Assembly: GCA_964515115.1 (NCBI GenBank)
Contig: CAZESB010000001.1
Coordinates: forward strand, 48,292-112,291
Length of the DNA stretch: 64,000 nucleotides
Source: an uncultured Pseudomonadales bacterium
Lineage (GTDB): Bacteria > Patescibacteriota > Microgenomatia > UBA1400 > PJMF01
Direction of reading: 5' to 3'
In this document: piece by piece, positions 1 to 64,000 of the stretch
How positions within the stretch are numbered: the first letter of the stretch is position 1
Layout of the letters: each line of letters starts with the position of its first letter
Position numbers and translations under genes: made by a program
The notes under the pieces: generated by a model
What the model was told of the DNA's origin: nothing
The model's database searches: none
What the model saw: only the letters and a program-made list of their open reading frames with translations

Positions 1-64
1 CGGTTGTTGTTTTGGCCGCAGTATCGGTGTGAACCACGGTTTCTTTTCTTTGTGTGATTGGCAT
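1..64 (-). CDS. Partial CDS: N-terminal 21 codons of a minus-strand ORF running off the left edge (MPITQRKETVVHTDTAAKTTT...)
   Basis: Reverse-complement ATG at 62-64 preceded by GAGGT; open frame to window edge; no function inferable. Confidence 0.25.
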   Translation of the reverse strand, partial: MPITQRKETVVHTDTAAKTTT

Positions 65-185
65 ACCTCAATTATAGTTCAGGTATTTTGTGTAAATTAG
101 TGTAGTCAGGTAAGAAAATGGTAAAAGCTGGCTGTTTCTTGTTTCAACTGTCAAACTACCAAGTACTTCAAACAATTCGGCCCCG

Positions 186-695
186 TCAGCCCAACAAACT
201 GGCAATTTCTTCAGGGAGTATTTCTTTTAGTTGCTGATGTGTATCTGGAGAAATTCGATCCATCATCATACTCAAAGTGGTCTGGATCAAGTCCTCAAAA
301 TTGCCATCGCCGTTATAGATAAAACTTTTTCTAATGTGATCAAGAAATTGCGCCCGATTGTATTTAAGTGGTACGTTGTCAGGATCCCAGCCTTCGTAAT
401 AAAAACCGCGCACCAACATCGGCAGCTCCGAGCCTAAATTTACTGCCTGGTGCACTGGCAGTCGGTCCCTCAAAGCTTGAAGGCTAGATCGCAACAGCTC
501 ATATGATTGTTCGCGGCGATTCTGCCAGCCCAACTCATTTTCCAGGGAATTGAGCAGCTCATTAGTTTCACGAATGGTATCATCAAAACCATCCAAGCCA
601 GTGTGGGCCGTCGATGTTGGCATCAGCAAAAGTATAGGCTTTGATTGTGAAAGAGTGGGTAGAAAGAATTGAGAAGTTGGTAAGAAGATAGTCAA
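186..695 (-). CDS. DUF2267-like protein
   Basis: Motif ALRDRLPVHQAVNLGSELPMLVRGFYYEGWDP resembles the conserved DUF2267 core (L..RLP...A.DLAAQLP...RG.YYEGW.P) as I recall it; true start may be an internal Met. Confidence 0.45.
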   Translation of the reverse strand: MTIFLPTSQFFLPTLSQSKPILLLMPTSTAHTGLDGFDDTIRETNELLNSLENELGWQNRREQSYELLRSSLQALRDRLPVHQAVNLGSELPMLVRGFYYEGWDPDNVPLKYNRAQFLDHIRKSFIYNGDGNFEDLIQTTLSMMMDRISPDTHQQLKEILPEEIASLLG

Positions 696-699
696 AAAG

Positions 700-1533
700 C
701 TAAAAGTTTTGTTCTAAGTAATCTAAAATGCCGTAAGCCAAGGCTCGGGCAGGAATTTCCGGCCGATCAACGATAATTTTTCTGTCGTCGGCATTGGTTA
801 AAAAACCGGTTTCCAGCAACGCCCCCGGAGTTTTCGACGAAATGGCATGCTCATATTTATCATAAGCAAAAGAGTAGTGATGAGTCATGTTTCTGGTAAT
901 GTTTTTGTCATCACGCCGCAGGCCGGTTTCCGTTTCGTAAGCTTGATCGAGAGCGGCCGCGAGTTTACGAGCCAGACCGGTTTTATCCTTGGCAGAGGAC
1001 GCCACTTTAAAACCATTGGCTTTGGGATTTTTGTCGCTGCCATCGGTATGGACCGAAATGTAAGCATCTGCCCTATATCCCGGAGGAATAACTGCTGGCA
1101 GGATATCAACAATCACGCCTTGTTTTTCTAAAATATCTCGAGCGCGGACCACGATAACGCCCACCACCTCTTTTTCCCATTTGCCCGCCGCGTAGGCACC
1201 GGTATTACCTTTCAGCCAAGCCAGTTCAGTCGGCGGATTTTCATTTTCGAAATGACCAACCTGCAGCCCGACCCGCAAATTTTTACCCTCAAAATTGGGC
1301 AAATTTTTCCTGGTAGAGGTACCCTGGGGAGTGGTAGCAGCAATTTCTTCCACTACTGGCCTGTTAAAAATTTGCCGCTGAATCATGCTGGTCAGAGAAT
1401 TTGTTTCTGGCTGGGCGGTAGAAGTGGGGCTTGCTGAGGGAGTTGTAACCGCGATACTAATCGCTAAAATTAAGCCAACGAGGCTGCTATGCAACGTCAT
1501 CGACGTAGATTTTTGGGCAGGTTTTTTTAGCAT
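700..1533 (-). CDS. N-acetylmuramoyl-L-alanine amidase (Amidase_3 family) with N-terminal signal/TM
   Basis: ADAYISVHTDGS and surrounding Amidase_3-like pattern; hydrophobic N-terminus. Confidence 0.6.
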   Translation of the reverse strand: MLKKPAQKSTSMTLHSSLVGLILAISIAVTTPSASPTSTAQPETNSLTSMIQRQIFNRPVVEEIAATTPQGTSTRKNLPNFEGKNLRVGLQVGHFENENPPTELAWLKGNTGAYAAGKWEKEVVGVIVVRARDILEKQGVIVDILPAVIPPGYRADAYISVHTDGSDKNPKANGFKVASSAKDKTGLARKLAAALDQAYETETGLRRDDKNITRNMTHHYSFAYDKYEHAISSKTPGALLETGFLTNADDRKIIVDRPEIPARALAYGILDYLEQNF

Positions 1534-1652
1534 GAAGCGTGAATGTTAATACACGCGTAAGAATCGTGCAAGGGCAAAATAACAGAGCAGGCGGGAAGAA
1601 CCAGCAACCTTTACTTTTGCTTGAAATATAGGCCTAAATTTAGAAAAACCCA

Positions 1653-2543
1653 TCAAAGTTCTTTTAGGAATTTCTCAAAGTCTTCACCGTATTTTTTGTC
1701 GGCCAACATGAACTTCGCGTGAGCCTTCATGTAGCGGAGCGGATCGCCGGTAGTCATCCATTCGCCGTCCACTACTTTGACCTTAACAGTGCCGTGTTTG
1801 GCCACTTGGTGATTGGCGTCTTGCAGCCAGAGTTCATTGTCAAGACCGGTAGCGTCGGCTTTGAGATACTCAAAAACTTTAGGCGTCAAAATGTAGCGAC
1901 CGTAGGAAACCAAATTAGATGGCGCCTGATCACGGGGCGGCTTTTCCACCACCATCTCAACTTCCTCATCAGAACCGTCTTTAAGTTTGACCACTCCGTA
2001 GCGATCGACCTCATCCCAAGGCACTTCCTGGACAGCCAAAATACCGTCAAGACCCGGCTCTTGATGATAAAAATCCACAATTTGCTTGACCGCACTCACT
2101 TCCCCCAAAACCAAATCATCACCCCACATCACCACAAAAGCCTCATCGTTTTCCACCAATTCCTTGGCAGTTAAAATCGGGCGGCCATTGCCATAAGGCA
2201 GCCGCTCATCTTGAGGCATGATAGTGATTTTTGGCAGCTTAAAAACCTGCTCAACCTTATCCCAGCGATCCAGCTTGCCTTGTCGAATCATCAAAGTACG
2301 GATGTTGGTAGCCGCGCCGTAAAAATAATCTTCAAATTTGGTCACTTCTCCTGGGGAAGCGACGATAATCACTTCTTCAATCCCAGCGTCAGCACATTCC
2401 TCGACTAAATATTGAATAATCGGCTTATCAATCAGGGGCAGCATTTCCTTGGGAAAGGTTTTGGTAATCGGCAGAAACCTGGAGCCAAAACCCGCGGCGG
2501 TAATAATAGCCCGCTTCACCTTTTGGTTGGATTGATTTTGCAT
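1653..2543 (-). CDS. galU: UTP--glucose-1-phosphate uridylyltransferase
   Basis: N-terminal AIITAAGFGSRFLPITKTFPKEMLPLIDKPIIQY nucleotidyltransferase signature; typical ~296 aa length. Confidence 0.8.
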   Translation of the reverse strand: MQNQSNQKVKRAIITAAGFGSRFLPITKTFPKEMLPLIDKPIIQYLVEECADAGIEEVIIVASPGEVTKFEDYFYGAATNIRTLMIRQGKLDRWDKVEQVFKLPKITIMPQDERLPYGNGRPILTAKELVENDEAFVVMWGDDLVLGEVSAVKQIVDFYHQEPGLDGILAVQEVPWDEVDRYGVVKLKDGSDEEVEMVVEKPPRDQAPSNLVSYGRYILTPKVFEYLKADATGLDNELWLQDANHQVAKHGTVKVKVVDGEWMTTGDPLRYMKAHAKFMLADKKYGEDFEKFLKEL

Positions 2544-2606
2544 ATGGGAACTTACCTAAATACTTAATATTGAGTCCGTAAGTAGCAGTATAGCAAGTAT
2601 AGCAAA

Positions 2607-3245
2607 TTAGCCGAAATTTTGTTTTTCGCTTCCCAGAAAGGTGGTCGCACCGTGGCCGGGATAGCAGAGGGTATTGTCGGGCAGCTCGAAAAGTTTCTGC
2701 AGTGAGGTGTGCAGAGCTTTAAAACTGGAGTAACTGTGATTGGTGCTGCCAAGGCCATTTTGAAAAAGAGTGTCGCCGGTGAAAAGAATTTGCCCATCGC
2801 TGACAGTCAAAGTGATTAAACAAATACTGCCTGGGGTGTGGCCGGGCGTTTCAATCACTCGCAGCTTTTGTTTACCAACAGGCAGAACATGATTTTCTTC
2901 CAGAAAAACGCTGGGGGTTGGCACCGGATCAACCGAGCGTTTAAGCCAGTGTTTAGCTCGACTCTGCACTGATTCAAGCAAAAAAAGGTCTTGCTGATTC
3001 ATCATCACTGGAATATTGAAGTTAAGCTGCACTTCCAGCGTACCCAAAATATGATCAAAATGCCCGTGAGTGAGAACGATCGCCAGAGGAGTAAGCTCAT
3101 TTTCCAGAATGGTAGTGGTGACGGTTTCACCGCTGTCGGCCGGATCAATAACCAGACACTCTCTGGTTTCACTGCAAAAGGCCAGATAGCAGTTAGTTTG
3201 TAACTCACCCAGCTCTAGGGTAATGACCTCGAGTTCGTTTGACAT
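2607..3245 (-). CDS. MBL-fold metallo-hydrolase (glyoxalase II-like)
   Basis: THGHFDHILG metal-binding motif (HxHxDH) and later His/Asp ligands. Confidence 0.65.
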   Translation of the reverse strand: MSNELEVITLELGELQTNCYLAFCSETRECLVIDPADSGETVTTTILENELTPLAIVLTHGHFDHILGTLEVQLNFNIPVMMNQQDLFLLESVQSRAKHWLKRSVDPVPTPSVFLEENHVLPVGKQKLRVIETPGHTPGSICLITLTVSDGQILFTGDTLFQNGLGSTNHSYSSFKALHTSLQKLFELPDNTLCYPGHGATTFLGSEKQNFG

Positions 3246-3306
3246 TTAGCCTTGTATTTCAGTATGATTTGATCATTAATATCCTATCACAGCAGGAGAA
3301 AGCCAA

Positions 3307-3594
3307 ATGCAACAAGACACGCCAGTTCCTACTTACGAAGCTCCCGAGTCTCCCGAAGCTCGGCCGACTGATCCGGTTGCCGCCAAAAAACTGCAACTGA
3401 AATATTTGCTGGTGATTGTGGCGCTTTTAGTGGTCGCAGCGGTGGCAGCTCTGGTTTTGAATAGCAATAATAACCAAGCAGAAGAAGAGCTACAGACAGA
3501 AGAAATGAACGAAGCTCTTGAATTGGAAATTGAGAACTCCGCTGGTTTTCCGCAAGAAGAGTTCGTCCCCTACGAAGAACTGCCGATCATGTAG
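3307..3594 (+). CDS. Small membrane-anchored hypothetical protein with acidic C-terminus
   Basis: Central hydrophobic helix LLVIVALLVVAAVAALVL; E-rich tail; no recognisable domain. Confidence 0.4.
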   Translation: MQQDTPVPTYEAPESPEARPTDPVAAKKLQLKYLLVIVALLVVAAVAALVLNSNNNQAEEELQTEEMNEALELEIENSAGFPQEEFVPYEELPIM

Positions 3595-4251
3595 TTAAAA
3601 CCAAAATTGAGTCAGCAAGGCAGTGCCGAAGTTGATGATCGGTAGAATGATTCTTCCTGCCAAAGAAACCCCTCCAAAAGGAAAAATCAGTAATATCAAT
3701 AGTATCGTGCCGTATTGTTGCATAAACTGTTCAAACTCGTAAGCAAATTGGCGGGGCAGAATTGCCAGCGCAATCTTGCTGCCATCCAGGGGATAAACGG
3801 GCAGGAGATTGAAAACAGCCAGCATAATATTGACTTGCACTGCCGCCAGCGCAATCAGCAGGAAAATATCAGGCAGAGCCACGGCAGTTTGCAGCAGGGC
3901 AAAAATAATTGAGATCACTGCCGCCAAGATAATATTTGATGCCGGCCCGGCCAAAGCAATCAGGGCAGTATCTCGCACCGGCTCCTTGAGGTTGTAGGGG
4001 TCGAAGGGAACCGGCTTGCCCCAACCAAAACCTACCAAAAGCAGAGTGATAGTGCCCAAAGGATCGAGATGAGCTCTGGGGTCGAGGGTGATGCGGTCAT
4101 TGTAACGAGGCGTGGGGTCGCCCAGATGATCAGCTACCCAGGCGTGAGCAAATTCGTGGATGGTGATAGCTACCAGCAACACTGCCAAAAAAATCACAAT
4201 GCCAATGAGAGTCCAAAGAGTGATGTTTCCAGATAAGAGAGTTAAAAGCAT
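3595..4251 (-). CDS. Membrane zinc metalloprotease, site-2 protease (M50) family
   Basis: HEFAHAW (HExxH inside a TM helix), multiple TM segments, LDG motif near the C-terminal part. Confidence 0.6.
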   Translation of the reverse strand: MLLTLLSGNITLWTLIGIVIFLAVLLVAITIHEFAHAWVADHLGDPTPRYNDRITLDPRAHLDPLGTITLLLVGFGWGKPVPFDPYNLKEPVRDTALIALAGPASNIILAAVISIIFALLQTAVALPDIFLLIALAAVQVNIMLAVFNLLPVYPLDGSKIALAILPRQFAYEFEQFMQQYGTILLILLIFPFGGVSLAGRIILPIINFGTALLTQFWF

Positions 4252-4370
4252 GGGTTCATTATATACTATTTATATGCTGCGAAGCTGACGTTAACCTTGC
4301 TTCCTCCGGGTTGTGTCATGGGTTGAAATGGCTTGAAAAGGTGAAGAAAAGTGGTATAATCACAATTCTT

Positions 4371-4595
4371 ATGGCAAGCTATTCATTTAAATATCCCAGA
4401 TCAGCTCATATCGGTAACAATGTTTCCCATGCCAAAAACCGCACCAAACGTCGGTTTAAGTACAATTTGCACACGGTGACAGTGGTGATGGATGGGGTTA
4501 AGCAGCGTCTGAAAGTACCGACTAAAGTGCTGCGTCAACTCAAAAAATCCGGGGTGACCACTCATCATCAAAACCTCAGTCAAGCTGCTGAGTAA
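4371..4595 (+). CDS. rpmB: 50S ribosomal protein L28
   Basis: GNNVSHAKNRTKRRFKYNLH matches the L28 signature (GNN.SHA.N.TKRRF.PNL); start taken at internal Met of the longer ORF. Confidence 0.8.
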   Translation: MASYSFKYPRSAHIGNNVSHAKNRTKRRFKYNLHTVTVVMDGVKQRLKVPTKVLRQLKKSGVTTHHQNLSQAAE

Positions 4596-4632
4596 AATCT
4601 TTTTTATTTTCTGAATTTCCGATTTTCTGAAC

Positions 4633-5586
4633 TTACTCCCAAATCGAGTTTTTGATTTGGTGCCAGTGGGCCGGCGTTTGACCTTCAAGTTGCACTTTTT
4701 CCAGTTTGAGTGAACTGTCGCTAGTGGCAACTGCCAGGATTTTCATTCTTTGCTGGCCTTTGTTGGTGGGCACGATAGTCCAAAGTCCGGGCCAAGGGGA
4801 GAAAGCCCGCACGGCGTGGCTAATCAGCGCTGCTGTCGAGTCGTGATGGCGACTGGCTTGTTGCAGCAGAGTGGAGTGGTAGCTGGAGGCGGAAACGCCT
4901 TTAGTGGCTGCTTTGACAGTTTCCCAGACAATAAATGAATCTGCCTTTGCTAATCGCTGCGCCAGCGGTGTTGGCGTTTCCGCCGGTTGGGCCACCGGCT
5001 TAATTTTTCCGGTGGCAAATTTCTCAAGATCATCCCCCAAATGTCGATTGATCAACTCAAAACTGAAGCGGTAATAATCCTCATGATTCCATTGACGATT
5101 AATGTCGAACTGATATTGAGCCAGCACGGGACCGGAATCTAGTCCTTGATCCATCACCATCAGCGTCACTGCTGAAATCGGCTCACCAAACAAAATAGCC
5201 AATTGTCCGGGGGAACTGCCTCGCCATTTCGGCAGGGCAGAGGGATGAATGTTAAGTGGTGCTATTTTTGGCCAAGCCAACAGCTTATCCGGCACTAAGT
5301 AACCAAAATCCACCACCAGCAAAAAATCAGGTCGCGGCCAATGCTTTGGATCAGTAATTTTTGCCAACGTTGCGACAGTGAGTTTATTTTCCACCGTCAC
5401 CACCGTAATCTGCTCTTTTTCAGCCCACAAATGCAACGGATTTTTGGTGAGAATTTTCTTTCTGCCGACTGGTTTTGGCCCGGGAGTGATCACGCCAATC
5501 AGCTCAAACCTCGAGTCCTGATGCAAAGTTTTGGCGCAAGCCTCGGTTCTAACGGTGGTGCCCGCGATAGCGATTTTATATGACAT
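4633..5586 (-). CDS. fmt: Methionyl-tRNA formyltransferase
   Basis: Formyltransferase N-domain plus C-terminal domain; directly abuts def (stop/start adjacent), the classic def-fmt pair. Confidence 0.8.
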   Translation of the reverse strand: MSYKIAIAGTTVRTEACAKTLHQDSRFELIGVITPGPKPVGRKKILTKNPLHLWAEKEQITVVTVENKLTVATLAKITDPKHWPRPDFLLVVDFGYLVPDKLLAWPKIAPLNIHPSALPKWRGSSPGQLAILFGEPISAVTLMVMDQGLDSGPVLAQYQFDINRQWNHEDYYRFSFELINRHLGDDLEKFATGKIKPVAQPAETPTPLAQRLAKADSFIVWETVKAATKGVSASSYHSTLLQQASRHHDSTAALISHAVRAFSPWPGLWTIVPTNKGQQRMKILAVATSDSSLKLEKVQLEGQTPAHWHQIKNSIWE

Positions 5587-6135
5587 CTAAATCATCTCTA
5601 AAAATTCTCGGTCAACTTCCTCAAATTTTTCTGGGTCTATTTCCTGATAAACAGGCAGATTGTCTTTAAGCGAGTGATCAGTAAAAAGAATGCCATTCAA
5701 ATGATCAAGTTCATGCTGAACTACCCGAGCAGGGAAATCAACAAATTTTTCTTTTTGGCGCACCAGCTTGCCATTTTTAATTTGGTCAAACTCCAGCGTC
5801 ACCCACTCCCAACGAAAAACCGGCCCATACAGACGAGGAATAGACAGACAACCCTCCATAATTGGCTCTTTTTGATCTTGGCCAAGCGTTTGTTCGGCTG
5901 AATGTTTCACTATCGCCGGATTAATAAAAATTCTAGGTTCCTTGACTTGAGTCGCGAAAATCCGCCACAATTTATTCACCTGCGGCGCTGCTAAACCGGC
6001 ACCCTTAGGTTTTTTGGTGGCTTTCAAAGTACTCTGGAGTTCAGCGATAAAAGTGAGCAGTTTTTTATCTACCTTAGAAACAGGCTCAGCTTTTTGCCTC
6101 AAAGTTGGGTGCGGAATTTCAATTATTGCCATCAT
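5587..6135 (-). CDS. def: Peptide deformylase
   Basis: EGCLSIP and HELDHLNG metal-binding motifs. Confidence 0.9.
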   Translation of the reverse strand: MMAIIEIPHPTLRQKAEPVSKVDKKLLTFIAELQSTLKATKKPKGAGLAAPQVNKLWRIFATQVKEPRIFINPAIVKHSAEQTLGQDQKEPIMEGCLSIPRLYGPVFRWEWVTLEFDQIKNGKLVRQKEKFVDFPARVVQHELDHLNGILFTDHSLKDNLPVYQEIDPEKFEEVDREFLEMI

Positions 6136-6171
6136 TCGGTCATTATACCGCTACTCTGGCACATTTTGATA

Positions 6172-8220
6172 CTATTCTTCAATTTCCGCTTCACTCTCAT
6201 CAAGCAGTTTAGTCAACTGCGCTCGGGCATTTTCATAATCGGGCTTCAGCTCGAGAGCTTTTTCTTGGGCGCTCTTGGCTGCTTCAAGATCTTCCAGTCC
6301 CCAGGCCACCAGGCCGAGATTGTACCAAAGCTTGGCATCGGTGGGTGCTCTAGCAATGGCTTTTTCCAGTGCATCTTTGGCGTAGAGAAGAAAATCAGCA
6401 TCAATTTGCGACAAGGCAATAAAAATTCTGGCTCGAGTTTTATAAAAATTCAGGTGAGCCGAGTTTAGGGACAAAGACCGATCGCTAAACCTGATAGCTG
6501 CTTCCACCAACTCTGCCGACGCGGTGGCGTCACCGGCTTGAGCCTGAGCTACCGCCAGACTGGCGTAATTTTCAGCCAGTTCGTCATAGAAAAGCGCTTC
6601 GCCGGGCGATCTCTCTACCGCTTCTTGTAAATAGAGCAGACCCTCGCGGTTTTGCTGATTGTCAAGCAAAGATTTACCTAAATTAAAAGCCACATCTGCC
6701 TGGCGATAGTTGTAAATATTGCTCAACAGCATTAAAACTGCCAGGGTGGTAAGAGTAGCAGCAGCAAATTGCCAACCACTAGTGAACTCCGGTTTTTGCA
6801 CCGGCGCCTTTTCAATCTCTCTCACCAGAGCAGAGCTAGCCAGGAAAAAAAACATCAAAACAGTGACCATGACCGTGGAGAAGCCGAAAAAATTGGAAAC
6901 GCTCAAGGCCGCCAGTCCGGATAAGAGCCCTAGATGCAGCAAGCTATTCTTTCTGTAAATTTGAATAATGGCAGTCACAGCGAACCAGCCCAGCAATAAC
7001 AAATACGTTCCCAAGCCAAAAATGCCGGTGGTAGCCAGAAAATTTAGGAACTCATTGTGGGCTTTGTTATAAAGAAAGTCCCACTCGGAAACTAAGTTGT
7101 GTTCAATCGGCCGGTCCAAATAATAGCTGTAAGCGAAAGTTTCCACTCCCGAGCCAAAAAGCGGATACCGCTGCCAAACTTTCAAAGCTCCTGCCCAAAC
7201 AATTTTTCTGATTTCGCCCGAATCGGTGCCGCCTAGCTCCATTTGGTTGGCGGGCAGCTCCTCTACATCTCTGAGCTGGCTCGATTCTGAAGCCAAGAAA
7301 AGCTCTCGCACTGAAGGTGTGTAAGTAGTGCCAAATATGGCCGCAATAGTCACAAACAGCAGTAAAAACCCAAGAGTGTACTGGACCACCCGTCTGCTTA
7401 AATAGTCAGCCGGAGAAAAACGCGCCGACCGCGAAGAATTCTTCCAAGCATAAACCAAAGCACCGGCAAGAAAAACCAACATCCCCACCCCAAAACCCAG
7501 CAGCCCCGAGCGCGACTGAGTAAAAACCAGCGCCATAAACAGCAATCCGCCGGCAATTCCCAAAAACATTTTCTTAAAATAATTAGCCTTTTCTGTAATA
7601 GCCAGATAAATACTGACGGGAATTAAAGTAATAACGTAGGCCGCCAGCCAGTTTGGTTGTCCAAAACTGGCAAAAACCCGCTCTTGCACTTTTTGCACCC
7701 AGCAGTCCACACCAAAATTACTGCCTTTAGACAAAATCAAGCAACTGGCAGAATGGCCAAAATGTTCCAGAATAGCGTAGATTGAAACTAACACGCCTGA
7801 AGTAACCGCGGTTAGCAACAGTTGCTTGATTGCCCGGAGTGGCACGTTGCTGACAAAAGCGTAGTAAAGCAGATAATAGCTCACCAGTGACAGCAACCCG
7901 CCATGAAAGCGGCTGTAGTAACCAAGTACGGAAGTGCGCGGGTGCATTGAGAGCAGGGTAGAAATAACTTGTGAAACCAAAAACAGCAGCAGCGGTAAAT
8001 CCAAATATGTCCGCTGAAAAATCACTCTTTTTTCTTGAATCATCCGCCAAACCCAAGCTCCGCTTATCAAAACAGTCAGCGCGTAAACCAGGATCATTTT
8101 ATTGAACTCGAAAAGCTCTTCAGTTCTGAAAGAAAAATAAAGCGGCGTGGCAAAAAGCAAAAAGTGATACAGCACCAGGATAATTTTTTGCCACCTACTT
8201 AGTTGGCTCATCTGGCTCAT
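6172..8220 (-). CDS. O-antigen ligase (Wzy_C)-like polytopic membrane protein fused to C-terminal TPR repeats
   Basis: About 12 predicted TM helices in the N-terminal 470 aa with a Wzy-like layout; C-terminal 200 aa show TPR-like A/L/Y periodicity (LGKSLLDNQQNREGLLYLQEAVERSP...). Confidence 0.55.
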   Translation of the reverse strand: MSQMSQLSRWQKIILVLYHFLLFATPLYFSFRTEELFEFNKMILVYALTVLISGAWVWRMIQEKRVIFQRTYLDLPLLLFLVSQVISTLLSMHPRTSVLGYYSRFHGGLLSLVSYYLLYYAFVSNVPLRAIKQLLLTAVTSGVLVSIYAILEHFGHSASCLILSKGSNFGVDCWVQKVQERVFASFGQPNWLAAYVITLIPVSIYLAITEKANYFKKMFLGIAGGLLFMALVFTQSRSGLLGFGVGMLVFLAGALVYAWKNSSRSARFSPADYLSRRVVQYTLGFLLLFVTIAAIFGTTYTPSVRELFLASESSQLRDVEELPANQMELGGTDSGEIRKIVWAGALKVWQRYPLFGSGVETFAYSYYLDRPIEHNLVSEWDFLYNKAHNEFLNFLATTGIFGLGTYLLLLGWFAVTAIIQIYRKNSLLHLGLLSGLAALSVSNFFGFSTVMVTVLMFFFLASSALVREIEKAPVQKPEFTSGWQFAAATLTTLAVLMLLSNIYNYRQADVAFNLGKSLLDNQQNREGLLYLQEAVERSPGEALFYDELAENYASLAVAQAQAGDATASAELVEAAIRFSDRSLSLNSAHLNFYKTRARIFIALSQIDADFLLYAKDALEKAIARAPTDAKLWYNLGLVAWGLEDLEAAKSAQEKALELKPDYENARAQLTKLLDESEAEIEE

Positions 8221-8320
8221 TTTGACCCACTTTCCGGTTCAGTTTCTTAAACATACTTTCCTTATTATACAAATTCCTGGTATATTATTTAGTGTACATA
8301 TAAATTTAGAGGAGAACGTA

Positions 8321-8932
8321 ATGAACGACCAACCTGCCCAAGACTACACGCAGTACCCACCTCAGCCGCCTGCTTCGGTTTTGCCTGAGGAGCAGCAGGG
8401 TGATGATGCTGCCGCCAGCCAGCCTCAGTCTCAACCTCAATCCCAGCCCCAGATCCAGCCTCAAGATGCTCCAGAGGGCGGTAGCGGCGATACCGCTTCA
8501 GAAAAACTGGAAGACCAAAACGTTTTCTTTATGCTCGGGGTGACCGATGGCTCCAACGAGCAGCGCGAGGAGTTCCTCGACGAATTACAACAAGTCATTT
8601 GGGAAGATTTTCTCGAATATGACGTCAAATTGCTGATGACCACCGAAGAATACGAAGAACTCCAGCGCTTGTTGGCGGAAAAAGCCGGCCAAGCGTTGGC
8701 ACAGCAGGAGGCAGCAGTGGAATATATTGAAAAACTGGTGCCTGAACTGGAAAATATCATGCTGGAGAAAGCTCTCGAGTTGAAAGCCGATTTGTTCAAA
8801 GAAAGAATTGCTGGCATGAAAGAATATTTTTCTGGTCAGCAGCAGGCCATGGAGAAGATCAGCCGCGCTGAGGAGTTAGTTACGCAGGAGCGCTGGTACT
8901 CAGCTGCAGAGCTGCTTAACAGCATCTCCTAA
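8321..8932 (+). CDS. Hypothetical acidic protein with QPQS repeat tract
   Basis: ATG at 8321 with GGAGAA RBS; QPQSQPQSQPQIQPQ low-complexity then E/L-rich helical region; sits immediately upstream of mreB. Confidence 0.45.
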   Translation: MNDQPAQDYTQYPPQPPASVLPEEQQGDDAAASQPQSQPQSQPQIQPQDAPEGGSGDTASEKLEDQNVFFMLGVTDGSNEQREEFLDELQQVIWEDFLEYDVKLLMTTEEYEELQRLLAEKAGQALAQQEAAVEYIEKLVPELENIMLEKALELKADLFKERIAGMKEYFSGQQQAMEKISRAEELVTQERWYSAAELLNSIS

Positions 8933-8961
8933 ATCCTTGTTTCATCTTGTATACTTTCGTC

Positions 8962-10020
8962 ATGAATAGGTTGGCTAAGTTTGGTGCTTTGGTTGGCGGT
9001 TTAATTTCTTCCGGCGAAGCAATTGATGATCAGCTTTTTATTGATGCCGGCTCCAGCAACACCAGAATTTATTTAGGTGAGCGCCTGGTGTATGCCGAAC
9101 CAACCTGCGTGGCGGTCCACCGTCCCAGCGACACGGTTGTGGCGATCGGTACTAAAGCCCAAAAATTGCTGGGTAAAACCGGCGAAAATATGGAGGTGAG
9201 TTTTCCGGTGCAACACGGCGTAGTGGCCAATCCTACTCACATGGAAATCTTTCTCTCAACGGTGCTGAAAAGAATTGTGGCCGATTTTTCTCTCAAGAGA
9301 ACTATTTTGGGTCTAAAAACTTGGTATGCAGTGCCGGCCAGTGCTTCGCCAGTGGAAAAACAATTCATCAAGGAAATTTTGGCTAGTGTCGGTTTTTCCA
9401 AAGTTCACCTACTACCTGGAATAGAAGCCGCTTTTCATAATGTGATCGAGAAAAGCGCTCCTACCCAGTCATATTTGGTGCTGAACATTGGTGGCCAGAT
9501 TGTGGACATTGGTGTTTTCTCTGCCAATAATTTAGTGACGGGCCGAACAATTAAATGGGGCGGAGTGCAGTTTACTGAAACTATCCAGGAAGTAATTCGC
9601 CATGAGCACGAGTGCGCAGTGGGCTGGCACATTGCTGAACAAACAAAATTTGAGATTGCTAGAATTCCGGGAGAGAAAAAAGAGGGCAGAGCCAAGGCAA
9701 AGGCGACTGTGCGAGGCAAGGATGTGATTAAACAAATCAGTAAAACGGTGGTGGTGACTGCGGATATTTTTGATGCTAACTTCAGTGAACTGATGGACGA
9801 ATTGTTCGATGCACTGGAAACTTTTTTGTCCGAACTGCCTTCCGAACTGGCGACAAGCGCTTTGGATCAAGGCATTTACTTAACGGGGGCGGCTAGCCAA
9901 CTCGATGGTTTGGGCGAAGCGTTGGCAGAAAAACTCCAGTCGGTGGTCAATTATTCCCAGCAACCGGAAATGGACACTGTTAAGGGTATGGTGAAGTATG
10001 TCAAAAATCACTCTTTATAG
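8962..10020 (+). CDS. mreB: Rod shape-determining protein MreB (actin-like ATPase)
   Basis: IDAGSSNTRIY (phosphate-1), VAIGTKAQKLLGKTGENMEV, VQHGVVANPTHME are the MreB equivalents; ATG at 8962 preferred over upstream TTG. Confidence 0.75.
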   Translation: MNRLAKFGALVGGLISSGEAIDDQLFIDAGSSNTRIYLGERLVYAEPTCVAVHRPSDTVVAIGTKAQKLLGKTGENMEVSFPVQHGVVANPTHMEIFLSTVLKRIVADFSLKRTILGLKTWYAVPASASPVEKQFIKEILASVGFSKVHLLPGIEAAFHNVIEKSAPTQSYLVLNIGGQIVDIGVFSANNLVTGRTIKWGGVQFTETIQEVIRHEHECAVGWHIAEQTKFEIARIPGEKKEGRAKAKATVRGKDVIKQISKTVVVTADIFDANFSELMDELFDALETFLSELPSELATSALDQGIYLTGAASQLDGLGEALAEKLQSVVNYSQQPEMDTVKGMVKYVKNHSL

Positions 10021-10783
10021 ACCAGCAGTAGAGAAAAAAGAGTTTGCCATCGTGGTATTGCTGGCAGTGTTGCTGGGTTTGGCAGAATTTGTGGGCTGGA
10101 CTCGGGTGATTTCTGCTCAAGTAGAAGCAGTCCTCAATCCCATTCAGGCCTTCGAAACTCAGTTGGTGCGGGCATTTAGCCAGCCAGCCCGATCTTTTTT
10201 TACCGGTTATCACAGTGCCGAAGAATTGCGAGAGCTGAAAATTAGGTACGCTGCTCAAATAGCGGAACTTGACGAGCTGGACCGACTCCGTCGAGAAAAC
10301 ACTCAACTCAGGCAAATGTTGGAAAATCCGGAGCGACCAAGCGAAGACGTTAAAATTGCTGCTCCGGTAGTATCTTTGGCCTATCCGGCGGTGGCAGCCG
10401 GTAGTCAAAATGGCGTCAATCAAGGCGAAATGGTCACTTTTCAAAATACTTTATTGGGTGTCGTTACGCAAGTTTCTCAGCATCAATCCAGGATCGCTCT
10501 TTTAACCAGAAAAGACAGTGTGCCGGTTTTGGCTAAAACCAACAGTGGTGTGCAAGGAATTGTGACCGGCAATGGCAAGCAAGTCATTTTAACCGAAGTG
10601 CCTCACGGTTTGATTCTCAACAAAGGCGAGCGAGTGGTGACGGTTGGTCAGGAGGGCATTAGGCGCGATGTTTTGATTGGGGTGATTGGTGAGGTGATGA
10701 CCCGACCTTCTGCTCCCACCCAAACCGCAGTAGTTCAACAACAACTGTCATTTTTTGATGTGCCGGCAGTGGAAATTTGGTAA
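9998..10783 (+). CDS. mreC: Rod shape-determining protein MreC
   Basis: N-terminal TM, coiled coil (ELDRLRRENTQLRQMLEN), beta-rich C-terminus; overlaps mreB end by 23 nt. Confidence 0.6.
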   Translation: MSKITLYRPAVEKKEFAIVVLLAVLLGLAEFVGWTRVISAQVEAVLNPIQAFETQLVRAFSQPARSFFTGYHSAEELRELKIRYAAQIAELDELDRLRRENTQLRQMLENPERPSEDVKIAAPVVSLAYPAVAAGSQNGVNQGEMVTFQNTLLGVVTQVSQHQSRIALLTRKDSVPVLAKTNSGVQGIVTGNGKQVILTEVPHGLILNKGERVVTVGQEGIRRDVLIGVIGEVMTRPSAPTQTAVVQQQLSFFDVPAVEIW

Positions 10784-10824
10784 CGAAACTTAATTTGCTG
10801 GTTGAATAAATTTAATAAAGGAAA

Positions 10825-11298
10825 ATGATGATCAAAGCAATTTTACAATTCTTGCTGATATTTTTTGTCCTGGTTTTGTTGTTGAGTTTAGAGTCGGCTG
10901 TGGGTTTGCCGGTGATTTTTTTGGCGGTTTTGAGTTGGCTCAGTGTCCTTTTTGCCAATCTCCTCTGGTGGCCGCTGATTTTGATCTTGATTTTAAGTTT
11001 TGTGATGGCGGCGGTTTATCAAATTCCTATGGCGGCAGCTTTTATTATTTTAATTTTAGCAGGGCGATTTAACATTAAGGCCAAAGGCGGAATCTTGACC
11101 AAACGGATGCAACGCATTTTACTGACTTCGGCGGCAGGCTCACTGGTTGTTTTGCTAATTTCTGATCTTGATTTAGCCTCATTAAGCCCGCCTACTCTGA
11201 TTTTGCAAAGTGGTATAGTATTGCTGCTGGTTTGGCGGATGTTGGGGCTACCAATCAGCTCAGATAAATCCCTAACCAAACGTCTCGGACGCAACTGA
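10825..11298 (+). CDS. mreD: MreD-like polytopic membrane protein
   Basis: About 157 aa, all-hydrophobic, positioned between mreC and PBP2; stop overlaps mrdA start (ATGA). Confidence 0.5.
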   Translation: MMIKAILQFLLIFFVLVLLLSLESAVGLPVIFLAVLSWLSVLFANLLWWPLILILILSFVMAAVYQIPMAAAFIILILAGRFNIKAKGGILTKRMQRILLTSAAGSLVVLLISDLDLASLSPPTLILQSGIVLLLVWRMLGLPISSDKSLTKRLGRN

Positions 11299-13196
11299 TG
11301 AATCTTTTTAAACAACTATCGCCTAAAGTACTGCTTTTTTTCGCGGTGGCAGTGGCAGTTTTTTCACTTTTAATGTGGCGACTGGCGGATTTGCAGCTGA
11401 TTAACGGCCGTTCTTACTTGACGATGGCTGATGCCAACAGGTTGTTTACAGCCAGAGTGCCGGTGGAGCGAGGGGTTTTTCTTGATCGCTACGGTGATCC
11501 GCTGGTATACAACCAGCCGCGATATTACCGATTGACTGATCCTGAAGCTTTATTCAGCGACAAAGCAGAAATTTCCCGCGAGGAGGCTTTAATTGTCATG
11601 GCGTCTGGTAGCGAGAGTGTGGGTTATGAACTGGAAAGGGAGTTTGTTTTTCCAGCAGCCACGGCTCACGTGCTTGGTTATGCCAGCGCAGTTACTGCCG
11701 ATGAATTAAAACAAGATACCACTCTGCATATTGAAGACAAAACGGGCAAAATGGGTATGGAGCGAGTGTTTGATGAAGTGCTGCGAGGAGTGGCGGGCGC
11801 CAGTTTTTATGAAGTCAATGCTCTTGGGAAAAAACAGAGAAAAGTGGGCGATCGGGAAGGGATTCCCGGCTTGAATATTGACACCACTCTTGATCCATAT
11901 TTGTCGCAAATTGCTTTTGCAGCCATGGGTGCCAAGCGCGGCGCGGTAGTGATTCTTGACAGCGCTACTGGGGAGGTTTTGACTTTAGTCAGTACACCCA
12001 CTTATGATCCGCAGGCTTTAAGCACCAAGTACCTTGATCCTGAACTGGAAAAACAAAGACGGCAGCAGGTGAGTGACTTTTTCACCCATCCGCAGAAGTT
12101 GTTTTTCAACCGGGCGATTAGTGGGGTTTACCCGCCCGGGTCGGTTTTTAAAATTCTCACCGCTTTAGCCGGTCTGGATAGTGGAGCGATTGATGCCGGC
12201 AAGACCGTTGATGATACCGGTGTTCTCGAGATCGGGGAATATTCTTACGCCAACTGGTATTACACTCAGTACGGCAGGATTGATGGGCCGATTGCCTTAG
12301 TGCGCGCCCTGGCCAGGAGTAATGATATTTATTTTTATAAAGCGGCTGAGTGGACCGGCCCGCAGAAAATTGCCGATATGGCCAGGCTTTTTGGCTTAGG
12401 TCAGCCAACTGGAATTGAACTTTCAGGAGAAGCAGCCGGCTTGGTGCCAGATCCTGCCTGGAAAGAACGGGAATTGGGCGAGCGCTGGTATCTGGGCAAC
12501 ACTTTTCACTTTGGGATTGGTCAGGACAACTTGTTGGTCACGCCGCTGCAAGTCGCTCAGTATGTCCAGACTATTGCTAAGCGCGGCACGCAGTGCAGTC
12601 CGCATTTGGTCAAAACTAATCCGCTGGAGGTGGATGATGGCTTGGCCAGCCATTGTAGTGAGTTGGGAGTGGCTGAAGAAAATTTGGCACTGGTTTTGCA
12701 AGGGATGTTGGATGCCTGCAGTTTTGGTGGCACTGGTTTTCCTTTCTTTCCCCACAATCAAAGGTTTAGGCAAGAGGGACTGTCGCTGGTAGAGCAGCTT
12801 AATGAAGGGGCGGTGGCTTGTAAAACCGGTACTTCGGAGTTTGGCGGTGCTGATTCCAGGGGGTACAGGCAGACTCACGGCTGGTTTACCGCTATTGTTG
12901 GGATTAAGAAAGAAGATATTTTGCCGGCGGGCGGAGAAGATTTCCAGTCCGGAAACTGGGATGATGAAGCTCATTCATTTCGGGAGCGCTGGCTGAGCAG
13001 GGTTGATGAAGCTGGTTTCCCAGACAATTTGGTGATGGTGGCTTTGGTGGAAAGCGATGAAATTTCTCCTTATCGCGAAGGTTCAGCCGACGCAGCGCCG
13101 GTGATTAAAGAGATTGTTGACTGGATTTACGGCACTAATATCAGGGCAGAAACACTCTCCGAAGAGGAAATTAGGGAAGCCGGGCTAGCGGAGTAG
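11298..13196 (+). CDS. mrdA: Penicillin-binding protein 2 (peptidoglycan D,D-transpeptidase)
   Basis: N-terminal TM, SxxK in PPGSVFKIL, KTG in ACKTGTSEF; context mreBCD. Confidence 0.75.
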   Translation: MNLFKQLSPKVLLFFAVAVAVFSLLMWRLADLQLINGRSYLTMADANRLFTARVPVERGVFLDRYGDPLVYNQPRYYRLTDPEALFSDKAEISREEALIVMASGSESVGYELEREFVFPAATAHVLGYASAVTADELKQDTTLHIEDKTGKMGMERVFDEVLRGVAGASFYEVNALGKKQRKVGDREGIPGLNIDTTLDPYLSQIAFAAMGAKRGAVVILDSATGEVLTLVSTPTYDPQALSTKYLDPELEKQRRQQVSDFFTHPQKLFFNRAISGVYPPGSVFKILTALAGLDSGAIDAGKTVDDTGVLEIGEYSYANWYYTQYGRIDGPIALVRALARSNDIYFYKAAEWTGPQKIADMARLFGLGQPTGIELSGEAAGLVPDPAWKERELGERWYLGNTFHFGIGQDNLLVTPLQVAQYVQTIAKRGTQCSPHLVKTNPLEVDDGLASHCSELGVAEENLALVLQGMLDACSFGGTGFPFFPHNQRFRQEGLSLVEQLNEGAVACKTGTSEFGGADSRGYRQTHGWFTAIVGIKKEDILPAGGEDFQSGNWDDEAHSFRERWLSRVDEAGFPDNLVMVALVESDEISPYREGSADAAPVIKEIVDWIYGTNIRAETLSEEEIREAGLAE

Positions 13197-14519
13197 TTTT
13201 GCTCGCTGTTGATCCCAGTAAGCACCGCGCCGGCAGAGCAGTTCGTTGGCTTTTTCTGGTTCTTGCATCAGTTTTTCGACGGCAATTTCCAGTAGCAGCG
13301 TGTTTTGTGAGCCTTTTACTAGCAGCAAACTATCTTTTTCTAGCTGTTTTTCCAGGTAGATGGCGGCTTTGGCAGCATCGGGGAACCATTGCACCGGTGT
13401 GTTGGTAGCAGTAATCACCGGCAAGGCGTATTGTTGCATTGCCGGCCCTACCAGGGCAATTTTATCGCCAACTGCGGCCGCTTTTTTAGCCACCCGCTCG
13501 TGTTCAAGTTTAGTTTCCTGACCCAGCTCCCGCATATCACCCAACAGCGCCAGTTTTTTCCCGGGAGCAATCCGGTTAAGCAACTCGAGAGAGTCTAGCA
13601 TTGGTTCGGCCGAGGCATTGTAGGAGCTGTCAAGGATGTAGGCGTCCTTGATGGCTGGAATTAGGGAGGAGCGCCCCCTGGGTAGTTTGAAGTTTTTTTG
13701 CAGTGATTTGACTGCTTTTTCGATGGTGATGTTTTGGCTGAGGGCCGCCGCGAGAGCGGCGGCCAAAGTATAACCGAAATGATCCGGCAAAGCCTGGCCG
13801 GGGAATTGCAACTCATAATTTTTGCCTTGATATTTCAAAATAAAACTAGTGCCACTGAGCTGCTGGCTGGATCTCACCACCTGAACAGTAGCATTTTTGT
13901 CCTGGCCAAAGGTCAAAACTGCAGCTTGAGTTTTCTCGGCGTGCTTAATTACATTGGCGTCGTCGGTGTTAAGAATAGCCGCGCCGTTTTCAGGCAAACT
14001 AGTGATAAGTTTGCCCTTTTCCGTCGCAATTAGCGCCGTCACCTCTTCCTTGCGTTGTTGCGGATCGATAGTTTTTACCAGACTATCAAAAGGCTGGCTA
14101 TGATTCGCACGGGCGTTAAGAAAAATTCCCACCTGGGGTCGCAAAATAGTCAGCAAGTACTCCATGTTTTTGGGTGCGTACGGACTATCAATGGCCATTT
14201 CCGCGATATAAACATCATATTTTTCTTTATTAGTGAGCAACTTGACCGGTGCAGCCAGAACCAGATACAACCACTCCAGGCTAGAGTAATTCTTATTGCT
14301 CAGTCCCAGAATATTCAGGGGAATTCCCGACTCTGAATTAGCTTTGTAGCCTGTTTTAGTCTTGAAATAGTCCTTAAAAATGGCCTCAACCGCGTTTCTG
14401 GCGCTGCTTTTACCTGCCGAGCCAGTAATGCCAATAATCAAGGGCTGATTCTTTTTGAGCTGAATTTTGGCTAAAAACTTAAAATACTCGAGAATTAATC
14501 TGCTGAGCAAAGTTTTCAT
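13185..14519 (-). CDS. murF: Mur ligase, MurF-like (UDP-MurNAc-tripeptide--D-Ala-D-Ala ligase)
   Basis: IIGITGSAGKSS P-loop of Mur ligases; SGIPLNILGL resembles the MurF NxIGxPLTLL motif; 444 aa. Confidence 0.55.
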   Translation of the reverse strand: MKTLLSRLILEYFKFLAKIQLKKNQPLIIGITGSAGKSSARNAVEAIFKDYFKTKTGYKANSESGIPLNILGLSNKNYSSLEWLYLVLAAPVKLLTNKEKYDVYIAEMAIDSPYAPKNMEYLLTILRPQVGIFLNARANHSQPFDSLVKTIDPQQRKEEVTALIATEKGKLITSLPENGAAILNTDDANVIKHAEKTQAAVLTFGQDKNATVQVVRSSQQLSGTSFILKYQGKNYELQFPGQALPDHFGYTLAAALAAALSQNITIEKAVKSLQKNFKLPRGRSSLIPAIKDAYILDSSYNASAEPMLDSLELLNRIAPGKKLALLGDMRELGQETKLEHERVAKKAAAVGDKIALVGPAMQQYALPVITATNTPVQWFPDAAKAAIYLEKQLEKDSLLLVKGSQNTLLLEIAVEKLMQEPEKANELLCRRGAYWDQQRAKLLR

Positions 14520-14564
14520 AGGTTTGTACAGTTTTTACTAGCTAATAGAGTTAGTGTACTATGT

Positions 14565-15740
14565 ATGGTTCGCAAAAGTAATACGAATGATCAAGTGGTT
14601 GAGTTGTCTGCGGCCGAATTGGCGGCGGTGCTAAGTGTGCCCGGCATTGGCAGAGAAACTGTTCGTCAAATCCTGGTTTACCTAAATAAATACGAAATCA
14701 GTTTTGGGGAATTTTGGCGCAAATTGCCAGCTTCAGCCGTAGAATTACTTTTATCAAAAAAACAGCTAGATAGCCTCAAAAACTTCAAAAAAGAACACAC
14801 AATTAGCTCGTATCATTACTACTTAGCAGAGCAGGGCATCAAGTTGATTTCTTATAAAGATATCACTTACCCGCCGTTGCTTTTGACTACCACAGATTTG
14901 CCGCTGCTACTGTTTGCAAAAGGAAACACGAAAATATTGAGTGATCAGCGCATGATTGCCGTGGTTGGCACTAGGAAAGTAACGACCTATGGCCAGCTGG
15001 CAACTCGCAAGCTGGTGACTGAGCTTTGTCTGGAAGAGGCGATTATTGTTTCTGGTTTTATGTATGGGATTGATGCTGAGGCTCACCAAGCGACTGTGAC
15101 TGCGGGTGGCCAGACGGTGGGGGTGTTGGGTTATGGTTACCACCACCTTTATCCCAAGTGGCAGCGGCCGCTTTTTGACAGCATTTTAGATCAAGGTGGA
15201 GTGTTTATTACCGAATTTCCTCCTCATGCCGCTCCCAACGCTGGGCAGTTTCCCTTGCGAAACAGGATTATTGCCGGTATGTCTCAAGCGGTGGTAGTAA
15301 TTGAAGCGGCCGCAAAGAGTGGCACAAGCATCACTGCCGGTCTTGCTCTCGAGGAGGGTAGACTTGTTTGCGCCGTTCCCGGGCCAATTACCAGTCCATT
15401 TTCTGAGGGCACCAAAAATCTGTTCAAACAAGGTGCGCTGATGGTAGGCAGTGGCCGCGAAGTGATCAACGAGCTGGAACTCAGTTATCCGGAATGCTGG
15501 CTGGGTAGTTATTTAGGCCAAAGTTCAAGCAAACAGTCTGGCCATCATGATGCTCCGAAAAAATATGCTCCGGAAAAAACCATCTGTGATATGCTGATAG
15601 CTCAGCCGCTCAGCACCGAAAAATTGAGTCAGCAAACTCAAATACCTGTTGTAGAATTAAACACATTGTTGACACAATTAGAGTTAAAAGGCAGGATTGT
15701 CAGAAATGGCTTGAACTGGACAGTAGTGATCAACCAATGA
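14565..15740 (+). CDS. dprA: DNA processing protein DprA (Smf)
   Basis: Rossmann-like core IAVVGTRKVTTYG...IVSGFMYGIDAEAHQA...GVLGYGYHHLYP typical of DprA. Confidence 0.75.
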   Translation: MVRKSNTNDQVVELSAAELAAVLSVPGIGRETVRQILVYLNKYEISFGEFWRKLPASAVELLLSKKQLDSLKNFKKEHTISSYHYYLAEQGIKLISYKDITYPPLLLTTTDLPLLLFAKGNTKILSDQRMIAVVGTRKVTTYGQLATRKLVTELCLEEAIIVSGFMYGIDAEAHQATVTAGGQTVGVLGYGYHHLYPKWQRPLFDSILDQGGVFITEFPPHAAPNAGQFPLRNRIIAGMSQAVVVIEAAAKSGTSITAGLALEEGRLVCAVPGPITSPFSEGTKNLFKQGALMVGSGREVINELELSYPECWLGSYLGQSSSKQSGHHDAPKKYAPEKTICDMLIAQPLSTEKLSQQTQIPVVELNTLLTQLELKGRIVRNGLNWTVVINQ

Positions 15741-15755
15741 AATGAGAAAGCAATT

Positions 15756-17984
15756 ATGAACTTAGTGATAGTAGAATCACCTACCAAAGCCAGAAAATTA
15801 AGCTCATATTTGGGTAAGGATTTTCAGATAGAAGCGTCGATTGGTCACATTCGCGACTTGCCAAAAAGTGGCGTTAATGTTGATACAGCCAATAATTTTG
15901 AACCTACTTACGAAGTTTCACCCGATAAGAAAAAAGTCATTACCAAACTTACCCAGGCAGCCAAAAAATCGGACAAAATTTACCTGGCCACCGACCCAGA
16001 CAGAGAAGGTGAGGCTATTGCTTGGCATATCAAAGAAACTTTGGAAAGCAAAAAGGGATTAGGCAAGAAAAATTTTATGCGGGCTACTTTCCATGAAATC
16101 ACTAAACCGGCGGTGACTGAAGCTATTGAAAACCCCGGTACGATCAAAATGGATTTGGTGGATGCTCAGCAAGCCAGAAGGATTGTAGACCGGTTGGTGG
16201 GCTACGAAGTCTCTCCGGTATTATGGAAAAAAATTCGTCGCGGTCTTTCTGCCGGCCGGGTGCAATCGGTGGCTTTGCGGCTGATTGTCGAGCGCGAGCG
16301 GGAAATTGCTGCTTTTGTGCCTGAAGAGTATTGGGAAGTCGATGTGGCGCTCAACACCAGCGGCAAACTTGAATTTACTGCTTTCAAAGATGGAGCGGCC
16401 AGGGATGATTTGCCTGAAAGTTTGTTGATTGGCAGGCTGGTTAAACTGAATGGTCATACTTTCAAGCCTACCAAGGAAGTGGATGTTTCTGGCCTCAAGA
16501 CAGTTTTGCCTGCCGCTACTTACGAAGTGGCGGAAGTTGAGCGCAAGCAAAGAAAACGTAGCAGCTTGCCGCCTTTTACCACTTCCACCATGCAGCAAAA
16601 AGCTGCCGTGGTTTTAGGCTACAGCGGTAAGCAAACCATGCGTTTGGCGCAGCAGCTTTATGAAGAAGGTTTGATTACTTATCACCGCACTGACTCCATG
16701 AGTTTGTCACAGGCCTCGATTGGGATGGCCAGGGAGTATATTGTTAATGCGTATGGAACGGAGTACTTGCCGGAAAAGCCCAGATATTTTGCCACCAAAA
16801 GCAAAAACGCCCAGGAGGCTCACGAGGCTATTCGGGTGACTGAAGTGGCGATCAAAGCAGAAGAAATTATGGCTAAAGGCAGCAAGTTTACCAACCAACA
16901 CGTGCGGCTGTATGATCTGATTCGCCGCCGCTTCATTGCCAGCCAGATGCAGACGGCCATCTACGACCAAACTACGATCCTCACCGACGTCAAGCCCAGC
17001 GCCAGCGGCGGCGGCGGCAAAAACAAAGACATCAAGAACGCTCAGCTCAAAACAACTGGCTCTATTTTGACTTTCGATGGCTGGATGAAACTTTTCCCAG
17101 GTAGCGAAGACACACTTTTACCGGAAGTTAAGCAAGGCCAGATTTTAGATTTTGTTGACCATAATTATGCTCAAAAGTTCACTCAACCGCCTGCCAGGTA
17201 CAACGACGCTTCCTTGATCAAAACCTTAGAAAAAATGGGTATCGGTCGCCCCAGTACCTACGCCTCAATTGTTTCGGTGATTGAAGACCGCGGCTATGTT
17301 GAAAAACAGCAGAAGCGGTTTTTTGCCACTCCGATTGGCACGACCGTGACCGATTTCCTGATGGAATACTTCACCACTTTTATGGATTATGAGTTTACGG
17401 CCGAAATGGAAGAAGATTTGGATAGAATTGCCAGAGGAGAGAAGCAGTGGCGCAAGGTTGTAGGTGAGTTTTACAAGCCTTTCCATGACAAAGTAGAAAA
17501 AGTGACTGAAAATGCCAAGCGCCAACAAGTGCCGTACGAAAAAACCGGCCAAAAATGCCCAGAATGTGGAGCAGAGGAGGGTGGAGAAATTGTCATTCGC
17601 ACCGGCCGCTATGGCAAATTTAAAAGTTGCAGCCGTTTTCCCGACTGCAAATTTACCGAAAATATCGTGGCTACCATTGAGGGAGTTAAGTGTCCGCTTT
17701 GCGGCGATGGTGGAGTCATTGTGAAAAATACCCGCTGGGGCAAACAATTTTATGGTTGCAGCACCTATCCCAAATGTGGCTGGGCCAGCTGGCAGGAACC
17801 TAAGCCGGGTGATACTGTGACAGCGGCAGAGTGGGCCGAGTTACAAGCCAAGCGTGAGGAGCGCAAGAAAAAATGGCAAGAGCGTCGTGGCAAAGGCAAG
17901 GCAACCAAGAAAACCGGAACAACTAGAAAAAGCAAAAAATCTGCAACACCCGGTGGCAGGAAAAAAGCCGCCACTGCCGCTTAG
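15756..17984 (+). CDS. topA: DNA topoisomerase I
   Basis: Toprim start MNLVIVESPTKARKL...IGHIRDLP, C-terminal C4 zinc ribbons (CPECG...CSRFPDC; CPLCG...CSTYPKC), Lys-rich tail. Confidence 0.9.
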   Translation: MNLVIVESPTKARKLSSYLGKDFQIEASIGHIRDLPKSGVNVDTANNFEPTYEVSPDKKKVITKLTQAAKKSDKIYLATDPDREGEAIAWHIKETLESKKGLGKKNFMRATFHEITKPAVTEAIENPGTIKMDLVDAQQARRIVDRLVGYEVSPVLWKKIRRGLSAGRVQSVALRLIVEREREIAAFVPEEYWEVDVALNTSGKLEFTAFKDGAARDDLPESLLIGRLVKLNGHTFKPTKEVDVSGLKTVLPAATYEVAEVERKQRKRSSLPPFTTSTMQQKAAVVLGYSGKQTMRLAQQLYEEGLITYHRTDSMSLSQASIGMAREYIVNAYGTEYLPEKPRYFATKSKNAQEAHEAIRVTEVAIKAEEIMAKGSKFTNQHVRLYDLIRRRFIASQMQTAIYDQTTILTDVKPSASGGGGKNKDIKNAQLKTTGSILTFDGWMKLFPGSEDTLLPEVKQGQILDFVDHNYAQKFTQPPARYNDASLIKTLEKMGIGRPSTYASIVSVIEDRGYVEKQQKRFFATPIGTTVTDFLMEYFTTFMDYEFTAEMEEDLDRIARGEKQWRKVVGEFYKPFHDKVEKVTENAKRQQVPYEKTGQKCPECGAEEGGEIVIRTGRYGKFKSCSRFPDCKFTENIVATIEGVKCPLCGDGGVIVKNTRWGKQFYGCSTYPKCGWASWQEPKPGDTVTAAEWAELQAKREERKKKWQERRGKGKATKKTGTTRKSKKSATPGGRKKAATAA

Positions 17985-18015
17985 CCGACTAGCCACTTTA
18001 GCTACTTAGCCGCAA

Positions 18016-18837
18016 CTAAACTGCCATCTCTGCTTTAATTCGGGGATGATGCCGGTAATTTTCCAACTTAACGTCATCCAGGGTGAAATCATCAATGTTT
18101 TTAATCTTGGGATTAAGCCAGAGAGTGGGCAAATCATAAGGCTGGCGTGAGAGCTGTTCTTTGACTTGCTTAAGGTGATTTTTGTAAATGTGGGCGTCAC
18201 CCAAAACATGAATGAACTCTCCCGGCTCCAAATCCGTCACTTGAGCCACCATCTGCAACAGCAGAGAGTAGGAAGCGATATTAAACGGCACACCAAGGAA
18301 CATATCGCCGCTGCGTTGGTACATTTGCAGCGACAGTTTGCCTTTAGCCACAAAAAATTGGAAGAAAACGTGACAAGGCGGCAGAGCCATCTGGTCAAGC
18401 TCACCCGGATTCCAGGCAGAAACAATCAACCTCCGGTCGTAGGGGTCCTTTTTGATCCGCTCGATCACTTCCGCCAATTGATCAATTTCTTTCCCCTCAG
18501 GATTTCTCCAGGATCGCCACTGCACTCCGTAAACTCGGCCCAAATCTCCCTCAAACTTAGCTTTGGGTTTCCAGTAGGGAGCCTCAGCGTTGGCGTCCCA
18601 GATGTGGCAACCCATCTCGTTGAGCACTTTGTTGTCAGAGGTGCCTTTAAAAAACCAGAGTAGCTCAGCCAGGACTTGTTTGAAAGCCAATCTTTTAGTG
18701 GTTACAGCTGGAAAACCTTGGGATAAATCGTAACGGGTTTGCAGACCAAAAACTGCGATAGTACCAACTCCGGTGCGGTCATCTCTGGCGACCCCATTTT
18801 CAAGCACATACTTGAGCGAGTTGAGGTATTGCTGCAT
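18016..18837 (-). CDS. thyA: Thymidylate synthase (ThyA type)
   Basis: LPPCHVFFQFFV catalytic Cys motif, QRSGDMFLGVPFNIASYSLL. Confidence 0.9.
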   Translation of the reverse strand: MQQYLNSLKYVLENGVARDDRTGVGTIAVFGLQTRYDLSQGFPAVTTKRLAFKQVLAELLWFFKGTSDNKVLNEMGCHIWDANAEAPYWKPKAKFEGDLGRVYGVQWRSWRNPEGKEIDQLAEVIERIKKDPYDRRLIVSAWNPGELDQMALPPCHVFFQFFVAKGKLSLQMYQRSGDMFLGVPFNIASYSLLLQMVAQVTDLEPGEFIHVLGDAHIYKNHLKQVKEQLSRQPYDLPTLWLNPKIKNIDDFTLDDVKLENYRHHPRIKAEMAV

Positions 18838-18870
18838 TTTTCCTTTATTTAGCTGTTATTTCTGATGCCA

Positions 18871-19449
18871 CTATTCTTCGCTTTCCGGAAAATTTTCCGC
18901 CATTTTGCTAGCCTGGACTGAAAAATTATTAAAATATTTACTGCCGAGTGAAGGATCGCCATACTGTTTGGCTGCCGGATTTTTCAGTTGGCAAAAGGCT
19001 ATTTGGGCAATTTTCATTTTAGGATAAAGTTTGATGGGCATACTGTTGGTGTTGAAAAGTTCGAGAGTGGCTTTGAGTTTGTTGCCGGGATCAACAAAAC
19101 CAGCGGTGGTATGGATAATCAGACCAAGTCTGGCTAGGCTGCTTTTGCCCATGATGTTGAGGCAGTACTTGGGTCCGACGCCAAAAAAATCATCTGTTAC
19201 AGCCAAGGCGAACTCGCCTGGGTGGAGGACAAAGTAGTCGTTTTCATTTGCCAGAGTGATTTTGGTCATGTATTCCGCTACCGGCTGTTTGGGATCAATG
19301 ATCTCAACTTTGTGTTTGTCAAAAACCAAAAATTCATTTCCGAGCAAGACATCGTAACTGGCAGGTTGAAGCCTAGCCGGATCGAAGTTTTCGATGATAA
19401 TGTCGCCTTCGTTCAGAGCGGCTTGAATATCAATATCAGATAGGTACAT
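18871..19449 (-). CDS. dcd: dCTP deaminase
   Basis: N-terminal MYLSDIDIQAAL and dUTPase-fold motifs; about 192 aa. Confidence 0.8.
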   Translation of the reverse strand: MYLSDIDIQAALNEGDIIIENFDPARLQPASYDVLLGNEFLVFDKHKVEIIDPKQPVAEYMTKITLANENDYFVLHPGEFALAVTDDFFGVGPKYCLNIMGKSSLARLGLIIHTTAGFVDPGNKLKATLELFNTNSMPIKLYPKMKIAQIAFCQLKNPAAKQYGDPSLGSKYFNNFSVQASKMAENFPESEE

Positions 19450-19530
19450 AGCAATTAATATAACGCATTTTAAGTTTTTTTAAACAGTGAGAAGAATAAG
19501 TGGGAAGAATGGGCAGGGGCATGTTACGAT

Positions 19531-20061
19531 ATGGTCATGAACTCATTGCACGTTTTTTTGATTGCTGCTATTACTCTGGATGGTTTTATTGCTCAGACTA
19601 AAAACCAAAAATCTACTCAATGGACCAGCAAAGCTGATGCCGATTATTTTAGAACCAGGTCGAAGCAAGCGGGAGCGCTGGTAATGGGTGCCACTACTTT
19701 TGCCACTATTGGCGGCCCGATGCAGGGCAGGAAAATTTACGTACTAACTTCAAGCCCGGAAGATTACGAGGGCTTTCATCCTGATCAGGTGGAGCCAGTG
19801 GCTCTGCCGCTGGAAGAGTTGGTGCAGAAAGTTAAGGCTGAAGGGTTTAAGGAGTTGGCTGTTTGCGGCGGCGCCAGCGTTTATCATCAGTTCATGGCCG
19901 CTGGTTTGGTGCAGACTTTGTATTTGACGGTTGAGCCGAAGTTGTTTGGCAAGGGCATTAAGCTTTTTTCCGGTAATTTGGCTGAGGTTGAGTTGAAGTT
20001 GAAAAAAGTTAAAAAACTGTCGGATCAGACAATTCTGCTGGAGTATCAAGTGAGAGGGTAA
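19531..20061 (+). CDS. Dihydrofolate reductase family protein (RibD C-terminal-domain type)
   Basis: FLIAAITLDGFIA...ALVMGATTF...RKIYVLTS pattern of the RibD_C/DHFR-like family; placed between dcd and dut. Confidence 0.55.
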   Translation: MVMNSLHVFLIAAITLDGFIAQTKNQKSTQWTSKADADYFRTRSKQAGALVMGATTFATIGGPMQGRKIYVLTSSPEDYEGFHPDQVEPVALPLEELVQKVKAEGFKELAVCGGASVYHQFMAAGLVQTLYLTVEPKLFGKGIKLFSGNLAEVELKLKKVKKLSDQTILLEYQVRG

Positions 20062-20063
20062 TT

Positions 20064-20528
20064 ATGGCGGGAAAGGCAAGTAAAAGTACCGAAAAAATTA
20101 AAGTAGTGATTAAGCGTTTTGATGAATCGTTGCCATTGCCGGAGTATAAGACGGCTGGGGCAGCTGCTTTTGATCTTTACGCCCGGGAGGAGACCACCAT
20201 CCCCGCTGGGGGAATCGGCTACGTGCCTTTGAACATTGCCCTGCAGCTGCCCCCCAACCACTGGGCGCTTTTGAGCGCCCGCAGCTCGTTGCATCAGCGC
20301 GGCCTGATGTTGGCCAACGGCATTGGAGTAGGTGACTACGATTACCGCGGCGATGAAGACGAATACCGGGCAGCTCTCTACAATTTTTCCTCTCAAGACG
20401 TGGTGGTTGAGCGCGGTGAGCGCCTGGTGCAAATGATCATCATGCACCGCGCACCGGTGGAGTTTCAGGAACTGAAACATTTTGCCACTCACAGCCGCGG
20501 CGGTTTTGGCAGCACCGGTCGAAAATAG
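20064..20528 (+). CDS. dut: dUTP diphosphatase
   Basis: AGAAAFDLYAR, GDYDYRG, RSRGGFGSTG dUTPase motifs. Confidence 0.85.
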   Translation: MAGKASKSTEKIKVVIKRFDESLPLPEYKTAGAAAFDLYAREETTIPAGGIGYVPLNIALQLPPNHWALLSARSSLHQRGLMLANGIGVGDYDYRGDEDEYRAALYNFSSQDVVVERGERLVQMIIMHRAPVEFQELKHFATHSRGGFGSTGRK

Positions 20529-20576
20529 CCACCAAGCTCAGCTAAATTCCCTACAACCAATAGTATTTTCCCCCTT

Positions 20577-21611
20577 GTGGTCACACAAGATTTTGTGATT
20601 TCATGTACTCTGTTGCCTATGCCGATAGAACAGCTGTCCCTCACCAGCCTACTTGATACCAATGCCCATGCCGACAACCGGTCTGAAGCAGAAAAAATTC
20701 CTGATAGCCGGCTTAGTTTACTCAAAAAATTGACAGTCTTTTTCCGTCAGGATCGTCCTACCTTAGATACTTATCACTCACTTTACCCATCGCGGCTTTT
20801 TTGGCTGGTGTGGCACGAAGTTAAGGAACTAAACGGTCAGGACAAGTACGGCCTTTTTGCCCAAGAGGAATTTTTGGGCTTGTACCGACAGCAGGAACTG
20901 GCGGACATCATTATTTATTTGCAAGCGGTTTACGACCAATTGGCTGAAAATCCAGATGAAATTATCTTTCTTGATGAAGACTTGATTTTAGAGCGCGCTG
21001 CGACTATTGCTCAAGCACACCATATCGCCGTAGTTGACCTTGACCAACCGCTCAAAGAACCAATAGTTTTAAATCAAAACCAAGAAGCAACCTATAATCA
21101 ACTGAAAAATAATCTCAACTTTTGGGCTACAGTTTTAGATCCTGCTAAAGCTGATTTATGGAACGGACTGAGCCGCACCGAACAGGAGATGGCGCTAAAT
21201 GAAGTCATGTCCACGGCTTTTGTCATGCTGTATCTTTACGGCCTGAACCCACTCAAGGCCTCTCTCGAGAAAATTGCTCGCAATCTTTTGCGCTACGATC
21301 CTCAACTCCTGCAAGATAATTTTTCGGATATTTTGGGTGATCATAGTCTCAGTCAGGAAGAAAAGGACGGACTAATTAACGAGAGATATGAGGCGGCCAT
21401 CGAGGCTTGCAAAGTTCAATTTGATGGTCAGCTGGATAGCCAAGGTGAAAGACCGCAACTCGGAACTCAGCAATTTTATCTTGGCCCTCTGGCTCCGCCA
21501 TACTTGGATTTGTTGGCTTCAGAGAATCAAAAAATTCTCCAGCAAAACTCGCCAAACCATGATAGATTAGAAAGAAATGGTAATAATACTGGAGCCAGCA
21601 AAACTAGCTAA
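20577..21611 (+). CDS. Hypothetical protein (about 330-344 aa) embedded in the dut-tmk operon
   Basis: No recognisable motifs; GTG at 20577 or ATG at 20619; ends 6 nt before tmk. Confidence 0.4.
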   Translation: MVTQDFVISCTLLPMPIEQLSLTSLLDTNAHADNRSEAEKIPDSRLSLLKKLTVFFRQDRPTLDTYHSLYPSRLFWLVWHEVKELNGQDKYGLFAQEEFLGLYRQQELADIIIYLQAVYDQLAENPDEIIFLDEDLILERAATIAQAHHIAVVDLDQPLKEPIVLNQNQEATYNQLKNNLNFWATVLDPAKADLWNGLSRTEQEMALNEVMSTAFVMLYLYGLNPLKASLEKIARNLLRYDPQLLQDNFSDILGDHSLSQEEKDGLINERYEAAIEACKVQFDGQLDSQGERPQLGTQQFYLGPLAPPYLDLLASENQKILQQNSPNHDRLERNGNNTGASKTS

Positions 21612-21616
21612 TTTTT

Positions 21617-22279
21617 ATGTCAAAACTAAAAGCCAAAGCAAATAAAAAAGGTTATCTCATCACTCTTGAAGGCGGAGAAGGGGGCGGCAAAACCACCCAA
21701 ATAGTCAGACTCCGTGACAAGCTCACCAAGGCAGGAAAAGATGTTCTAGTGCTGCGAGAGCCGGGCGGGACGGTGATTAGCGAGCAAATTCGTGAAGTGG
21801 TTTTATCGGCTAAAAATGTCGGTATGGCTTACACCACGGAAGTGCTGCTTTTCCAAGCGGCCCGGGCGCAAATTTATCGTGAATTGGTTTTGCCTTCGCT
21901 GGCAGTGGGCAAAGTTGTTTTGATGGACCGTTCCCGCGACAGCTCAGTGGTTTACCAAGGTTTGGTGCGGGGTTTCGGGAAAGATATGATTGAACAACTC
22001 AACGAAATTTCCACCAAAAATACTTACCCAGATATTACATTTTTACTTGATTTAGAGGCAGAAATTGGGTTGAAAAGAAGGCGGGAAGCCGGTGACGTTA
22101 ACCGCATGGAAATGGAGGATTTGAACTTTCACAAAAGAGTGCGGGAGGCTTATCTGCAACTCGCCAAAGAGGACAAAAAGCGTTGGCACCTGATCGATGC
22201 CTCTCAGACTTTAGACGAAGTTGATGCCGCTATTTGGCAAATTGTGGCTAAAAAACTGGGGCTTAAACTTAAATCTTAA
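21617..22279 (+). CDS. tmk: Thymidylate kinase
   Basis: P-loop GYLITLEGGEGGGKTTQ and LREPGGT lid-like motif. Confidence 0.85.
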   Translation: MSKLKAKANKKGYLITLEGGEGGGKTTQIVRLRDKLTKAGKDVLVLREPGGTVISEQIREVVLSAKNVGMAYTTEVLLFQAARAQIYRELVLPSLAVGKVVLMDRSRDSSVVYQGLVRGFGKDMIEQLNEISTKNTYPDITFLLDLEAEIGLKRRREAGDVNRMEMEDLNFHKRVREAYLQLAKEDKKRWHLIDASQTLDEVDAAIWQIVAKKLGLKLKS

Positions 22280-22338
22280 AATGACCAGCCACCAATAAAT
22301 CCAAAATCAAGTACAACTGGAATTTTGCAAGGAGTTTA

Positions 22339-22947
22339 ATGAAATTACCGCGTTCAGTGCAGCAGCTTATCGAGAGTTTTGAAAAATTACCGGGTGTCGG
22401 GCCAAAATCAGCCCAGCGCCTGGTTTTTTACTTGCTGCACAATCCCGATCATCAGCTGGAGGAGTTTGCCGAGCGATTATTGGCCCTCAAGAAAAATACC
22501 ATTCTTTGTAGCAGCTGCCACAACGTGAGTGAAACCGATCCCTGCAAGATTTGCTCGGATCAGACTCGCGACGATTCTTCGCTGTGTATTGTGGAACAAC
22601 CACTGGACGTTATTGCTATTGAAAACTCTGGGGCTTTTAAGGGGAAGTATCATGTTTTGCATGGAGCAATCGCGCCTCTGAACAATGTAGGGCCGGATCA
22701 GCTTTACTTGCATGATGTGACCAAAAGACTGAAAGGAGTGGTGGAGCTGATTATTGCCACCAACCCCACCATGGAGGGTGAAGCTACGGCGCTTTATATT
22801 AAAGAGTATATTCTTCAATCTGGGGTGGATAAGGTGGCAAACCTGGCTATTAGCCGGATTGGTCACGGTTTGCCGATTGGCGCCGATATCGAGTACGCCG
22901 ATGGCGTCACTCTTTCCAGGGCACTAGATGGCCGGCGAGAGATGTAA
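22339..22947 (+). CDS. recR: Recombination protein RecR
   Basis: HhH start LPGVGPKSAQRL, C4 zinc finger CSSCHNVSETDPCKIC, Toprim domain. Confidence 0.9.
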   Translation: MKLPRSVQQLIESFEKLPGVGPKSAQRLVFYLLHNPDHQLEEFAERLLALKKNTILCSSCHNVSETDPCKICSDQTRDDSSLCIVEQPLDVIAIENSGAFKGKYHVLHGAIAPLNNVGPDQLYLHDVTKRLKGVVELIIATNPTMEGEATALYIKEYILQSGVDKVANLAISRIGHGLPIGADIEYADGVTLSRALDGRREM

Positions 22948-22971
22948 TTTTCTTCATGCTATAGTGGATAT

Positions 22972-24468
22972 ATGCCAAATGAGGGAGAAATAACTAGCCC
23001 CGTACAGCGTCTTAATGAAACAATGCTGCCAGTTCATATTCGGGCGGCTGGTGAATTCGGGATAAAGGATTCGGCAACTGAGGTACACACTTGGGAACCA
23101 AGTAGTTCTAATGAGATTTTACTTGAAAGCACACCTGTTCAGAAGCAAGAGCTTGTTGCCGCATTAACTGATCCAAAATTACACAAAATTTTTCAACACC
23201 AAGGCGAAACTTACATTGTTTTCAAAATTGCTGACCAATTATTTGTTATGCCATCTGGAAGAATACCAGAGTTACAACAGGCACTGCGACAGGAGCGGTC
23301 TGGGTCTAGTTTAGTGAAGAAGGTGGAGGGACTGGCAAGAAAAATCTTTACTCCCGACCAGGGACAGGAGCCTGACAACACTTCTCCTCAAGAACAAATC
23401 AGACTACCCGATAATTTCCCGGTGGGAGTAGCCTCTTTGGCTTCACCTCATCACCTTAATCATGATTCGTCTGCAACGCAATCACTAACTAATGCAGCTG
23501 GAATAAGAGTTCACCGATATTTGGTCATAGATGGTGCTGGTGGCACTGCGCAGATGGTAGCTCTGGCTGAGCGAGACCGAGCCATTCAAGCAAAAATGGA
23601 AGCGGTCCGCAAAAAAGTATGTTTGCATCGGGGTACTATAGTTGAAGCCTTGCTGGCGGCAGACAAGACTAGCAAAACCACTCCAGAACTTATAGATAAT
23701 GATGCCTCGGGGGGAGTGATAGCAGTTGAGTTTAATCCCAAAACAGGCAGGCTTGAATTTGCTTGGGTTGGTGATCCGGTCGCCATGACTTGGTCTCCCA
23801 CAGGTTATCGGCACAACAGAAGAGTAGACGCTCAATCTTCTACTCTTGAAGAACCAAACACTTTGCAAATGATTTCAGAGCAGCATAACCTGGCTTGGCA
23901 AATGAAAAAGTCTAATCCTGCTTTTGCGCCTACCATTGACCTAGATCTAGTGTCGCAAGCAAATCAAATTTATACTTCCGTAGGCGGTAGTAAGCAAAAA
24001 CCAGCCTTGAGACCGGAACAGATTGGTCAATTAAGCATACCGATTAACGAACTTGATGCTCGGTTTTTGCTGCTGATGTCGGACGGCGCTCGCCCAAATC
24101 AAATGATCGCTATGAATAATGAATCTGATCATCGATCAATGGAAGTCAGAAAACTAATTGGAAAATTTGTTGAAATATTCGCTCAGTCGCTCAAAGATCA
24201 ACAGGCTCAGGAAGATTTGTTAAACAGACTAACCAACATTGTTACAGACATGCCGTCTGCTTACTCAGTGGCGGTTGATCAATTATTAAGACATACCGGC
24301 CCGGCTAGTCAAACTGATCAGGTTGAACAAGTTGAGCAGACTGAACAAAAGCGAATAAGTTTGGAGATGACTGCACATTTAATTACCCACCTTGCCAGAA
24401 GAATTGGTGATCAAGATGACATCACCGTGATGATTATTGACCTGAATGAATACCGGCCAACTGCTTAG
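22972..24468 (+). CDS. Divergent PP2C-family phosphatase-like domain protein with unknown about 180 aa N-terminal domain
   Basis: Four PP2C-like motifs in order: YLVIDGAGGTA (xxDGxGG), AWVGDP (xVGDS), FLLLMSDGA (LLLCSDGL), GDQDDITVMIIDL (GGxDNITVxVVxL). Confidence 0.45.
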   Translation: MPNEGEITSPVQRLNETMLPVHIRAAGEFGIKDSATEVHTWEPSSSNEILLESTPVQKQELVAALTDPKLHKIFQHQGETYIVFKIADQLFVMPSGRIPELQQALRQERSGSSLVKKVEGLARKIFTPDQGQEPDNTSPQEQIRLPDNFPVGVASLASPHHLNHDSSATQSLTNAAGIRVHRYLVIDGAGGTAQMVALAERDRAIQAKMEAVRKKVCLHRGTIVEALLAADKTSKTTPELIDNDASGGVIAVEFNPKTGRLEFAWVGDPVAMTWSPTGYRHNRRVDAQSSTLEEPNTLQMISEQHNLAWQMKKSNPAFAPTIDLDLVSQANQIYTSVGGSKQKPALRPEQIGQLSIPINELDARFLLLMSDGARPNQMIAMNNESDHRSMEVRKLIGKFVEIFAQSLKDQQAQEDLLNRLTNIVTDMPSAYSVAVDQLLRHTGPASQTDQVEQVEQTEQKRISLEMTAHLITHLARRIGDQDDITVMIIDLNEYRPTA

Positions 24469-24572
24469 CGGCTCGGCAATTTGACAGTCCCGGGAGTAAC
24501 TTTTTAGCCCATTTATTTTCCTATAAATTTTGGTACGATGAAGGTGTCGATGAGATTGCGCTCATACAAAGT

Positions 24573-24609
24573 AAAACCACTCGGTCCTGCTTAGGAAGAG
24601 TGGTTTTTT
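24573..24609 (+). terminator. Intrinsic-terminator-like hairpin (10 bp stem AAAACCACTC/GAGTGGTTTT with inner TCCT/AGGA) followed by T6
   Basis: Read directly from sequence; lies 100 nt after the PP2C-like gene and 20 nt before the hpf start. Confidence 0.5.
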
Positions 24610-24629
24610 GTATCCAGAAAGGAGACTCA

Positions 24630-24968
24630 ATGACAGTGATTGTCGAGTCCAAGCGTTTAAAAGTGACCGAGGCTCTCCGAGCTTTTGTTGAGGAGCAAGC
24701 AAAAAAGCTGCTCAAATTGGGCAAAGGTGTGACCGGAGTTCGGGTACATCTGGAAACCATTGCTAAGAAAAGCAATGATCCCCAGGCTAACGCAGTCACT
24801 TTTCGGGTGGTTATTCCTGGCAAAGATGTGGTGGTGACCAAAACCGCGGAAAATATGTACACAGCCATTGCTTCGGCCGCGGATAGCGCCATTAGGCAAT
24901 TGAGGAAAAGATATGAAAAGCGCCGCACTCTGCGCCGTTCCAACGGTGAGAGTGGTAGTGGCGAATGA
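24630..24968 (+). CDS. hpf: Ribosome hibernation promoting factor (RaiA/HPF family)
   Basis: MTVIVESKRLKVTEALRAFVEEQ...VRVHLE...AVTFRVVIPGKDVVVTKTAENMYTAIASAADSAIRQLRK matches the short HPF fold; GGAGA RBS. Confidence 0.8.
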   Translation: MTVIVESKRLKVTEALRAFVEEQAKKLLKLGKGVTGVRVHLETIAKKSNDPQANAVTFRVVIPGKDVVVTKTAENMYTAIASAADSAIRQLRKRYEKRRTLRRSNGESGSGE

Positions 24969-25020
24969 TTAAGAGTGTTCCTGCTTGATTTACTCTTGGC
25001 TCATCTAGTATGGTAGAAAC

Positions 25021-25494
25021 ATGACTAATCCAGCAGATGATCAAACTAGTGGTTCGCAGCAAAATTTTCAGCAGACCCAACCGGCTCAGCAAGCTCAGCA
25101 AGACCCGCTGGCGGCGCTTGAGGAGTTATTGAAGCAAACGCAGCAAAATCAACAGTCGCCGCAGAGTGCTCAACCAAACCCACAGCAGCTAGCTGAAGCT
25201 GATGATGAGGTTGGCGGCCTGGGTTCGGACATGGGGACGGCTGACGCTGAGGTTCAGGCAGCAGCTCAGGCTCAAGCCCAAAAACAAGCGGAGTACGAAG
25301 CCATGGCTGCTCGCAGCCAGGCAGAAACGCAGGAACAGCTTGAGGTGCAAAAGCAGGCTTTGGAGGAAATTAAAACTATGCCTGAATATCAAGCCAGAGT
25401 CCAACAAAATCAACAGGAAGCCGAGAAGCAAGAGGAAGAAGCTAATCTGGCTGATGGTTTGCAAATTAGGCAGTTGAAACACGATAAAGTTTAG
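25021..25494 (+). CDS. Q/A/E-rich low-complexity hypothetical protein
   Basis: Gln-rich N-terminal region, AQAQAQKQAEYEAMAAR helical repeats; no domain. Confidence 0.4.
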   Translation: MTNPADDQTSGSQQNFQQTQPAQQAQQDPLAALEELLKQTQQNQQSPQSAQPNPQQLAEADDEVGGLGSDMGTADAEVQAAAQAQAQKQAEYEAMAARSQAETQEQLEVQKQALEEIKTMPEYQARVQQNQQEAEKQEEEANLADGLQIRQLKHDKV

Positions 25495-25522
25495 GGAAAT
25501 TTAGAGGAAATAAGGAATAGCT

Positions 25523-26197
25523 ATGTCTGCACCTAAAGCTGGAGGGCCGGGCGCTCGGGTGAGAGCGGGCGGCGGCTTCAATCAGTTTGCTGACGAACTC
25601 GGTGGTGAACACCTCCAGTCTTCGGCGATGCAGCAGGCCATGCAGCAAAAAGCCGCCGCCCAAAAAACTGCTGATCCCCGCGCCGGTCAAACCTCCCAAG
25701 CCAAAATGCAGCAACAGGCTTTAGCCCAGCAGTTGCAGCAGCAACAGGAGCGCGCCGGCGGCCAGCCTCAAGCTCCCCGCGAAGTTGGTACCATTCCTGA
25801 AGAATTTAAGCGCATGGGCCAAGATGCTTTCCAGGAACTCAAATCATTTTTTTCTTTAAATACTTGGCTGGGAGTGAAACCGGAAACAGACGATCCTGAA
25901 GAAGTAGCCAAGCGCAAAAAACTGCACGAGCGCTGGCAGAACCTGACTGAAGAACAACAAGCGGTTGCCAAGCGCCAGTACCAGGAAGAACTCGAGCGCA
26001 AGCGGGCGGAGGAAGAAGAAGCGCAGCAAAAAAAGCAACTGGAAGAACAGAAAAAAGAGCGTGGCTTACCAATGCCCGCCAGCCCGCAAAAAGGTCCGAT
26101 TGGCCCCGGCACAGCCGGTAAATCTAAAAAGCAAGACGCGGTTCAGCGTCTGCAACAAAGCCGCCAGCAACTGAGTGGTCCAAGCAGCCTGAATTAA
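25523..26197 (+). CDS. Gly-rich N-terminus / Q-rich / KE-rich coiled-coil hypothetical protein
   Basis: GGPGARVRAGGGF, long Q tract, EELERKRAEEEEAQQKKQLEEQKKE; no domain. Confidence 0.4.
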   Translation: MSAPKAGGPGARVRAGGGFNQFADELGGEHLQSSAMQQAMQQKAAAQKTADPRAGQTSQAKMQQQALAQQLQQQQERAGGQPQAPREVGTIPEEFKRMGQDAFQELKSFFSLNTWLGVKPETDDPEEVAKRKKLHERWQNLTEEQQAVAKRQYQEELERKRAEEEEAQQKKQLEEQKKERGLPMPASPQKGPIGPGTAGKSKKQDAVQRLQQSRQQLSGPSSLN

Positions 26198-26257
26198 GTC
26201 CGCTTGCAATCAACTCGCCATCTACTCTAAACTGGAATTAATATTCTCGAAAGTTTT

Positions 26258-26491
26258 ATGACAAATTCACTTTCACCACAACTCGCGACCATTTTAGAAC
26301 GTTTTGGCAAGGAACTACAACAATATCTCGAAGCCGAAATTAAACGCCAAACAGCGGTGCAACTGACTGAACTTCCTGAGTCTTATTCCGCAAATCAAAG
26401 TTTCAAAAGTCAAGATTTTAATGAAGCACTCTCAGAATTATCAACTTTAAGAGATTCGATAATTACTGACCAAATCGCCGACTTAAATTAG
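26258..26491 (+). CDS. Small hypothetical protein (77 aa), paralog of the 29539-29907 N-terminus
   Basis: SPQLATILERFGKELQQYLEAEIKRQ matches ASQLQQILDDFGLDLQNYIREEVARQ of the downstream ORF. Confidence 0.4.
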   Translation: MTNSLSPQLATILERFGKELQQYLEAEIKRQTAVQLTELPESYSANQSFKSQDFNEALSELSTLRDSIITDQIADLN

Positions 26492-26569
26492 TACAAATTA
26501 TCTGGTCATGATAGAATATTGATACTTTTGAACTGAATAAAGAACAAATATAAGTAAAGGAAATTAGAC

Positions 26570-27673
26570 ATGAACGAGATTACCGTCAATCCCCAAGATA
26601 TCCAAGATATTAATGCTGTTGACACCGCAGCGCCAGAAACAAACCAACAGCAAGTGGATCAATCTACCCCCCCCCATCTAGATGAGCCTTCACTGTCTAG
26701 ATCAGAGATGCTCAGAGAGCAAAGATTAGATTTTGCTGCCGGAAAACAAGAAAAGCGAGCTGAAAGGCAAACGCAGGCGCAAGAAAGAGGGGCGCAAAGA
26801 AGAGCGGCGCTAAAAGAAAAGTTTGACCGAGCCTCCAATATTTTTACTACCCAAGTCAATGTCTTAAAAGAAAAAGGTCGTGCTGCTTATGATTTTGCTG
26901 CCGAAAAAGGCGCAGCAGCTTACACTAAAACAACTGAAGCGGTTGGTGCTGTCAGTCAAGAGATAAGCGGTAGCGCACCGGCACGAGCTCTAGATCGAGT
27001 TTTGCAAGTTGGAGTTGAGGGATTTATGTTTGCTCGTGAACAAGCTGCTAGGGCAGATGAAGCTATTGCGCAAAAACTGGATACCGGGATGGGTAACTTG
27101 GTTGGCAAATTCGAGGCTGGGAAGCTTAACTTTCAAGCTGCTAAACATGAAAGAAACCAAGCTCGTTTAGAAGCAGAGCAAACTAAAGCCGCCGCACGCC
27201 TTAAAGATCTAGAAGTTCAATTTAAGGAACACACCCGAAAGATTATTGACTCCGCTCGAAAAGAGCCAGAAACCAAGCGTTATTTTAATCTGGCTAAAAA
27301 TTTGCGCAATATGGCTGGCGAATCGGCTTTGCCTGATTCTAGAGATCAGTTGCTCGGTATGGCCGATCAATTAGAGAACCTTGGGAATGAGGCAGTGAAA
27401 GCAGCAGTAGCGCCGCAGCTGGAAAATTTAAGAAGCGAAACCATAGATATTTACAAGCAATTGAAAGAAGATCTAGACTTTTACACTGAACAAGTTCAGG
27501 CGCTTGAAAGTAGAGCAGCGGAACTCCGCACTGAAGCCCAAGCACGCTTAGGCAATGGCCAAGGTTTGCGGACTTTGAGGCAGGGGGTAGTGGGTATGTT
27601 CACCGACGCGCGCGGGACTACTCAAGGAGCATTTCGTGGTTTGGTAAATAGAGCAAAAGCAAGATTTAGTTAA
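26570..27673 (+). CDS. Alpha-helical / coiled-coil hypothetical protein (apolipoprotein- or phasin-like composition)
   Basis: Amphipathic A/K/E/Q repeats (AAEKGAAAYTKTTEAVGAV..., LEAEQTKAAARLKDLEVQFKE); no catalytic motifs. Confidence 0.4.
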   Translation: MNEITVNPQDIQDINAVDTAAPETNQQQVDQSTPPHLDEPSLSRSEMLREQRLDFAAGKQEKRAERQTQAQERGAQRRAALKEKFDRASNIFTTQVNVLKEKGRAAYDFAAEKGAAAYTKTTEAVGAVSQEISGSAPARALDRVLQVGVEGFMFAREQAARADEAIAQKLDTGMGNLVGKFEAGKLNFQAAKHERNQARLEAEQTKAAARLKDLEVQFKEHTRKIIDSARKEPETKRYFNLAKNLRNMAGESALPDSRDQLLGMADQLENLGNEAVKAAVAPQLENLRSETIDIYKQLKEDLDFYTEQVQALESRAAELRTEAQARLGNGQGLRTLRQGVVGMFTDARGTTQGAFRGLVNRAKARFS

Positions 27674-27699
27674 AGCAAAAATTAACCCAAAGGAATTAC

Positions 27700-28008
27700 A
27701 TGACCAAACAAGACTTACACCAAATGCTGGCAGAAATCGAACTAACCGATGACGTGCGTCAAAACGTTACGGAGGTTATTAACTCCTTTGCCAATGAAGA
27801 ATTAACTGAGGACGAAGTAGCCGAACTGGTGGAATATCTGGATTTGGCTTCAGAAAATGAGGTGGTTTTAGCCGGTGCGCTCAAAGAAGCCGCCGATCTG
27901 GCCGATCAATACGTGACTGACATGGATCGCAATCAAGAAGATTTGACAACCAACACTATTGGCAAAATGCACGACACGTTGGTGCAAGCTACCACTTTGG
28001 CTGATTAA
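27700..28008 (+). CDS. Small highly acidic hypothetical protein
   Basis: 102 aa, D/E-rich (ELTEDEVAELVEYLDLASENE); no domain. Confidence 0.35.
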   Translation: MTKQDLHQMLAEIELTDDVRQNVTEVINSFANEELTEDEVAELVEYLDLASENEVVLAGALKEAADLADQYVTDMDRNQEDLTTNTIGKMHDTLVQATTLAD

Positions 28009-28054
28009 CTCAACTCCTAACCCCAAACTCACCAAGATTTGCTAGGATATAACT

Positions 28055-29506
28055 ATGAGTTCTATGCGTTTATACAACACCATGAGCCGGCAAGTTGAAG
28101 AGTTTGTGCCCTCAAACCCGCCTGAGGTCAAGCTCTACGCCTGTGGTTTTACCGTTTACGATTACACTCACCTCGGTCATTTGCGTAAATATACCATGGA
28201 CGATATTTTGGTGCGCACCCTCGAACATCAGGGTTACGAAGTTAAGTTTGTGCAAAATGTCACCGATGTTGGCCATCTCACTTCTGACGCTGATACCGGC
28301 GAGGATAAACTGGAAAAAGGCGCCAAAAAATATGGTAAATCGGCTTGGGATATTGCTCGGGAGTTTGAGGATTACTTTTGGTACAGCATGGATTTGATGG
28401 GCAATAAGCGCCCTGACATCAGCAGCCGAGCCACGGAGCACATCGAGGCTCAACTTGATTTAGTCAAAACCCTGGAAGAAAAAGGCTACACTTACGAAAT
28501 TCCCGGCGACGGCATTTATTTTGACACCGCCAAATTGACTGATTATGGCCAGCTAGCCCGTCTCAATCCGGCCAGCCAGCAGGAAGGTGCCAGAATTGGG
28601 GTGGTTGAAGGCAAGCGCCAGCCCACCGATTTTGCTCTTTGGAAATATGAGCGTCCGGGTGAGAACCGCGCCATGGTGTGGCCCAGTCCGTGGCACGAGC
28701 GCAGTTTTCCGGGCTGGCACGTGGAATGTAGCGCTATGGCCATGCAATATTTAGGCGAGCAGCTTGACATTCACACTGGCGGTATTGATCACATTCCGGT
28801 CCATCATCCTAATGAAATTGCTCAGTCGGAGGCGGCTACAGGCAAGAAACCCTTTGTCCGTTACTGGGCTCATCATAATTTTTTGCTGATAGAAGGCGAA
28901 AAAATGAGCAAATCGCTCGGCAACTTTTTTACTGTAGATGACGTCATCAATCGCGGCTTTGATCCTCGCGCCCTCAGGTTGCTTTTCTTGACTGCACATT
29001 ACCGCAGCGAAATGAATTTCACTTGGGAAAATTTGGCTGGCATGCAGAAAAGTTATGAACGCTTGCTGCGCCAGACAAAAGAGCTAGGCGAGCTTTCGGT
29101 AGCTTTACCTTTAGCAGGGTTGAACGAGATGAGTGAGGCGGCCCGAGCGCTTCATGATCAGTTTTTCGCAGCCATGAATGACGATCTGGATACACCGACA
29201 GCAGTGGCAGTAATGTGGCAGGCGCTCAAAACGGCAATTCCGGCCCAAGAAAAGCTGGCGCTCTTGCAAGTTTTTGACAACATTTTGCAACTTGATCTGG
29301 CCAATGCTGAGGCTCATTTGACTGAAACCGAAATTACTCCGGCCCAGTTGCCGGAAGAGGTGCAGCAACTTCTGGCTGAGCGTCAACAAGCCAGGGAAAA
29401 TGGAGCTTGGGATCAAGCTGACAGCCTCCGCGACCAACTCAAACAGCTGGGTTACGAAGTTACCGACATTGCTTCAGGACAGAAAATCAGACAAATTACT
29501 ACTTGA
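28055..29506 (+). CDS. cysS: Cysteinyl-tRNA synthetase
   Basis: HIGH-type motif TVYDYTHLGHLR, KMSKS motif KMSKSLGN, Zn-binding Cys residues. Confidence 0.9.
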   Translation: MSSMRLYNTMSRQVEEFVPSNPPEVKLYACGFTVYDYTHLGHLRKYTMDDILVRTLEHQGYEVKFVQNVTDVGHLTSDADTGEDKLEKGAKKYGKSAWDIAREFEDYFWYSMDLMGNKRPDISSRATEHIEAQLDLVKTLEEKGYTYEIPGDGIYFDTAKLTDYGQLARLNPASQQEGARIGVVEGKRQPTDFALWKYERPGENRAMVWPSPWHERSFPGWHVECSAMAMQYLGEQLDIHTGGIDHIPVHHPNEIAQSEAATGKKPFVRYWAHHNFLLIEGEKMSKSLGNFFTVDDVINRGFDPRALRLLFLTAHYRSEMNFTWENLAGMQKSYERLLRQTKELGELSVALPLAGLNEMSEAARALHDQFFAAMNDDLDTPTAVAVMWQALKTAIPAQEKLALLQVFDNILQLDLANAEAHLTETEITPAQLPEEVQQLLAERQQARENGAWDQADSLRDQLKQLGYEVTDIASGQKIRQITT

Positions 29507-29538
29507 AATAGCTCTGCCTGAAGCATTACACTGAAAAT

Positions 29539-29907
29539 ATGCCAAACGACCCTGCCTCTCAGCTTCAGCAGATTCTTGATGATTTTGGTCTTGACCTGCA
29601 AAACTATATCCGCGAAGAGGTGGCGCGCCAGCTTGGTGAGCGAAAAGTGGAAGTCGCAGGCATTGAAACTCCGCCGGAACAGCCAGTCGAGTGGCAGCAA
29701 CCCGAGCAGCCAGAGCAGCAGTCGCCTCAATCGGAACAGCAGCCGGAAATCGAGCAGTTCCAGCCTGAACAGTATCAAGCCGATATTAACGACTATCAGC
29801 CGACCGAGGGAGCCAATAACATCAATAATACCAGCTCTAGCGACATGTCTGATTACGACAGAATGTTCGGCGTCCTGGCGAGGATAAAAAACAGACACGC
29901 ATCATAA
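29539..29907 (+). CDS. Hypothetical protein with conserved N-terminal approximately 30-aa motif and E/Q/P-rich tail
   Basis: N-terminal motif paralogous to 26258-26491; PEQPEQQSPQSEQQPEIEQFQPEQ low complexity. Confidence 0.4.
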   Translation: MPNDPASQLQQILDDFGLDLQNYIREEVARQLGERKVEVAGIETPPEQPVEWQQPEQPEQQSPQSEQQPEIEQFQPEQYQADINDYQPTEGANNINNTSSSDMSDYDRMFGVLARIKNRHAS

Positions 29908-29965
29908 ATGCAGCGACAGCAACAATCACCGTATTAAGAAACCCAGCTCGGCTGGGTTTTGCTAT

Positions 29966-31333
29966 TTGAAAGGGGTTATGAAACAGAAACGCAAACGCAG
30001 TATTGTGATTTGTGGCGGTGCTTTTGGTGATGAGGGTAAGGGCAGAGTAGTTGATTCGTTTGTGAATGAATTCGCCGCTTTGGGCCAAATTGTGGTTTAT
30101 CGTGACAACGGTGGGGCAAATGCTGGTCACACTGTCGAGTTTGACGGGGTGCGGGTGGCGCTGCATCAGTTGCCCTCAGGGGTGTTTTTTGAAGCTGGCA
30201 CGGTGATTTTGGGCAAAGGCATGGTTTTGCATCCGGCTGATTTACTTGAGGAAATTGCTGAAGTAGAAAAAGCTGTTAGTGGCCAGGTGCCGGCGCGGAT
30301 CAAAATTGACGAAATGGCGGCCTTGTCTTTGGATACCCACCGCGCTTTTGAAGCAGTACTGAAAGATTGGCAAACCGGCCAACACGGTTCGACCGGCAGA
30401 GGGATTGCACCGGCGTATGTTGATATTTTACTGCGTCATCCTCTGAGGATGCGGGATCTTTTACATTTTGATGAAGAAAAGATCAGCAAACATTACGATT
30501 TGTATGCGGCTTTAGTCAGCGGTTTGGATGCTGAGTTGGCAGCCGCTCCGGTGCCTACTCTCACCGGGGAGATGACTACGACTGGCACCAAGAAGCAATT
30601 CATTACCAAGCTCCGAGAGCAAGCGGCTGCCCTCAAACCCTACATCGAAGACGTGTCTGATTTTCTTACCACCGCCTGGAAAGATGAGAAAAATTACAGT
30701 TTTGTTTTTGAAAAAGCTCAGGCCATTGGGTTGGATTACCGTTGGGGTGTTTATCCGGACGTAACCGCTTCGGATACTACCAGCGCCGGTATCTTCGCCT
30801 CCACCGAAGGCATCATCGACCCGGAGCAGATCGAGATTCATGCCGGCGTGCTCAAAGCCACTTACATGTCGAGTGTTGGTGTCAGGCAATTGCCTACCGT
30901 TATGCCAGCAGAGGAGGCGGAAATTATCCGCCGAGACGCGCACGAGTATGGCGCCACCACCGGCAGGCCGAGGGACGTGGTTTATTTTGATTTACCGATG
31001 CAACAGTACTTGGCTAAAGTGGGCAGACTAACCCACCTAGTCCTAACTCATATGGATATCGTTTATCCGGACAGGAAAGTGAAAATTTGCCGGCAGTATA
31101 CCCTGAAAGGCAAACCAGTAACCTACCGACCGGATCAAGAATTTCTTCTCCAAGTTCAGCCGGTTTATGAAGAGTTTGCACCTTGGGATGTTGCAGAGCT
31201 GCGGCAAGCCAAAGACCGCGAATCCCTACCGAAAAACGCCAAAATCTTCATTGAATTTTTGGAAACTGAATTTCAGCTGCCAGTACTGATGATCACCACT
31301 GGGCCGGCAAGGGGAGCCGAGGTTATTTTCTAA
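29966..31333 (+). CDS. purA: Adenylosuccinate synthetase
   Basis: VICGGAFGDEGKGRVVD P-loop, GANAGHTV, GTTGRPR-like GATTGRPR. Confidence 0.85.
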   Translation: MKGVMKQKRKRSIVICGGAFGDEGKGRVVDSFVNEFAALGQIVVYRDNGGANAGHTVEFDGVRVALHQLPSGVFFEAGTVILGKGMVLHPADLLEEIAEVEKAVSGQVPARIKIDEMAALSLDTHRAFEAVLKDWQTGQHGSTGRGIAPAYVDILLRHPLRMRDLLHFDEEKISKHYDLYAALVSGLDAELAAAPVPTLTGEMTTTGTKKQFITKLREQAAALKPYIEDVSDFLTTAWKDEKNYSFVFEKAQAIGLDYRWGVYPDVTASDTTSAGIFASTEGIIDPEQIEIHAGVLKATYMSSVGVRQLPTVMPAEEAEIIRRDAHEYGATTGRPRDVVYFDLPMQQYLAKVGRLTHLVLTHMDIVYPDRKVKICRQYTLKGKPVTYRPDQEFLLQVQPVYEEFAPWDVAELRQAKDRESLPKNAKIFIEFLETEFQLPVLMITTGPARGAEVIF

Positions 31334-31359
31334 TTCTAATTGACCTCAATAGCGCCACC

Positions 31360-31944
31360 CTACGGCGTGGTGAACTCAGGCATATTTTCAAACAGATTAG
31401 TAAAAGTGACATTAGTTGGCACTGCAAACTCACTGTCACTAATATTGGCTCGATCACAGCTAAATTGTACTGGCGATTCCTCTGATTCATCCGCTTCCTC
31501 AGTGAAGGCCGTGGTTGGCTCATCAGCAAGAGGCTCAGCCGGGCGCTCTTGAGCTTCCTGAGCAAACTCTTTTGCCTGCTCCTCATTAATGGTGTACATC
31601 ATGCCGGTAGGGTTACCTTCAGTCCAGATGTATTGAGTAGTGCCGAGTATCAGCACATATGATTTTTGGCCACTCGGGTCGGTGCTGATGATTTTCATAT
31701 TCTTGTCTTTGACCAAATATTCAGCCAAACTTTGAGCATTTTCGTCAATAGCAGTACACCTGACCGAGGCTCCAGTTTCCATGGCTCTGGCCAAAGTCAA
31801 CATCTCCGCATCAAAGGCAGCGCTATCTTGAACACTTTCCGACTCAGGCTCAACTTGATCAGGAGAGCGGTTGATACAACCACTCAACACCAATGATCCG
31901 GCAATTAACAAAACTCCTAGACGGAGGGAAGCATGGCGAAACAT
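31360..31944 (-). CDS. Hypothetical lipoprotein
   Basis: Signal peptide ending in lipobox LVLSGC; acidic mature region. Confidence 0.45.
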   Translation of the reverse strand: MFRHASLRLGVLLIAGSLVLSGCINRSPDQVEPESESVQDSAAFDAEMLTLARAMETGASVRCTAIDENAQSLAEYLVKDKNMKIISTDPSGQKSYVLILGTTQYIWTEGNPTGMMYTINEEQAKEFAQEAQERPAEPLADEPTTAFTEEADESEESPVQFSCDRANISDSEFAVPTNVTFTNLFENMPEFTTP

Positions 31945-32122
31945 ATCGATCTCCTTCGGACAGGATACTTAGTAGTAGGCTTTTTGCTTGTCACAGCAAT
32001 GAGTTTACCTCTACCTTATTAATATAGCACGTGGCGGGAACAAAATACAGCAAAGTAAAGGTCAAAAAGTAATCAAGGATAAAAAAACCAGCAAAATCAC
32101 CCTTTCTCCCAGGCTTTGCGAT

Positions 32123-32143
32123 AATTATGCGGCAATTATGCGG
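32123..32143. repeat. Tandem direct repeat AATTATGCGG-C-AATTATGCGG (11-bp periodicity) in a divergent promoter region
   Basis: Read directly from sequence. Confidence 0.5.
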
Positions 32144-32203
32144 GAATAGCGCCCACCAACATGCTAGCTTTTTGCCAGCCAGCCTCTGATACAATCAGGG
32201 AGA

Positions 32204-33376
32204 ATGAAGGTAACTTTATCCCAAGATCAGCGAGTAGCTCTCAATAAACTCTGGCAGTGGCTCAAGTACGACAGCAAAACCGAGGGTTATATTACTCTGG
32301 GAGGCTATGCCGGCACCGGTAAAACTACTTCGCTGGCGGTTTTCAGAAAATATTTGCGGGCAGTTTTGCCAGACTGGCAGGTAGCTTTCATTAGTTTCAC
32401 CGGCAAAGCCACCCGGGTGCTGAAATCGGCGCTTAGGCAGCAGCAAGCCATCTACCAGGACGATTTTGTCGGCACAATTCATTCGCTGATTTATTCGCCG
32501 GTGATCAATGAGCGTCAAGAAATTATCAGCTGGGACCGCAAAAACCAACTTGATTACCAACTGATTATCATTGATGAAGGCTCAATGGTGGATTACCAAA
32601 TTTGGCAAGATCTGAAGAGGTATGAGATTCCGATTATTGCTGCCGGTGATCACGGTCAATTGCCGCCGATTCAGGGCAGTTTTAATTTAATGGCAGCGCC
32701 GCAGCTTAAGCTGGAACAAATTCATCGCCAGGCGAAAGATAATCCGATCATCAATCTTTCGATGATGGCCAGAGAAAAAGGGGAGATTCCGGTGGCTAAT
32801 TATGCTCCGGGAGTCAAGAAACTGTCGCGGGAGGATTTTGCCTCGCAAGAATTAGTAGAGCAGATGATTAGAATGCACCCGGAACAAAGCTTGATTCTTT
32901 GCGGCTACAACAAAACTCGCATCAAGCTCAACGCTTTTGCTCGGGAATTGTTGGGTTTTGAAATGCCCGAACCGCGCCCTCAAGATAGAGTAATATGTTT
33001 GCGCAATAACCATGAAAAAGACGTCTATAACGGTATGCTTGGAACTGTAATTTCTCTGACTAAAGAAGATAAAAAGTGGTATTTTGCAGAAATTGCTTTG
33101 GATGAAGAACCGGAACCCTATCGCGGTTTAATTTTAGCAGAACAATTCAATGCTGAGCGGGCAAAGAACTTTACTTCAGAGCGCGCCGACACTTTGCAAG
33201 GCGAGCTTTTTGATTTCGGTTACGCTTTAACGGTTCATAAAGCTCAAGGCAGCCAGGCTAAAAAAGTAATAGTTTTTGAGGAGAGATTCAAGCAGATGGA
33301 CGACGAAATGTGGCGCCGCTGGCTGTATACTGCGGTCACCCGAGCGGAGCAAGAATTGTATATAATAGGAGATTAA
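32204..33376 (+). CDS. SF1 RecD-like/Pif1-like ATP-dependent DNA helicase (short form)
   Basis: Walker A GGYAGTGKTTS, Walker B LIIIDEGSMV, C-terminal TVHKAQGSQAKKVIVF (UvrD_C_2-like) motif. Confidence 0.65.
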   Translation: MKVTLSQDQRVALNKLWQWLKYDSKTEGYITLGGYAGTGKTTSLAVFRKYLRAVLPDWQVAFISFTGKATRVLKSALRQQQAIYQDDFVGTIHSLIYSPVINERQEIISWDRKNQLDYQLIIIDEGSMVDYQIWQDLKRYEIPIIAAGDHGQLPPIQGSFNLMAAPQLKLEQIHRQAKDNPIINLSMMAREKGEIPVANYAPGVKKLSREDFASQELVEQMIRMHPEQSLILCGYNKTRIKLNAFARELLGFEMPEPRPQDRVICLRNNHEKDVYNGMLGTVISLTKEDKKWYFAEIALDEEPEPYRGLILAEQFNAERAKNFTSERADTLQGELFDFGYALTVHKAQGSQAKKVIVFEERFKQMDDEMWRRWLYTAVTRAEQELYIIGD

Positions 33377-33389
33377 ATAGGAAACTAAA

Positions 33390-33674
33390 ATGATCTTGCA
33401 AGTAATTGTCTTTTTATTTATCGGCTTTTTTGTTGGTTTCCTGGCGCATTTCAATCTCAGCCAGCAGGCTAAAATTTTTGATCCCTGGGGGTCGATTATT
33501 ATTGGTATCATTGGCTCGTTGGTTGGTGGTTTTCTGGCACCGGCTTTCAATATTTTCGTTTTAAATTACGTTTTGTTAGGCTCTTTTTTGATGGCGATTT
33601 TGGGAGCGATGAGCTTTATTTGGCTGGCCTCTTTTATTAAAATGATTATTTTTGCCCGACCAAACAGTGAATAG
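33390..33674 (+). CDS. GlsB/YeaQ/YmgE-family small membrane protein
   Basis: 94 aa, 3 TM, Gly-zipper IIGIIGSLVGGFLA typical of the family. Confidence 0.5.
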   Translation: MILQVIVFLFIGFFVGFLAHFNLSQQAKIFDPWGSIIIGIIGSLVGGFLAPAFNIFVLNYVLLGSFLMAILGAMSFIWLASFIKMIIFARPNSE

Positions 33675-33762
33675 CTTACTTTTTTTTCTAACCCAACTCT
33701 TACGTTTTTTTTATCTTAGCCATAATTGCTCTTGATGTAATTGATTCCAGCAAAAAGGATTT

Positions 33763-34431
33763 ATGACCGATTACCACCAATTTTCCGACCGCCAAGAAGC
33801 GGGTCTTAGGTTGGCCCAAGAAATTGAAACCTCACTCGAGCCTGAAGCAGAAGTGATGGTATTGGGTTTGCCTAGGGGCGGAGTGCCGGTGGCTTATGAA
33901 GTGGCCAGACATTTGCAGGTACCGATGGATGTTTTGGTGGTTCGCAAGCTGGGCTACCCGGGCAACCAGGAATACGCAGTCGGAGCTTTAGCGGAAGGCG
34001 GACAGCAAGTCACCAACGATAAGGCCTTGGAGTATGTGTCTCATAGCCAGTGGGAGCAGGTCTTGGCTAAAGAACAACTGGAACTTGAGCGCCGGATCCA
34101 TACTTACCGGTCTGGCAAGGCCTTTCCTAATTTGCGAGGCAAAACGGTAGTGATAGTTGATGATGGTTTAGCTACCGGCGCCACGATGTTGGCCGCGATC
34201 AAGACGGTGAAGCGATATCAGCCGAAAAGAATTATTGTAGCGGCACCGGTTGGCGCCAAAGAAACTTGTCAGGAAATTCTCAGCACCGTCAATGAAGTCA
34301 TTTGCCTCCGGATGCCGGAGCCTTTTTATGGTGTGGGTGCTTGGTATCAATCTTTTCCTCAAACTTCAGACGAAACAGTTAGACATTTACTCGATATGGC
34401 CCAACATGGGTTCAATGGCCGCCAGGCTTAA
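33763..34431 (+). CDS. Predicted phosphoribosyltransferase (type I PRTase fold, COG1926-like)
   Basis: PRPP-binding loop VVIVDDGLATGATM; VLGLPRGGVPVA. Confidence 0.6.
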   Translation: MTDYHQFSDRQEAGLRLAQEIETSLEPEAEVMVLGLPRGGVPVAYEVARHLQVPMDVLVVRKLGYPGNQEYAVGALAEGGQQVTNDKALEYVSHSQWEQVLAKEQLELERRIHTYRSGKAFPNLRGKTVVIVDDGLATGATMLAAIKTVKRYQPKRIIVAAPVGAKETCQEILSTVNEVICLRMPEPFYGVGAWYQSFPQTSDETVRHLLDMAQHGFNGRQA

Positions 34432-34449
34432 AGGAATAAAAGGAATAAA

Positions 34450-35073
34450 ATGAGAATGAAAAACTTTTTATTGACTAATTTGATTGCCGGCACTTTTGCC
34501 GTTGGCACTTTTTATGTGCCTGATTTTTTTGATCGAGTTAACGCCAACGATCAGGGATCAGCCAACACTTCTTCTTCATCAATCAAAGTCAAAAGCAATA
34601 CCAGCAGTCAAGGTAATTCCAGTGTTCGGGTGAAGCAGACGGTTCGCAGCAATAACAATCAAGTTGAAGTTTATACCTATCGCGAAGAGAATGGTAAGGT
34701 GCTGGAAGACAATCGACGCACCATTCGTTCTGAAACTGAGCGTTCCGCAGCTGAAAATCAGCCTGACTCAGATCAGCTCCGCCGACAAACCAGGGAAAGA
34801 GTGCAAAATCAAGCTGAGGCCGCCTTGAAAAATTTTGAGGAAAAACTCAAGCAGGCTGAAATTGAAATAACTGACAAACTTACTGACGCAGAACAAGAAA
34901 TTGCCACCGAAAAACAAGAGGCAGAAAAGGAACTTGATCAAATTAGCCAGGAGGCTGGAGAAGCAGAAACGGAGTTGCGGCTGCGGTGGCAGCAACAGCT
35001 GGAAGAGCGGGAAGAAAGTTTTTGGCAGCGGCTGCGCCATTGGCTTCGCCTGAGGATTGAGAGTTTAAGGTAA
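34450..35073 (+). CDS. Secreted/membrane-anchored coiled-coil hypothetical protein
   Basis: N-terminal hydrophobic segment, S/N-rich linker, E/K/Q coiled coil. Confidence 0.4.
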   Translation: MRMKNFLLTNLIAGTFAVGTFYVPDFFDRVNANDQGSANTSSSSIKVKSNTSSQGNSSVRVKQTVRSNNNQVEVYTYREENGKVLEDNRRTIRSETERSAAENQPDSDQLRRQTRERVQNQAEAALKNFEEKLKQAEIEITDKLTDAEQEIATEKQEAEKELDQISQEAGEAETELRLRWQQQLEEREESFWQRLRHWLRLRIESLR

Positions 35074-35095
35074 ACCTTGTTATAATCAGGCCCGC

Positions 35096-36205
35096 ATGAC
35101 ATTGAGGATCGCTAAAATCATTTTATTTTTCACTACGACGGTTTTGATTTTTGTGAGTTTGGTTGCTGTAGCTGCTTTTGTGGGTGAGGCGCGCAATCGC
35201 GCTGAAAATAGCGGCAATAGTGGCAATGAAGCTAGCAACGGAGTCGAGGGGCAAGCAGAATTTTTGAGTGACGGCAGCGCGGAGGCAGAAGTCCCCGATT
35301 TTGCTTTTAAAGAATTAACGATTCCGTATTTGCGTGGTCGAGATTATCAGAGTAGCTTGGGTGGATTGGCAGAGGTAAGCCGGAATGGTGGCTACACTGC
35401 CTATCTCACCAGTTACGATTCTGATGGTTTTCGTGTCAACGGACTCCTGACGATTCCCGACGGAGCAGAGCCGGCTGGCGGTTGGCCGGCGCTGGTTTTT
35501 GTTCACGGCTACATCCCGCCGACTCAATACCGGACTTTACAGCGCTACGAAGATCACGTGGACTATCTGGCCAGGAGTGGTTTGGTAGTTTTTAAGATTG
35601 ATTTGCGCGGGCATGGCAGCTCGGAGGGCAGTCCCAACGGTGCTTATTATTCCGGTGATTATGTTGTTGATACTCTCAATGCCCGCGCCGCTCTTCAAGC
35701 CACCGACTTTGTTAATGCTGACAAGATTGCCCTTTGGGGTCACAGTATGGCCGGCAACGTGGTGTTGCGCAGTTTTGTGGCCGCTCAAGATGTGCCGGCT
35801 ATTGTTGTCTGGGCTGGCGCGGTATTTACTTACGATGACATGCGCCAGTTTGGTATCGAAGACAACAGTTATTCACCGCCGGCCGAGTACTCGGAGCGCC
35901 AGCGGGAGCGACGCCGACTGATGGAAACTTATGGTAATTTTAACGCTGAGAGTCAATTCTGGAGCCAAGTTGTTCCCACCAATTATTTAGCTGGCTTGCC
36001 GGGTGCTATTCAACTTCATCATGCTCTCGATGATCAAGTTACCAGCATTGAGTACAGCCGCAATCTCAGCCTTATTCTTGAAGAGAAGAGCGTCGAACAT
36101 GAGTTCTATGAATATTCAGATGGCGGTCACAACCTCAACGGCAGCGCTTTCACCAGTGCCATGCAAAGGACGGTGGATTTTCTTAAAAGAGAGCTGAGTT
36201 ATTGA
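35096..36205 (+). CDS. Alpha/beta hydrolase (dienelactone-hydrolase/S9-like) with N-terminal TM anchor
   Basis: GxSxG nucleophile elbow WGHSMAGN, later Asp/His (DDQV...GGHN). Confidence 0.6.
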   Translation: MTLRIAKIILFFTTTVLIFVSLVAVAAFVGEARNRAENSGNSGNEASNGVEGQAEFLSDGSAEAEVPDFAFKELTIPYLRGRDYQSSLGGLAEVSRNGGYTAYLTSYDSDGFRVNGLLTIPDGAEPAGGWPALVFVHGYIPPTQYRTLQRYEDHVDYLARSGLVVFKIDLRGHGSSEGSPNGAYYSGDYVVDTLNARAALQATDFVNADKIALWGHSMAGNVVLRSFVAAQDVPAIVVWAGAVFTYDDMRQFGIEDNSYSPPAEYSERQRERRRLMETYGNFNAESQFWSQVVPTNYLAGLPGAIQLHHALDDQVTSIEYSRNLSLILEEKSVEHEFYEYSDGGHNLNGSAFTSAMQRTVDFLKRELSY

Positions 36206-36231
36206 CGCAACACTTTTATCAATAATATAAC

Positions 36232-36261
36232 TTGCAATAGCATTATTCTTTATGATATAAT
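36232..36261 (+). promoter_or_regulatory. Candidate sigma70-type promoter TTGCAA-18-TATAAT for the vapBC pair (near-leaderless)
   Basis: Read directly; -10 ends 10 nt before the vapB ATG and no SD is visible. Confidence 0.3.
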
Positions 36262-36270
36262 AACGATATT

Positions 36271-36522
36271 ATGAGAAATATTATTTCAATTACTTCAAGA
36301 GGTCAGCTAAATTTACCCAAAGCTTTACTAGATGATATGGATATTACTCCACCTGTAAAAGCAATCGTTAGTCAAGTGGGTAATAAAATCATTGTTGAGC
36401 CACGCGCCAATTTTTGGTCACTAGAAGGCTCGCTCAAGTCAGAAAAAAAACTTTCTGATGTGGAACTCAGAGAAGCAAGAGAAGCATTCTCTAAAGAGTG
36501 GGGGAGTAATGAGCAAGGTTAG
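36271..36522 (+). CDS. vapB: AbrB/SpoVT-type antitoxin (VapB-like)
   Basis: 83 aa; N-terminal swapped-hairpin-like ISITSRGQLNLPKALLDDMDI; overlaps downstream PIN gene by 14 nt. Confidence 0.55.
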   Translation: MRNIISITSRGQLNLPKALLDDMDITPPVKAIVSQVGNKIIVEPRANFWSLEGSLKSEKKLSDVELREAREAFSKEWGSNEQG

Positions 36523-36889
36523 AACGAAACTTGTTGATACCAATGTGATTTTGCGCTATCTAGTTGGCGATAATAAAAGCCAACAATTGAGGGCGCGCGA
36601 CTGGTTCTTGGCAGCAGAAGCGGGTGAGTTTGAGCTGGTGATTGCACCACTTGTAGTTGCGGAAGCCTGCTTCGTCTTGGAATCTTTTTATAAACTGGAC
36701 AGAGCAGAAATTGCCCGAGCCTTCGAGGTTTTTTTGAGCCAAAAGTGGTTACAGGTTCAAAATAGAGAAGTGCTGCTTGGTCTTTGGTCGCGATATATGA
36801 AAGGTCTACATTTTGTGGATAGTTATTTATTATCTTATGCAGACAATGAAAAGTATGGGATTTTGAGCTTTGATAAAGAGCTTAATTAA
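36509..36889 (+). CDS. vapC: PIN-domain ribonuclease toxin (VapC-like)
   Basis: LVDTNVILRYL (first conserved Asp), later acidic residues; about 127 aa. Confidence 0.6.
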   Translation: MSKVRTKLVDTNVILRYLVGDNKSQQLRARDWFLAAEAGEFELVIAPLVVAEACFVLESFYKLDRAEIARAFEVFLSQKWLQVQNREVLLGLWSRYMKGLHFVDSYLLSYADNEKYGILSFDKELN

Positions 36890-36950
36890 AGTATCTCCAG
36901 AAGAATTTGCAACCAACCTGAATCTAACAACACCTGCTACAATACACCTC

Positions 36951-38033
36951 ATGTCACTCTCAGTCGGAATCGTTGGTCTGCCCAATGTGGGGAAATCCAC
37001 TTTGTTTAACGCGCTTTTAAAGCGCCAGGTGGCGTTGGCGGCCAATTATCCTTTTGCTACCATCGATCCCAACACTGGTGTAGTGCCGGTGCCGGACGAG
37101 CGCCTGGAAAAGTTGGCTAAAATTGTCAACACTCAAGTGATCAAACCCGCTACTGTCGAGTTTGTCGATATCGCCGGTTTAGTGAAAGGGGCTGCCGAGG
37201 GTGAAGGCTTGGGCAACCAGTTCTTGGCTCACATTCGGGAAGTTGATTTAATTGCTCATGTCATTCGTGGTTTTTCTAATGAACAAGTACTGCGAGAAGG
37301 CAGCATTGATCCTCAAACCGACCGTCAGATTATCGAGATGGAGCTGCTTTTAGCGGATATCGCCACTTTAGAAAAACAAAAAGAACCGAAAGCTAGTAAG
37401 GACAAAGATGAGTTATTTCGTTGGGCGGCGATCCAGAAAATGTTAGCGGCCGCCCGTAACGAAACCTTAATCGCCGCCGCTCTCACTACGCCTGAAGAAC
37501 AGAAAATCGCTCGCGAACTTGGCCTGCTCACTGCCAAAACGATTCTTTACGTACTAAATGTGGACGAAGCGGTAGTTAGCCAGCAAGAAACTCTAACTCA
37601 AAAGTTTGCCGCTGAACTTAAAATCAATCCCGACCAGCTCATCATCATCAGCGCCCAAATTGAAAGCGAACTTTCTTCTCTCAGCGACGAAGACCAAAAA
37701 CTTTATCTCCGTGATCTTGGTCTGCAAAAGAGCGGTTTGGAGCGGTTGATCCAGCAAGCTTACCAACAACTAAAGCTGCAAAGCTTCCTCACCGCCGGCG
37801 AAAAAGAAGTTCGTGCCTGGACCATCCGTCAAGGCACCACCGCGCCACAAGCAGCCGGCGTTATTCACACCGATTTTGCCAAAAAATTTATCAAAGCTAA
37901 GGTGGCTAACTACCACGATTTCCTCGAGCACAACGGCTGGAAAGGTCTGAAAGAAAGCGGCAAACTTCGGTTGGAAGGTAAAGATTACCTGATGCAGGAG
38001 GGTGACGTGGTTGAGTTCATGATCGGTGCCTAA
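36951..38033 (+). CDS. ychF: Ribosome-binding ATPase YchF (Obg-family GTPase)
   Basis: G1 GIVGLPNVGKSTLFNAL, G3 DIAGLV, C-terminal TGS domain. Confidence 0.85.
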   Translation: MSLSVGIVGLPNVGKSTLFNALLKRQVALAANYPFATIDPNTGVVPVPDERLEKLAKIVNTQVIKPATVEFVDIAGLVKGAAEGEGLGNQFLAHIREVDLIAHVIRGFSNEQVLREGSIDPQTDRQIIEMELLLADIATLEKQKEPKASKDKDELFRWAAIQKMLAAARNETLIAAALTTPEEQKIARELGLLTAKTILYVLNVDEAVVSQQETLTQKFAAELKINPDQLIIISAQIESELSSLSDEDQKLYLRDLGLQKSGLERLIQQAYQQLKLQSFLTAGEKEVRAWTIRQGTTAPQAAGVIHTDFAKKFIKAKVANYHDFLEHNGWKGLKESGKLRLEGKDYLMQEGDVVEFMIGA

Positions 38034-38046
38034 TTTTATGCTATAA

Positions 38047-38055
38047 TACGGTTCA
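38047..38055 (+). promoter_or_regulatory. Extended -10 element TGCTATAAT upstream of rpsF
   Basis: Read directly; followed by AAAGGAG RBS before rpsF. Confidence 0.3.
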
Positions 38056-38131
38056 ACAATATTAATTAATTCTGTCTGTTCGCCGGCGGCGGACTCCAAA
38101 GCTCTAAGGCAGAATGAAAGGAGCAAAAATA

Positions 38132-38491
38132 ATGAAACTTCCACCAAAAGACTTGGTGCGTTCCTACGAGTTAACTTTCGTCATTCCCGGCGATCGGACT
38201 AGTGTGCAAGTAGCCGCTGTTGATACTGCGGTCAAAGCCTTGGCCAAAAAACATAAAATTAAAGTAGTTTCAGAAGAGGACTGGGGTAAAAAAGAGTTGG
38301 CCTACACCATTACTCACCAAGCCAAGCACCACCATGAGGGCTATTATCATCACTTGGTTTTGGAAACGGCAGCGGGTAATGTTCGAGATTTTGAGCAGGA
38401 TATTCTGCTCAACGAAGACATTATGCGCCACTTATTAGTCATTGCGGAGGCAACTCCGGCGGTAACAGTACCTGAATCAGCAAAGGAGTAA
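38132..38491 (+). CDS. rpsF: 30S ribosomal protein S6
   Basis: YELTFVIPGD start and S6 fold pattern; first gene of rpsF-ssb-rpsR. Confidence 0.75.
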   Translation: MKLPPKDLVRSYELTFVIPGDRTSVQVAAVDTAVKALAKKHKIKVVSEEDWGKKELAYTITHQAKHHHEGYYHHLVLETAAGNVRDFEQDILLNEDIMRHLLVIAEATPAVTVPESAKE

Positions 38492-38588
38492 GTTCTACAG
38501 TTAATTCAAGCTAAGACCTATAGATTAAGCACAGTAATAGAGAGTACAGGCCGCTTTAGCGGTTTAACCGGTACAGAAAGGATGATTC

Positions 38589-39065
38589 ATGTCAGTCCGC
38601 TCACTTAATAAAGTAATGTTAATCGGGAATCTTACCCGAGATCCCAACCTCCGCTACACCCCCAATAACACGGCGGTGTGTTCATTTGGGTTGGCCACCA
38701 ATCGTTCCTGGACCCCCAATGAAGGTGGCGAAAAGCAAGAAAGGGTGGAATATCACAACGTTGTGGCTTGGTCTAAGCTGGCGGAAATTTGCGAGCAACT
38801 CCTACACAAGGGAGACAAGGTTTATGTCGAAGGTCGACTGCAAACCAGAGAATGGAAAACCGAAGACAATGTCGAACGCAGGACCACCGAAGTAATCATT
38901 GATAACATGATCTTGCTCAGAACGGCGTCTGGTGCCGGTGTTGGTGATGACGATGATGATGATAACAGCAGTAGCACCGCCGCCGCCAGCATCTCGGACG
39001 ATGATATGCCCAGCGCGGATGACGTTTCTGAAGCAGAAGACGTAGCCGACGATGTCCCGTTTTAG
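38589..39065 (+). CDS. ssb: Single-stranded DNA-binding protein
   Basis: OB fold LIGNLTRDPNLRYTPNNTAV..., acidic tail ending DDVPF. Confidence 0.9.
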   Translation: MSVRSLNKVMLIGNLTRDPNLRYTPNNTAVCSFGLATNRSWTPNEGGEKQERVEYHNVVAWSKLAEICEQLLHKGDKVYVEGRLQTREWKTEDNVERRTTEVIIDNMILLRTASGAGVGDDDDDDNSSSTAAASISDDDMPSADDVSEAEDVADDVPF

Positions 39066-39104
39066 GGAAAAGTTGGCTCAATAAGGTTCAATAGAAAGGA
39101 AATT

Positions 39105-39320
39105 ATGGTCAAAAAAACCTCTCAGGGCAGAGCTAAAACTGATCCTCAGGCAACTTTTTCATACAAAAATTATGAAACTTTGCGCCGATTTATTACCACT
39201 CAAGGATCAATTCTTTCCAGGAGTGAAACTCGACTGACGCAAAAACAGCAGCGTGGTTTAGCCAAAGCAATCAAGAGAGCCAGGCATTTAGCCTTGTTGC
39301 CCTTTACTCAAACCGTATAA
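39105..39320 (+). CDS. rpsR: 30S ribosomal protein S18
   Basis: [40 protein letters not shown] matches the S18 core. Confidence 0.85.
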
Positions 39321-39333
39321 GCCAGGAAAAATG

Positions 39334-39355
39334 CCCCTCATCCAGGGGTATTTTT
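39334..39355 (+). terminator. Rho-independent terminator candidate (CCCCT-catcc-AGGGG + TATTTTT)
   Basis: Read directly downstream of rpsR. Confidence 0.45.
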
Positions 39356-39452
39356 CTGCGGAAACTTGCGGGAGCGTCTATGTCCAAGGCAACTATGGCA
39401 GGATAATTCTAGTTTTGAAAAAACCAGCGTTTCTGCGTACAATAAAAACCTC

Positions 39453-40712
39453 ATGAGCATTCAACCAGTCACTATTCGCAGTTTGATTATCGCCTTGTTG
39501 CTGGTGACGGCTGGGTTTTTTGCCGAGTACCGGTATGGTCTGGTAGAAAAATTTATCAGAGAAACGCCGGAGGCAGCGTTTTTGCAGCGACCTTCAGCCA
39601 GATCGCTGGTCACCAACACCGAAATTCCCGCTGACAAACAAAAAGATGTTTCTTTCCAAACTTTCTGGGAAGTTTGGAGTTACTTGGAGCGCGATTATTT
39701 GGAGCCTGGCGATATCAATGCCGAAAATATGGTCAATGGTGCTATTGCCGGCATGACCTCGGCGCTAGGAGATCCTTACACGGTTTATTTGCCGCCGGCA
39801 GATAACCAGCGCAGCGGCGAAGATTTGGCCGGGGCTTTTTATGGCATCGGTATTGAATTGGGCTATGTGGAAGGAATTTTGGCCGCGGTAGCCCCTCTGA
39901 GAGGAACGCCCGCTGAGACAGCTGGTATTCAGGCCGGCGACTTGATCATTAACGTCAAAGATGAAGCTAAAAGTATTGATGAAGACTCGACTCAGTGGTC
40001 GCTTAATAAGGCTGTTGACACTATTCGTGGTCCCAAAAACACGCCGATTACCCTGACTTTGGTGAGAGAAGGTGTGAATGAGCCGTTTGAGCTGACGATT
40101 CTGAGAGACGAGATTGTGGTTGAATCAGTGGAAGTAGAGTTTGTTGAGCATGCCGGTAAGCGGGTGGCTCACATCATGCTTTCTCGATTTGGCGAGAGAA
40201 CCAACGGTGAGTGGGATGCGGTAGTTAATGAAATTCTGAAAAATAGGCAAGGTCTGGATGGAATTATTTTAGACATGCGCAACAATCCGGGTGGCTTTTT
40301 TGACGGAGCGATTATTATTGCCTCTGAATTTATTGATTCTGGCGTGGTGGTGACACAAAAAGGCCAGTTTACCGAGCAAGATTACAACACCAGAGGCCGC
40401 GCCCGCCTGAGTTGGGCGCCGATAGAGGTGCTGGTCAACAAAGGCAGCGCTTCTGCTTCAGAAATTGTGGCCGGAGCCTTGCGGGACAGAAAAGACGCCA
40501 GGCTGATTGGCCAGCAGACGTTTGGCAAGGGCACGGTTCAGGATCGAAAAGAACTTTCTAATGGTGGTGGCTTACATGTCACTGTTGCTCGCTGGATGCT
40601 GCCGGGCGGAGACTGGATTCATGACAGTGGTATTCCGGTTGACATTGAAGTTGAGCAGGATTTTGAAACTGAAGTTGACGAACAGTTGCTGAAAGCGATT
40701 GAAGAATTATGA
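39453..40712 (+). CDS. ctp: Carboxyl-terminal processing protease (S41) with PDZ domain
   Basis: N-terminal TM, PDZ (GDLIINVKD), S41 catalytic region GSASASEIVAGAL...K; an upstream TTG start is possible. Confidence 0.7.
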   Translation: MSIQPVTIRSLIIALLLVTAGFFAEYRYGLVEKFIRETPEAAFLQRPSARSLVTNTEIPADKQKDVSFQTFWEVWSYLERDYLEPGDINAENMVNGAIAGMTSALGDPYTVYLPPADNQRSGEDLAGAFYGIGIELGYVEGILAAVAPLRGTPAETAGIQAGDLIINVKDEAKSIDEDSTQWSLNKAVDTIRGPKNTPITLTLVREGVNEPFELTILRDEIVVESVEVEFVEHAGKRVAHIMLSRFGERTNGEWDAVVNEILKNRQGLDGIILDMRNNPGGFFDGAIIIASEFIDSGVVVTQKGQFTEQDYNTRGRARLSWAPIEVLVNKGSASASEIVAGALRDRKDARLIGQQTFGKGTVQDRKELSNGGGLHVTVARWMLPGGDWIHDSGIPVDIEVEQDFETEVDEQLLKAIEEL

Positions 40713-41878
40713 ACATGCATTCAGTTCGATCTTTTATCATTGGTTTGCTGGTTTCGATTCTGTTTTTAGCCAGCTTTTTCCTGGGAGCAATAGCCGACCG
40801 AGTTTTTGTTTTAAAACCGCTGGATTTTTTGCTTAATCGGAGTGGGAGACTGGTGCAGAATCAGCAACAGCGGCCGCTGCCCAACTTGCGGGAATTACTG
40901 ACAGATGAGACTTATTTAGTGGCCACAGTGGCGGAAAATACCTCCGACTCGGTGGTGACAGTTGCTGTGAGAAGGCAAGAACAACAGCTTAATCCTTTTG
41001 GCTTTTTTGGTTTTGGCTTTGGTTTTCCCAGTGGAGAAGTGCAGGAAGTGCAGCGTGATATCGGCAGTGGTTTTGTAGTTGAGGGGAATCTGGTGGTGAC
41101 CAACAAGCACGTGGTGGCTGATGCCAGCGCCGCTTACTTGATCATTGATAATAACGACAATGAGTATCAGGTGGTGAATATTTACCGTGATCCTGCCAAT
41201 GATTTGGCTATTTTGCGAGTTGAGAATATCAACTTACCGGCTTTAACGCTCGGCGATTCAGATCAGATCAGGGTTGGTGAGCCGGCCATTGCTATTGGGA
41301 CAGCACTCGGGGAGTTTCGCCATACGGTTACTTCTGGGGTGATTTCTGGTTTGGGACGAGGGATTCAGGCAGGCAGTGCTTTTAGTCAGCTCGAAACACT
41401 AGAGGGAGTGATTCAGACTGATGCTGCTATCAATCCCGGTAACTCAGGTGGGCCGCTTTTAAATGCTGTCGGAGAAGTAATTGGGGTCAATGTGGCGGTG
41501 ACACAAGGAGCCGAGAATATTGGTTTTGCCATTCCGATTAATGTGGTCAAAGCTTCGCTCAATAATTTTAATGAAACCGGCCAGTTTGATCGGCCATTTT
41601 TGGGGGTGAGATATCAGCTTATTTCTGAGCAGGCAGCGGTGGCCAACGAAATTCCCCAAGGAGCTTATATTGCTGAAGTGGTGGCTGGTTCTGTGGCAGC
41701 CGAGGCAGGAATTGAGCCGGGCGATGTTTTGCTGAGTATTGATGGGGAGCGGCTGAATGAGGAGCGCGACCTGGCAGTGATAATTAACAACAAGCGGGTG
41801 GGACAGAGAGTGGAATTGGAGTATTGGTCGGAAGGGAGTCGGCTCAGGGCAACGGTGACGCTGAGGGCTTCAGAGTAG
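40709..41878 (+). CDS. HtrA/DegP-family trypsin-like serine protease with C-terminal PDZ
   Basis: GSGFVV...TNKHVV (His), DLAIL (Asp), GNSGGPLLN (Ser), PDZ GIEPGDVLLSIDG. Confidence 0.8.
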   Translation: MNMHSVRSFIIGLLVSILFLASFFLGAIADRVFVLKPLDFLLNRSGRLVQNQQQRPLPNLRELLTDETYLVATVAENTSDSVVTVAVRRQEQQLNPFGFFGFGFGFPSGEVQEVQRDIGSGFVVEGNLVVTNKHVVADASAAYLIIDNNDNEYQVVNIYRDPANDLAILRVENINLPALTLGDSDQIRVGEPAIAIGTALGEFRHTVTSGVISGLGRGIQAGSAFSQLETLEGVIQTDAAINPGNSGGPLLNAVGEVIGVNVAVTQGAENIGFAIPINVVKASLNNFNETGQFDRPFLGVRYQLISEQAAVANEIPQGAYIAEVVAGSVAAEAGIEPGDVLLSIDGERLNEERDLAVIINNKRVGQRVELEYWSEGSRLRATVTLRASE

Positions 41879-41882
41879 AGTT

Positions 41883-42905
41883 TTACTCAGTTGTGGTGTT
41901 GACCACTTCGGCTTCGGCGTCAGTTTTTCTCAGTGCTAGAATTAGCTCGGTGAACATTTCTTCAAGAAAACCGTTAAGGATTTCCGGCAAGTTGTGCCAA
42001 GATTGTTTGGTGCGGTGGTCGGTAATCCGGTTTTGGGGGTAGTTGTAGGTGCGGATTTTTTCACTGCGGCGCGCGCGCCCAATGGCGCTGCGCGCCTTCC
42101 CAATCTTGGCCAGTCTTTTTTCTTCTTCAATTTCCCACAACTGTGAGCGCAACAGCTCCAAGGCCAGCTTGCGATTTTGTTCCTGTTTTTTCTCCTGCCT
42201 GGAAGTGACCACAATGCCGCTCGGCAGATGAGTCAGCCGCACGGCGCTACTGGTTTTGTTAACACTTTGCCCACCAGCGCCGCTCGAACGCATAAACTGC
42301 CAATCTAAATCTTCATCACGAATCTCTACAGCATTAACCGCCACCTCAGGCAGAACCGCCACCGAACAAGTAGAAGTATGGATCCTGCCCTGAGCCTCAG
42401 TTGCTGGCACCCGCTGAACTCGGTGTACGCCGGACTCATATTTAAATAACTCGTAAGCCGTTACTTCAGGAATTTCCTCGGTCTGGAGTGCTGCCAGTTC
42501 CCGAGTTTTGCCTTGAACCTTAATCACCAAATCATCAATATAATGAAATTTCAGCCCTAGTTTTTCGATAAAGCGAATGTACATCCGCAAAATATCATTG
42601 GCCCAGATTTTGGCTTCATCGCCGCCGGCTCCGGGTCGCAGCTCAATAGTGCAGTTTACTTGTTGAGCATCGGCAGCCGTGCCTTCACCAGCGGCCAGAT
42701 TCTGCTCATACTCAAGCGCCGCCTTTTCCAGCGCCGCCTTTTGGATTTTCAGCTGGGCAATCTCGCCTTCAGCCAAAGCTTTCAGCTCTTCATCGCCAGC
42801 TTGTAGCAGCACCTCAGCCTCAGTTAGTTGCTGATTAAGATGGTCGATTTGATCTTGGTAAGGATTGAACATTGAACTCATAGCACTATTGTAGCAGGGC
42901 TTCAA
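41883..42905 (-). CDS. prfA: Peptide chain release factor 1
   Basis: GVHRVQRVPATEAQGRIHTS (PxT tripeptide motif of RF1) and SSGAGGQSVNKT; start may be at MSSMFNPY. Confidence 0.85.
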   Translation of the reverse strand: MKPCYNSAMSSMFNPYQDQIDHLNQQLTEAEVLLQAGDEELKALAEGEIAQLKIQKAALEKAALEYEQNLAAGEGTAADAQQVNCTIELRPGAGGDEAKIWANDILRMYIRFIEKLGLKFHYIDDLVIKVQGKTRELAALQTEEIPEVTAYELFKYESGVHRVQRVPATEAQGRIHTSTCSVAVLPEVAVNAVEIRDEDLDWQFMRSSGAGGQSVNKTSSAVRLTHLPSGIVVTSRQEKKQEQNRKLALELLRSQLWEIEEEKRLAKIGKARSAIGRARRSEKIRTYNYPQNRITDHRTKQSWHNLPEILNGFLEEMFTELILALRKTDAEAEVVNTTTE

Positions 42906-42914
42906 CAGGCTGAG

Positions 42915-43286
42915 CTATTCGGCTTTAGTTTGCTTAGCTTTATCCGCAGTAGGAACTTCAGTTTTGGCCTTTTCATCAGCTTTTTTAGTTTCCTGGCGCA
43001 GTTGAGTTTGTTGCTCACGCAGCAGTTCGCGGTAAGACTTAGGATCTGCAGCTTTAACCGATTTTTTGGCAGCTTTTCTTGGTTGAGCAGCGGCCATTTT
43101 CTTCTTAAACTTGTCAACCCGTCCCTGGCGGTCAATAAACTTGACTTCACCAGTAAAAAAAGGGTGGCACTTGTTGCAGATGTCCACTTCTAGAGTCGGT
43201 TGATTTGAGCCAATCACAAAAGTATTGCCGCAACTGCAGGTTACCTGGCAGTCACTGTACCAAGTGGGATGGATACCTTTTTGCAT
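42915..43286 (-). CDS. rpmE: 50S ribosomal protein L31 with about 55-aa Lys/Ala-rich C-terminal extension
   Basis: [10 protein letters not shown]...CSCGNTF...[10 protein letters not shown] zinc-ribbon L31 core. Confidence 0.85.
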
Positions 43287-43380
43287 AATTTCTTTCTTCT
43301 ATCCTGAACAAGCAGTTATTGTACCACAAAAACTCGGGCTGTGGAGGCAAAAATTGGTAGTGGCGAGATTAGCTTTTCCC

Positions 43381-44328
43381 TCAACCGCGCAAGTAATTTT
43401 TTCTTTCTGCCACCAAAACCCCCACGAAAACTACCAGCAGCGAAACAATTTGCACCGGGTGAACACCTTCGTTCAGCATCAACATGCCCAAGGGCAGATA
43501 AATCAGCGGCTGCAAGTAATTAAAAAGGCTGGCTTCAGACGCCTCTAGCACTTCCATGGCCTTGATCAGCGCGGTGTAGCCAATAATCGAGCCAAAAGTA
43601 GCCATGTAAATTGCTGCGGTCACCACGCTGGGTGCGACTAGATCTGTTTGAATTGCCGCGGTCAGGGTAGGGAAGGAAAAACCGGCTTCCACCCAACTCA
43701 AAATCGCAAAACTCACCAGGCCAACATAAAAACTCAAGGAACTGGCCAAAAGTTTGGGAATTTGTCGGTAATATCTCTTGGTGAGCGGGTAGTAAAAACC
43801 GTTCAAAACCAGGCTGAAAATAACTAAAAAATTACCCAGCAGAGCAATTTCTCCCAGCGCCTCGTTTTCGGTGAAGAGCGGCACCAGCGACAGCACCAGC
43901 GTGCCCAGAAAAGCAATCGTCAAGCCCATCGACTCATTTTTCTCCAGTCTTTCCTTAAAAAGCAGCACTCCCACCAGGGTAATAAAAAGCGGCTGAGTAG
44001 TGCCAAGTAAAGAGGCCTCGATGCCGCTGGTCCGCTGCAGACCAGTGTACAAAAGCCAGAGGGTGAGGGTGGTGCCGAGCAACTCAATCAGGGTAATATG
44101 AATGATGTTCTTGATTGACGGCTTGGCTCGGTACCAAAAATAAAGCAAAATCGGCAGGCCGATAGCGGCCGCCAAGACGTAGCGGTAAAGCAAAAAGCGG
44201 TAGGGTGTAGTCACATCCAGGCCAGGTTTGACAATGATCAGCGCTGCACCCCAGGTAATAGTATTAACAATCATGAAGAGATAGGCGCCCAAACGGGATG
44301 GTGTTTTGAGTGATCGCTTTTTTGGCAT
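43381..44328 (-). CDS. EamA-family (DMT superfamily) transporter
   Basis: 10 predicted TM helices in two 5-TM repeats. Confidence 0.6.
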   Translation of the reverse strand: MPKKRSLKTPSRLGAYLFMIVNTITWGAALIIVKPGLDVTTPYRFLLYRYVLAAAIGLPILLYFWYRAKPSIKNIIHITLIELLGTTLTLWLLYTGLQRTSGIEASLLGTTQPLFITLVGVLLFKERLEKNESMGLTIAFLGTLVLSLVPLFTENEALGEIALLGNFLVIFSLVLNGFYYPLTKRYYRQIPKLLASSLSFYVGLVSFAILSWVEAGFSFPTLTAAIQTDLVAPSVVTAAIYMATFGSIIGYTALIKAMEVLEASEASLFNYLQPLIYLPLGMLMLNEGVHPVQIVSLLVVFVGVLVAERKNYLRG

Positions 44329-44341
44329 CTGGAGTCGGCTT

Positions 44342-45589
44342 CTACCTGGCGGATAAAACCTGGCTAATCAATTCCTCAACTGTTAATAGTTCTTGGTCGC
44401 CGGTTTGCATATTTTTCAGGGCTACTTTTTCTGCTTCGATTTCCTGCTCGCCGACAATAGCCACAAAGGGAATTTTTTTCTGATCTGCCAGCTTAAATTG
44501 TTTGCCGAGTTTGTCCGGTTCAGGATAGATTTCTGTTTTAATACCAGCCGCGCGGAGCTTGCTAGCTAATTGCAAGGAATTTTCTGTATATTGCTCAGCA
44601 AAGAGAGTGATTAGGAGATCGGCACTGCGGTTATTGAACTCGAGGGTTTGGAGTTGCAGGGCGGCTTCAACAGTTCTGTCAAAACCAATGCCAAAGCCAA
44701 CCGCTGGCAGCCGTAGTCCGGAAAGGTTTTCTATGAGTTGATCATAACGACCACCACCACCCACAGAACCAACAGTGTATTCGGGAATTCTGGCTTCAAA
44801 AATGAGGCCAGTGTAGTAGTCCAAACCGCGAGCCAGCTTCGGGTTAAATTTGAGAGCTGATTCAGGTACACCCAGTGCTATAACATTGTTTGCAATTTCC
44901 AACAAATTGCTTGACATTTCAATGTTATTGAGAGCAATAAAAAGCTCATCAGCGGCGGCTTTGGTTAGGCCTTTGCCCATTAATTCGGCCGCAATTTCCG
45001 CCTCAGATTTTTTGTCTAATTTATCAACAGTTTGCACCAAAGAAAAGACATCAACAGTTTCATTAGCAAAGGGCGAGAGGGCGGTGAGCAGAGTTTGCCG
45101 GTCGTTGATTTCCAACACCACCGAACTCAAACCGAGCGAACGGAAAACTTCATAAAAAACCGCCAAAATTTCCGCATCCGCTACCGGCGAGGTAGTGCCA
45201 AAAATGTCGCAGTCGCACTGGGTGAATTCGCGATAGCGGCCACGCTGTGGTTTATCTGCCCGGAAAACATTTTGAATCTGGTAACGCCGGAAAAATTTGG
45301 GTAGCTGGGACTGATATTGGGCCAGCACTCGAGAAGACGGCACAGTCTGATCGTACCGCAAGCCAACCTTTCTCCCGCCTCTATCATCAAAAGTGTAGAC
45401 TAATTTATCTGCTTCCTGGCCGTATTTGCCCAACAGCAGCTCAGCATACTCAAGAGTAGGAGTTTCTAGAGGCTCAAAGCCAAACTTTTCAAAAACCTCA
45501 CTCATTTTTTTGGCCACAAAATCCCGAGCCCTTTTTTCTTCAGGAAGCAAATCGCGAAAACCTTTCAAAGTTTGTACAGTATTTTTCAT
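44342..45589 (-). CDS. hisS: Histidyl-tRNA synthetase
   Basis: GFRD start motif, class II motifs, GGRYD and anticodon-binding C-domain. Confidence 0.85.
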   Translation of the reverse strand: MKNTVQTLKGFRDLLPEEKRARDFVAKKMSEVFEKFGFEPLETPTLEYAELLLGKYGQEADKLVYTFDDRGGRKVGLRYDQTVPSSRVLAQYQSQLPKFFRRYQIQNVFRADKPQRGRYREFTQCDCDIFGTTSPVADAEILAVFYEVFRSLGLSSVVLEINDRQTLLTALSPFANETVDVFSLVQTVDKLDKKSEAEIAAELMGKGLTKAAADELFIALNNIEMSSNLLEIANNVIALGVPESALKFNPKLARGLDYYTGLIFEARIPEYTVGSVGGGGRYDQLIENLSGLRLPAVGFGIGFDRTVEAALQLQTLEFNNRSADLLITLFAEQYTENSLQLASKLRAAGIKTEIYPEPDKLGKQFKLADQKKIPFVAIVGEQEIEAEKVALKNMQTGDQELLTVEELISQVLSAR

Positions 45590-45663
45590 CTTTATCCTTT
45601 AATCTAATTATTGTAACATTTGCGGCCTTGTTTTTATGGAGCCTAAAGAGGAGGGCAACAAAA

Positions 45664-45679
45664 AACTCCCCTAAGGGAG
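45664..45679. terminator. Short hairpin ACTCCC-ctaa-GGGAGT flanked by A5 and T4 (bidirectional terminator-like) between divergent hisS and mazG starts
   Basis: Read directly from sequence. Confidence 0.35.
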
Positions 45680-45834
45680 TGTTTTCAAATTGGCCAAGGT
45701 ATATAATGTCAAGTTATATTAGGCACGGCAAACCACTCCCAGCTGATGGTTGGGATGATGGCAAACCAAGCTAATACTGTCAGTAATACAGGCCATACTT
45801 TAATTATGAGCCTATAATATGAAAATGTCAAGTC

Positions 45835-46239
45835 ATGCCAAATAAAAAGCCGAGTGCTTCGAGTCTCAAGGAATTAACCAAACTAATCGCTGTTTTTCGC
45901 GCTGAGCGCCACTGGAAGCGTTTCCGCAATTCTAAAGAGTTAATTTTGGGTTTATTTATCGAGACGGCAGAGTTGGCGGAACACTTTCAGTACCTCGAGG
46001 GCGAAGAGTTGCAGCAGCATATTGAACTTTTTAAGGATGATATCGGTGAAGAATTGGCCGATGTTTTGTACTGGGTGCTGTTGACTGCTCACGAGCTTGA
46101 GATTGATTTGGATGAGACTTTTCGGGATAAAATGAAGAAAAATGCCTTAAAATACCCGCGGCCGGAAGGTGGTGAAGAGGGTGAAGGCAAACTGGCCCAG
46201 CGCCGCCAGAAAAAAATGATGGCCAAGCGGCAGCTGTAG
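45835..46239 (+). CDS. MazG-like nucleotide pyrophosphohydrolase
   Basis: EELADVLYWVLLTAHELEIDLDETF matches the MazG EExxD/E metal-binding helix pair. Confidence 0.7.
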   Translation: MPNKKPSASSLKELTKLIAVFRAERHWKRFRNSKELILGLFIETAELAEHFQYLEGEELQQHIELFKDDIGEELADVLYWVLLTAHELEIDLDETFRDKMKKNALKYPRPEGGEEGEGKLAQRRQKKMMAKRQL

Positions 46240-46393
46240 AGGCTTATCTATTTCCTTTTTTTTCGAGCCCCGCTTTAGGTTTTGCTTCAAGCCTGCTTAT
46301 TTGGAGTTTTACTTTTTCAGTTTCTTTTTTTAAGCCTGTCTCTTTCTGCTGTTTCTTTGCAAAAAAAGATTCTACAGAATAAACAAGGGAGGT

Positions 46394-46645
46394 ATGTCAA
46401 TGCCAATGCAATTCTTGCAACTTGTCACAAAACATGTTAATACGAAGTATATGTTAAAAACCCAACTGCATGTTCCAGAAAAACAGCTTAATTCTGCGAC
46501 TGCTTTGCTCAAGTTAAAAGCAATTGGTGAAAAAAATAATCTCCATGGTCCGAAAGATCTCTCTGAGAATATGGATGATTATTTATGGGGCAGGAAAGCC
46601 TGGCAGAGAAATAGTGGTAGTGGTAAATGCTACTGCAATTTTTAG
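46394..46645 (+). CDS. Hypothetical small protein (83 aa) with C-terminal GSGKCYCNF
   Basis: Strong GGGAGG RBS upstream; no domain. Confidence 0.3.
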   Translation: MSMPMQFLQLVTKHVNTKYMLKTQLHVPEKQLNSATALLKLKAIGEKNNLHGPKDLSENMDDYLWGRKAWQRNSGSGKCYCNF

Positions 46646-46701
46646 TTTTGATAAGTTTTATAGCCAGCAAGGTTTTACTCTGGTTTCAGAGTTATAAGGA
46701 A

Positions 46702-46774
46702 GGGCCTGTAGCTCAGTTGGTAGAGCGCACGATTCGCATTCGTGAGGTCAGGGGTTCGACTCCCCTCAGGTCCA
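46702..46774 (+). tRNA. tRNA-Ala (anticodon CGC)
   Basis: GGGCCTGTAGCTCAGTTGGTAGAGCGCACGATTCGCATTCGTGAGGTCAGGGGTTCGACTCCCCTCAGGTCCA; G3:U70 Ala identity pair; 7-nt loop TTCGCAT; CCA not encoded. Confidence 0.85.
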
Positions 46775-47866
46775 CGTTAATTCTTCCACTTTCTTTCCCA
46801 ACAAAACCGTATTTTCGTGCCGATAACCAAACTCGCCGGTCAGATAAATGCCTGGCTCAATTGTCAAAACCATGCCAGGCTGGAGCGGTGTGTCGTTCAG
46901 CCAGCTCAGAGAAGGCTGTTCATGAATAGCTAAACCCAGCCCATGCCCGGTGGTGTGAATAAAATTCGGGCCATAGCCCTGGCTAGCGATATAATTGCGC
47001 ACTGCCCAGTCGAGGTCTTTGGCGCTCAGGCCGTCGCTCAGTTTGCCGCTACCAGCGTCACCAGCACTGCCACCCCCACCCAAATTGCCTAGCTTCTCCA
47101 AGGCCACTTGGTAGGCTGCCTGGACTACTTCCTCAATTTCAACAAATTTCTCAGCCGGCTGGTCGCCAAACCAAAAAGTTCGAGTCATATCGCTGCAATA
47201 GCCTTGGTAGGAAGCACCAATATCAATCACCACCGGCAAGTTTTTCTTCAGCTGAGCACCGGTAGGCTGGTGATGGGGCAGAGCGGTATGCTCGCCAAAA
47301 GCCACAATAGTAGGAAAAGCCGACGCCTCAGACCCCAGCGCTCGCAAACTTTCCTCCAGCATTTTCTTCACCTCCAGCTCAGTCATGCCTGGCTCCAGGC
47401 GTGCCATCACCTGCTTCAGGGCCTTCACCGTCATCTGACAGGCCATTTTAATGGCAGCAATTTCATCAGCGGTTTTCACCGACCGCAAATTCCAGATCAT
47501 AGTTCTATCCAGGCCAGTAATTTTTAACCCTCCAATCTCCCGTACCGCCTCCAATTCACTAACAAAAAGCGTGTTCTTATCAATCCACAACTCCCGAATT
47601 CGCTCTCTACCACTAATTTGCAGCAGTTTTTTCTTCAAAACCTCCGGTTGGCAGCCGGGAACGGCCTCAATTCCAACCTGAGCTTGAACGGGAGAAAAAT
47701 TGGCATGAAGCAGGGTGGCAGATTTTTGAGTCACCAGCAGCAGCGCCTCGCGTTCTTCAGGCACCAAAATTTCAAAATGGGCAAAATAGCGAATATCCCC
47801 AGTATTACTCAGCAACAAAGCCGTCCGAGGAGGAATTTTGGCTTGCAGTTTTTCCAGTTGGTGCAT
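46766..47866 (-). CDS. M24-family metallopeptidase (Xaa-Pro aminopeptidase/creatinase fold)
   Basis: Pita-bread domain with HTTGHGLGLAIHE metal ligands; stop codon overlaps the tRNA-Ala 3' end on the opposite strand. Confidence 0.7.
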   Translation of the reverse strand: MHQLEKLQAKIPPRTALLLSNTGDIRYFAHFEILVPEEREALLLVTQKSATLLHANFSPVQAQVGIEAVPGCQPEVLKKKLLQISGRERIRELWIDKNTLFVSELEAVREIGGLKITGLDRTMIWNLRSVKTADEIAAIKMACQMTVKALKQVMARLEPGMTELEVKKMLEESLRALGSEASAFPTIVAFGEHTALPHHQPTGAQLKKNLPVVIDIGASYQGYCSDMTRTFWFGDQPAEKFVEIEEVVQAAYQVALEKLGNLGGGGSAGDAGSGKLSDGLSAKDLDWAVRNYIASQGYGPNFIHTTGHGLGLAIHEQPSLSWLNDTPLQPGMVLTIEPGIYLTGEFGYRHENTVLLGKKVEELTWT

Positions 47867-47873
47867 TGTTGGA

Positions 47874-48605
47874 TTAGAGATTTTCAGAGTCTAACTTCAA
47901 CGGAGCTAAAGATTTGATAGTGGTGGCTCGGGCAGTGCCTTCTTCATTTTCAAAACCGACCACTAAAATAGTCATATCGACGTCAAAGCCGCTCCAGGGA
48001 GCTTCGTTGCCTTGGAAATCTTGCAGCTCGGTCGTAGTGGCGACAGCAATAACGCGCTCACTGCTGCCATCGCGCGGGCTAATGGTCACCGAATTTCTGC
48101 TAATTTCCGTAATCGTACCCAAAACCACCACTTGAGGATCGGTCCGGAGAGACTCCGCAGAAACGACAATAAATTCCGGCGTAATGGTTTTATCATTAAC
48201 CGTGCCCATAATGGTCACCCAGTTATCAACCGCGATCTCACCCACGCTAATGGCGTTGCCATCTTTCATCAGCAGGGCGTTGGCCAGGGGAAAAATTTGT
48301 TGACCATCGGTATGGCGGATAGTCAACGCCTCATCAGTAATGCGCTGGACTTCGCCAATAATCGCTTTTTTGCCACCGTCAGTCACGCCCCTAACTTTAG
48401 TGGCAGTTTCCTTGACTAACTGCTTGATATTGTTGGTGACAGTTTCATCGACTGCTTCTTGGTCATCATTTTGCGCCGCTGAAGTTGTGGCATTAAAAAT
48501 AGTTTGCGCTGCTACCCGCTGCTGAATCAAAGTAGCGGTGAAGGCGGTGAGAATGAAAAAGGCCAGTAAGATCAGTGCTAGCTGAAGGGTGGGTAATTTA
48601 ATCAT
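47874..48605 (-). CDS. Hypothetical secreted/membrane-anchored protein
   Basis: N-terminal TM/signal, T/V/I-rich beta-type composition; 4-nt overlap with upstream gene. Confidence 0.4.
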   Translation of the reverse strand: MIKLPTLQLALILLAFFILTAFTATLIQQRVAAQTIFNATTSAAQNDDQEAVDETVTNNIKQLVKETATKVRGVTDGGKKAIIGEVQRITDEALTIRHTDGQQIFPLANALLMKDGNAISVGEIAVDNWVTIMGTVNDKTITPEFIVVSAESLRTDPQVVVLGTITEISRNSVTISPRDGSSERVIAVATTTELQDFQGNEAPWSGFDVDMTILVVGFENEEGTARATTIKSLAPLKLDSENL

Positions 48606-49072
48606 GAGCTCTCTGCCTCCTCGCTGGTTGTTTGAGCTTCGCTTTCATACATATCTGTCACTACCACAATTCGTTCTTCCATGGCTGTTTCGCCTGAGTC
48701 ATTAACGACATAGATGTTGAGCAGATTAGTGCCATCTTGCAAGTTAGCGTTGAAAGTGAAATTGCCCGAATCATCACTGACGACAATATTATCATCTGCA
48801 TTGATAAAAAGGACTACGTTGGCATTGGGAATGGTGGTGCCGGTGATGGTGGTGGTGTTGGCGGTTTGAACAGCGCCTGCTTGAGGAGTGTGGACCGACA
48901 GCACGGTAGCAACCGCCGCGGACTCAAGTGCGCCATTGGTCAGCTCCAGCACATCGGCTACATCGGTGACGGGAGGCTGGTTGAGCGAATTCTGAACTCG
49001 ATAAATACCATAGGTAATTACCAACCCCATGCTCAGACCAATCAAAACCGCTACAAGCACTTCTTTTTTCAT
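48602..49072 (-). CDS. Membrane-anchored protein with bacterial Ig-like (Big) domain
   Basis: N-terminal TM; TTITGTTIPNANVVLFINADDNIVVSDDSGNFTFNANL resembles Big/Ig-like repeats. Confidence 0.45.
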   Translation of the reverse strand: MKKEVLVAVLIGLSMGLVITYGIYRVQNSLNQPPVTDVADVLELTNGALESAAVATVLSVHTPQAGAVQTANTTTITGTTIPNANVVLFINADDNIVVSDDSGNFTFNANLQDGTNLLNIYVVNDSGETAMEERIVVVTDMYESEAQTTSEEAESS

Positions 49073-49182
49073 ACTGAATATCCATTATAACCCATGACGC
49101 AAGCGCCTGCTGAACATTGCACTCATTGCTTCAAATGATATAGTATGAGATAACTGAAATTCAAGCAAATGAAGGAGTATCA

Positions 49183-49842
49183 ATGTTGATTACTTATCAC
49201 GGTCACTCAATGTTTAAACTCAAAGGCAAGAGAGGGACGGTAGTGACCGATCCCTTTGGTGACTACATCGGTTTTGATATGCCGAGGGTGAGTGGCGATA
49301 TTGTGACAATCTCGCATCAGCATCCCGATCACAATGCCCACGACAGAATCAGCGGCACTGCCAGAAGGAAAAATCCGTTTATCATTGATCAACCGGGTGA
49401 GTATGAAGTCGGGGGTATTTCGGTTTTTGGGACTAAAACTTACCACGATACTGCTGAAGGCGCCGAGCGGGGAGAGAATATTGCTTTTACTATTTTGATT
49501 GATGGCATCAGAATTTGTCACTTAGGCGATTTGGGTCACGAGCTTACTGCCAGGCAGCTGGAGGAAATTGGCGCGGTTGATATTTTGTTGGTTCCGGTTG
49601 GCGGCACTTTTACCATTGGTCCGGAACTGGCGGTCAAGACTATTCGCACCTTGGAGCCAAGCATTGCCATTCCGATGCATTACAAAACCGCTGATCATGA
49701 CGAGAAAATTTTTAGTGAGGTGAAAACTTTGGACGAATTTACTAAAGAATATGGTTTAGAGCCTAAACCTGAAGTTAAACTGGACTTGAGTCGCAGTCGG
49801 TTGGGCGAAGAAACTGAGCTGATTGTTTTGAGGGCCACCTGA
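49183..49842 (+). CDS. MBL-fold metal-dependent hydrolase (UPF0173-like)
   Basis: ITYHGHSMF...DPF start, SHQHPDHNAHD metal motif. Confidence 0.65.
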   Translation: MLITYHGHSMFKLKGKRGTVVTDPFGDYIGFDMPRVSGDIVTISHQHPDHNAHDRISGTARRKNPFIIDQPGEYEVGGISVFGTKTYHDTAEGAERGENIAFTILIDGIRICHLGDLGHELTARQLEEIGAVDILLVPVGGTFTIGPELAVKTIRTLEPSIAIPMHYKTADHDEKIFSEVKTLDEFTKEYGLEPKPEVKLDLSRSRLGEETELIVLRAT

Positions 49843-49884
49843 AAGTAATTTGGTGTAGTGTAGGGGGAGCAGAACGACATCAAC

Positions 49885-51225
49885 ATGGCTGAAAATAAAA
49901 AAGGTAGAATTCCGCCGCACAATTTGGACGCTGAACGCTCGGTGTTGAGTGCTATTTTAATTGATCCTGACGCTATTGTTAAAATTGCCGACCTCATCAG
50001 CCCGGCGGCTTTTTACGATCCGGCCAATCAAGGCATTTATGAAGCCATGCAGAAGCTTTACGATGACCGCCAGCCGATCGATGTGGTCACTCTCACCGAC
50101 CAACTTCGAAAAATGAAACAGCTCACCAAGGCCGGTGGGACCGCGGCGATTGCGGAGCTTTCCAACGCCGCTTCTACCTCAGCCAACATTGTTCATTATG
50201 CCAAACTGGTGGCGGACGCCTACATCAAGCGGCGGATTATCAGTCTGAGCGGAGAACTAACCGAGTTGGCTTTTGATCCTGGCAAGGAGCTGGAAGATGT
50301 CATGGACGCGGCCGAGCAGAAAGTTTACACGCTTTCTTCCACCAGAAACAGCCGGGCTTTTATTCCGATTAAAGACACTTTGGTGGAAAGTTTTGAGAGG
50401 TTGGACGAGCTGCAGCGCAGTGATGGTGAGCTGAGAGGCTTGCCAACCGGTTTTGCTGATCTGGACAACATGTTGGCCGGTTTCCAGAAATCCAACCTAA
50501 TTATTTTAGCGGCCAGGCCGGGAACGGGAAAAACTGCTTTGGCTTTAAATATGGCTCAACACATGTGTGTGGCTGTTAAAAAAAGAGTGGGTTTTTTCTC
50601 TCTGGAAATGAGCCGGGAGGAGTTGGTGGATCGTTTGTTGGTGGCCCAGGCCGATATTGACGCCTGGAAGCTTAAAACGGGCAAACTCAATCAGCAGGAT
50701 TTTATGAAGCTCTCCGACGCCATGGGAGTACTGGCTGATGCTAATATTTTTGTTGATGATACCCCGGGCATGAGTATTTTTGAGATGCGTACTCGCGCCC
50801 GAAGGTTGATGACGGAGTATCATATTGATTTGCTGATTGTTGATTATCTCCAGCTGGCTCAAGGCAGAACCAAGGATAATCGGGTCCAGGAAGTGGCAGA
50901 AATTTCGCAGGGCTTGAAAAATATTGCTCGAGAACTGAAAATTCCGGTTTTGGGTATTTCGCAGTTAAATCGGTCGGTGGAGAGTAGGACAGAAAAGTCG
51001 CCGCAACTTTCTGATTTGCGGGAGTCAGGCTCGATTGAACAGGATGCCGACGTGGTGATGTTCCTTTACCGTAAGGATGATGATGTGCGTGAGGCAGTGA
51101 CTTTGAAGATTGCCAAACACCGGAATGGCAGCGTGGGTGAAATTGATCTTTACTTTAGAGGCGATCGAATTAAATTTTACGGCATGGAGCGGCGGCATGA
51201 AGGTGGCGTTTTGGCCGCGGCTTAG
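49885..51225 (+). CDS. dnaB: Replicative DNA helicase DnaB
   Basis: PPHNLDAERSVLSAIL N-domain, Walker A ARPGTGKT, Walker B IVDYLQL, RecA-like C-domain. Confidence 0.9.
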   Translation: MAENKKGRIPPHNLDAERSVLSAILIDPDAIVKIADLISPAAFYDPANQGIYEAMQKLYDDRQPIDVVTLTDQLRKMKQLTKAGGTAAIAELSNAASTSANIVHYAKLVADAYIKRRIISLSGELTELAFDPGKELEDVMDAAEQKVYTLSSTRNSRAFIPIKDTLVESFERLDELQRSDGELRGLPTGFADLDNMLAGFQKSNLIILAARPGTGKTALALNMAQHMCVAVKKRVGFFSLEMSREELVDRLLVAQADIDAWKLKTGKLNQQDFMKLSDAMGVLADANIFVDDTPGMSIFEMRTRARRLMTEYHIDLLIVDYLQLAQGRTKDNRVQEVAEISQGLKNIARELKIPVLGISQLNRSVESRTEKSPQLSDLRESGSIEQDADVVMFLYRKDDDVREAVTLKIAKHRNGSVGEIDLYFRGDRIKFYGMERRHEGGVLAAA

Positions 51226-51270
51226 AGGTTAATCACTTTTAGTTAAAGCTGGCCGACTGGGAAATAGCCA

Positions 51271-51507
51271 TTAAACCCCAGGCATATAGCCGAACAAGAG
51301 ATAAATCAAACCTCCGGAGAGAGCAAAAAACAAGAGCAGAAAACCAAGATTAGACTTGAGGTTTTTGAGGGATTTTTGCGGATCGGGTGTGTCTGAGCTG
51401 ATGATAATCACTGCGGCCACAATGAACCAAAACAGGCCACGGAAAACTACCGACCAAATGCTGTTGACGTTTAAAATTGACTCCAAAAGGTTGGCTGCAA
51501 TTTCCAT
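51271..51507 (-). CDS. Small 2-TM membrane protein, hypothetical
   Basis: 78 aa, two hydrophobic helices. Confidence 0.35.
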   Translation of the reverse strand: MEIAANLLESILNVNSIWSVVFRGLFWFIVAAVIIISSDTPDPQKSLKNLKSNLGFLLLFFALSGGLIYLLFGYMPGV

Positions 51508-51573
51508 GCTTCTACTATGCGTGAAAAAAATGAAAATATCAAGCTCGTGGTATAATTGAGTTCTTCAAATAGT

Positions 51574-51659
51574 GCCGTGGTGGCGGAATAGGCAGACGCG
51601 CGAGACTCAAAATCTCGTTCTCTTTACCGGGAGTGTGGGTTCGATTCCCACCCACGGCA
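51574..51659 (+). tRNA. tRNA-Leu (anticodon CAA), class II with long variable arm
   Basis: GCCGTGGTGGCGGAATAGGCAGACGCGCGAGACTCAAAATCTCGTTCTCTTTACCGGGAGTGTGGGTTCGATTCCCACCCACGGCA; 7-nt loop CTCAAAA. Confidence 0.85.
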
Positions 51660-51672
51660 CAAAATTTTTCGG

Positions 51673-52119
51673 TTACCGCAAAAACCAAATTGCCGCCACC
51701 AAAATCAGTTGCGGCATCAGCCCCAAAACCATGTTAGGAGTGGAATTATGGAAAAATTGATGGAAGTTGTTGATGGGCTTGAGAAAATCCGGCTCCCAGC
51801 GCAGGAAATTGCGCGGTGCTTCCAGTAAATCCGGGACGATACCCGTGAGCGCGCCCAGCCAAACATGATATTGAATCCCGGCTTTGCCACTCTGAAAAAA
51901 CAGCCAAATCAGTCCCAGAGCGACACTCAACTCGATCAGTTCCAAAATAATAGCAGTTGAACGCTTGCGGCTGCCGTTGGATAGCCCGGTGCCAACATCC
52001 CAATGAGGAATCCAATCCTGGAGATAGTGCATGGCCAAAGTGGTGGGAACATAGACTGCCGGATGTGGGAAAGTGCTGGCCACAAAGGCCCCCGTCAGCA
52101 TATGAGGAATTGATAACAT
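51673..52119 (-). CDS. Hypothetical His-rich membrane protein (possible YdjM-like membrane hydrolase)
   Basis: Several TM helices, multiple His (HYLQDWIPHWD, VPDLLEAP); assignment weak. Confidence 0.35.
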   Translation of the reverse strand: MLSIPHMLTGAFVASTFPHPAVYVPTTLAMHYLQDWIPHWDVGTGLSNGSRKRSTAIILELIELSVALGLIWLFFQSGKAGIQYHVWLGALTGIVPDLLEAPRNFLRWEPDFLKPINNFHQFFHNSTPNMVLGLMPQLILVAAIWFLR

Positions 52120-52261
52120 ATAGCGAGGCTAAGTATAGCAGAATCTTGAAAAAGCGTGAACCGGGGTGGTTTTAGAGACATCATTGTGTCGGCATCATTA
52201 CAAACCAGGGTGGTTGGGAATTATGAGGAACTGAGTGGTGTAGAGTTACTTTCAGCAACAG

Positions 52262-52269
52262 TGTAGAAT
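52262..52269 (+). promoter_or_regulatory. Extended -10 element TGTAGAAT upstream of lgt
   Basis: Read directly, 22 nt upstream of the lgt GTG start. Confidence 0.3.
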
Positions 52270-52290
52270 ACTCAATATAGAAAGGCAGTA

Positions 52291-53154
52291 GTGTTTCCGA
52301 TTTTATTTTCATACGGTCCGGTGACGATCAAAACCATGAGTCTTTTTATGGTTTTGGCTTTTCTGGCCAGCGCCTTTATTTTTTGGAAACGGGGTAGGGA
52401 AGAGCATTACAAGGAGGATCAACTTTTTGACGGTTTTTTGATGGCGACGGTTTTTGGTTTGCTGGCGGCTCGGGCCGGTTACCTGATTTTCAATTTTGCT
52501 ACTTTTGGTTTTTCTCTGATTCGCTGGGTCGATTTTTTGAGTTATCCGGGCTTGAGCGGGCTTTTTGGCTTGATTGCCGGTGGCTGGTATCTTTATCGTT
52601 ACGCCGGCAAAAATCGCTGGGATGGTTTTGAAATTCTGGATTTTTGGGCGATTGCGGTAGCCATGGGTTTGATTTTTACCTCGCTTGGCTCCTTTCTTGA
52701 TGGCAGCGGTTATGGTTACGCCACTAGCTTGCCGGTGGGGGTGACTTTTCCCAGTTTAATTGAACCGCACCATCCGGTTCAGCTTTATTTTTTCCTTTTT
52801 TACTTGGCTTTGTACTTTTATCTTTTCTGGGCGGAATATCATTATCGCACTTTTGAGTGGTATCGCTATGGCAAAAAAACCGCCCAAACCGGCTTTTTGA
52901 TTTCTGCTTTCGTTATTGCCACTGGCTTGGCGAACTTTATACTCGCTTTTTTCAAACCGCCCGCGCTGACTTTGTATGGCGCCAATCTGGATATGGCGGT
53001 GTCTTTGGCGGCATTTGTGGTGGGGGTGATGTTGCTTTATGTTAGGTCTGGTCGAGTGTTGCCTTTTTCGGCCGGCAGCAAAAAGAAGCAGGCTCGCTTG
53101 AGGCGGTTTCAACAAGTTGAAAAACCGATAATTGATCAGCCAGACCAGTTTTAG
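52291..53154 (+). CDS. lgt: Prolipoprotein diacylglyceryl transferase
   Basis: MFPILFSYGPVTIKT start, HPVQLYFFLFY (Lgt HPxQLYE signature), polytopic; GTG start. Confidence 0.75.
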   Translation: MFPILFSYGPVTIKTMSLFMVLAFLASAFIFWKRGREEHYKEDQLFDGFLMATVFGLLAARAGYLIFNFATFGFSLIRWVDFLSYPGLSGLFGLIAGGWYLYRYAGKNRWDGFEILDFWAIAVAMGLIFTSLGSFLDGSGYGYATSLPVGVTFPSLIEPHHPVQLYFFLFYLALYFYLFWAEYHYRTFEWYRYGKKTAQTGFLISAFVIATGLANFILAFFKPPALTLYGANLDMAVSLAAFVVGVMLLYVRSGRVLPFSAGSKKKQARLRRFQQVEKPIIDQPDQF

Positions 53155-53164
53155 CCTCGAATTT

Positions 53165-53569
53165 ATGCGCAGATTAATGATCTTTTTTGCCAGCACCGTG
53201 GTTTTTGACCAACTGACCAAGTACTTGACGACAGTTTTTGGCCGCCAAGTTTATCTCAATCCCGGCATTTCTTTTGCCTGGTTGGCCAACGAAACCCAGG
53301 CAGCGGTGATTTTGCTGACTTTTATCATGATTGTGCTTTTGGGCTTGAGGTATGGCTATTTTTGGGCCAAGCATCCGGTGGCTACCGGTTTGTTTTTCGG
53401 TGGCGCTTTTTCTAATTTGATTGACAGACTGGTTTTGGGCGGTGTGCGGGACTGGATTCCGGTACCATTTTTACCGTTTCAAAATAATTTGGCTGACTTG
53501 GCTATTTGGGTGAGTTTGGCGATGATGATTTGGTATTTGTATCAGGGAGGGGAAGATGAAGCGTTTTGA
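53165..53569 (+). CDS. lspA: Lipoprotein signal peptidase II
   Basis: FGGAFSNLIDRLVLGGVRDWI matches the LspA GGAxGNLxDR motif; ATG at 53165 preferred. Confidence 0.7.
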   Translation: MRRLMIFFASTVVFDQLTKYLTTVFGRQVYLNPGISFAWLANETQAAVILLTFIMIVLLGLRYGYFWAKHPVATGLFFGGAFSNLIDRLVLGGVRDWIPVPFLPFQNNLADLAIWVSLAMMIWYLYQGGEDEAF

Positions 53570-54395
53570 TTTGCCGGTTATATACGAAGATGAAGATTTG
53601 TTGGTAGTGAATAAACCAGCCGGAGTGGTGGTCAATCGGGCAGCCACTTATCAAGGCTGGACAGTACAAGATTGGCTGGAGGAACGGTTGGGGGAGAGCG
53701 GAGAAACTGGAGCTAAAGCTAGAGATTGGGAAAAGTTGGTGCCTGAAGATTTTACTGCTCAGTATGGCAGTCCTGAAAAAATTTTTGAAAACAGGCTAGG
53801 AATGGTGCACCGACTGGACAAAGACACCAGTGGGGCCTTATTGCTGGCTAAAAATCCCGGTGTTTTGGTCAATCTGTTGGCGCAGTTTAAAAATCGCCAG
53901 GTACAAAAAAAATATTTGTGCCTGACTCACGGTCGGTTTGTGTTTGAGAGTGGGGCGGTGAGGTTGCCGGTGGGCCGCCGGCCGGACAATCGCCGGCTGT
54001 TTGGTATCGTACCCGATGGCCGGCCGGCGGAAACAGTCTACCAAGTCCTCAAATACTACCCCCACTTCAACGCCCAACTGCTGCCGGAAAACATCAGCAA
54101 AAACCAGCGTCTGAGCCTGTACCAAGGTTTTAGCCTGGTAGAATGTTTGCCGAAAACCGGCCGCACCCACCAGATTAGAGTTCATCTGCAACACCTGCAA
54201 CACCCCATCGTGGGCGATAGTATTTATGTGGGCAAAAAACGGGCTAAACTCGACGCTCTTTGGTGCCCGAGGCAGTTTTTGCACGCCAGTAGCCTGACTT
54301 TTACTCACTCTCGCTCCCGGAAACAGCTCACCATCCAAGCTGAACTACTCGCCGATCTCAAAGACGTCTTGAAGTTTGTTTCTGAATCAGCGTAA
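53556..54395 (+). CDS. rluD: RluA-family 23S rRNA pseudouridine synthase
   Basis: VHRLDKDTSGALLLAKN catalytic Asp motif; 14-nt overlap with lspA. Confidence 0.8.
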   Translation: MKRFDLPVIYEDEDLLVVNKPAGVVVNRAATYQGWTVQDWLEERLGESGETGAKARDWEKLVPEDFTAQYGSPEKIFENRLGMVHRLDKDTSGALLLAKNPGVLVNLLAQFKNRQVQKKYLCLTHGRFVFESGAVRLPVGRRPDNRRLFGIVPDGRPAETVYQVLKYYPHFNAQLLPENISKNQRLSLYQGFSLVECLPKTGRTHQIRVHLQHLQHPIVGDSIYVGKKRAKLDALWCPRQFLHASSLTFTHSRSRKQLTIQAELLADLKDVLKFVSESA

Positions 54396-54405
54396 AATGG
54401 GCTGC

Positions 54406-55023
54406 ATGATGAAATTTCCAGTCACCCAATTTGACAACAACGGCGCTGCCTTTATTACTCCCACCTGGGAGGAACTGAACCAACTAGCTTTTGCGGTGGC
54501 GCAAAAAATCCTCACCGACGGCGCTCAGTTTGACAGAATTGTCACTCTGGCTAAAGGTGGCTGGCCCATGACTCGCTCATTGGTAGATTATCTCAACGTT
54601 AGGGAAGTGGCCAGCATTGGCATCAAATTTTATGCCGGTATCAACAAAAGGATGAGCCGACCGGAAATTTATCAGGATTTGCCGGTGATTGTGAAGGGGG
54701 AAAGTGTTTTGCTTTTTGACGATGTGGCCGATTCCGGTGAGTCCTTAGAATTTACTCGCGAGTACTTATTGGATCAGGGTGTAGCTTCGGTCAAATGTGC
54801 CACTTTGTTTTACAAACCGCACTCCACGTTCAAACCGAATTATTTTGCCGGCGAAACCACGGCTTGGATTATTTTCCCCTACGAAACCCTGGAAAGCATG
54901 AAATTACTCGAGGAGACTTGGCTTAAGCAGGGCCTGAAAAAAGCAGCCATTATTGACCGGTTTATAAAACTTGGGATTAAAGACCGCTACATCAATCATT
55001 ACCAAAAGCTTCATAATTTATAG
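54406..55023 (+). CDS. gpt: Purine phosphoribosyltransferase, xanthine-guanine PRTase (Gpt)-like
   Basis: TWEELNQLAFAVAQKI...IVTLAKGGWPMTRSLVDYL, PRPP loop LLFDDVADSGESL, LFYKP, TAWIIFPYE parallel the E. coli Gpt blocks. Confidence 0.6.
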   Translation: MMKFPVTQFDNNGAAFITPTWEELNQLAFAVAQKILTDGAQFDRIVTLAKGGWPMTRSLVDYLNVREVASIGIKFYAGINKRMSRPEIYQDLPVIVKGESVLLFDDVADSGESLEFTREYLLDQGVASVKCATLFYKPHSTFKPNYFAGETTAWIIFPYETLESMKLLEETWLKQGLKKAAIIDRFIKLGIKDRYINHYQKLHNL

Positions 55024-55025
55024 GT

Positions 55026-55054
55026 TTGACAAACCGCAAATAATATCCTATAAT
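55026..55054 (+). promoter_or_regulatory. Perfect-consensus sigma70 promoter TTGACA-17 nt-TATAAT
   Basis: Read directly: TTGACA at 55026-55031, 17-nt spacer, TATAAT at 55049-55054. Confidence 0.6.
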
Positions 55055-55248
55055 AATAAAATTAGGGCTTGAAATCATTTCGGCCTTTACTTAGAATGCA
55101 CTAATTACTACAAGTTGGTGGAAGCGCTTTTGCAGTTTTCCTCCCAAGCAACGAACCGGCCAGGCTTACGTGGACACCAAACACCAGGCACGGAGAAACC
55201 AAGTGAAGAAAGCAGTAGAGGCGTTTTTTAGATAAATTATTTTAGAAT

Positions 55249-56688
55249 ATGTCATTGTTAGAGTTGAACGAATCTGGTTCTAACCAAAGCCAGCATGAAT
55301 TAGAATTACTCCTTTGCAAATTTTTGGAGGCTAATAAATTCAATAATTTAGCAGTAGTTCTTTCTTGGCTTCATCATCAAGAGCAAATTGCAACTGAGCC
55401 GGACGCTGAGCACAACATTGATTCAATGGCTGAGTTTGCGGCATGGCAACCCGACAGTCCTCAAATGTTAGAAGTGTGGGGTGGCACCAACTGCATTGGC
55501 ATGGTTCAGTTATTCAAGGAGATTTTGGAAGATCGCGGCTATCAGACTGAACTGGCGGTGACAACAAGCAATAACCTCCCAGAAGGTGTTTCAATAGTGG
55601 ATGTTCCTTTTCAGCACGCGGCGCTATATGTTACTGATGATGAAGGGATCATGTATTTGGTTGATCCAGGATTAGGTTTGGTTAAACCTATTGAGCTAAC
55701 TGAGAATTCTGTTGAAATAGCCGGCAGGAAATACACGCTGGAATTACATGAAGAAATGCAGCGGCTTCGTGTCATTAAGCCGAGTGGCGAAGAACTTCAT
55801 TTTGATTTTGTCTCAGCACCACCTGATATGGACTTAGAAAGAAATATTCAGAAACCACTTCTGAGGGCAACTAGTGTCTTTAAAATTGATAAATTCAATG
55901 CTGAAGGACAAAAAACCTGCTCTATTAAAATTGATTTAATTAGAAAGTCGGTCTCTTATTTTGTTCTTCAAGAAGTAGAAACACGTTCATTTGCAGAACT
56001 CCCAACTATTGAAATAGGCAAAGCAGGTCATTTATTTCGTAATGTCATGGCAGAATTAGATGATCCTGAACTCGCGAGTAAGTTGCGTTCTATAGCGGCA
56101 AGAGAAGATGACATAGTGGCAATTTGGTTTGATGAATTGCAAAAGCAATATTATTTAGAAAACCCGGAGCAACTTTCTCCGTTTGAAACACCATCCAGTC
56201 AATTGCTTGAGCGAGGTTATCAAGCTGGCGGGGTGGTGGCGGTGCTTCATGACGGCGCTGGCAAAGTAATACTTTATGAAGTACCAGAGGGAATGGATAA
56301 ACCGCAAATCAACAGGTATTCAGGAAACCTTAATGTTTTTACTGAAACGGCTGAATTTATGCCTGGTGAAAATGGCGGTATGATTATGGAAGAGTTAGAA
56401 CCAAATATGCAGCGAATTTATCAGGAAGAAATTGGTCTAACTCCACCTGAAGAATTTATTTATCGTGAAGTAGATTATAGAGCAGGTTCACCGGTTAGGG
56501 CCAGAGTTATAATTCAGCAAGTAGAGAAAGATGCTTTGTCTGCAGTAATGGCTTATAATATTGATAGTACAGAAATTGGCCAGGTGCAATGGGTTAATTT
56601 GCACGAACTAGATAAGCAACCAATTGAACCGAATGCTCGGGCAATTTTGCAAAAACTTCTAGATGCTGGTGTTCTTAGGCATGCATAA
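55249..56688 (+). CDS. Fusion protein: N-terminal arylamine N-acetyltransferase (NAT)-like Cys-His-Asp domain plus C-terminal degenerate Nudix-like region
   Basis: VWGGTNCIGMVQLF (NAT RGGxCxxxNxLF), 40 aa later FQHAALYVTDDEGIMYLVDPGLG (NAT HLLLxVxxxxxxYIVDxGFG) with NAT-like Cys/His/Asp spacing; C-terminus FMPGENGGMIMEELEPNMQRIYQEEIGL approximates a Nudix box with a 1-residue deletion. Confidence 0.5.
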   Translation: MSLLELNESGSNQSQHELELLLCKFLEANKFNNLAVVLSWLHHQEQIATEPDAEHNIDSMAEFAAWQPDSPQMLEVWGGTNCIGMVQLFKEILEDRGYQTELAVTTSNNLPEGVSIVDVPFQHAALYVTDDEGIMYLVDPGLGLVKPIELTENSVEIAGRKYTLELHEEMQRLRVIKPSGEELHFDFVSAPPDMDLERNIQKPLLRATSVFKIDKFNAEGQKTCSIKIDLIRKSVSYFVLQEVETRSFAELPTIEIGKAGHLFRNVMAELDDPELASKLRSIAAREDDIVAIWFDELQKQYYLENPEQLSPFETPSSQLLERGYQAGGVVAVLHDGAGKVILYEVPEGMDKPQINRYSGNLNVFTETAEFMPGENGGMIMEELEPNMQRIYQEEIGLTPPEEFIYREVDYRAGSPVRARVIIQQVEKDALSAVMAYNIDSTEIGQVQWVNLHELDKQPIEPNARAILQKLLDAGVLRHA

Positions 56689-57448
56689 AACAAAAATTGG
56701 CGTTTTTGCCTCTAAGGAAATATTACTAGACTTATACACTGCTGCTAGCAGTAATAAGTTGATCATCTTTTTTCATGGTTGTTGCGGCACTGTTTACGAT
56801 ACAAATCCTACAACTTATCAATTATTAGCTGATAAATTAGTTGCCACTAACACTGCCAATGTTGGGTTTTATGAATCAACCCGCAGACTCAGAAAGACTG
56901 AGGATACCGAGGAAATGGATTTTTTTCAGTTTGCTTCAGAAGCTTTTGGTGGCAAATCTTTTATAGATGAAGTAGAAGAGGGTAGACGAAGTGTTAAGTA
57001 CCTTCTGGATGAATACCGCAAACAAAAGCAGACAGCCCCAGAGCTTTATTTTGCAGGATTTTCTTTGGGTGGACTAATTGCTGCTACACTTACTCAAGAG
57101 TTCAAAGCAAAAGGCACGATGCTTTTTGGCTCTGCGAGTAAATTTGCTGTAATGGATAATTTACCCATACTTGGTTCAGCAGCAGAAATGAAAGCGGTTG
57201 CTACTATTTCTGAAACCGCGGCTAAAAGTATTGCCACACCGGTGTTGTTGATTAGGGGTACCGATGATGATACAGCCTCTCATGCCGATGCGTTGCAACT
57301 TTTTTCAGCCTTTAAGAAAGCTAAAGTAAAAACCTTTATTGAGTGGCAAGGCATTGATCATCGCTTTAAACTCAATCGTGGCGAACCTGATAGTGCTCTA
57401 ATTGACAGATTGGCAGCGGAAATTAGTCGTTTTATCAACTCTGTCTAA
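56681..57448 (+). CDS. Alpha/beta hydrolase (dienelactone hydrolase-like)
   Basis: Nucleophile elbow GFSLGG, acid RGTDDD, His GIDHRF; start overlaps the upstream stop by 8 nt. Confidence 0.6.
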   Translation: MHKTKIGVFASKEILLDLYTAASSNKLIIFFHGCCGTVYDTNPTTYQLLADKLVATNTANVGFYESTRRLRKTEDTEEMDFFQFASEAFGGKSFIDEVEEGRRSVKYLLDEYRKQKQTAPELYFAGFSLGGLIAATLTQEFKAKGTMLFGSASKFAVMDNLPILGSAAEMKAVATISETAAKSIATPVLLIRGTDDDTASHADALQLFSAFKKAKVKTFIEWQGIDHRFKLNRGEPDSALIDRLAAEISRFINSV

Positions 57449-57527
57449 ATTGTTATTCTACTACCTCGTAGTTGTTTTTAGCTATTTCTAGAGCTTTTTC
57501 ATACTATTAAATATAAAATAACCAGAC

Positions 57528-58262
57528 ATGCCAAAAACACCATTAACCATCGGTTATTCAACTGGCTGTTATTTTCCTCACGAAACCAATCTGGCCATTG
57601 CTCTCGAAAAAATTCTGGAGTTTGAAAATGAAGCGGTGGAATTAAACCTGGCCACCCTCGAGGATGTGGCTGCTCTTGATGAACAAATTGTGGCCTTGGC
57701 CGGGGAATTTCAACAAGTTTCTATTCACGCGCCGATGATCAATTACCGCTATACTGAGAAGAGTAGAGGACTGCTCGAAAAACTCAAGGAATTTTCCCGG
57801 AAGGTAAATTCCCGCTACGTACTTTTCCATCCTGATATTGTTGATGATTTTCAGCTGATCAGGCAAAAGCTTGGCAGCCTGGCGGCTTTTGAAAATATGG
57901 ACCGCCGGAAAGATTTTGGAGCTAATGTTCAAGATTTGGCGGCAGTTTTTGAAAAATGTCCAGATTCACAGTGGGTTTGCGACCTCAATCATGTTTTTAC
58001 CATCGATAAAACTATGAAACTCTCAAAAGAGCTGCATCAGGCTTTTTCATCCAGATTGGGAGGCTATCATATCAGTGGCTATCAGGATGAAAAAACGCTG
58101 CACACTTGTTTTTTTCTAACTCATGAAACTGAAATTCTTGACGCGATTGAGGATTATTCTAAACTGATGATTCATGAAGGCGGTGCGCCTGCCGCCTATC
58201 ATCCTGATTTTATTGCCAAAGAAGACGGCTATATCCGTGATTATTTTTATTCCATCGACTGA
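57528..58262 (+). CDS. Xylose-isomerase-like TIM-barrel protein (sugar phosphate isomerase/epimerase or Nfo-like fold)
   Basis: SIHAP, VLFHPD, AFENMD, CDLNHVF parallel the HA/HxG/ENxxG/D.CH metal-site blocks seen in the nfo gene of this window. Confidence 0.5.
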   Translation: MPKTPLTIGYSTGCYFPHETNLAIALEKILEFENEAVELNLATLEDVAALDEQIVALAGEFQQVSIHAPMINYRYTEKSRGLLEKLKEFSRKVNSRYVLFHPDIVDDFQLIRQKLGSLAAFENMDRRKDFGANVQDLAAVFEKCPDSQWVCDLNHVFTIDKTMKLSKELHQAFSSRLGGYHISGYQDEKTLHTCFFLTHETEILDAIEDYSKLMIHEGGAPAAYHPDFIAKEDGYIRDYFYSID

Positions 58263-58296
58263 AGGTGAAGTAGCACTTCTTTCGAATTTTTCTCTA

Positions 58297-58911
58297 TCAC
58301 AATCGATTTTCCCTCGCTTTAATCAACTCCTCAGCAATCTTTTTCGCCTCCTCATGCCTGAACCTAGGCAGTCGCAACTTATAAATGCTGTGCTGCATAA
58401 AGCGCTTTTCGTCTGCTGGCGAAAGAGTGGGAGTAACCCGCTCAACGTCAAGCATGCCCAGGGTGTCGGCTTCCATCAGTAGTAGCTCATCCTCATCTTT
58501 CAGCTCACGGACTTGGTCGTGAACCGCCACCAGATGAACAATCCGCCATTTCTGCCGGTCAGTAAAGTAATTATTGAGGCGCTGATAAAGCAGCTGCTCG
58601 ATTTTCTCGGCTCCGCGCTGCATGTGCAGTTTTTTTCTGTCGATAATATTGTTGAGCCAGCGCGAATCAGCATCCGCAAACAAACCAGCGTAACCCCAGT
58701 CATGAGCGTAGGCCGCGGTAATTAAGACTGCCGGATCCAGATCGGGGCTGTCAAACCCATCAAGGTTATCAAGCCTGGCAAGCAGCTCTTTCAGCCAATA
58801 AACTACCGCTTCAGTGTGGGGTTTATCATAATCTTTACGCCCCTGATTAGCCAAATCTTTGAGAATAATTTGCCGCAGCAACTGCTCAGCCTTGGGTTTT
58901 ATTTGTTTCAC
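58297..58911 (-). CDS. HD-domain phosphohydrolase
   Basis: H...HTEAV and AAYAHDWGY (HD dyad), later His/Asp; GTG start. Confidence 0.55.
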   Translation of the reverse strand: MKQIKPKAEQLLRQIILKDLANQGRKDYDKPHTEAVVYWLKELLARLDNLDGFDSPDLDPAVLITAAYAHDWGYAGLFADADSRWLNNIIDRKKLHMQRGAEKIEQLLYQRLNNYFTDRQKWRIVHLVAVHDQVRELKDEDELLLMEADTLGMLDVERVTPTLSPADEKRFMQHSIYKLRLPRFRHEEAKKIAEELIKARENRL

Positions 58912-58918
58912 TAAATAG

Positions 58919-58951
58919 TAGTATAACCCATTGTTCGGTTAGGTTATACTA
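58919..58951. repeat. Perfect 10-bp inverted repeat TAGTATAACC-N13-GGTTATACTA between the HD gene and glyA
   Basis: Read directly from sequence. Confidence 0.5.
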
Positions 58952-59089
58952 AGCCCATCATGATTAAAGCTAGCTTGCGATGGCAAAGCCATTATTCCAC
59001 TTCCTGATTTTTTTCTGCCTGAATAAAGCCGCGCCAGAGCGGTTAAAGTTTTAAGTTTAATTTGAATTTATAATCAGCAAAGGAGAAGC

Positions 59090-60406
59090 ATGAAAAAAGA
59101 TCAAGTTTTTGCCATTATTAAAAAAGAAGAGCAGCGCCAGCGGGAAATGATTGGGCTGATTCCTTCCGAGAACCATATTTCCCCCGAAGTATCCAGCGTT
59201 TTAAGCAGCGTGCTTTCCAGTAAGTATGCCGAAGGTTATCCGGGTCGCCGCTACTACGAAGGCAACCAATTTGTCGACGAAATTGAGAATTTGGCCCGCG
59301 ATAGAGTAAAAAAATTGTTCAATGTGCCGTATGTCAATGTTCAACCTTATTCCGGTTCTCCGGCTAATAGTGCTATTTATTTTGCTCTGCTTGAACCTGG
59401 AGATACTATTCTTGGTCTGAAGTTGGCGATGGGAGGGCATCTGACTCATGGGCATCCTCAGGTGACTTTTTCCGGCCGCTATTACCAAGCTGTACAGTAC
59501 GGGGTAGATAAGCATGCTAGAGTGGATTTTGCCGAGGTTCGCCGCCTGGCTAAGCAGCATCAGCCGAAGATTATTGTAGCCGGCAACACTGCTTATCCGT
59601 TTGAGCTGGATTTCAAAAAGTTCCGCGAGATTGCCGATGAAGTTGGTGCTTGGTTGATGGCGGATATTTCGCATATTACCGGTTTGGTGGTGGCAGGGGA
59701 GCATCTCTCACCCGTGCCTTATGCCGACGTGATTATGACCACCACTCACAAAACTTTTCGCGGACCGCGGGGTGCCATGATCATGGCTACTGAGAGAGGC
59801 ATGAAACGCGACTCCAAACTGGGGCAAAAAATAGACGCCGCCATTATTCCCGGGTTGCAAGGCGGACCGCATAATGCCACTACAGCTGGTATTGCTGTGG
59901 CAGCGGCAGAGGCGATGCGGCCAGAATTTATAACCTATGGCAAGCAGGTACGCCGAAATGCCACCGCTTTAGCCGAGCGCTTGATGAGTCACGGCTTGCA
60001 GTTGGTGGGCGGTGGCACCGAAACTCACTTGATGGTGGTAGACTTGACCAATTATGGTGATGGTTTTGGCACCCAAGTGGCTTACGCTCTGGACGTAGCC
60101 GGTATGTACGCTAACCGCAACACTGTGCCTCACGAGCCTTGCTCGCCGTTTTATCCTTCGGGCTTGAGGTTGGGCACTCCACTGGTTACCACCAGAGGCA
60201 TGAAAGAAAAAGAAATGGTGCAGATTGCTGACTGGATTTATGCAGTTGTTGAGCAGATTAAAGATGAGCAGTTGCCTGCAGATAAAAAAGAATGGGGCAA
60301 GTTTATCAAAGACTTTAAAGCCCGGGCTGGTAAAAACAAAGCTTTGCTGAAAATCCGGCAAGAGGTGAAAATGATGGCGGAGAAGTATCCGCTTTTTACT
60401 TGGTAA
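59090..60406 (+). CDS. glyA: Serine hydroxymethyltransferase
   Basis: IGLIPSENHISPEV, PLP lysine region TTTHKTFRGPRG. Confidence 0.9.
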   Translation: MKKDQVFAIIKKEEQRQREMIGLIPSENHISPEVSSVLSSVLSSKYAEGYPGRRYYEGNQFVDEIENLARDRVKKLFNVPYVNVQPYSGSPANSAIYFALLEPGDTILGLKLAMGGHLTHGHPQVTFSGRYYQAVQYGVDKHARVDFAEVRRLAKQHQPKIIVAGNTAYPFELDFKKFREIADEVGAWLMADISHITGLVVAGEHLSPVPYADVIMTTTHKTFRGPRGAMIMATERGMKRDSKLGQKIDAAIIPGLQGGPHNATTAGIAVAAAEAMRPEFITYGKQVRRNATALAERLMSHGLQLVGGGTETHLMVVDLTNYGDGFGTQVAYALDVAGMYANRNTVPHEPCSPFYPSGLRLGTPLVTTRGMKEKEMVQIADWIYAVVEQIKDEQLPADKKEWGKFIKDFKARAGKNKALLKIRQEVKMMAEKYPLFTW

Positions 60407-60441
60407 GCTTGTATCGGTAGAGGAAGCGAAAGGTTAAGAGC

Positions 60442-61326
60442 ATGTTAAAAAGAAAAATTGGCGCCCATGTTTCCACTGCCGGTGGTTATTACAAGGCGGC
60501 AGAGCGGGCAGCGACAATTGGCGCCAACTGTGCGCAAATTTTTTCCAGCAGCCCACGGGTTTGGAATGGCGCCTGGGAGCAGAAGCTGGATTTGGCTAAA
60601 TATCGGGAAGAAATAGAAAAATACGGTATCGAGCCGGTTTTTACTCACGCGCTTTATTTGGTGAATTTGGCTTCAGCCAATCCGGTTCAAGTGGAAAAAT
60701 CTGTGGCCGCCCTGAAACAGGAGCTGGGTTTTGATAGCGCTATCAGTGGTGGCGGCGTGATTGTCCATCTTGGTAGCCACCTCGGCAAAGGTTGGACAGC
60801 GGTGCGAGAACAAGTCGCCCAGGCAATTAAGGCAATTTTGGCTGATACCCCTAAGAACTCAACTTTTTTGATAGAAAACTCGGCCGGACAGAACGGTAAA
60901 GTCTGCAGCGATCTGACTGAAATCCGCTGGCTGCTTGATCAAATCAATTCCTCGAGACTGGGTTGGTGTGTTGATACTTGTCACGCTTTCGCGGCTGGTT
61001 TTGAGCTTGGCGTTAAGAAAAGTGGGGTAGGGCACCAAAAATTTTCCGCTTGTTCGGGCAATTTAGTTGAAGCCATTAGCGACCTTAATCTTTGGGAAAC
61101 TCTCCAGTGTGTCCACGTCAATGATAGCAAGGGTGATTTCGGTTCTGGTATAGACAGACACGAAAATTTGCTGGAGGGAAAAATTCCCGCTGAAGATTTC
61201 CAATACTTGCTCAATCACCCCAAAATCAAAAATCTGCCTTTAATCTTAGAAGTACCCGGCCTCAAAGGGGAAGGACCGGATGCGGAAAACATCTCCCGCC
61301 TCAAGGACTTGGTTAGGGAAAATTAG
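60442..61326 (+). CDS. nfo: Endonuclease IV
   Basis: IGAHVSTAGG start, metal-site blocks HALYLVNLAS, IVHLGSH, LIENSAGQ, CVDTCHAF, VHVNDSK. Confidence 0.85.
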   Translation: MLKRKIGAHVSTAGGYYKAAERAATIGANCAQIFSSSPRVWNGAWEQKLDLAKYREEIEKYGIEPVFTHALYLVNLASANPVQVEKSVAALKQELGFDSAISGGGVIVHLGSHLGKGWTAVREQVAQAIKAILADTPKNSTFLIENSAGQNGKVCSDLTEIRWLLDQINSSRLGWCVDTCHAFAAGFELGVKKSGVGHQKFSACSGNLVEAISDLNLWETLQCVHVNDSKGDFGSGIDRHENLLEGKIPAEDFQYLLNHPKIKNLPLILEVPGLKGEGPDAENISRLKDLVREN

Positions 61327-61352
61327 CAACCTCTAGTACAATACATAACCTG

Positions 61353-62276
61353 ATGCATATTTTTGACGGCCGAACCACAGCTATGCGTTTGGAAACCGCC
61401 CTGCAAAAACGGGTGGAAAAACTGCGCTCTGAAAACAAAAAAATCAAGGTCGCCGCTGTCCTTTTCCATGAAGATGTTGGTAGCCGTTTTTATTCTGAAT
61501 ACAAGCGCCTAGCCGCCGAGAGAGTTGGTATCGCTTATGAATTGCATGCTTTTTCGATTGCCACGCCCATAGCTGTGGTCATGGCCACTATTGAAAATCT
61601 CAACCAAGACCAGACTGTGACAGGGATAATTATTCAAAAACCTACAGGCAGAATTTGGCGGCAGCACAATCCGCAACCACAATACTCTTATGGTGAGTGG
61701 TGGGAAAGGCTCTACCAAGCAGTGGATTTTAACAAAGACGTGGACGGCCTTCATCCCACCACCATGGCTGCCATTGAAAATGGTACTTGGCAGGAGGAGG
61801 GTAGAGTACTGCCAGCTACCGTTCGGGCGGTTCAAAAAGTGATGCAAAGTCCTGAATTTCAGGCCATCACTAATGAAAACAGCCAATACTTGATTATTGG
61901 CAAGTCGGATCTTCTGGGCAAGCCGCTTTATCACCTGCTCAAACACCAGGGGAGAGCAGTGGAGATGATCGGCAAAAAAGGTTTTGCTGCTAGGATGAAA
62001 TCAGGCCAAAAACTTACAGATGCTGATGTGATTATTACCGCCACCGGGCGGGAATACTTGGTCACCGGAGAGATGATTAAAAAAGGAGCGGCGCTAATTG
62101 ATGTCGGTGAACCGCGGCCAGACCTGGATCAAAAAAGCCTGGCGGAAAAAGCCGCTTTTATTACGCCAGTGCCAGGCGGTGTGGGGCCGCTAACAGTAGT
62201 GAGTTTGTTGGAAAACGCGGTGGCGCTCTATCAATTATGTTATAATACACCTCTGAATACTAAGTATTGCGGATGA
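61353..62276 (+). CDS. folD: Methylenetetrahydrofolate dehydrogenase/cyclohydrolase FolD (with about 15-aa loop insertion)
   Basis: FYSEYKRLAAERVGI (YxxxK catalytic Lys), KDVDGLHP, ITPVPGGVGPLTV. Confidence 0.75.
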   Translation: MHIFDGRTTAMRLETALQKRVEKLRSENKKIKVAAVLFHEDVGSRFYSEYKRLAAERVGIAYELHAFSIATPIAVVMATIENLNQDQTVTGIIIQKPTGRIWRQHNPQPQYSYGEWWERLYQAVDFNKDVDGLHPTTMAAIENGTWQEEGRVLPATVRAVQKVMQSPEFQAITNENSQYLIIGKSDLLGKPLYHLLKHQGRAVEMIGKKGFAARMKSGQKLTDADVIITATGREYLVTGEMIKKGAALIDVGEPRPDLDQKSLAEKAAFITPVPGGVGPLTVVSLLENAVALYQLCYNTPLNTKYCG

Positions 62277-62360
62277 TGCGGACAACAGTCCTGACTTTTC
62301 CCTCCATTCGCACGCTGCTCTCCGGATAAAATAAACCGGTTAGCAGGAAATAAGGACAAT

Positions 62361-63101
62361 ATGAAAGGTGTCATCACCTCAACTTTATTGAAAAATCTGG
62401 ATTTGCCAGACAAAGCTCCTGAATATGACTTGAGAGAATTGCTCGATTATGGCATGCATTTTGGTCATCAGAAAGCCAAATGGTTCCCCAAAATGGCAGA
62501 GTGGATTTACATAGAAAAAGATGGGGTTCACATTTTTGACCTCGAGAAAACGGCTGCTCAACTGCAACTGGCCTACAATTATTTTTACCATCTGGGCAGA
62601 ACCGGCAAAACCGTCATTATGGTTGGCACCAAGCGCCAGGCTTCACCAACCATTGAAGAAGTGGCCGAGGCAAACAAGATGATGCATATTACCGCTCGCT
62701 GGCTGGGTGGTTTCTTGACTAATTGGGAGCAGGTGCAGCAGTCCCTCAACAAGATGCTCAAATTGGAAAAAGGCTTGAGCGAAGGCACCTATAGCAAGTA
62801 CACTAAGTATGAGCAAGTGCAGTTGGAAAAAGAGCTGAATAGATTGAGGCGATTTTTTGCCGGGGTCAAGGAGCTTAAGGGCAAGCCAGATGCTTTGTTT
62901 GTCGTTGATCCAAAGCGCGAAAAAATTGCTGTCAGCGAGGCTCAAGCTATGGGCGTGCCGGTGGTGGCGATTGTCGATTCTAATACTGATCCAACCGGCA
63001 TTGATCTGGTGATCCCGGCCAATGACGACGCTTTGAAAAGCATTAAATTTGTGGTGGAGCAACTGGCAGCAGCTTACTCGGCGGGTAAAAATAAGCAATA
63101 A
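62361..63101 (+). CDS. rpsB: 30S ribosomal protein S2
   Basis: LLDYGMHFGHQKAKWFPKM S2 signature. Confidence 0.9.
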   Translation: MKGVITSTLLKNLDLPDKAPEYDLRELLDYGMHFGHQKAKWFPKMAEWIYIEKDGVHIFDLEKTAAQLQLAYNYFYHLGRTGKTVIMVGTKRQASPTIEEVAEANKMMHITARWLGGFLTNWEQVQQSLNKMLKLEKGLSEGTYSKYTKYEQVQLEKELNRLRRFFAGVKELKGKPDALFVVDPKREKIAVSEAQAMGVPVVAIVDSNTDPTGIDLVIPANDDALKSIKFVVEQLAAAYSAGKNKQ

Positions 63102-63132
63102 AAGTAACTGGAAAAATCAAAGGAAAACTAAA

Positions 63133-63594
63133 ATGGCAACTTACACAATCAAAGAAATCAAGCAACTGCGCGAAGAAACCGGCGCGGGGATGATGGATTG
63201 CAAAAAAGCTCTTGAGGAAGCTAACGGCAATTATGCCAAGGCCAAGGAGATCGTTCGCCAAAAAGGTCTGGCTAGGGCAGAGAAGAAGGCTGATCGGGTG
63301 GCCGCGGAAGGCTATATTGCCAGCTATGTCCACGGTAACAACCAAGTGGCAGCGCTGGTGGAAATCCTCTGCGAAACCGATTTTGTAGCTCGCAACAGTG
63401 ATTTTCAGGCTATGGCCAAAGATGTGGCCATGCAAGTGGTGGCCATGAATCCAGCGAATATTGAGGAGCTAATGGGGCAGGATTTTATCAAGGATCCTGC
63501 TATTACGGTGGAAACTGTGGTTAAGGAAACCAGCGGCAAGATTGGTGAAAAATTTGTGGTTAACCGGTTTGTGAGGTATGAGGTGGGAGAGTAG
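63133..63594 (+). CDS. tsf: Elongation factor Ts, short (about 153 aa) form
   Basis: UBA-like start IKEIKQLREETGAGMMDCKKALEEANGN, core LCETDFVARN. Confidence 0.8.
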   Translation: MATYTIKEIKQLREETGAGMMDCKKALEEANGNYAKAKEIVRQKGLARAEKKADRVAAEGYIASYVHGNNQVAALVEILCETDFVARNSDFQAMAKDVAMQVVAMNPANIEELMGQDFIKDPAITVETVVKETSGKIGEKFVVNRFVRYEVGE

Positions 63595-63610
63595 GGTAAA
63601 AAAAGGAGCT

Positions 63611-63823
63611 ATGACAGACAGGGAAAAAGAAAGAGGCAGACCACTTACACCTAAAGAGAGAGCTCAACTTGGGATTGTGCGTCAAGTTACTGAACTTACA
63701 CTGGTAAATGCATATAATGATGATCAGGGGTCGAATTCGGATCAAGTTATGATAGCCTTAAGAACTCTTAGGGTTCTCCCTAAACCTCAAAGAGCTAATG
63801 AGGAAGATCTATCCTTACATTAA
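63611..63823 (+). CDS. Small basic hypothetical protein (70 aa)
   Basis: AAGGAG RBS 7 nt before ATG 63611; no domain. Confidence 0.35.
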   Translation: MTDREKERGRPLTPKERAQLGIVRQVTELTLVNAYNDDQGSNSDQVMIALRTLRVLPKPQRANEEDLSLH

Positions 63824-63870
63824 TTGAGATTCTCTACGAAACTGATTTTGAAAGTTAGAATAAAATTTAT

Positions 63871-64000
63871 CTGTTTTCAAATTATCAACATCGCGTCCCC
63901 AAATGAGTAAAATCTGTATTCATTTTCGATAGCTTGAGCATAAGCTTGGCCCACAGTCGAGGTCTGAAAATCCTCAAACTTGTGTGGGGTATTTGGCGCC
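63871..64000 (-). CDS. Partial CDS: C-terminal end of a minus-strand ORF entering from the right edge (...QAYAQAIENEYRFYSFGDAMLII*)
   Basis: Open reverse frame from the window edge to a TGA stop near 63871; function unknown. Confidence 0.2.

Follow-up and report, generated by a model that had tools for sequence, protein, structure and literature searches.

A divergent all-helical protein encoded beside thymidylate kinase in Patescibacteria: a predicted nucleotide pyrophosphatase behind a putative NrdR-type operator

Introduction

DCTPP1 and the MazG-like proteins build their active sites by oligomerising, and the base pocket of DCTPP1 is formed by Trp residues. The metal site is acidic: in Mtb MazG, Mg2+ is bound by four negatively charged side chains, among them those of Glu119 and Glu122 (PMC10014863). 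In the same superfamily, the dimeric dUTPase of phage phiDI anchors the deoxyribose with an Asn and binds the phosphates with a Lys and an Arg, and in motif IV of the dimeric dUTPases a His-Phe couple sandwiches the deoxyribose, the His conferring specificity for uracil; where Ala replaces this His, in phage Duts, dCTP or dITP is then also accepted (PMC5608427).

A second described system that bears on the locus studied here is the operator of NrdR. The published site consists of two 16-bp boxes with a linker of 15-16 bp, in which C4, A6, A8, T9, T11 and G13 are conserved (PMC13584703). Paired boxes are found only at RNR operons in E. coli and P. aeruginosa, and the candidates outside this group, topA and dnaA, carry one box each (bioRxiv 10.1101/2025.03.28.645925; PMC4409342).

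Here we analyse gene X, which lies between dut and tmk in a 64,000-nt stretch of DNA (the window), together with its homologues in a set of Patescibacteria. The comparison covers the dimeric dUTPases, or 'd(C/U)TPases' (Pfam PF08761; C. jejuni 1w2y, L. major 2yay, S. aureus phage phiDI/phiNM1 Dut), and DCTPP1/RS21-C6 with the MazG-like proteins (Pfam PF12643; PDB 6sqw, 2a3q, 2oie and 4qgp; integron MazG 2q73).

Results

Gene X, its start and its neighbours

X is an uninterrupted open reading frame on the + strand that ends at 21611 and begins either at a GTG at 20577 (344 aa) or at an ATG at 20619 (CDS 20619..21611, stop included; 330 aa). It is a real gene, since it is called by gene callers in independent assemblies and its motifs are kept in 24 divergent homologues. 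The ATG is most likely the start, because the GTG falls between the two boxes of the operator described below, and because the homologues start 14-23 nt downstream of the second box. Both lengths given for the frame by an earlier, sequence-only reading (330-344 aa) are possible, the shorter being the likelier, and its description of the product as leucine-rich and helical is borne out by a leucine content of 15.7% and a wholly helical structure model.

Upstream lies a dut gene of the trimeric type (20064-20528, + strand; PF00692, E = 7.5e-21), which is a separate transcription unit or lies upstream of the operator, and downstream is tmk, encoding thymidylate kinase (21617-22279, + strand; PF02223, E = 1.4e-44). 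The stop codon of X, TAA, occupies 21609-21611 and the ATG of tmk is at 21617, so that the two genes closely abut, as had been read, but with a spacer of 5 nt and not 6. The picture of X as translationally sandwiched between its neighbours fits the tmk side and fails on the dut side, where a non-coding interval, 48 nt long up to the GTG and 90 nt up to the ATG, contains the conserved operator-like element. Co-transcription of X with tmk is predicted, probably with translational coupling. A generic promoter and terminator scan stayed at chance level.

A small family with conserved motifs

Neither Pfam nor NCBIfam holds a model that matches the window protein, and word-indexed homologue searches, whether with the single sequence or with a profile, returned X itself as the sole match. 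An exhaustive phmmer (HMMER) search with X yielded no more than 25 cluster representatives, of which 20 reached E ≤ 1e-10; a locus search with a 4-sequence alignment found nothing in metagenome or viral collections, and one with a second alignment found 3 metagenome loci. The members are 22-36% identical to the window protein. X founds a small, unannotated family of all-helical proteins, which alignment and model together predict to be nucleotide pyrophosphatases.

Contrary to the earlier reading, which recognised no motifs, the protein bears ExxE...ExxD and KxxRNxxK signatures. Across the 25 sequences E67, E70, N72, G73, Q92, E93 and D96 are invariant, while R46, G78, E217, K218, R221, N222 and Y287 are near-invariant; written as strings, ExxELNG and QExxD are invariant and the EKxxRNxxKY helix is near-invariant. 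Motif 1, F42-x-x-D45-R46-P47 (20742..20759, + strand; R46 in 24/25, F42 in 20/25), aligns with F41..E44-R45-D46 of DCTPP1 by HMMER and with F-D-D-R-I-P of the phage phiNM1 dimeric Dut by hhalign. Motif 2, E67-V-K-E70-L-N72-G73 (20817..20837, + strand), carries the first predicted metal-binding acid pair (ExxE) and aligns with G-E63-V-G-E66-L of DCTPP1. The second predicted pair (ExxD) lies in motifs 3/4, Y89-R-Q-Q92-E93-L-A-D96-I-I-I99-Y100 (20883..20918, + strand), which align with E95-L-S-D98-V-L-I-Y102 of DCTPP1 and with D-E-L-A-D-M-L-A-F of phiNM1 Dut. All four acidic ligand positions, E67/E70/E93/D96, are kept in 25/25 members and align with E63/E66/E95/D98 of DCTPP1. Three residues after D96 the family has I, L, M, V, F or W and never His (25 sequences; register taken from phiNM1 DELADMLAF), and four residues after it the position is aromatic (F in 18 and Y in 3 of 25).

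The motif 5 helix, E217-K218-I-A-R221-N222-L-L-R225-Y226-D227 (21267..21299, + strand), is likewise conserved: among the 24 sequences with a residue there, K218 and N222 are present in all 24, R221 in 23, K or R at 225 in 21 and Y226 in 20. It aligns with K121-M-D-T-N125-R-Q-R128-Y-P of DCTPP1, and its K-x-x-R-N-x-x-R spacing is identical to that of K-M-K-R-N-H-E-R in phiNM1 Dut. Further downstream, the C-terminal motif F268-D-G ... G276-x-R278-P ... G282-T-x-x-F286-Y287 (21420..21479, + strand; Y287 in 23/25) is specific to the family and has no counterpart in the DCTPP1 or phage Dut alignments; its FDG...RP part is deleted in 4-6 members.

Fold and superfamily membership

The structure model of X has a pLDDT of 85.3 and a pTM of 0.80, with residues 30-290 mostly above 90. 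It contains zero beta strands and forms an all-helical bundle resembling the solved all-alpha NTP pyrophosphohydrolases, the best structural matches being dimeric dUTPases; in a Foldseek search of the PDB nothing reached E ≤ 1e-3, and the dimeric dUTPases matched weakly (2yay, probability 0.57). The single X sequence found no match among PDB sequences with phmmer. The family profile found DCTPP1/RS21-C6 (E = 6.4e-4 and 6.7e-4) and the pyrophosphatase 4qgp (E = 1.6e-3), and also the RS21-C6 core 2oie (E = 0.018) and the integron MazG 2q73, with the catalytic residues in register in each of these alignments. By hhalign, the family aligned to the staphylococcal phage dimeric Duts with P = 8.5e-4 and a probability of 24%, motifs I-IV being in register. 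The dimeric dUTPase model PF08761 matches 0/25 members, and the MazG-like model PF12643 matches 6/25 weakly, with only P0020 above the cut-off (27.8 vs 27 bits). All sequence links to known families are marginal (E ~1e-3; hhalign probability 24%).

The N half of X (profile positions 12-102) and the C half (154-206) each align to part of the DCTPP1 module, and the PF12643 matches sit in the C half. We claim no internal duplication, since an hhalign comparison of the two halves was not significant (E = 0.032, probability 1.6%). As to fold and superfamily, we hold it very likely that X is a highly divergent all-alpha NTP pyrophosphohydrolase, of the group that comprises MazG, DCTPP1, HisE and the dimeric dUTPases.

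Linkage to thymidylate genes

In all 11 loci where the gene 3' of X can be read, it is tmk (9) or tdk (2). X is followed directly by tmk in the window and in L007, L008, L009, L010, L012, L013, L014 and L015/L020; L017 has X, then tdk, then tmk, and L016 has X, then tdk up to the contig end. The distance from X to the next gene ranges from a 4-nt overlap to a 63-nt gap. All the loci carry, in addition, genes for dut, dcd or dCMP deaminase, together with thyA and DHFR-like genes. The trimeric dut is present in most loci, and L015/L020 retains X with nothing in the cluster's dut position.

A paired NrdR-like operator

Two NrdR-like boxes lie just upstream of the ATG. Box A, CTACAACCAATAGTAT (20551..20566), has 4/6 of the key positions; box B, ACACAAGATTTTGTGA (20583..20598), has 6/6, ends 20 nt before the ATG at 20619 and is the window's best match to ACACWANANNTWGTGT, with 1 mismatch per strand. 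Box B starts 32 bp after box A, which leaves a linker of 16 bp. Tandem 16-bp boxes 31-32 bp apart are found just 5' of X in 9/11 loci with upstream sequence (the window, L007, L008, L010, L012, L014, L015, L017 and L018), and in the loci other than the window each box has 5-6/6 of the key positions.

A single-box search of the window gave 3 matches at ≤2 mismatches against 4.0 expected, which is not above chance, and a loose criterion based on the six positions gave 26 pairs against 14.8 ± 3.8, a high background. Under the strict pair criterion 6 pairs were found in 150.8 kb, where shuffled sequence gave 0.16; 5/6 of these lie upstream of X. It is the strict count, together with the conserved position, that supports the operator. 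A regular-expression search for an nrdR gene (an NrdR-like Zn-ribbon ORF) found none in the window and related loci (~150 kb). From its sequence, we lean towards reading the element as a putative X-tmk operator that is bound by NrdR.

Discussion

X compared with its nearest relatives

X shares with the dimeric dUTPases the motif V helix with its Lys, Arg and Asn (K218-x2-R221-N222-x2-K/R225). It differs from them in that the uracil-specifying His is replaced, mostly by an aliphatic residue (I/L/V/M), in its additional invariant N72-G73 and Q92 and its unique C-terminal FDG...RP...GT..FY, and in its fixed genomic partnership with tmk. DCTPP1 and the MazG-like proteins are the best sequence matches of the family profile (E from 6e-4 to 0.2). 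Y102 of DCTPP1 aligns with F/Y100 of X, its K121/N125/R128-Y-P with K218/N222/K225-Y-P, and the residue three after the last acid is aliphatic in both; these relatives are, however, single four-helix modules of ~100-170 aa, whereas X has 330 aa. No conserved counterpart of the base-pocket Trp residues of DCTPP1 appears in the profile alignments.

The layout of X would then be that of a dimeric dUTPase: an N-terminal helical module (residues ~30-135) with the metal-binding acids E67, E70, E93 and D96, a variable helical middle, and a C-terminal module (~150-230) whose last helix, K218-x2-R221-N222-x2-K/R225, serves phosphate and deoxyribose binding in relatives, with the family-specific extension as a tail. 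The gene, its family, the fold, the conserved motifs, the tmk linkage and the conserved operator are established by the analysis; substrate, oligomeric state, catalysis and binding by NrdR we infer, holding it likely that X is an active NTP pyrophosphatase. The predicted reaction, like that of the 'd(C/U)TPases', would be the Mg2+-dependent hydrolysis of a pyrimidine deoxynucleotide (dUTP/dUDP and/or dCTP), yielding the monophosphate and PPi, which would supply or clean the branch from dUMP through dTMP to dTDP. That the substrate is indeed dUTP, dUDP or dCTP we put at close to even chances. With a paired NrdR-type operator upstream, the X-tmk pair would be induced at low dNTP levels. The reading as a whole, in which X is a pyrophosphohydrolase of pyrimidine dNTPs (dUTP/dUDP/dCTP type) that depends on Mg and, in Patescibacteria, is expressed together with tmk under the control of dNTP sensing, is the one that we favour, with moderate confidence. 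The earlier reading's suggestion that X might be a new factor associated with the dNTP pool is borne out in substance by the constant tmk (or tdk-tmk) linkage and the NrdR-type operator upstream.

Alternative functions

The same sequence-only reading had offered, as its other proposal, a cryptic clamp-loader subunit of DNA polymerase III, namely delta or delta-prime (HolA/HolB), and had named the lack of an AAA+-like three-domain fold as a reason to give the idea up. Only the size of X (~330 aa) and its closeness to tmk speak for such a subunit; holB comes after tmk in E. coli and B. subtilis. The AAA+-like alpha/beta (Rossmann-type) N-terminal domain is absent from X, since the model has no beta strand. 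The Pfam DNA_pol3_delta and delta-prime models are matched neither by the window protein nor, at E ≤ 1, by any of the 25 family members. With a confident all-helical model that structurally matches best the dimeric dUTPases, a family unrelated to clamp loaders, the proposal is refuted, on its own terms as well, and we give it practically no weight. A scan of 10 window ORFs of 294-390 aa yielded no HolA/HolB candidate.

Two other readings keep the fold. X could share the chemistry as well and yet be a house-cleaning enzyme, like DCTPP1 and mycobacterial MazG, that acts on non-canonical nucleotides such as dITP, oxidised dNTPs or dCTP carrying a 5-methyl, 5-hydroxy or 5-halo group, and not a source of dUMP or dCMP. 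Its nearest sequence matches are DCTPP1 and MazG-like proteins, the residue three after D96 is hydrophobic like I101 of DCTPP1 where dimeric dUTPases have their His, the superfamily has known house-cleaning roles (PMC10014863), and a separate trimeric dut accompanies X in most loci. That X is strictly linked to tmk or tdk and lies behind an NrdR-type operator suggests, however, co-regulation with dNTP synthesis and not a stress-type sanitising function, and X is retained in L015/L020 despite the empty dut slot; a house-cleaning role is in our view rather unlikely. Less probable again, and to be taken as quite doubtful, is that X is a non-catalytic nucleotide binder with an NTP-PPase fold, perhaps a sensor, or else a regulator or scaffold for thymidylate kinase. 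The constant vicinity of tmk, whose gene often overlaps or all but touches X, would suit such a role, as would a C-terminal motif without counterpart in known enzymes, and there is precedent in the dimeric Duts that moonlight as de-repressors (PMC5608427) and in phage Duts that double as signalling proteins. Set against this is the conservation of the four metal-binding acids (25/25) and of the Lys/Arg/Asn helix (23-24/24) at only 22-36% identity, which argues that the active site is maintained.

A probable second dUTPase-like enzyme, and possible NrdR control beyond RNR operons

On the favoured reading as a pyrimidine dNTP pyrophosphohydrolase, a hypothetical protein conserved across a set of Patescibacteria gains a role within a known enzyme superfamily that can be tested biochemically, and reduced-genome symbionts that rely on nucleotide salvage would gain a missing piece of the thymidylate branch. 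It also raises the question of what a second, dimeric-dUTPase-like enzyme does beside the trimeric dut, and always 5' of tmk. A plain dUTPase role would be redundant in most loci, where the neighbouring trimeric dut looks functional. One speculative answer, which we think possible but on balance improbable, is that X is a Patescibacteria-specific type of d(C/U)TPase/dUDPase and an obligatory partner of thymidylate kinase, which might clear dUDP/dUTP arising from a side reaction of Tmk on dUMP, or make dCMP/dUMP where dut/dcd are missing (L015/L020), the X-tmk operon being a direct NrdR target with the full paired operator.

If NrdR does bind there, its regulon would be widened beyond the restriction of paired boxes to RNR operons seen in model bacteria, and X-tmk would be the first case of the canonical two-box architecture outside RNR operons. 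Like the NrdR operators of RNR operons, the element at X consists of two partially palindromic 16-bp boxes with a linker of 15-16 bp near the start of the first gene, and C4, A6, A8, T9, T11 and G13 are largely kept in its boxes; the difference lies in the operon itself, which here encodes an NTP-PPase-like protein and thymidylate kinase and no RNR.

A divergent protein family preceding tmk

The gene between dut and tmk, here called X, runs on the + strand from a GTG at 20577 or an ATG at 20619 (344 or 330 aa) to a TAA at 21609-21611, and its protein is 15.7% leucine; the sequence-only reading had described the open reading frame, its position and its leucine-rich composition correctly. The same reading had X sandwiched between its neighbors, which holds for the tmk side (tmk, 21617-22279, +, is the next gene, after a 5-nt spacer) and fails for the dut side, where 48 nt lie between dut and the GTG, or 90 nt between dut and the ATG. 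The other neighbors are topA (15756-17984, +), thyA (18016-18837, -), dcd (18871-19449, -), a DHFR/RibD_C-type reductase gene (19531-20061, +), the trimeric dUTPase gene dut (20064-20528, +) and recR (22339-22947, +). The reductase, the 'folA' of the cluster (176 aa), matches RibD_C (E = 6.6e-20) better than DHFR_1 (E = 1.8e-14), i.e., a RibD_C-type enzyme occupies the dihydrofolate reductase position.

Searches with the window protein gave no match in Pfam, NCBIfam or the PDB sequences, and a word-indexed search returned only the identical protein, on eight contigs of the same organism. HMMER, run exhaustively against 1.84 billion cluster representatives, yielded a family of 25 proteins (20 with E ≤ 1e-10), which are 130-356 aa long and 22-36% identical to X in the alignment; members bearing any name in the sources are called 'hypothetical protein'. 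Although X had been described as lacking motifs, several are recognizable in the 25-sequence alignment: F-x2-D-R-P, E-x-x-E-L-N-G and Y-R-Q-Q-E-x-[AS]-D-I-x-x-[FY] in the N-terminal part, and E-K-x-x-R-N-x-x-K-Y-P and F-D-G...G-x-R-P...G-T-x-x-F-Y in the C-terminal part, the last of which has no known counterpart. E67, E70, N72, G73, Q92, E93 and D96 are invariant, and R46, G78, E217, K218, R221, N222 and Y287 nearly so. Because specific residues are kept despite such strong divergence, we conclude that X is a protein under selection.

Predicted fold and relation to known pyrophosphatases

The AlphaFold2 model, computed from the 25-sequence alignment (mean pLDDT 85.3, pTM 0.80, residues 30-290 mostly above 90), consists of 16 helices and no strands. 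X had been suggested to be a cryptic HolA/HolB-like protein, i.e., a delta/delta-prime clamp-loader subunit of DNA polymerase III; since the model is all-helical, has no AAA+-like domain and is incompatible with an AAA+-like fold, the predicted structure rules this identity out. Foldseek found nothing significant in the PDB (2yay, 2cje and 5mil_B were among the entries listed), and among viral models the named matches were 'NTP-PPase-like', 'MazG-like' and 'nucleoside triphosphate pyrophosphohydrolase' proteins.

Searched against PDB sequences, the family profile matched dCTP pyrophosphatase 1 (DCTPP1, or RS21-C6; E = 6.4e-4 and 6.7e-4), the archaeal pyrophosphatase 4qgp (E = 1.6e-3), the RS21-C6 core 2oie (E = 0.018) and, weakly, the integron MazG entries 2q73 and 2q5z. 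Six of the 25 members matched Pfam MazG-like (PF12643), every time in the C-terminal half, and only one reached the cut-off of 27 bits (27.8 bits). A profile-profile comparison with the dimeric dUTPase (Dut) of S. aureus phage phiNM1, confirmed as PF08761 and reading ...EFDDRIPTL...EFFEW...DELADMLAF...KMKRNHER, placed the N-terminal motifs in register (only P = 8.5e-4, probability 24%). The sequence evidence is thus consistent, yet its link to each single known family is marginal. The superfamily is well established; the family of X itself is missed by the curated libraries searched.

The anatomy can be compared residue by residue. In dimeric Duts the catalytic motifs I-IV lie in the conserved N-terminal region, ahead of a variable middle and a C-terminal motif V, in which Asn anchors the deoxyribose while Lys and Arg bind the phosphates (K154, N158 and R161 in phiDI; PMC5608427). 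X shares this motif order and the K-x2-R-N-x2-[KR] spacing. In the DCTPP1 alignment, the acids E67/E70 and E93/D96 of X correspond to E63/E66 and E95/D98, the aromatic position 100 to Y102, and K218/N222/K225-Y-P to K121/N125/R128-Y-P. Canonical dimeric Duts sandwich the sugar with a His-Phe couple at +3/+4 from the ExxD Asp, in which the His gives specificity for uracil; phage Duts carry Ala instead of this His and then accept dCTP or dITP as well (PMC5608427). The family of X retains the aromatic residue (F or Y in 21/25) and has I/L/V/M in place of the His, similar to DCTPP1 (I101). Conservation therefore gives good support to the predicted chemistry, in which two metals serve to hydrolyze a deoxynucleoside tri- or diphosphate.

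Conservation of the gene neighborhood

We examined 12 loci, with 11 independent loci from relatives 24-36% identical to X in the alignment. The gene after X is tmk in the window, L007, L008, L009, L010, L012, L013, L014 and L015/L020 (treated as one locus). In L017 tdk stands between X and tmk, in L016 the contig runs out after tdk, and the L018 contig stops within X. The distance from X to its downstream neighbor varies between a 4-nt overlap and 63 nt. The inserted gene in the two metagenome loci (L016 57-1462, L017 2565-4763) encodes a thymidine kinase (PF00265), which in L016 overlaps X by 4 nt.

Upstream, dut immediately precedes X in the window, L007, L008, L010, L014 and L017, and a DHFR-like gene does so in L013 and L015/L020. 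A 437-aa ORF separates the DHFR-like gene from X in L018, and L009 and L012 have a divergent purB before X, with dut and the DHFR-like gene ~3 kb off. The window, L010 and L017 have dcd as the route to dUMP; L007, L008 and L015/L020 have dCMP deaminase. Because upstream genes and dUMP route vary while downstream tmk/tdk is kept, the thymidine-nucleotide kinase step is the only invariant partner of X.

L020 keeps the long-range order of the window (PBP2, dprA, topA ... thyA, DHFR, X, tmk), but no gene fills the place that dut normally takes between the DHFR-like gene and X. What the L015/L020 cluster (L020 5916-11665) has instead is a dCMP deaminase, thyA, a HIT-like ORF and a YfbR-type HD 5'-deoxynucleotidase (a dNMP nucleotidase), and X might be its sole dUTPase-like enzyme.

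The synteny of the window (11298-22947) with L010 and L020 spans PBP2, dprA, topA, thyA, dcd/dCMP deaminase, DHFR-like, dut, X, tmk, recR and hpf, and persists though the X proteins are just 24-36% identical in alignment. The dCMP deaminase-like proteins of L007 (3348-4184, -) and L015 (1488-2318), ~277 aa long, have the deaminase domain only at residues ~153-252, preceded by an N-terminal region of ~150 aa without a domain assignment, and their genes have a CTP_transf_like (nucleotidyltransferase) gene as partner.

A paired NrdR-like operator upstream of X

Alignment of the dut-X spacers of five loci revealed a conserved element: two partially palindromic 16-nt boxes that start 31-32 nt apart. 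In the window these are box A, CTACAACCAATAGTAT (20551-20566), and box B, ACACAAGATTTTGTGA (20583-20598); upstream of X elsewhere, pairs start at L007 5901/5933, L008 5896/5927, L010 5939/5971, L012 4874/4906, L014 129/161, L015 4864/4895, L017 2495/2527 and L018 2629/2661. The architecture is that of the published NrdR site, in which a linker of 15-16 bp joins two 16-bp boxes (PMC13584703). A 12-position consensus gave six pairs in 150.8 kb, against 0.16 in shuffles, and five of the six lie directly upstream of X. Highly conserved NrdR-box positions are C4, A6, A8, T9, T11 and G13 (PMC13584703); a six-position criterion finds pairs upstream of X, at distances of 29-106 nt from the start codon, in 9/11 loci, with a background of ~15 pairs per 150 kb, so high that the conserved position rather than the count carries the argument for an operator. 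In E. coli and P. aeruginosa paired boxes occur at RNR operons only, and the non-RNR candidates topA and dnaA have a single box (bioRxiv 10.1101/2025.03.28.645925; PMC4409342). The sequences analyzed (~150 kb, window and related loci) contain no nrdR gene, and we therefore regard the element as a putative NrdR operator.

The GTG at 20577 falls between the two boxes, which favors the ATG at 20619 as the start of X. A small inverted repeat at 20574-20589 (CTTGTG-GTCA-CACAAG, then ATTTTGTG) was flagged as terminator-like; since it overlaps the GTG candidate and box B, it is probably part of the operator and not a terminator.

A proposed role in dTTP synthesis

The motifs, the linkage and the conserved operator element are established, as is the fold at the level of a predicted model, and the family is distinguished by its own extra motifs, the fixed tmk partnership and the paired NrdR-type operator. 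In the mechanism we propose, E67, E70, E93 and D96 would bind Mg2+, K218, R221 and K/R225 would hold the phosphates, and N222 and F/Y100 the deoxyribose, and a pyrimidine dNTP or dNDP would be hydrolyzed to the monophosphate. A non-catalytic X is unlikely because the four acids are invariant in the family. The main rival keeps the chemistry unchanged and makes X a sanitizer of modified dNTPs, as are DCTPP1 and MazG. An NrdR-type switch would express X and tmk together at low dNTPs, which agrees with an enzyme that supplies dTTP synthesis with dUMP or dCMP.

In all the gene contexts seen, an enzyme with both d(C/U)TPase and dUDPase activity would have a sensible function. Dimeric Duts hydrolyze dUDP and trimeric Duts do not (PMC5608427), so such an enzyme would complement a trimeric Dut, which leaves dUDP unhydrolyzed; it would also provide dCMP for dCMP deaminase, and stand in for dut where the cluster lacks it.

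Other observations

After recR, a 498-aa ORF (22972-24468, +) has no Pfam or PDB sequence match, shows PP2C-like strings by eye (VIDGAGG, LLMSDG, DDITVMIIDL) and is unrelated to the 351-aa ORF between tmk and recR in L010. An ORF run downstream of hpf (25021-28008, +) includes three ORFs without a match in a Pfam scan (157, 224 and 367 aa) and a 102-aa ORF at 27700-28008. L007 (CAYVXV010000001.1) and L009 (CAZVBO010000002.1), both labeled 'uncultured Pseudomonadales bacterium', have the gene order and the rare X family in common with the Patescibacteria MAG L008 (UBA1370), and the taxonomic label of these two records looks doubtful.

Follow-up and report, generated by a model that had tools for sequence, protein, structure and literature searches.

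The run of five low-complexity ORFs that follows the ribosome hibernation gene hpf appears to be composite, comprising a conserved hpf-A-B unit, in which A and B are a possible ribosome-silencing accessory, and a separate cargo of C, D and E. As regards evolution and anatomy, this reading is very probable from sequence comparison; taken whole, it falls slightly short of an even chance, and the ribosome-hibernation role of A-B, which is deduced from gene context, is doubtful though possible. Judged from its homologues, A-B is a conserved, uncharacterised pair confined to one Patescibacteria/CPR clade.

Gene content of the locus

The features of the locus are listed below, with positions counted in the window, by which we mean the whole 64,000-nt stretch of DNA that was analysed.

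22339-22947, + strand: recR (ORF call; on identical contigs the product carries RecR domains from Pfam); usually anchors the syntenic block on its upstream side
22972-24468, + strand: 498-aa orphan separating recR from hpf; lies outside the module
24575-24612, + strand: terminator-like hairpin and T-run in the hpf leader, AAAACCACTC...GAGTGGTTTTTTGT; candidate attenuator
24630-24968, + strand: hpf, short-type ribosome hibernation factor (HPF/YfiA/RaiA family), 112 aa, pI 10.4; PF02482, TIGR00741
25021-25494, + strand: protein A, 157 aa, acidic, Q/A/E-rich; orthologue HMM
25523-26197, + strand: protein B, 224 aa, basic, hydrophilin-like composition; 64 homologues
26258-26491, + strand: ORF C, 77 aa, species-specific; doubtful gene
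26570-27673, + strand: protein D, 367 aa, predicted all-helical antiparallel coiled-coil or helical bundle; genus-specific
27700-28008, + strand: protein E, 102 aa, very acidic; genus-specific
28055-29506, + strand: cysS (tRNA-synt_1e domains); usual downstream anchor of the syntenic block
29539-29907: ORF F; N-terminus resembles that of ORF C

The six ORFs comprising hpf and A-E all lie on the + strand, and the intergenic gaps from hpf through cysS are, in order, 52, 28, 60, 78, 26 and 46 nt. The first-pass annotation had described five tightly spaced ORFs after hpf on the same strand, each with a characteristic composition and none with enzymatic motifs. The ORF map and the gaps of 26-78 nt agree with this, residue counts and pI match the described compositions, and searches of A-E against Pfam, NCBIfam, PHROGs and PADLOC gave nothing above noise. 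None of A-E contains a hydrophobic segment (maximum Kyte-Doolittle 19-mer score <0.9). No + strand terminator was predicted from hpf to cysS within the window, and co-transcription here would not be specific to hpf-A-B. The 498-aa orphan matched no family in the same four collections, and is absent from the sister genome L001, where hpf directly follows recR. A, B, D and E each have an orthologue in a related genome and a GGA/AGG-type ribosome-binding site 5' of the ORF; from sequence comparison, all four are real genes.

A short-type hpf with a leader hairpin

The longest ORF of hpf spans 24600-24968, and its likely start is the ATG at 24630, with AGGAG 8 nt upstream; the resulting 112-aa product was also chosen by gene callers on identical contigs. 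Position 24573, from which the gene had initially been annotated, lies in the leader, outside hpf. The product matched PF02482 with E 5e-17 and 62.8 bits (cut-off 23.7) and TIGR00741 with 51.2 bits (cut-off 40.9), and by these profiles 24630-24968 belongs to the HPF/YfiA/RaiA (Ribosomal_S30AE) family. No match to the C-terminal dimerisation domain (Ribosom_S30AE_C) was found in hpf, which matched PF02482 only, in A or B, or in 7 A orthologues and 31 B homologues, ruling out a long HPF, either in hpf itself or completed by A or B.

About 10 nt separate the end of the leader hairpin (RNAfold, -15.6 kcal/mol) from the hpf Shine-Dalgarno sequence. In 8 of 9 loci a terminator-like hairpin was found no more than 160 nt upstream of hpf, compared with a background of 0.10 per 160 nt; it was present in all three loci whose upstream gene lies on the other strand (L003, L011 and L013). 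The hairpin matched no Rfam model at gathering score (best match PyrR, 18 bits against a gathering score of 54, E 2.4), and a known cis-regulatory RNA such as a riboswitch, T-box or PyrR leader was rejected on this ground. The only Rfam models reaching gathering score in the window were two tRNAs.

Sequence and predicted structure of A and B

Protein A (Q 24%, A 16%, E 11%, pI 4.2) is predicted to be mostly disordered with a heptad-periodic helix (z=4.3), and carries the conserved motifs DPLAxLEELL, TPxYQARVQQ and a C-terminal DGxEIRQ(L/I)xxTK(I/L). An HMM built from 9 positional orthologues matched only ORF A among the 741 ORFs of the window (E 3.7e-18). Compared with the L001 orthologue, dN was 0.12 and dS was saturated, and the protein was acidic in 11/11 orthologues (pI 4.1-5.1). 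Protein B (G 9%, Q 17%, Lys + Glu 19%, pI 9.4, GRAVY -1.24) opens with a conserved RPRPGGGFN...EHLDExAMQQAMQQK segment, followed by a variable Q/A linker, a core (FFSLNTWLGIxPxTxDPEE...LTEEQQAVA), a long E/K/R-rich helix and a C-terminus of the form MPSSPQKGPxGP...SKKQ...LQQDR. Its 64 homologues all come from Patescibacteria or unnamed organisms, and its profile retrieved 143 cluster representatives of 180-240 aa among 1.84 billion proteins, with no informative fusions among the matches. Two proteins that resemble B only very distantly occur by themselves on short contigs. The pI of B exceeded 9 in 9 of 11 orthologues, and its dN/dS was 0.08.

AlphaFold2, run for B with a 31-sequence alignment, returned helices only (mean pLDDT 64, pTM 0.24), the best being helix 125-181 with pLDDT up to 91, and a PDB fold search gave no match. 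B has no heptad signal (z=0.7), and its E/K/R-rich helix seems closer to a single alpha-helix. Both proteins appear to be under purifying selection and, as modelled, largely disordered or helical. In Pfam and in PDB sequence and fold searches, nothing in sequence, profile or fold tied A or B to proteins that bind ribosomes or act in hibernation.

Synteny of hpf-A-B

A adjoined B in all 12 distinct genomic contexts, with a gap of 0-3 nt or an overlap in 8 of them, and hpf lay directly upstream on the same strand in 10. In those 10 genomes nothing was ever inserted between hpf, A and B, and the linkage extended to B relatives as distant as profile E 3.5e-17. A-B occurs without adjacent hpf in L019, after a non-coding stretch, and in L023, where the order is recR-A-B with a recR-A gap of 12 nt. 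In L011 the trio is flanked by genes in divergent and convergent orientation, and in L017 a terminator follows B. The recR-hpf junction is repeatedly broken (by the 498-aa orphan, sigma factors or a PIN/MazE pair), as is the B-cysS junction by insertions. Upstream of hpf or A-B, recR was present in 10 contexts, and cysS lay 0-4 genes downstream of B in 10 of 12. The synteny of A-B with recR and cysS is about as tight as that with hpf, and a role in dormancy is therefore not proved by linkage on its own.

Genus-specific cargo in the variable slot

Elsewhere the slot between B and cysS holds unrelated genes, including those for SIMPL, a 132-aa membrane protein, a ParB-like protein and PIN. C, D and E were absent from the other genomes with hpf-A-B, except for D and E in one sister genome (L001 and L015), and sequence comparison indicates that they are genus-specific cargo in a hypervariable slot, outside the hpf-A-B unit. 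The gene-order conservation on which a linkage of all five ORFs to hpf was to be judged thus held for A and B, unbroken with hpf in 10 of 12 contexts, and failed for C, D and E; the proposed single module gives way to one conserved pair, A-B, that usually travels with hpf.

ORF C was seen only in this species. It is missing from L001, where the D orthologue, to which C has no similarity, follows B after 66 nt; gene calling on one identical contig (L006) passed over it, and no clear Shine-Dalgarno sequence precedes it. Over its first ~35 aa, C is similar to the N-terminus of ORF F (E 3e-4). C may not be a gene.

Protein D retrieved only itself among 5.8 billion proteins; its one relative, in the sister genome, shares 44% identity over residues 143-340, with unalignable termini. 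Overall identity to this orthologue was 29%, compared with 89-97% for the neighbouring proteins, and dN was 0.64 (neighbours 0.02-0.05). The dN/dS of 0.33 (neighbours 0.03-0.08) shows, at the level of sequence, relaxed constraint, as distinct from demonstrated positive selection. AlphaFold2 predicted an all-helical protein with a core at residues 190-320 (pLDDT 80-93). Heptad periodicity was evident (z=3.4; heptad contrast 0.82 at residues 288-325), the 11/3 periodicity had z=-0.2, and lag-11 and lag-22 identities were barely above expectation. Foldseek returned generic helical bundles only (best E 0.017, TM 0.2-0.3, rmsd >9 Å). As modelled, D is a fast-evolving coiled-coil protein. Protein E (Asp + Glu 25%, net charge -20, pI 4.05) lies directly downstream of D in every case (two genomes) and is 96% identical to its L001 orthologue, with dN/dS 0.03; it had no match in Pfam, NCBIfam, PHROGs, PADLOC or the PDB.

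Composition and family membership

The hydrophilin rule, reportedly set out by Garay-Arroyo et al. in 2000, asks for Gly >6% and mean hydrophilicity >1. Of the hydrophilin-type proteins suggested in the first-pass annotation, B fits this rule, with at least 6% G and GRAVY of -1.0 to -1.25 in all 11 orthologues examined; the rule is failed by A (G 4%), C (GRAVY -0.48), D (-0.73) and E (-0.38). The suggested disorder is likewise supported for A, B and E, which fall, with ORF F, on the disordered side of the charge-hydropathy plot, but not for C and D on the folded side, and coiled-coil periodicity is present in A and D but absent from B. D had also been likened to LEA proteins, phasins and apolipoproteins, a resemblance contradicted by the lack of any such profile match, by its heptad rather than 11-residue periodicity and by its confidently predicted helical core.

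Several families were rejected directly. For LEA proteins, no LEA Pfam family was matched at E ≤1, the 11/3 periodicity of A-F gave z of -1.0 to 1.5, and no protein-level tandem repeats were found. A phasin-, apolipoprotein- or perilipin-like D was discarded for want of a Pfam match and for its heptad, not 11/22-mer, periodicity. PspA/IM30/Vipp1 (ESCRT-III-like) proteins were dismissed, with no PF04012 match and none among the top 50 Foldseek PDB matches, as was RMF among A-E, with no Pfam or NCBIfam match at E ≤1.

Alternative explanations

A and B might instead be a conserved pair unrelated to hibernation (for example a nucleoid, DNA-repair-associated or division scaffold), placed where they are by a frozen housekeeping order, recR-hpf-A-B-cysS, in small CPR genomes. 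We take this alternative seriously without thinking it probable. Both contexts in which A-B occurs without hpf, one of them as recR-A-B, are in keeping with it, as are the recurrence of recR upstream and cysS downstream and the missing link from A or B to ribosome-binding proteins. However, the insertions that split recR from hpf and B from cysS never split hpf, A and B in 10 genomes, the trio forms an isolated transcription unit in L011, and a DNA-binding or division domain was likewise not detected in A or B. A different proposal concerns D and E, which could be a conflict or host-interaction pair of an epibiont-type bacterium, D being a diversifying helical effector or surface protein and E an acidic chaperone or immunity-like partner, beside hpf by chance. 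This is compatible with the composite reading of hpf-A-B, and we consider it improbable. The divergence of D, alignable only in its 143-340 core, beside a 96% identical E that always adjoins it, and the hypervariable slot would suit such a pair, and the weak top Foldseek matches include alpha-pore-forming toxin, Tc-toxin and LXG-type helical bundles. These fold matches are all non-significant (E at least 0.017) and generic for long helices, though, and D has no signal peptide or hydrophobic segment; its dN/dS, from two genomes, indicates relaxed constraint, and PADLOC and PHROG searches gave no match.

It is very unlikely that the five proteins are protectants of hydrophilin, LEA, phasin or condensate type, co-regulated as a single dormancy set. 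Their distribution largely refutes it for C-E, which are missing elsewhere with hpf-A-B apart from D and E in the sister genome, their slot being occupied by other genes; of the five, B alone passes the hydrophilin rule, LEA, phasin and apolipoprotein profiles are unmatched, and D has heptads rather than 11-mers and a confidently folded helical core. What speaks for such a set is the shared strand, the short gaps and the lack of a predicted + strand terminator from hpf to cysS, together with the predicted disorder of A, B and E and the fit of all B orthologues to the hydrophilin rule. It is scarcely credible that the low-complexity ORFs are open merely by chance in sequence of biased composition: for A, B, D and E this is refuted by orthologues whose dN lies far below dS, and the 143 representatives of the B family, the specificity of the A HMM and the ribosome-binding sites before the four genes also argue against it. 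The features of C (short, species-specific, without an obvious Shine-Dalgarno sequence and passed over in one gene call) speak for it, as do the long ORFs on the opposite strand of A and B, which biased sequence would be expected to contain.

Proposed role of A-B

In the composite reading that we prefer, hpf-A-B is a conserved three-gene unit of one Patescibacteria (CPR) clade of Microgenomates/'Pacebacteria' type and sits in a synteny block of the order recR-hpf-A-B-(variable slot)-cysS, while D and E are a separate pair, in which a rapidly diverging coiled-coil protein is joined by a small, conserved acidic one. Transcription of hpf-A-B probably starts at a promoter ~100 nt 5' of hpf and passes through the leader hairpin, which would act as attenuator. 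A and B, whose genes are often translationally coupled, would be cytoplasmic, made together and most likely joined in a heteromeric complex. We infer that this complex may share a pathway with short HPF, as a clade-specific accessory of ribosome silencing or storage. In a possible division of labour, the basic disordered arms of B would touch rRNA or ribosomes and A would be the acidic partner or regulator. In its most specific form the proposal is rather unlikely: A-B would be a CPR-clade-specific two-protein short-HPF accessory, an acidic-basic, largely disordered complex that binds hibernating ribosomes and tethers, coats or condenses them, or plugs a functional site through the RPRPGGGFN and basic C-terminal motifs of B, and it would be switched on together with hpf through a new terminator-type leader attenuator. 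Factors of the short HPF/RaiA type are able to silence 70S ribosomes on their own; a partner protein is therefore not needed, which counts against A-B as an HPF accessory.

Comparison with known systems

D shares long paired helices and heptad periodicity with the chemoreceptor cytoplasmic domain, the SMC arm, AhlB/XaxB alpha-pore-forming toxins and LXG domains, but differs from them in having no sequence family, no transmembrane or hydrophobic head segment and no Foldseek match better than E 0.017. B resembles hydrophilins and LEA proteins in its high hydrophilicity, Gly of at least 6% in all orthologues and apparent disorder, but belongs to no LEA Pfam family and lacks 11-mer repeats; A, C, D and E depart from hydrophilins in composition. 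The conserved linear motifs of B and its obligate acidic partner gene point, at the sequence level, to specific binding rather than bulk protection.

Eukaryotic Dap1b/Dapl1 and Stm1/SERBP1 are disordered dormancy factors that plug ribosomal sites. The likeness lies in the notion of basic, otherwise disordered proteins with short conserved motifs working alongside a canonical hibernation factor, and the RPRPGGGFN N-terminus and basic C-terminus of B are of this general type, as an analogy only; PDB sequence and fold searches with A and B were empty. Balon is a recently found clade-restricted bacterial dormancy factor. A-B can also be compared with RMF plus short HPF of gammaproteobacteria and with the C-terminal dimerisation domain of long HPF: a short HPF is here encoded with small extra proteins that possibly supply what it lacks, and RMF is clade-restricted, like A-B, and basic, like B. 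No sequence, profile or fold likeness to RMF or to that domain is seen in A or B. RMF folds into a helical protein of 55 aa whose gene does not adjoin hpf, whereas A and B span 105-224 aa and are mostly disordered by prediction, any ribosome binding of theirs being putative. If the accessory reading is true, A-B is a previously unrecognised HPF accessory that fills, in ultrasmall bacteria, the role taken elsewhere by RMF or the long-HPF dimerisation domain.

Gene neighborhood of hpf

The interval from recR to cysS contains the hibernation-factor gene hpf and the five open reading frames (ORFs) 3' of it, designated A to E.

22339-22947, + strand: recR, upstream end of the interval
22972-24468, + strand: 498-aa orphan between recR and hpf
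25021-25494, + strand: A, 157 aa; Q 24%, A 16%, pI 4.2
25523-26197, + strand: B, 224 aa; G 9%, Q 17%, pI 9.4, GRAVY -1.24
26258-26491, + strand: C, 77 aa
26570-27673, + strand: D, 367 aa; A 15%, R 9%, E 9%
27700-28008, + strand: E, 102 aa; D+E 25%, pI 4.05
28055-29506, + strand: cysS, downstream end of the interval

The product of hpf, which is likewise on the + strand, matched PF02482 (5e-17) and also exceeded the cut-off score of TIGR00741, and no long-HPF C-terminal domain was found in it by Pfam and NCBIfam profile searches. The likely start codon is the ATG at 24630, preceded by AGGAG, which gives a product of 112 aa, and identical public contigs carry an hpf gene call of the same 112 aa; position 24573, reported as the hpf start in the first-pass annotation, falls in the leader, outside the gene. 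The same annotation had described five ORFs after hpf, and these are present with the compositions it stated, with 26-78 nt separating neighboring ORFs of the run. None of A to E contains a hydrophobic segment, and searches against Pfam, NCBIfam, PHROGs, PADLOC and PDB sequences gave no match above noise for any of them. Further upstream, a 344-aa ORF with no Pfam hit on record lies between dut and tmk (20577-21611, + strand); ORFs of 311-325 aa occupy the same position in the related loci L010, L011, and L017, a location where holB (DNA polymerase III delta') often adjoins tmk.

The gene content is of the type seen in small CPR genomes. The closest CysS matches outside the genus came from a Spechtbacterales (CPR) and an Anaerolineae MAG (37-41% identity), and all named B homologs belonged to 'Candidatus Pacebacteria' or 'Patescibacteria group' bacteria. 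Records of the two closest genomes, the sister genome L001 (CAZWKL010000002.1) and L003 (CAZYNM010000008.1), are titled 'uncultured Pseudomonadales bacterium'; since gene content and the affiliation of the B homologs point to Patescibacteria/CPR, these titles are probably mislabeled.

A and B are a conserved acidic-basic pair

A word-indexed protein search returned 64 homologs of B, and a profile built from 31 of them retrieved 143 cluster representatives from a set of 1.84 billion proteins; almost all of them are 180-240 aa long, and there were no informative domain fusions. The sole long member, P0131, was considered as a Rosetta-stone fusion of B with HPF or another domain and set aside, as it looks like a frameshift read-through. 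For A, the same type of search gave a single weak match (P0066), its composition being too biased for indexed searching, and homology was therefore established with an HMM built from nine positional orthologs in other genomes. Among 741 window ORFs, this HMM matched only A (E 3.7e-18), and it also picked the ORF 5' of B in L019 (E 3e-20) and L023 (E 2e-18). Conserved motifs of A are DPLAxLEELL, TPxYQARVQQ, and a C-terminal DGxEIRQ(L/I)xxTK, while those of B run from RPRPGGGFN...EHLDExAMQQAMQQK and FFSLNTWLGIxPxTxDPEE...LTEEQQAVA to an E/K/R-rich helix followed by MPSSPQKGPxGP...SKKQ...LQQDR. The L001 ortholog of B shares 93% identity with the window protein (dN/dS 0.08), and that of A shares 72% (dN 0.12, dS saturated).

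The opposite charges are retained across genomes, with a pI of 4.1-5.1 for A in all 11 orthologs examined and above 9 for B in 9 of 11, and every ortholog of either protein falls on the disordered side of the charge-hydropathy plot. A carries a heptad signal (z=4.3). AlphaFold2 with the 31-sequence alignment predicted only isolated helices for B (pLDDT 64, pTM 0.24), among them a long helix at residues 125-181 with pLDDT up to 91; this model gave no compact fold, and Foldseek no fold match. By the hydrophilin composition rule, B counts as hydrophilin-like in all orthologs, and A, C, D, and E do not.

Two short segments of B recall known motifs. The LTEEQQ segment (residues ~140-155; window 25940-25990) resembles the LTXXQ motif of CpxP/Spy-type chaperones, and RPRPGGGFN (residues 10-25; window 25523-25600) bears a superficial likeness to the RPRP core found in proline-rich peptides that target ribosomes; both resemblances are unsubstantiated. 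A Pfam scan of the 31 B homologs gave scattered sub-threshold hits only (FabD_helical_ins in 5, Metal_resist in 2, DUF3106 in 1), Metal_resist or DUF3106 accounting for 3 of 31; membership of B in the CpxP/Spy-type family was rejected, given the inconsistency of the hits and the lack of a signal peptide in B. A and B are a conserved, co-translated acidic-basic pair, apparently disordered or helical and confined to one CPR clade.

Gene order across related genomes

Gene order was compared in 12 distinct B contexts (the window, L001, L003, L010, L011, L013, L016, L017, L018, L019, L021, and L023). A lies directly 5' of B in all of them, with a spacing of at most 3 nt or a 4-nt overlap in eight, and hpf lies directly 5' of A in 10 of the 12, with no insertion between hpf, A, and B in those 10 genomes; hpf-A-B is thus a usually unbroken unit. 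The flanking recR/hpf and B/cysS junctions are interrupted again and again. At the former, the window carries the 498-aa orphan, which has no family match and is missing from L001, in which hpf comes right after recR; L003 and L013 have sigma-factor genes on the other strand, and L011 has a PIN/MazE pair. Orphans of 400-479 aa, unrelated to that of the window, also occur at this junction in other genomes. The L011 trio stands between a divergent upstream gene and a convergent downstream gene, and the B gene of L017 is followed by a clean terminator.

Two contexts depart from this arrangement. In L019, A-B occurs without hpf, preceded by ~200 nt of non-coding sequence and by an HD-domain gene of opposite orientation; in L023, the order is recR-A-B, again without hpf. 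Together with two very distant B-like proteins found alone on short contigs, these counter-examples make A-B the strict evolutionary unit and hpf its usual, non-obligate neighbor. We infer that A and B are complex partners. That the predicted complex acts with the short HPF on ribosomes is a tentative reading, plausible but well short of probable. The main rival, quite possible though short of probable, holds that A-B has a function unrelated to hibernation and owes its location to a frozen recR-hpf-A-B-cysS housekeeping block; the recR-A-B order of L023 suggests such a block, and the repeated insertions at both flanking junctions, with none between hpf, A, and B, speak against it.

A conserved hairpin in the hpf leader

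Terminator prediction gave no + strand candidate in the hpf-cysS interval of the window. Ahead of hpf, a stable terminator-like hairpin with a T-run behind it spans 24575-24612 (-15.6 kcal/mol) and ends ~10 nt 5' of the hpf Shine-Dalgarno sequence. In eight of nine loci, the 160 nt preceding hpf contain a hairpin with a T-run, against a background of 0.10 per 160 nt of + strand.

Leader regions with the hairpin
Window: 24520-24612
L001: ~6743-6795
L003: ~3559-3598
L010: ~4141-4179
L011: ~4255-4282
L013: ~4115-4153
L017: ~3236-3284
L021: ~3041-3077

All three loci with an oppositely oriented upstream gene (L003, L011, and L013) have the hairpin, which is excluded there as the terminator of that gene. 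A -10-like box lies 5' of the hairpin, which places the hairpin apparently inside the hpf leader. Such an arrangement is typical of transcription attenuators, and we infer that the hairpin is an attenuator of the hpf-A-B unit, possibly of an undescribed type; Rfam searches of the leader, permissive threshold included, gave nothing significant. A short ATG-initiated mini-ORF, at most a putative leader peptide, begins directly past the -10-like box, its stop falling inside the hairpin loop in four of eight loci and the frame reading through the hairpin in three.

C, D, and E occupy a variable slot

The interval between B and cysS is hypervariable (window 26198-28054; L003 4950-9970; L010 5631-6762; L013 5635-6787; L016 1530-3476; L019 4779-6354). 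Elsewhere it holds a SIMPL gene, a 132-134-aa membrane-anchored protein, a PIN gene, a convergent 67-aa gene, a 387-aa protein in which a DGRHR (ParB/Srx-like) motif was recognized by eye, or nothing. The SIMPL gene (PF04402) recurs in five genomes (L003, L010, L013, L016, and L019), preceded in L010 and L013 by the conserved 132-134-aa protein, whose membrane anchor is C-terminal; in the genus of the window, C, D, and E stand in place of such genes. Comparison of C, D, E, the 498-aa orphan, and a further ORF, F, with the slot genes of other loci revealed no relationship.

29539-29907 (L001 11461-11850), + strand: ORF F, 122 aa, Q/P/E-rich, pI 4.1, between cysS and purA

ORF F is also on the disordered side by charge and hydropathy and is 68% identical to its L001 ortholog (dN/dS 0.18); in other genomes, a PspC-domain gene takes its position. 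C and F have an N-terminal motif of ~35 aa in common and nothing more (E 3e-4). C is missing from one set of gene calls made on an identical contig and is not in L001, where the D ortholog (D') begins 66 nt past B; C was considered as a split-off N-terminus of D', and no relation between the two was found. The first ~50 nt past the B stop are near-identical in the two genomes (window 26198-26250; L001 8345-8395) and contain a weak promoter-like element, TTGCAA-N18-TAAACT, possibly a separate promoter for the slot genes, past which the genomes diverge fully into C in the window and the D ortholog in L001.

A word-indexed search of 5.8 billion proteins for D returned only D itself, a search of PDB sequences was empty, and metagenome contigs scanned with a degenerate pattern from the D/D' alignment yielded only L015, which is the L001 genome. 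Comparison of the window with L001 gave 89-97% identity for recR, hpf, B, E, cysS, and purA but 29% for D as a whole, of which only residues 143-340 could be aligned (44%); D has dN 0.64 and dN/dS 0.33, compared with a dN/dS of 0.03-0.08 for its neighbors. Single-sequence AlphaFold2 modeled D as all-helical, with residues 190-320, inside the conserved core, at pLDDT 80-93. Foldseek against the PDB gave only generic long-helix bundles (E >= 0.017), and chemoreceptor-like, toxin-like, and PspA-like assignments were dropped on this account. The earlier analogy of D to apolipoproteins, LEA proteins, or phasins fails because its periodicity is heptad (z=3.4) and not 11-residue (z=-0.2). E is always directly 3' of D and is 96% identical to its L001 counterpart (dN/dS 0.03); judging by evolutionary rate and adjacency, the two might form a conflict-type pair, with D as the fast-evolving helical protein and E as its small acidic partner.

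Significance

The run after hpf is composite: a real, conserved hpf-linked pair plus unrelated orphans. The single five-gene dormancy or hydrophilin-like module put forward in the first-pass annotation is accordingly unsupported for C to E, while the conserved gene order that it named as a check was seen for A-B, mostly in linkage to hpf. As genus-level orphans in a variable slot, C, D, and E do not merit annotation as dormancy genes, and the negative result, that a low-complexity ORF run after hpf is not one module, is equally useful. Patescibacteria/CPR are thought to be in states of low activity for much of their life. In the full-text literature on hibernation in these organisms, we found no description of the A to E genes. 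The A-B pair behind hpf is a candidate lineage-specific hibernation accessory, concrete and cheap to test, and the leader hairpin a candidate attenuator controlling hpf-A-B. HPF-linked genes of CPR are of some interest because, according to a review, the HPF-family protein RaiA was, unexpectedly, required for growth in the only Saccharibacteria species examined by Tn-seq (PMC11665869).

Follow-up and report, generated by a model that had tools for sequence, protein, structure and literature searches.

The locus considered here raises the question of whether five adjacent genes constitute a single biochemical system, or whether its distinctive element lies in the DNA that separates them. It belongs to a 64-kb stretch of DNA (hereafter, the window), for which a first-pass annotation had proposed that a PRTase, a NAT-Nudix fusion, an α/β hydrolase, a TIM-barrel protein, and an HD protein form one undescribed system devoted to salvage, detoxification, or signaling of nucleotide derivatives, or to phage defense. 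All these gene features are real, and the locus does concern nucleotide metabolism. Nonetheless, the five-gene reading is largely refuted by comparison of gene neighborhoods, and we favor, with moderate confidence, a different one: a regulated operon has been inserted in a conserved backbone, and its leader is a transcription-terminating, riboswitch-like attenuator, probably responsive to purines, placed over an accessory nucleotide-processing cassette. The leader RNA is the key regulatory feature of the locus and its most novel item. The features are as follows:

54409–55023, forward strand: Gpt/Hpt-like purine PRTase (PF00156, E 1.5e-17)
55026–55054, forward strand: sigma-70 promoter with perfect consensus, TTGACA-17-TATAAT (12/12 match)
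55069–55097, forward strand: second promoter, TTGAAA-17-TAGAAT (10/12 match)
55097–55231, forward strand: leader RNA, covariance-model match (model R1, 60.5 bits, E 3e-9)
55117–55124, forward strand: upstream strand GGUGGAAG, candidate anti-terminator, able to pair with the P1 5' strand
55132–55143, forward strand: 5' strand of P1, i.e., of the terminator stem, GCAGUUUUCCUC
55141–55152, forward strand: 5' side of the internal loop, CUCCCAAGCAAC, conserved
55156–55193, forward strand: P2, a variable sequence that folds as a hairpin
55195–55203, forward strand: 3' side of the internal loop, GAAACCAAG, with ACCAAG invariant
55205–55229, forward strand: 3' strand of P1, GAAGAAAGCAGU, followed by GAGGCG and UUUUUU, an intrinsic terminator
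55249–56688, forward strand: NAT-Nudix fusion, 479 aa (Pfam, AlphaFold model, structure matches)
56681–57448, forward strand: α/β hydrolase with Ser128-Asp196-His227 and an HG oxyanion motif (motifs invariant)
57528–58262, forward strand: xylose-isomerase-like TIM-barrel protein, 244 aa (model and Foldseek)
58297–58911, reverse strand: convergent HD-domain protein (PF01966, 22.4 bits against a cut-off of 22)

Gene Neighborhood

The five-gene reading has some points in its favor, given that all five products are nucleotide or small-molecule enzymes, that orthologues of the PRTase and of the TIM barrel sit under the same leader RNA in other genomes, and that a candidate model of PADLOC, PDC-M70B, hits the TIM barrel (E 8e-31). 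This match is the lone, weak lead toward a signaling or anti-phage role; against it, the NAT-Nudix, hydrolase, and HD proteins have no PADLOC match, no PDC-M70B partner is present, and the neighbors are housekeeping genes with no defense island. When co-occurrence in related genomes was examined, which is the test that the first-pass annotation had named, only two of the five genes, those for the NAT-Nudix fusion and the hydrolase, were constantly together across the nine homologue clusters, and the TIM barrel was seen to join them in this window alone. Thus, a five-gene system appears highly improbable.

The two outermost genes also fall outside any such unit by position. The PRTase gene is the last of a lgt-lspA-rluD-PRTase unit and is located 5' of the promoter. 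Its product, 204–205 aa long according to the gene calls on identical contigs, matches Sulfolobus Gpt-1/2 in the PDB (E 7e-20) and the NCBIfam xanthine/hypoxanthine PRTase models, the latter below their cut-offs, and is 53% identical to the PRTase of locus L047, which directly follows a copy of the leader RNA. The PRTase of the window is a conventional enzyme of purine salvage, outside the regulated cassette. The HD gene, convergent to the others, has orthologues that are 72% identical in L007 and 67% identical in L096, the latter without NAT-Nudix; it remains by glyA where the cassette differs, and is a backbone neighbor of that gene, outside the cassette.

The Cassette Enzymes

The NAT-Nudix fusion is a rare protein, with 9 clusters in 5.8 billion proteins and 24 representatives at E<1e-30 in 1.84 billion, whose members are named in the sources only as "hypothetical protein"; the fusion had no match to an annotated family in the Pfam, NCBIfam, or PDB sequence searches. 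Its domains are barely visible to Pfam, Acetyltransf_2 being weak and just passing (E 4.7e-5, 23.7 against a cut-off of 22.8) and NUDIX staying below the cut-off (E 3e-3, 18 bits against 21.1). Both folds are confirmed by the AlphaFold model (pLDDT 87.1), with matches to arylamine N-acetyl/acyl-transferases (E 2e-10) over residues ∼1–290 and to Nudix proteins (E 2e-5 to 1e-4) at the C-terminus. The candidate triad is Cys82-His123-Asp139, with C82, H123, and D/E139 invariant among the homologues. Its spacings, 41 and 16, are NAT-like, those of the Salmonella NAT triad being about 38–39 and 15. The Nudix box is degenerate and reads E381-x7-R389-I-Y-x-E393-E394-x-G396.

The hydrolase, which has invariant HG, GFSxGG, Asp, and His motifs, is an obligate partner of the fusion: its family, about as rare as that of the fusion, comprises 12 clusters on contigs that are largely those of NAT-Nudix, and in all nine homologue loci the two genes adjoin, either overlapping or separated by no more than ∼36 nt. 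The tight coupling previously suggested for this pair is therefore borne out, as is the 8-nt overlap of the NAT-Nudix stop with the hydrolase start (ATGCATAA), given the ATG at 56681. This start fits the N-terminus of the closest hydrolase homologue; an alternative in-frame ATG at 56663 would make the overlap 26 nt.

The TIM barrel follows the hydrolase as annotated, with a measured gap of 79 nt instead of 80, and is probably the third gene of the cassette, cotranscribed across this gap. The 244-aa ORF has no direct Pfam hit, and its distant homologues carry PF01261; its model (pLDDT 95) retrieves YcjR, endonuclease IV, and ketose/sugar epimerases with Foldseek (E 5e-9 to 1e-6). An orthologue, 57% identical, is encoded in L096, within a different operon that is headed by the same leader RNA.

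The Leader RNA

The perfect promoter is the sole such match in the 64-kb window, where shuffled sequences predict 0.02. It had been reported to drive the NAT-like fusion, and the consensus itself is as described; what is transcribed first, however, is a conserved, terminator-forming leader RNA. The 190 nt from the promoter to the start codon hold both the second promoter and a structured RNA with its intrinsic terminator, which the first-pass annotation had overlooked. The second promoter occupies the site of the promoter in homologous loci and, as read from the sequences, aligns with TTGCGT-17-TATAAT in L007 and TTGTAT-17-TATAAT in L011, while L096 and L023 likewise have 12/12 promoters 5' of their leader copies. 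Throughout the family, promoters scoring at least 9/12 precede 39 of 62 leaders and 3 of 61 coding controls, and the −10 box lies a median of 32 nt from the RNA.

The leader, present as a single copy in the window, is ∼125 nt long (about 55105–55229) and consists of a stem P1, a large internal loop (CUCCCAAGNAAC / GAAACCAAG), the variable hairpin P2, and a competing upstream hairpin. About 20 bases of the internal loop are near-invariant, and on its 5' side CCAAG.AAC is invariant in the 30 sequences aligned and reaches at least 90% in the 62-sequence consensus. P2 folds as a hairpin in all 30, from unrelated sequences of 18–43 nt, with z mostly between −2.5 and −4.8 in the family and −1.3 in the window copy. 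At the base of P1, CGCU (55125–55128) pairs with GGCG (55220–55223), and since P1 extends into this GC-rich base and the U-tract, the element, once fully folded, constitutes an intrinsic terminator.

This terminator is the better supported of the two alternative structures. In the alignment of 62 distinct sequences, which was fitted to the model, it is 91.1% paired, compared with 37–56% for slid controls; compensatory changes occur at 10 of its 13 pairs, and none of 500 shuffles reaches the observed values. An independent MAFFT alignment gives 88.6%. A pattern in which the terminator was not specified recovered GGYGUUUUU at that position in every true member, whereas the 11 matches judged to be chance hits, i.e., those with no flanking motifs and none of them found again by the covariance model, were without a terminator. 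The anti-terminator helix is 85.7% paired in the family, against 42–54% for slid controls, and one of its pairs covaries (GC 29, AU 19, GU 7). Its covariation is modest, as shuffles are beaten on some measures only and plain conservation accounts for much of the helix. Folding predictions agree with an exchange between the two, the anti-terminator hairpin being the minimum-energy fold in 85% of partial transcripts and the terminator in 82% of full-length leaders. At 60.5 bits, the score of the window copy is one of the lowest in the family; this copy has a C-A mismatch in P1, and its anti-terminator pairs in a shifted register.

Distribution and Associated Genes

The search over 89 sources gave 72 copies of the leader, 62 of them distinct, in Patescibacteria-type MAGs and metagenome contigs, with instances of several per genome and of tandem copies. 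Rfam 15 contains no family that matches the leader, whether the gathering score or E≤10 is taken as the threshold, and we found no paper describing it; it is apparently an undescribed riboswitch-like class of Patescibacteria. It stands 5' of the NAT-Nudix gene in eight of the nine homologue clusters, even though the upstream genes differ, the exception being the most distant locus, L016. In each of the 22 copies tabulated from the genome set, the first ORF of at least 100 aa on the same strand begins within 140 nt of the terminator, and the same holds for most metagenome copies with downstream sequence, apart from two loci whose ORFs lie far away and from the 5' members of tandem pairs.

The genes behind the leader encode adenosine deaminase, purine PRTase, guaA, guaB, adenylosuccinate lyase, nucleoside hydrolase, Maf, dNK, HD-family proteins, and other nucleotide-related products. 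Because many members of this nucleotide-related regulon are unannotated, its assignment to purines rests on the annotated minority. In view of these genes, which follow the leader in other Patescibacteria, the most likely ligand would be a purine base or nucleotide belonging to the guanine branch.

Proposed Mechanism and Alternatives

In the mechanism that we propose, either sigma-70 promoter would start a transcript whose first ∼125–170 nt are the leader RNA. The upstream strand would pair with the 5' strand of P1 as an anti-terminator, in a hairpin expected to form first during transcription, and a ligand bound in the internal loop would then stabilize P1 and displace this hairpin, so that transcription terminates before the start codon at 55249. 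The leader would accordingly act as an OFF switch. The genes placed under its control would be the NAT-fold Cys-His-Asp acyltransferase-Nudix fusion, the translationally coupled Ser-Asp-His hydrolase, and probably the sugar-isomerase-like TIM barrel, and the cassette may process or sanitize scavenged, possibly amine-modified, purine nucleotides.

The same structures could also serve a protein-dependent attenuator, in which, for example, a nucleotide-loaded PyrR-like protein of the PRTase fold binds the loop with its two CCAAG pentamers and biases the choice between anti-terminator and terminator, while the RNA itself senses no metabolite. A pentamer on each loop strand would suit a dimeric protein, and a PRTase is the first gene behind the leader in L028, L035, and L047 and lies next to it or nearby in the window, L007, L009, L012, and L013, a linkage that recalls the autoregulation of the Bacillus subtilis pyr operon by PyrR. 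We consider this unlikely: these PRTases most resemble catalytic, archaeal-type purine enzymes, none is found near the leader in L011, L014, and L015, no known RNA-binding domain is seen in the regulon, and ∼20 loop nucleotides kept invariant across very divergent genomes and tandem copies are more typical of metabolite aptamers. P1, moreover, is long, so that the terminator may form without ligand; the leader would then act constitutively as an attenuator, or be a small RNA. That it is an independent small RNA gene, placed here by synteny and not for cis-regulation, would agree with a strong promoter and a terminator bounding a discrete ∼125–170-nt transcript, with the terminator as the minimum-energy fold at full length, and with the more than 90 nt and second hairpin that separate terminator and start codon in L007 and L011. 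Yet the orientation is always that of the next gene, usually within 140 nt, despite widely differing downstream families; several copies occur per genome, including tandems, and a plain small RNA would not readily account for an alternative pairing that is both conserved and mutually exclusive, making this a very doubtful option. The riboswitch-like attenuator hence remains our preferred reading.

Comparison with Known Systems

Among the proteins, the fusion shares the whole three-part NAT fold, over ∼290 residues, with the PF00797 arylamine N-acetyltransferases, acyltransferases, and amide synthases (PDB 8k51, 1w6f, 4nv7, 8btm), but it is only 12–16% identical to them and, unlike them, carries a Nudix domain in the same polypeptide and has an α/β hydrolase as its constant partner. 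The alternation of Asp and Glu at position 139 recalls the Cys-His-Glu triad in the title of 4dmo (Bacillus cereus NAT3). With Nudix proteins of the NUDT16/TIRR, RppH, and MutT types, it shares the fold and the ExxxxxxxR..xEExG portion of the box; in contrast to these, it has Ala, Ile, or Gly in place of the first Glu of REUXEE and does not keep the G-x5-E spacing, and the domain may bind rather than hydrolyze.

As for the RNA, PyrR attenuation of pyr operons resembles the leader in its competing anti-terminator and terminator, its nucleotide-metabolism genes, and its linkage to a gene of the PRTase fold. The leader differs in having two alternative structures rather than three and PRTases that resemble purine Gpt enzymes, and the binding-loop sequence conserved in PyrR targets is absent from it. 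Xanthine-I (NMT1 motif) and THF-II (folE motif) are hairpin riboswitches with an internal loop. Like them, the leader is built as stem-conserved loop-stem and plausibly recognizes a planar heterocycle; their Rfam covariance models do not match it, loop sequences and regulon differ, and in the leader P1 doubles as the terminator stem with the competitor strand upstream.

Another close parallel is the guanine/purine riboswitch class RF00167, of which xanthine-II, guanine-II, and 2'-dG variants are known (PMC9295807). Its members are three-way junctions with loop-loop contacts, whereas the present RNA forms one hairpin around a large internal loop and has so far been seen in Patescibacteria-type MAGs and metagenome contigs. 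Both are 5' leaders of genes for the salvage and interconversion of purines, and both use an expression platform of the terminator type; the regulon of the present leader, with guaA, guaB, PRTase, and adenosine deaminase, resembles that of the class, and this leader would likewise be expected to switch OFF in response to an end product.

The Leader RNA and Its Promoters

The NAT-Nudix gene of the window stands in the following series of features, given in window coordinates.

54409–55023, + strand, purine PRTase gene
55026–55054, + strand, perfect sigma-70 promoter
55069–55097, + strand, second promoter, aligned with its position in homologous loci
about 55105–55229, + strand, structured leader RNA
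55249–56688, + strand, NAT-Nudix fusion gene
56681–57448, + strand, alpha/beta hydrolase gene
57528–58262, + strand, TIM-barrel gene
58297–58911, − strand, HD gene

The perfect promoter reported in the first-pass annotation is borne out: TTGACA-17-TATAAT agrees at 12 of 12 positions, is the sole such match in the 64 kb window, and has an expectation of 0.02 per window in shuffled sequence. More than a spacer, the 190 nt that separate this promoter from the start codon hold a conserved block that is seen when the upstream regions of homologous loci are aligned, namely GCACC...UUUCGCUCCCAAGNAAC, a variable hairpin, and then GAAACCAAG..GAGC...GGUGUUUUUU. The block occurs in eight of the nine NAT-Nudix homologue loci, and the genes 5′ of it differ. 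It is absent at the most distant locus (L016, 400–620; protein P0009, 35% identity), where OMP decarboxylase and DeoC-like genes come after the NAT-Nudix/hydrolase pair.

The leader RNA is found well outside these loci. When one genome per species was scanned with a degenerate pattern, 33 loci came up, and about 22 of them also have motif parts lying outside the pattern. A second scan, in which the pattern was used without the terminator on metagenome contigs, gave 46 loci, i.e., about 35 true members and 11 chance matches; the GGYGUUUUU terminator is present in all of the former and in none of the latter. A covariance model trained on 30 leader sequences detects exactly one copy in the window (55097–55231, 60.5 bits, E 3e-9) and 72 copies, 62 of them distinct, over all the fetched loci, with zero matches in the false-positive pattern loci.

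Regarding position, the leader RNA is close to the gene that it precedes and on the same strand. In 22/22 copies of the genome set, no more than 140 nt separate the terminator U-tract from the start of the next ORF on the same strand that is 100 aa or longer, and this spacing is also found in most metagenome copies. In addition, a strong sigma-70-type promoter lies 20–80 nt upstream of the copies: a score of at least 9/12 within 90 nt is reached by 39 of 62 leaders versus 3 of 61 coding controls, and three leaders, those of the window and of locus L096 among them, have a perfect promoter. The case for a cis-regulatory role is strong.

At the gathering score, neither the window nor the homologue loci L007, L009, and L011 match any Rfam 15 family, and searches at E ≤ 10 with the leaders of the window and of L012 return only noise; no known riboswitch class in Rfam 15 matches the leader. 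SRP RNA and 6S RNA were considered on account of the long hairpin and of GGAA/AGCAG-like strings, and were ruled out because no Rfam family matches the leader even at E ≤ 10, the apical part is variable, and several copies occur per genome. No published description of such an RNA motif was found in the full-text literature readable without subscription, nor, in the literature searched, any paper describing a native riboswitch in Patescibacteria.

Informative record titles among the genomes bearing the leader RNA name Patescibacteria, Pacebacteria/Paceibacterota, or Woesebacteria. Among the differently labelled carriers are TPA MAGs titled “uncultured Pseudomonadales bacterium” (L019, L021, L023, L027, L032, L035, L041, L043, and L045), which share both the leader RNA and the gene order with Patescibacteria-labelled MAGs, as do single Methylococcaceae and Limisphaerales MAGs. 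These three labels are probably wrong, or else the bins are contaminated.

Structure of the Leader RNA

The fold consists of a stem, P1, that doubles as the terminator stem, an internal loop with CCAAG motifs, and a variable hairpin, P2. In the alignment of the 62 distinct sequences fitted to the covariance model (A7), P1 together with the terminator base is 91.1% paired, compared with 37–56% in slid controls; compensatory changes occur at 10 of its 13 pairs, and every measure exceeds all 500 shuffles. An independent MAFFT alignment (A3) follows the same trend, with 88.6% paired. P2, which is unrelated in sequence from copy to copy and 18–43 nt long, forms a hairpin in 30/30 sequences tested. 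Since its sequence does not allow alignment, RNAalifold recovers only a partial structure from the raw MAFFT alignment, and explicit pair counts and per-sequence folding were used instead.

A second, competing helix is encoded just 5′ of P1, where a strand, GCGRAARC in most members, can pair with the P1 5′ strand. This upstream helix is 85.7% paired versus 42–54% in slid controls, and it has one covarying position (GC in 29 sequences, AU in 19, GU in 7) that changes together with the matching position in the P1 3′ strand. When folded, the partial transcript adopts the upstream hairpin in 85% of the sequences, and the complete leader adopts the terminator in 82%, with a U-tract terminator present in every true member. 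The window copy is divergent: in its P1 one G-C pair is flipped and a C-A mismatch occurs, and its upstream hairpin is shifted. It keeps all the invariant loop bases.

Some genomes hold at least two copies, and some leaders consist of tandem units. The latter are found at L054 (139–268 and 462–603), L074 (1216–1349 and 1524–1649, − strand), and L092 (643–785 and 990–1117, − strand), where copies about 300 nt apart, each with its own terminator, stand before one gene, and the second unit differs in its upstream strand and in having a longer P2. A second copy is also present at L042 and at L094, about 1.3 and 0.7 kb from the first, respectively.

Genes Behind the Leader RNA

The genes behind the leader RNA form a functionally coherent set, many members of which are unannotated. 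Among them are adenosine deaminase, purine PRTases, GMP synthase (guaA), IMP dehydrogenase (guaB), an adenylosuccinate-lyase-like (purB-like) protein, a nucleoside hydrolase, a SLOG/LOG-like protein, Maf-like proteins with DUF488, and a deoxynucleoside kinase (dNK), and serine hydroxymethyltransferase is often the second or third gene. The commonest first gene encodes an unannotated HD-superfamily protein of 330–490 aa (loci L029, L031–L034, L037–L039, L050, L053, L054, L068, L069, and L074); these proteins have an invariant H..HD.GK..H..H motif, marginal Cas3-HD/HDIG similarity, and no Pfam match.

Two genes of the window have relatives in this set. The PRTase is 53% identical to the one leading a PRTase-guaA-guaB operon behind the leader RNA, and the TIM-barrel protein has a 57% orthologue within another operon headed by it. 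No NAT-Nudix homologues occur among the other genes behind the leader RNA.

The NAT-Nudix Fusion and Its Hydrolase Partner

The fusion proposed from sequence is retained. The 479-aa ORF has weak Pfam matches to the arylamine N-acetyltransferase family (PF00797, 23.7 bits against a cutoff of 22.8) and to NUDIX (PF00293, 18.0 bits, under the cutoff of 21.1). A profile search against PDB sequences gives marginal matches to MutT and PeiW only, and NCBIfam gives none; as sequence by itself failed to identify the protein, structure prediction was needed. In the AlphaFold model, built with nine homologues (pLDDT 87.1, pTM 0.84), residues ~1–290 align by Foldseek against the PDB with NATs of bacterial and human origin and with related acyltransferases (E 2e-10 to 1e-6, target TM 0.52–0.59 over ~290 columns), and the C-terminal ~170 residues align with the Nudix proteins TIRR/NUDT16, RppH, and MutT (E 2e-5 to 1e-4), so that both a NAT fold and a Nudix fold are predicted in the protein.

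Cys82, His123, and Asp/Glu139 are invariant across the family and make a candidate catalytic triad, with spacings of 41 and 16 that are NAT-like by comparison with Salmonella NAT. The complete Nudix box GX5EX7REUXEEXGU is absent from the family, which has E-x7-R-[AIG]-[FYL]-x-E-E-x-G-[ILF] in its place; the Glu after the Arg is lost and G-x5-E is unconserved. The fusion is very rare: 5.8 billion proteins yield nine clusters, and a set of 1.84 billion yields 24 representatives at E < 1e-30. The start called for homologue P0006 (L013, 8001–9527) falls within the leader RNA, and the deposited N-terminus is therefore probably too long; at L007, the longest NAT-Nudix ORF (516 aa from 9947) would similarly extend past the called start at 10001.

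In 9/9 clusters the NAT-Nudix gene is directly followed by a gene for a hydrolase of 252–264 aa, all of one family, which is as rare as the fusion (12 clusters, largely on NAT-Nudix contigs). The two are an obligate pair. The 8-nt overlap of the hydrolase with the NAT-Nudix stop (ATGCATAA) is confirmed given the start at ATG 56681, which fits the closest homologue; an alternative in-frame ATG at 56663 is possible. The hydrolase, of DLH/FSH1-like type, matches PF03959 (32.2 bits against 21) and PF01738 (24 against 21), and FFHG, the nucleophile elbow GFSxGG (S128), D196, and H227 are invariant in the nine partners; the Ser-Asp-His triad and the HG oxyanion motif are intact.

An Apparently Variable Cassette Site in a Conserved Neighborhood

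The first-pass annotation had joined the PRTase, NAT-Nudix, hydrolase, TIM-barrel, and HD genes into one five-gene module. Its description of the convergent HD gene and of the upstream purine PRTase stands. The module itself breaks down when the neighborhoods of all nine NAT-Nudix clusters are compared, as the five genes are not found together in relatives.

Co-occurrence of genes with NAT-Nudix in the nine clusters
Hydrolase: 9/9
TIM barrel: 1/9 (window only)
HD gene: 2/9 (window and its closest relative, L007)
PRTase directly upstream: 2/9

In L096 the HD gene (67% identity) lies next to glyA and NAT-Nudix is absent, which assigns it to a conserved backbone of HD, glyA, nfo, folD, rpsB, and tsf. 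The PRTase gene precedes the promoter and is the last in lgt-lspA-rluD. The GC content is 0.37–0.43 across ~55.0–58.2 kb versus 0.45–0.53 in the flanks, which would fit a cassette that was gained independently of the backbone. A mobile-element origin was considered and rejected, as no notable direct or inverted repeats flank the cassette. At L096 (1820–4619), from a related genome, the slot before HD/glyA holds a different cassette, encoding a 342-aa protein, a TIM barrel, and a histidine phosphatase, and headed by a leader RNA with a perfect TTGACA-17-TATAAT promoter. The position 5′ of HD/glyA has the look of a site at which RNA-controlled cassettes vary.

The 244-aa TIM-barrel ORF begins 79 nt after the hydrolase. 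The gap (57449–57527) has a weak hairpin and then a T-run (CTACCTCGTAG TTGTTTTT), together with AT-rich sequence resembling a −10 box, so this gene may have partly independent expression. The protein has no Pfam match, PF01261 included, while its distant relatives P0023 and P0024 bear PF01261. The xylose-isomerase-like barrel named in the first-pass annotation agrees with the predicted model (pLDDT 95), for which Foldseek returns YcjR, endonuclease IV, and ketose 3-epimerases (E 5e-9 to 1e-6, TM 0.6–0.69); aligned by hhalign with the product of the window’s own nfo gene, the family gives a probability of 0.2.

A role in phage defense is unsupported. The PADLOC phage-defense candidate that the TIM barrel matches is PDC-M70B, with E 8e-31 for the window protein and 1e-25 for that of L096 (3109–3843), and no PDC-M70 model matches the neighbors scanned, i.e., the PRTase, NAT-Nudix, hydrolase, and HD proteins of the window and the neighbors in L096. 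PADLOC otherwise gives one domain-level PRTase match and leaves the NAT-Nudix/hydrolase pair unmatched.

Proposed Function of the Leader RNA

In its anatomy the leader RNA corresponds to a transcription-terminating riboswitch or attenuator. This reading follows from its place as a 5′ leader behind a strong promoter, from the invariant internal loop closed by covarying helices, from the terminator built from P1 and the competing upstream hairpin, and from the coherent regulon and the multiple and tandem copies. A putative ligand bound at the internal loop would stabilize P1 and with it the terminator, giving an OFF switch. The regulon points to a purine as the putative ligand, either a base or a nucleotide, and probably one of the guanine branch.

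The main rival is an attenuator that depends on a protein. PyrR comes to mind here, given that CCAAG is repeated and that PRTase genes are frequent. A free-standing small RNA is unlikely because the orientation toward the gene is constant and an alternative pairing is present.

Returning to the riboswitch, we put forward tentatively, as a real possibility and not as an expectation, that the leader RNA represents a new riboswitch class, so far of Patescibacteria, sensing a purine base or nucleotide, and that its regulon marks uncharacterized enzymes as parts of a pathway reconditioning purine nucleotides scavenged from hosts. Patescibacteria are epibiotic and biosynthetically poor, and their hosts would be the nucleotide source. 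The pathway would include NAT-Nudix and its esterase partner, the large HD family, the small TIM-barrel family, Maf, and DUF488, and the scavenged nucleotides may be amine-modified. With low confidence, NAT-Nudix could transfer an acyl group to or from the exocyclic amine of a purine nucleotide held by its Nudix domain, and, with confidence equally low, the hydrolase and the sugar-isomerase-like barrel could act on the products.

Significance and Comparison with Known Elements

Patescibacteria are a very large bacterial radiation in which, to our knowledge, almost nothing is known of gene regulation and genetic tools are lacking. The leader RNA, with its clear purine-salvage regulon, is open to direct test as a possible new RNA fold for ligand sensing and offers a natural regulatory part for these bacteria. 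Its regulon is also a functional guide to rare families without database annotation, including the NAT-Nudix/hydrolase pair of the window. For annotation, the lesson is that a long “empty” leader behind a strong promoter should be taken for a regulatory RNA and not for a spacer. A riboswitch-like attenuator is, as such, a well-known kind of element; what appears to be new is the fold of this leader, along with its distribution, apparently limited to Patescibacteria, and the pair of NAT-Nudix and hydrolase.
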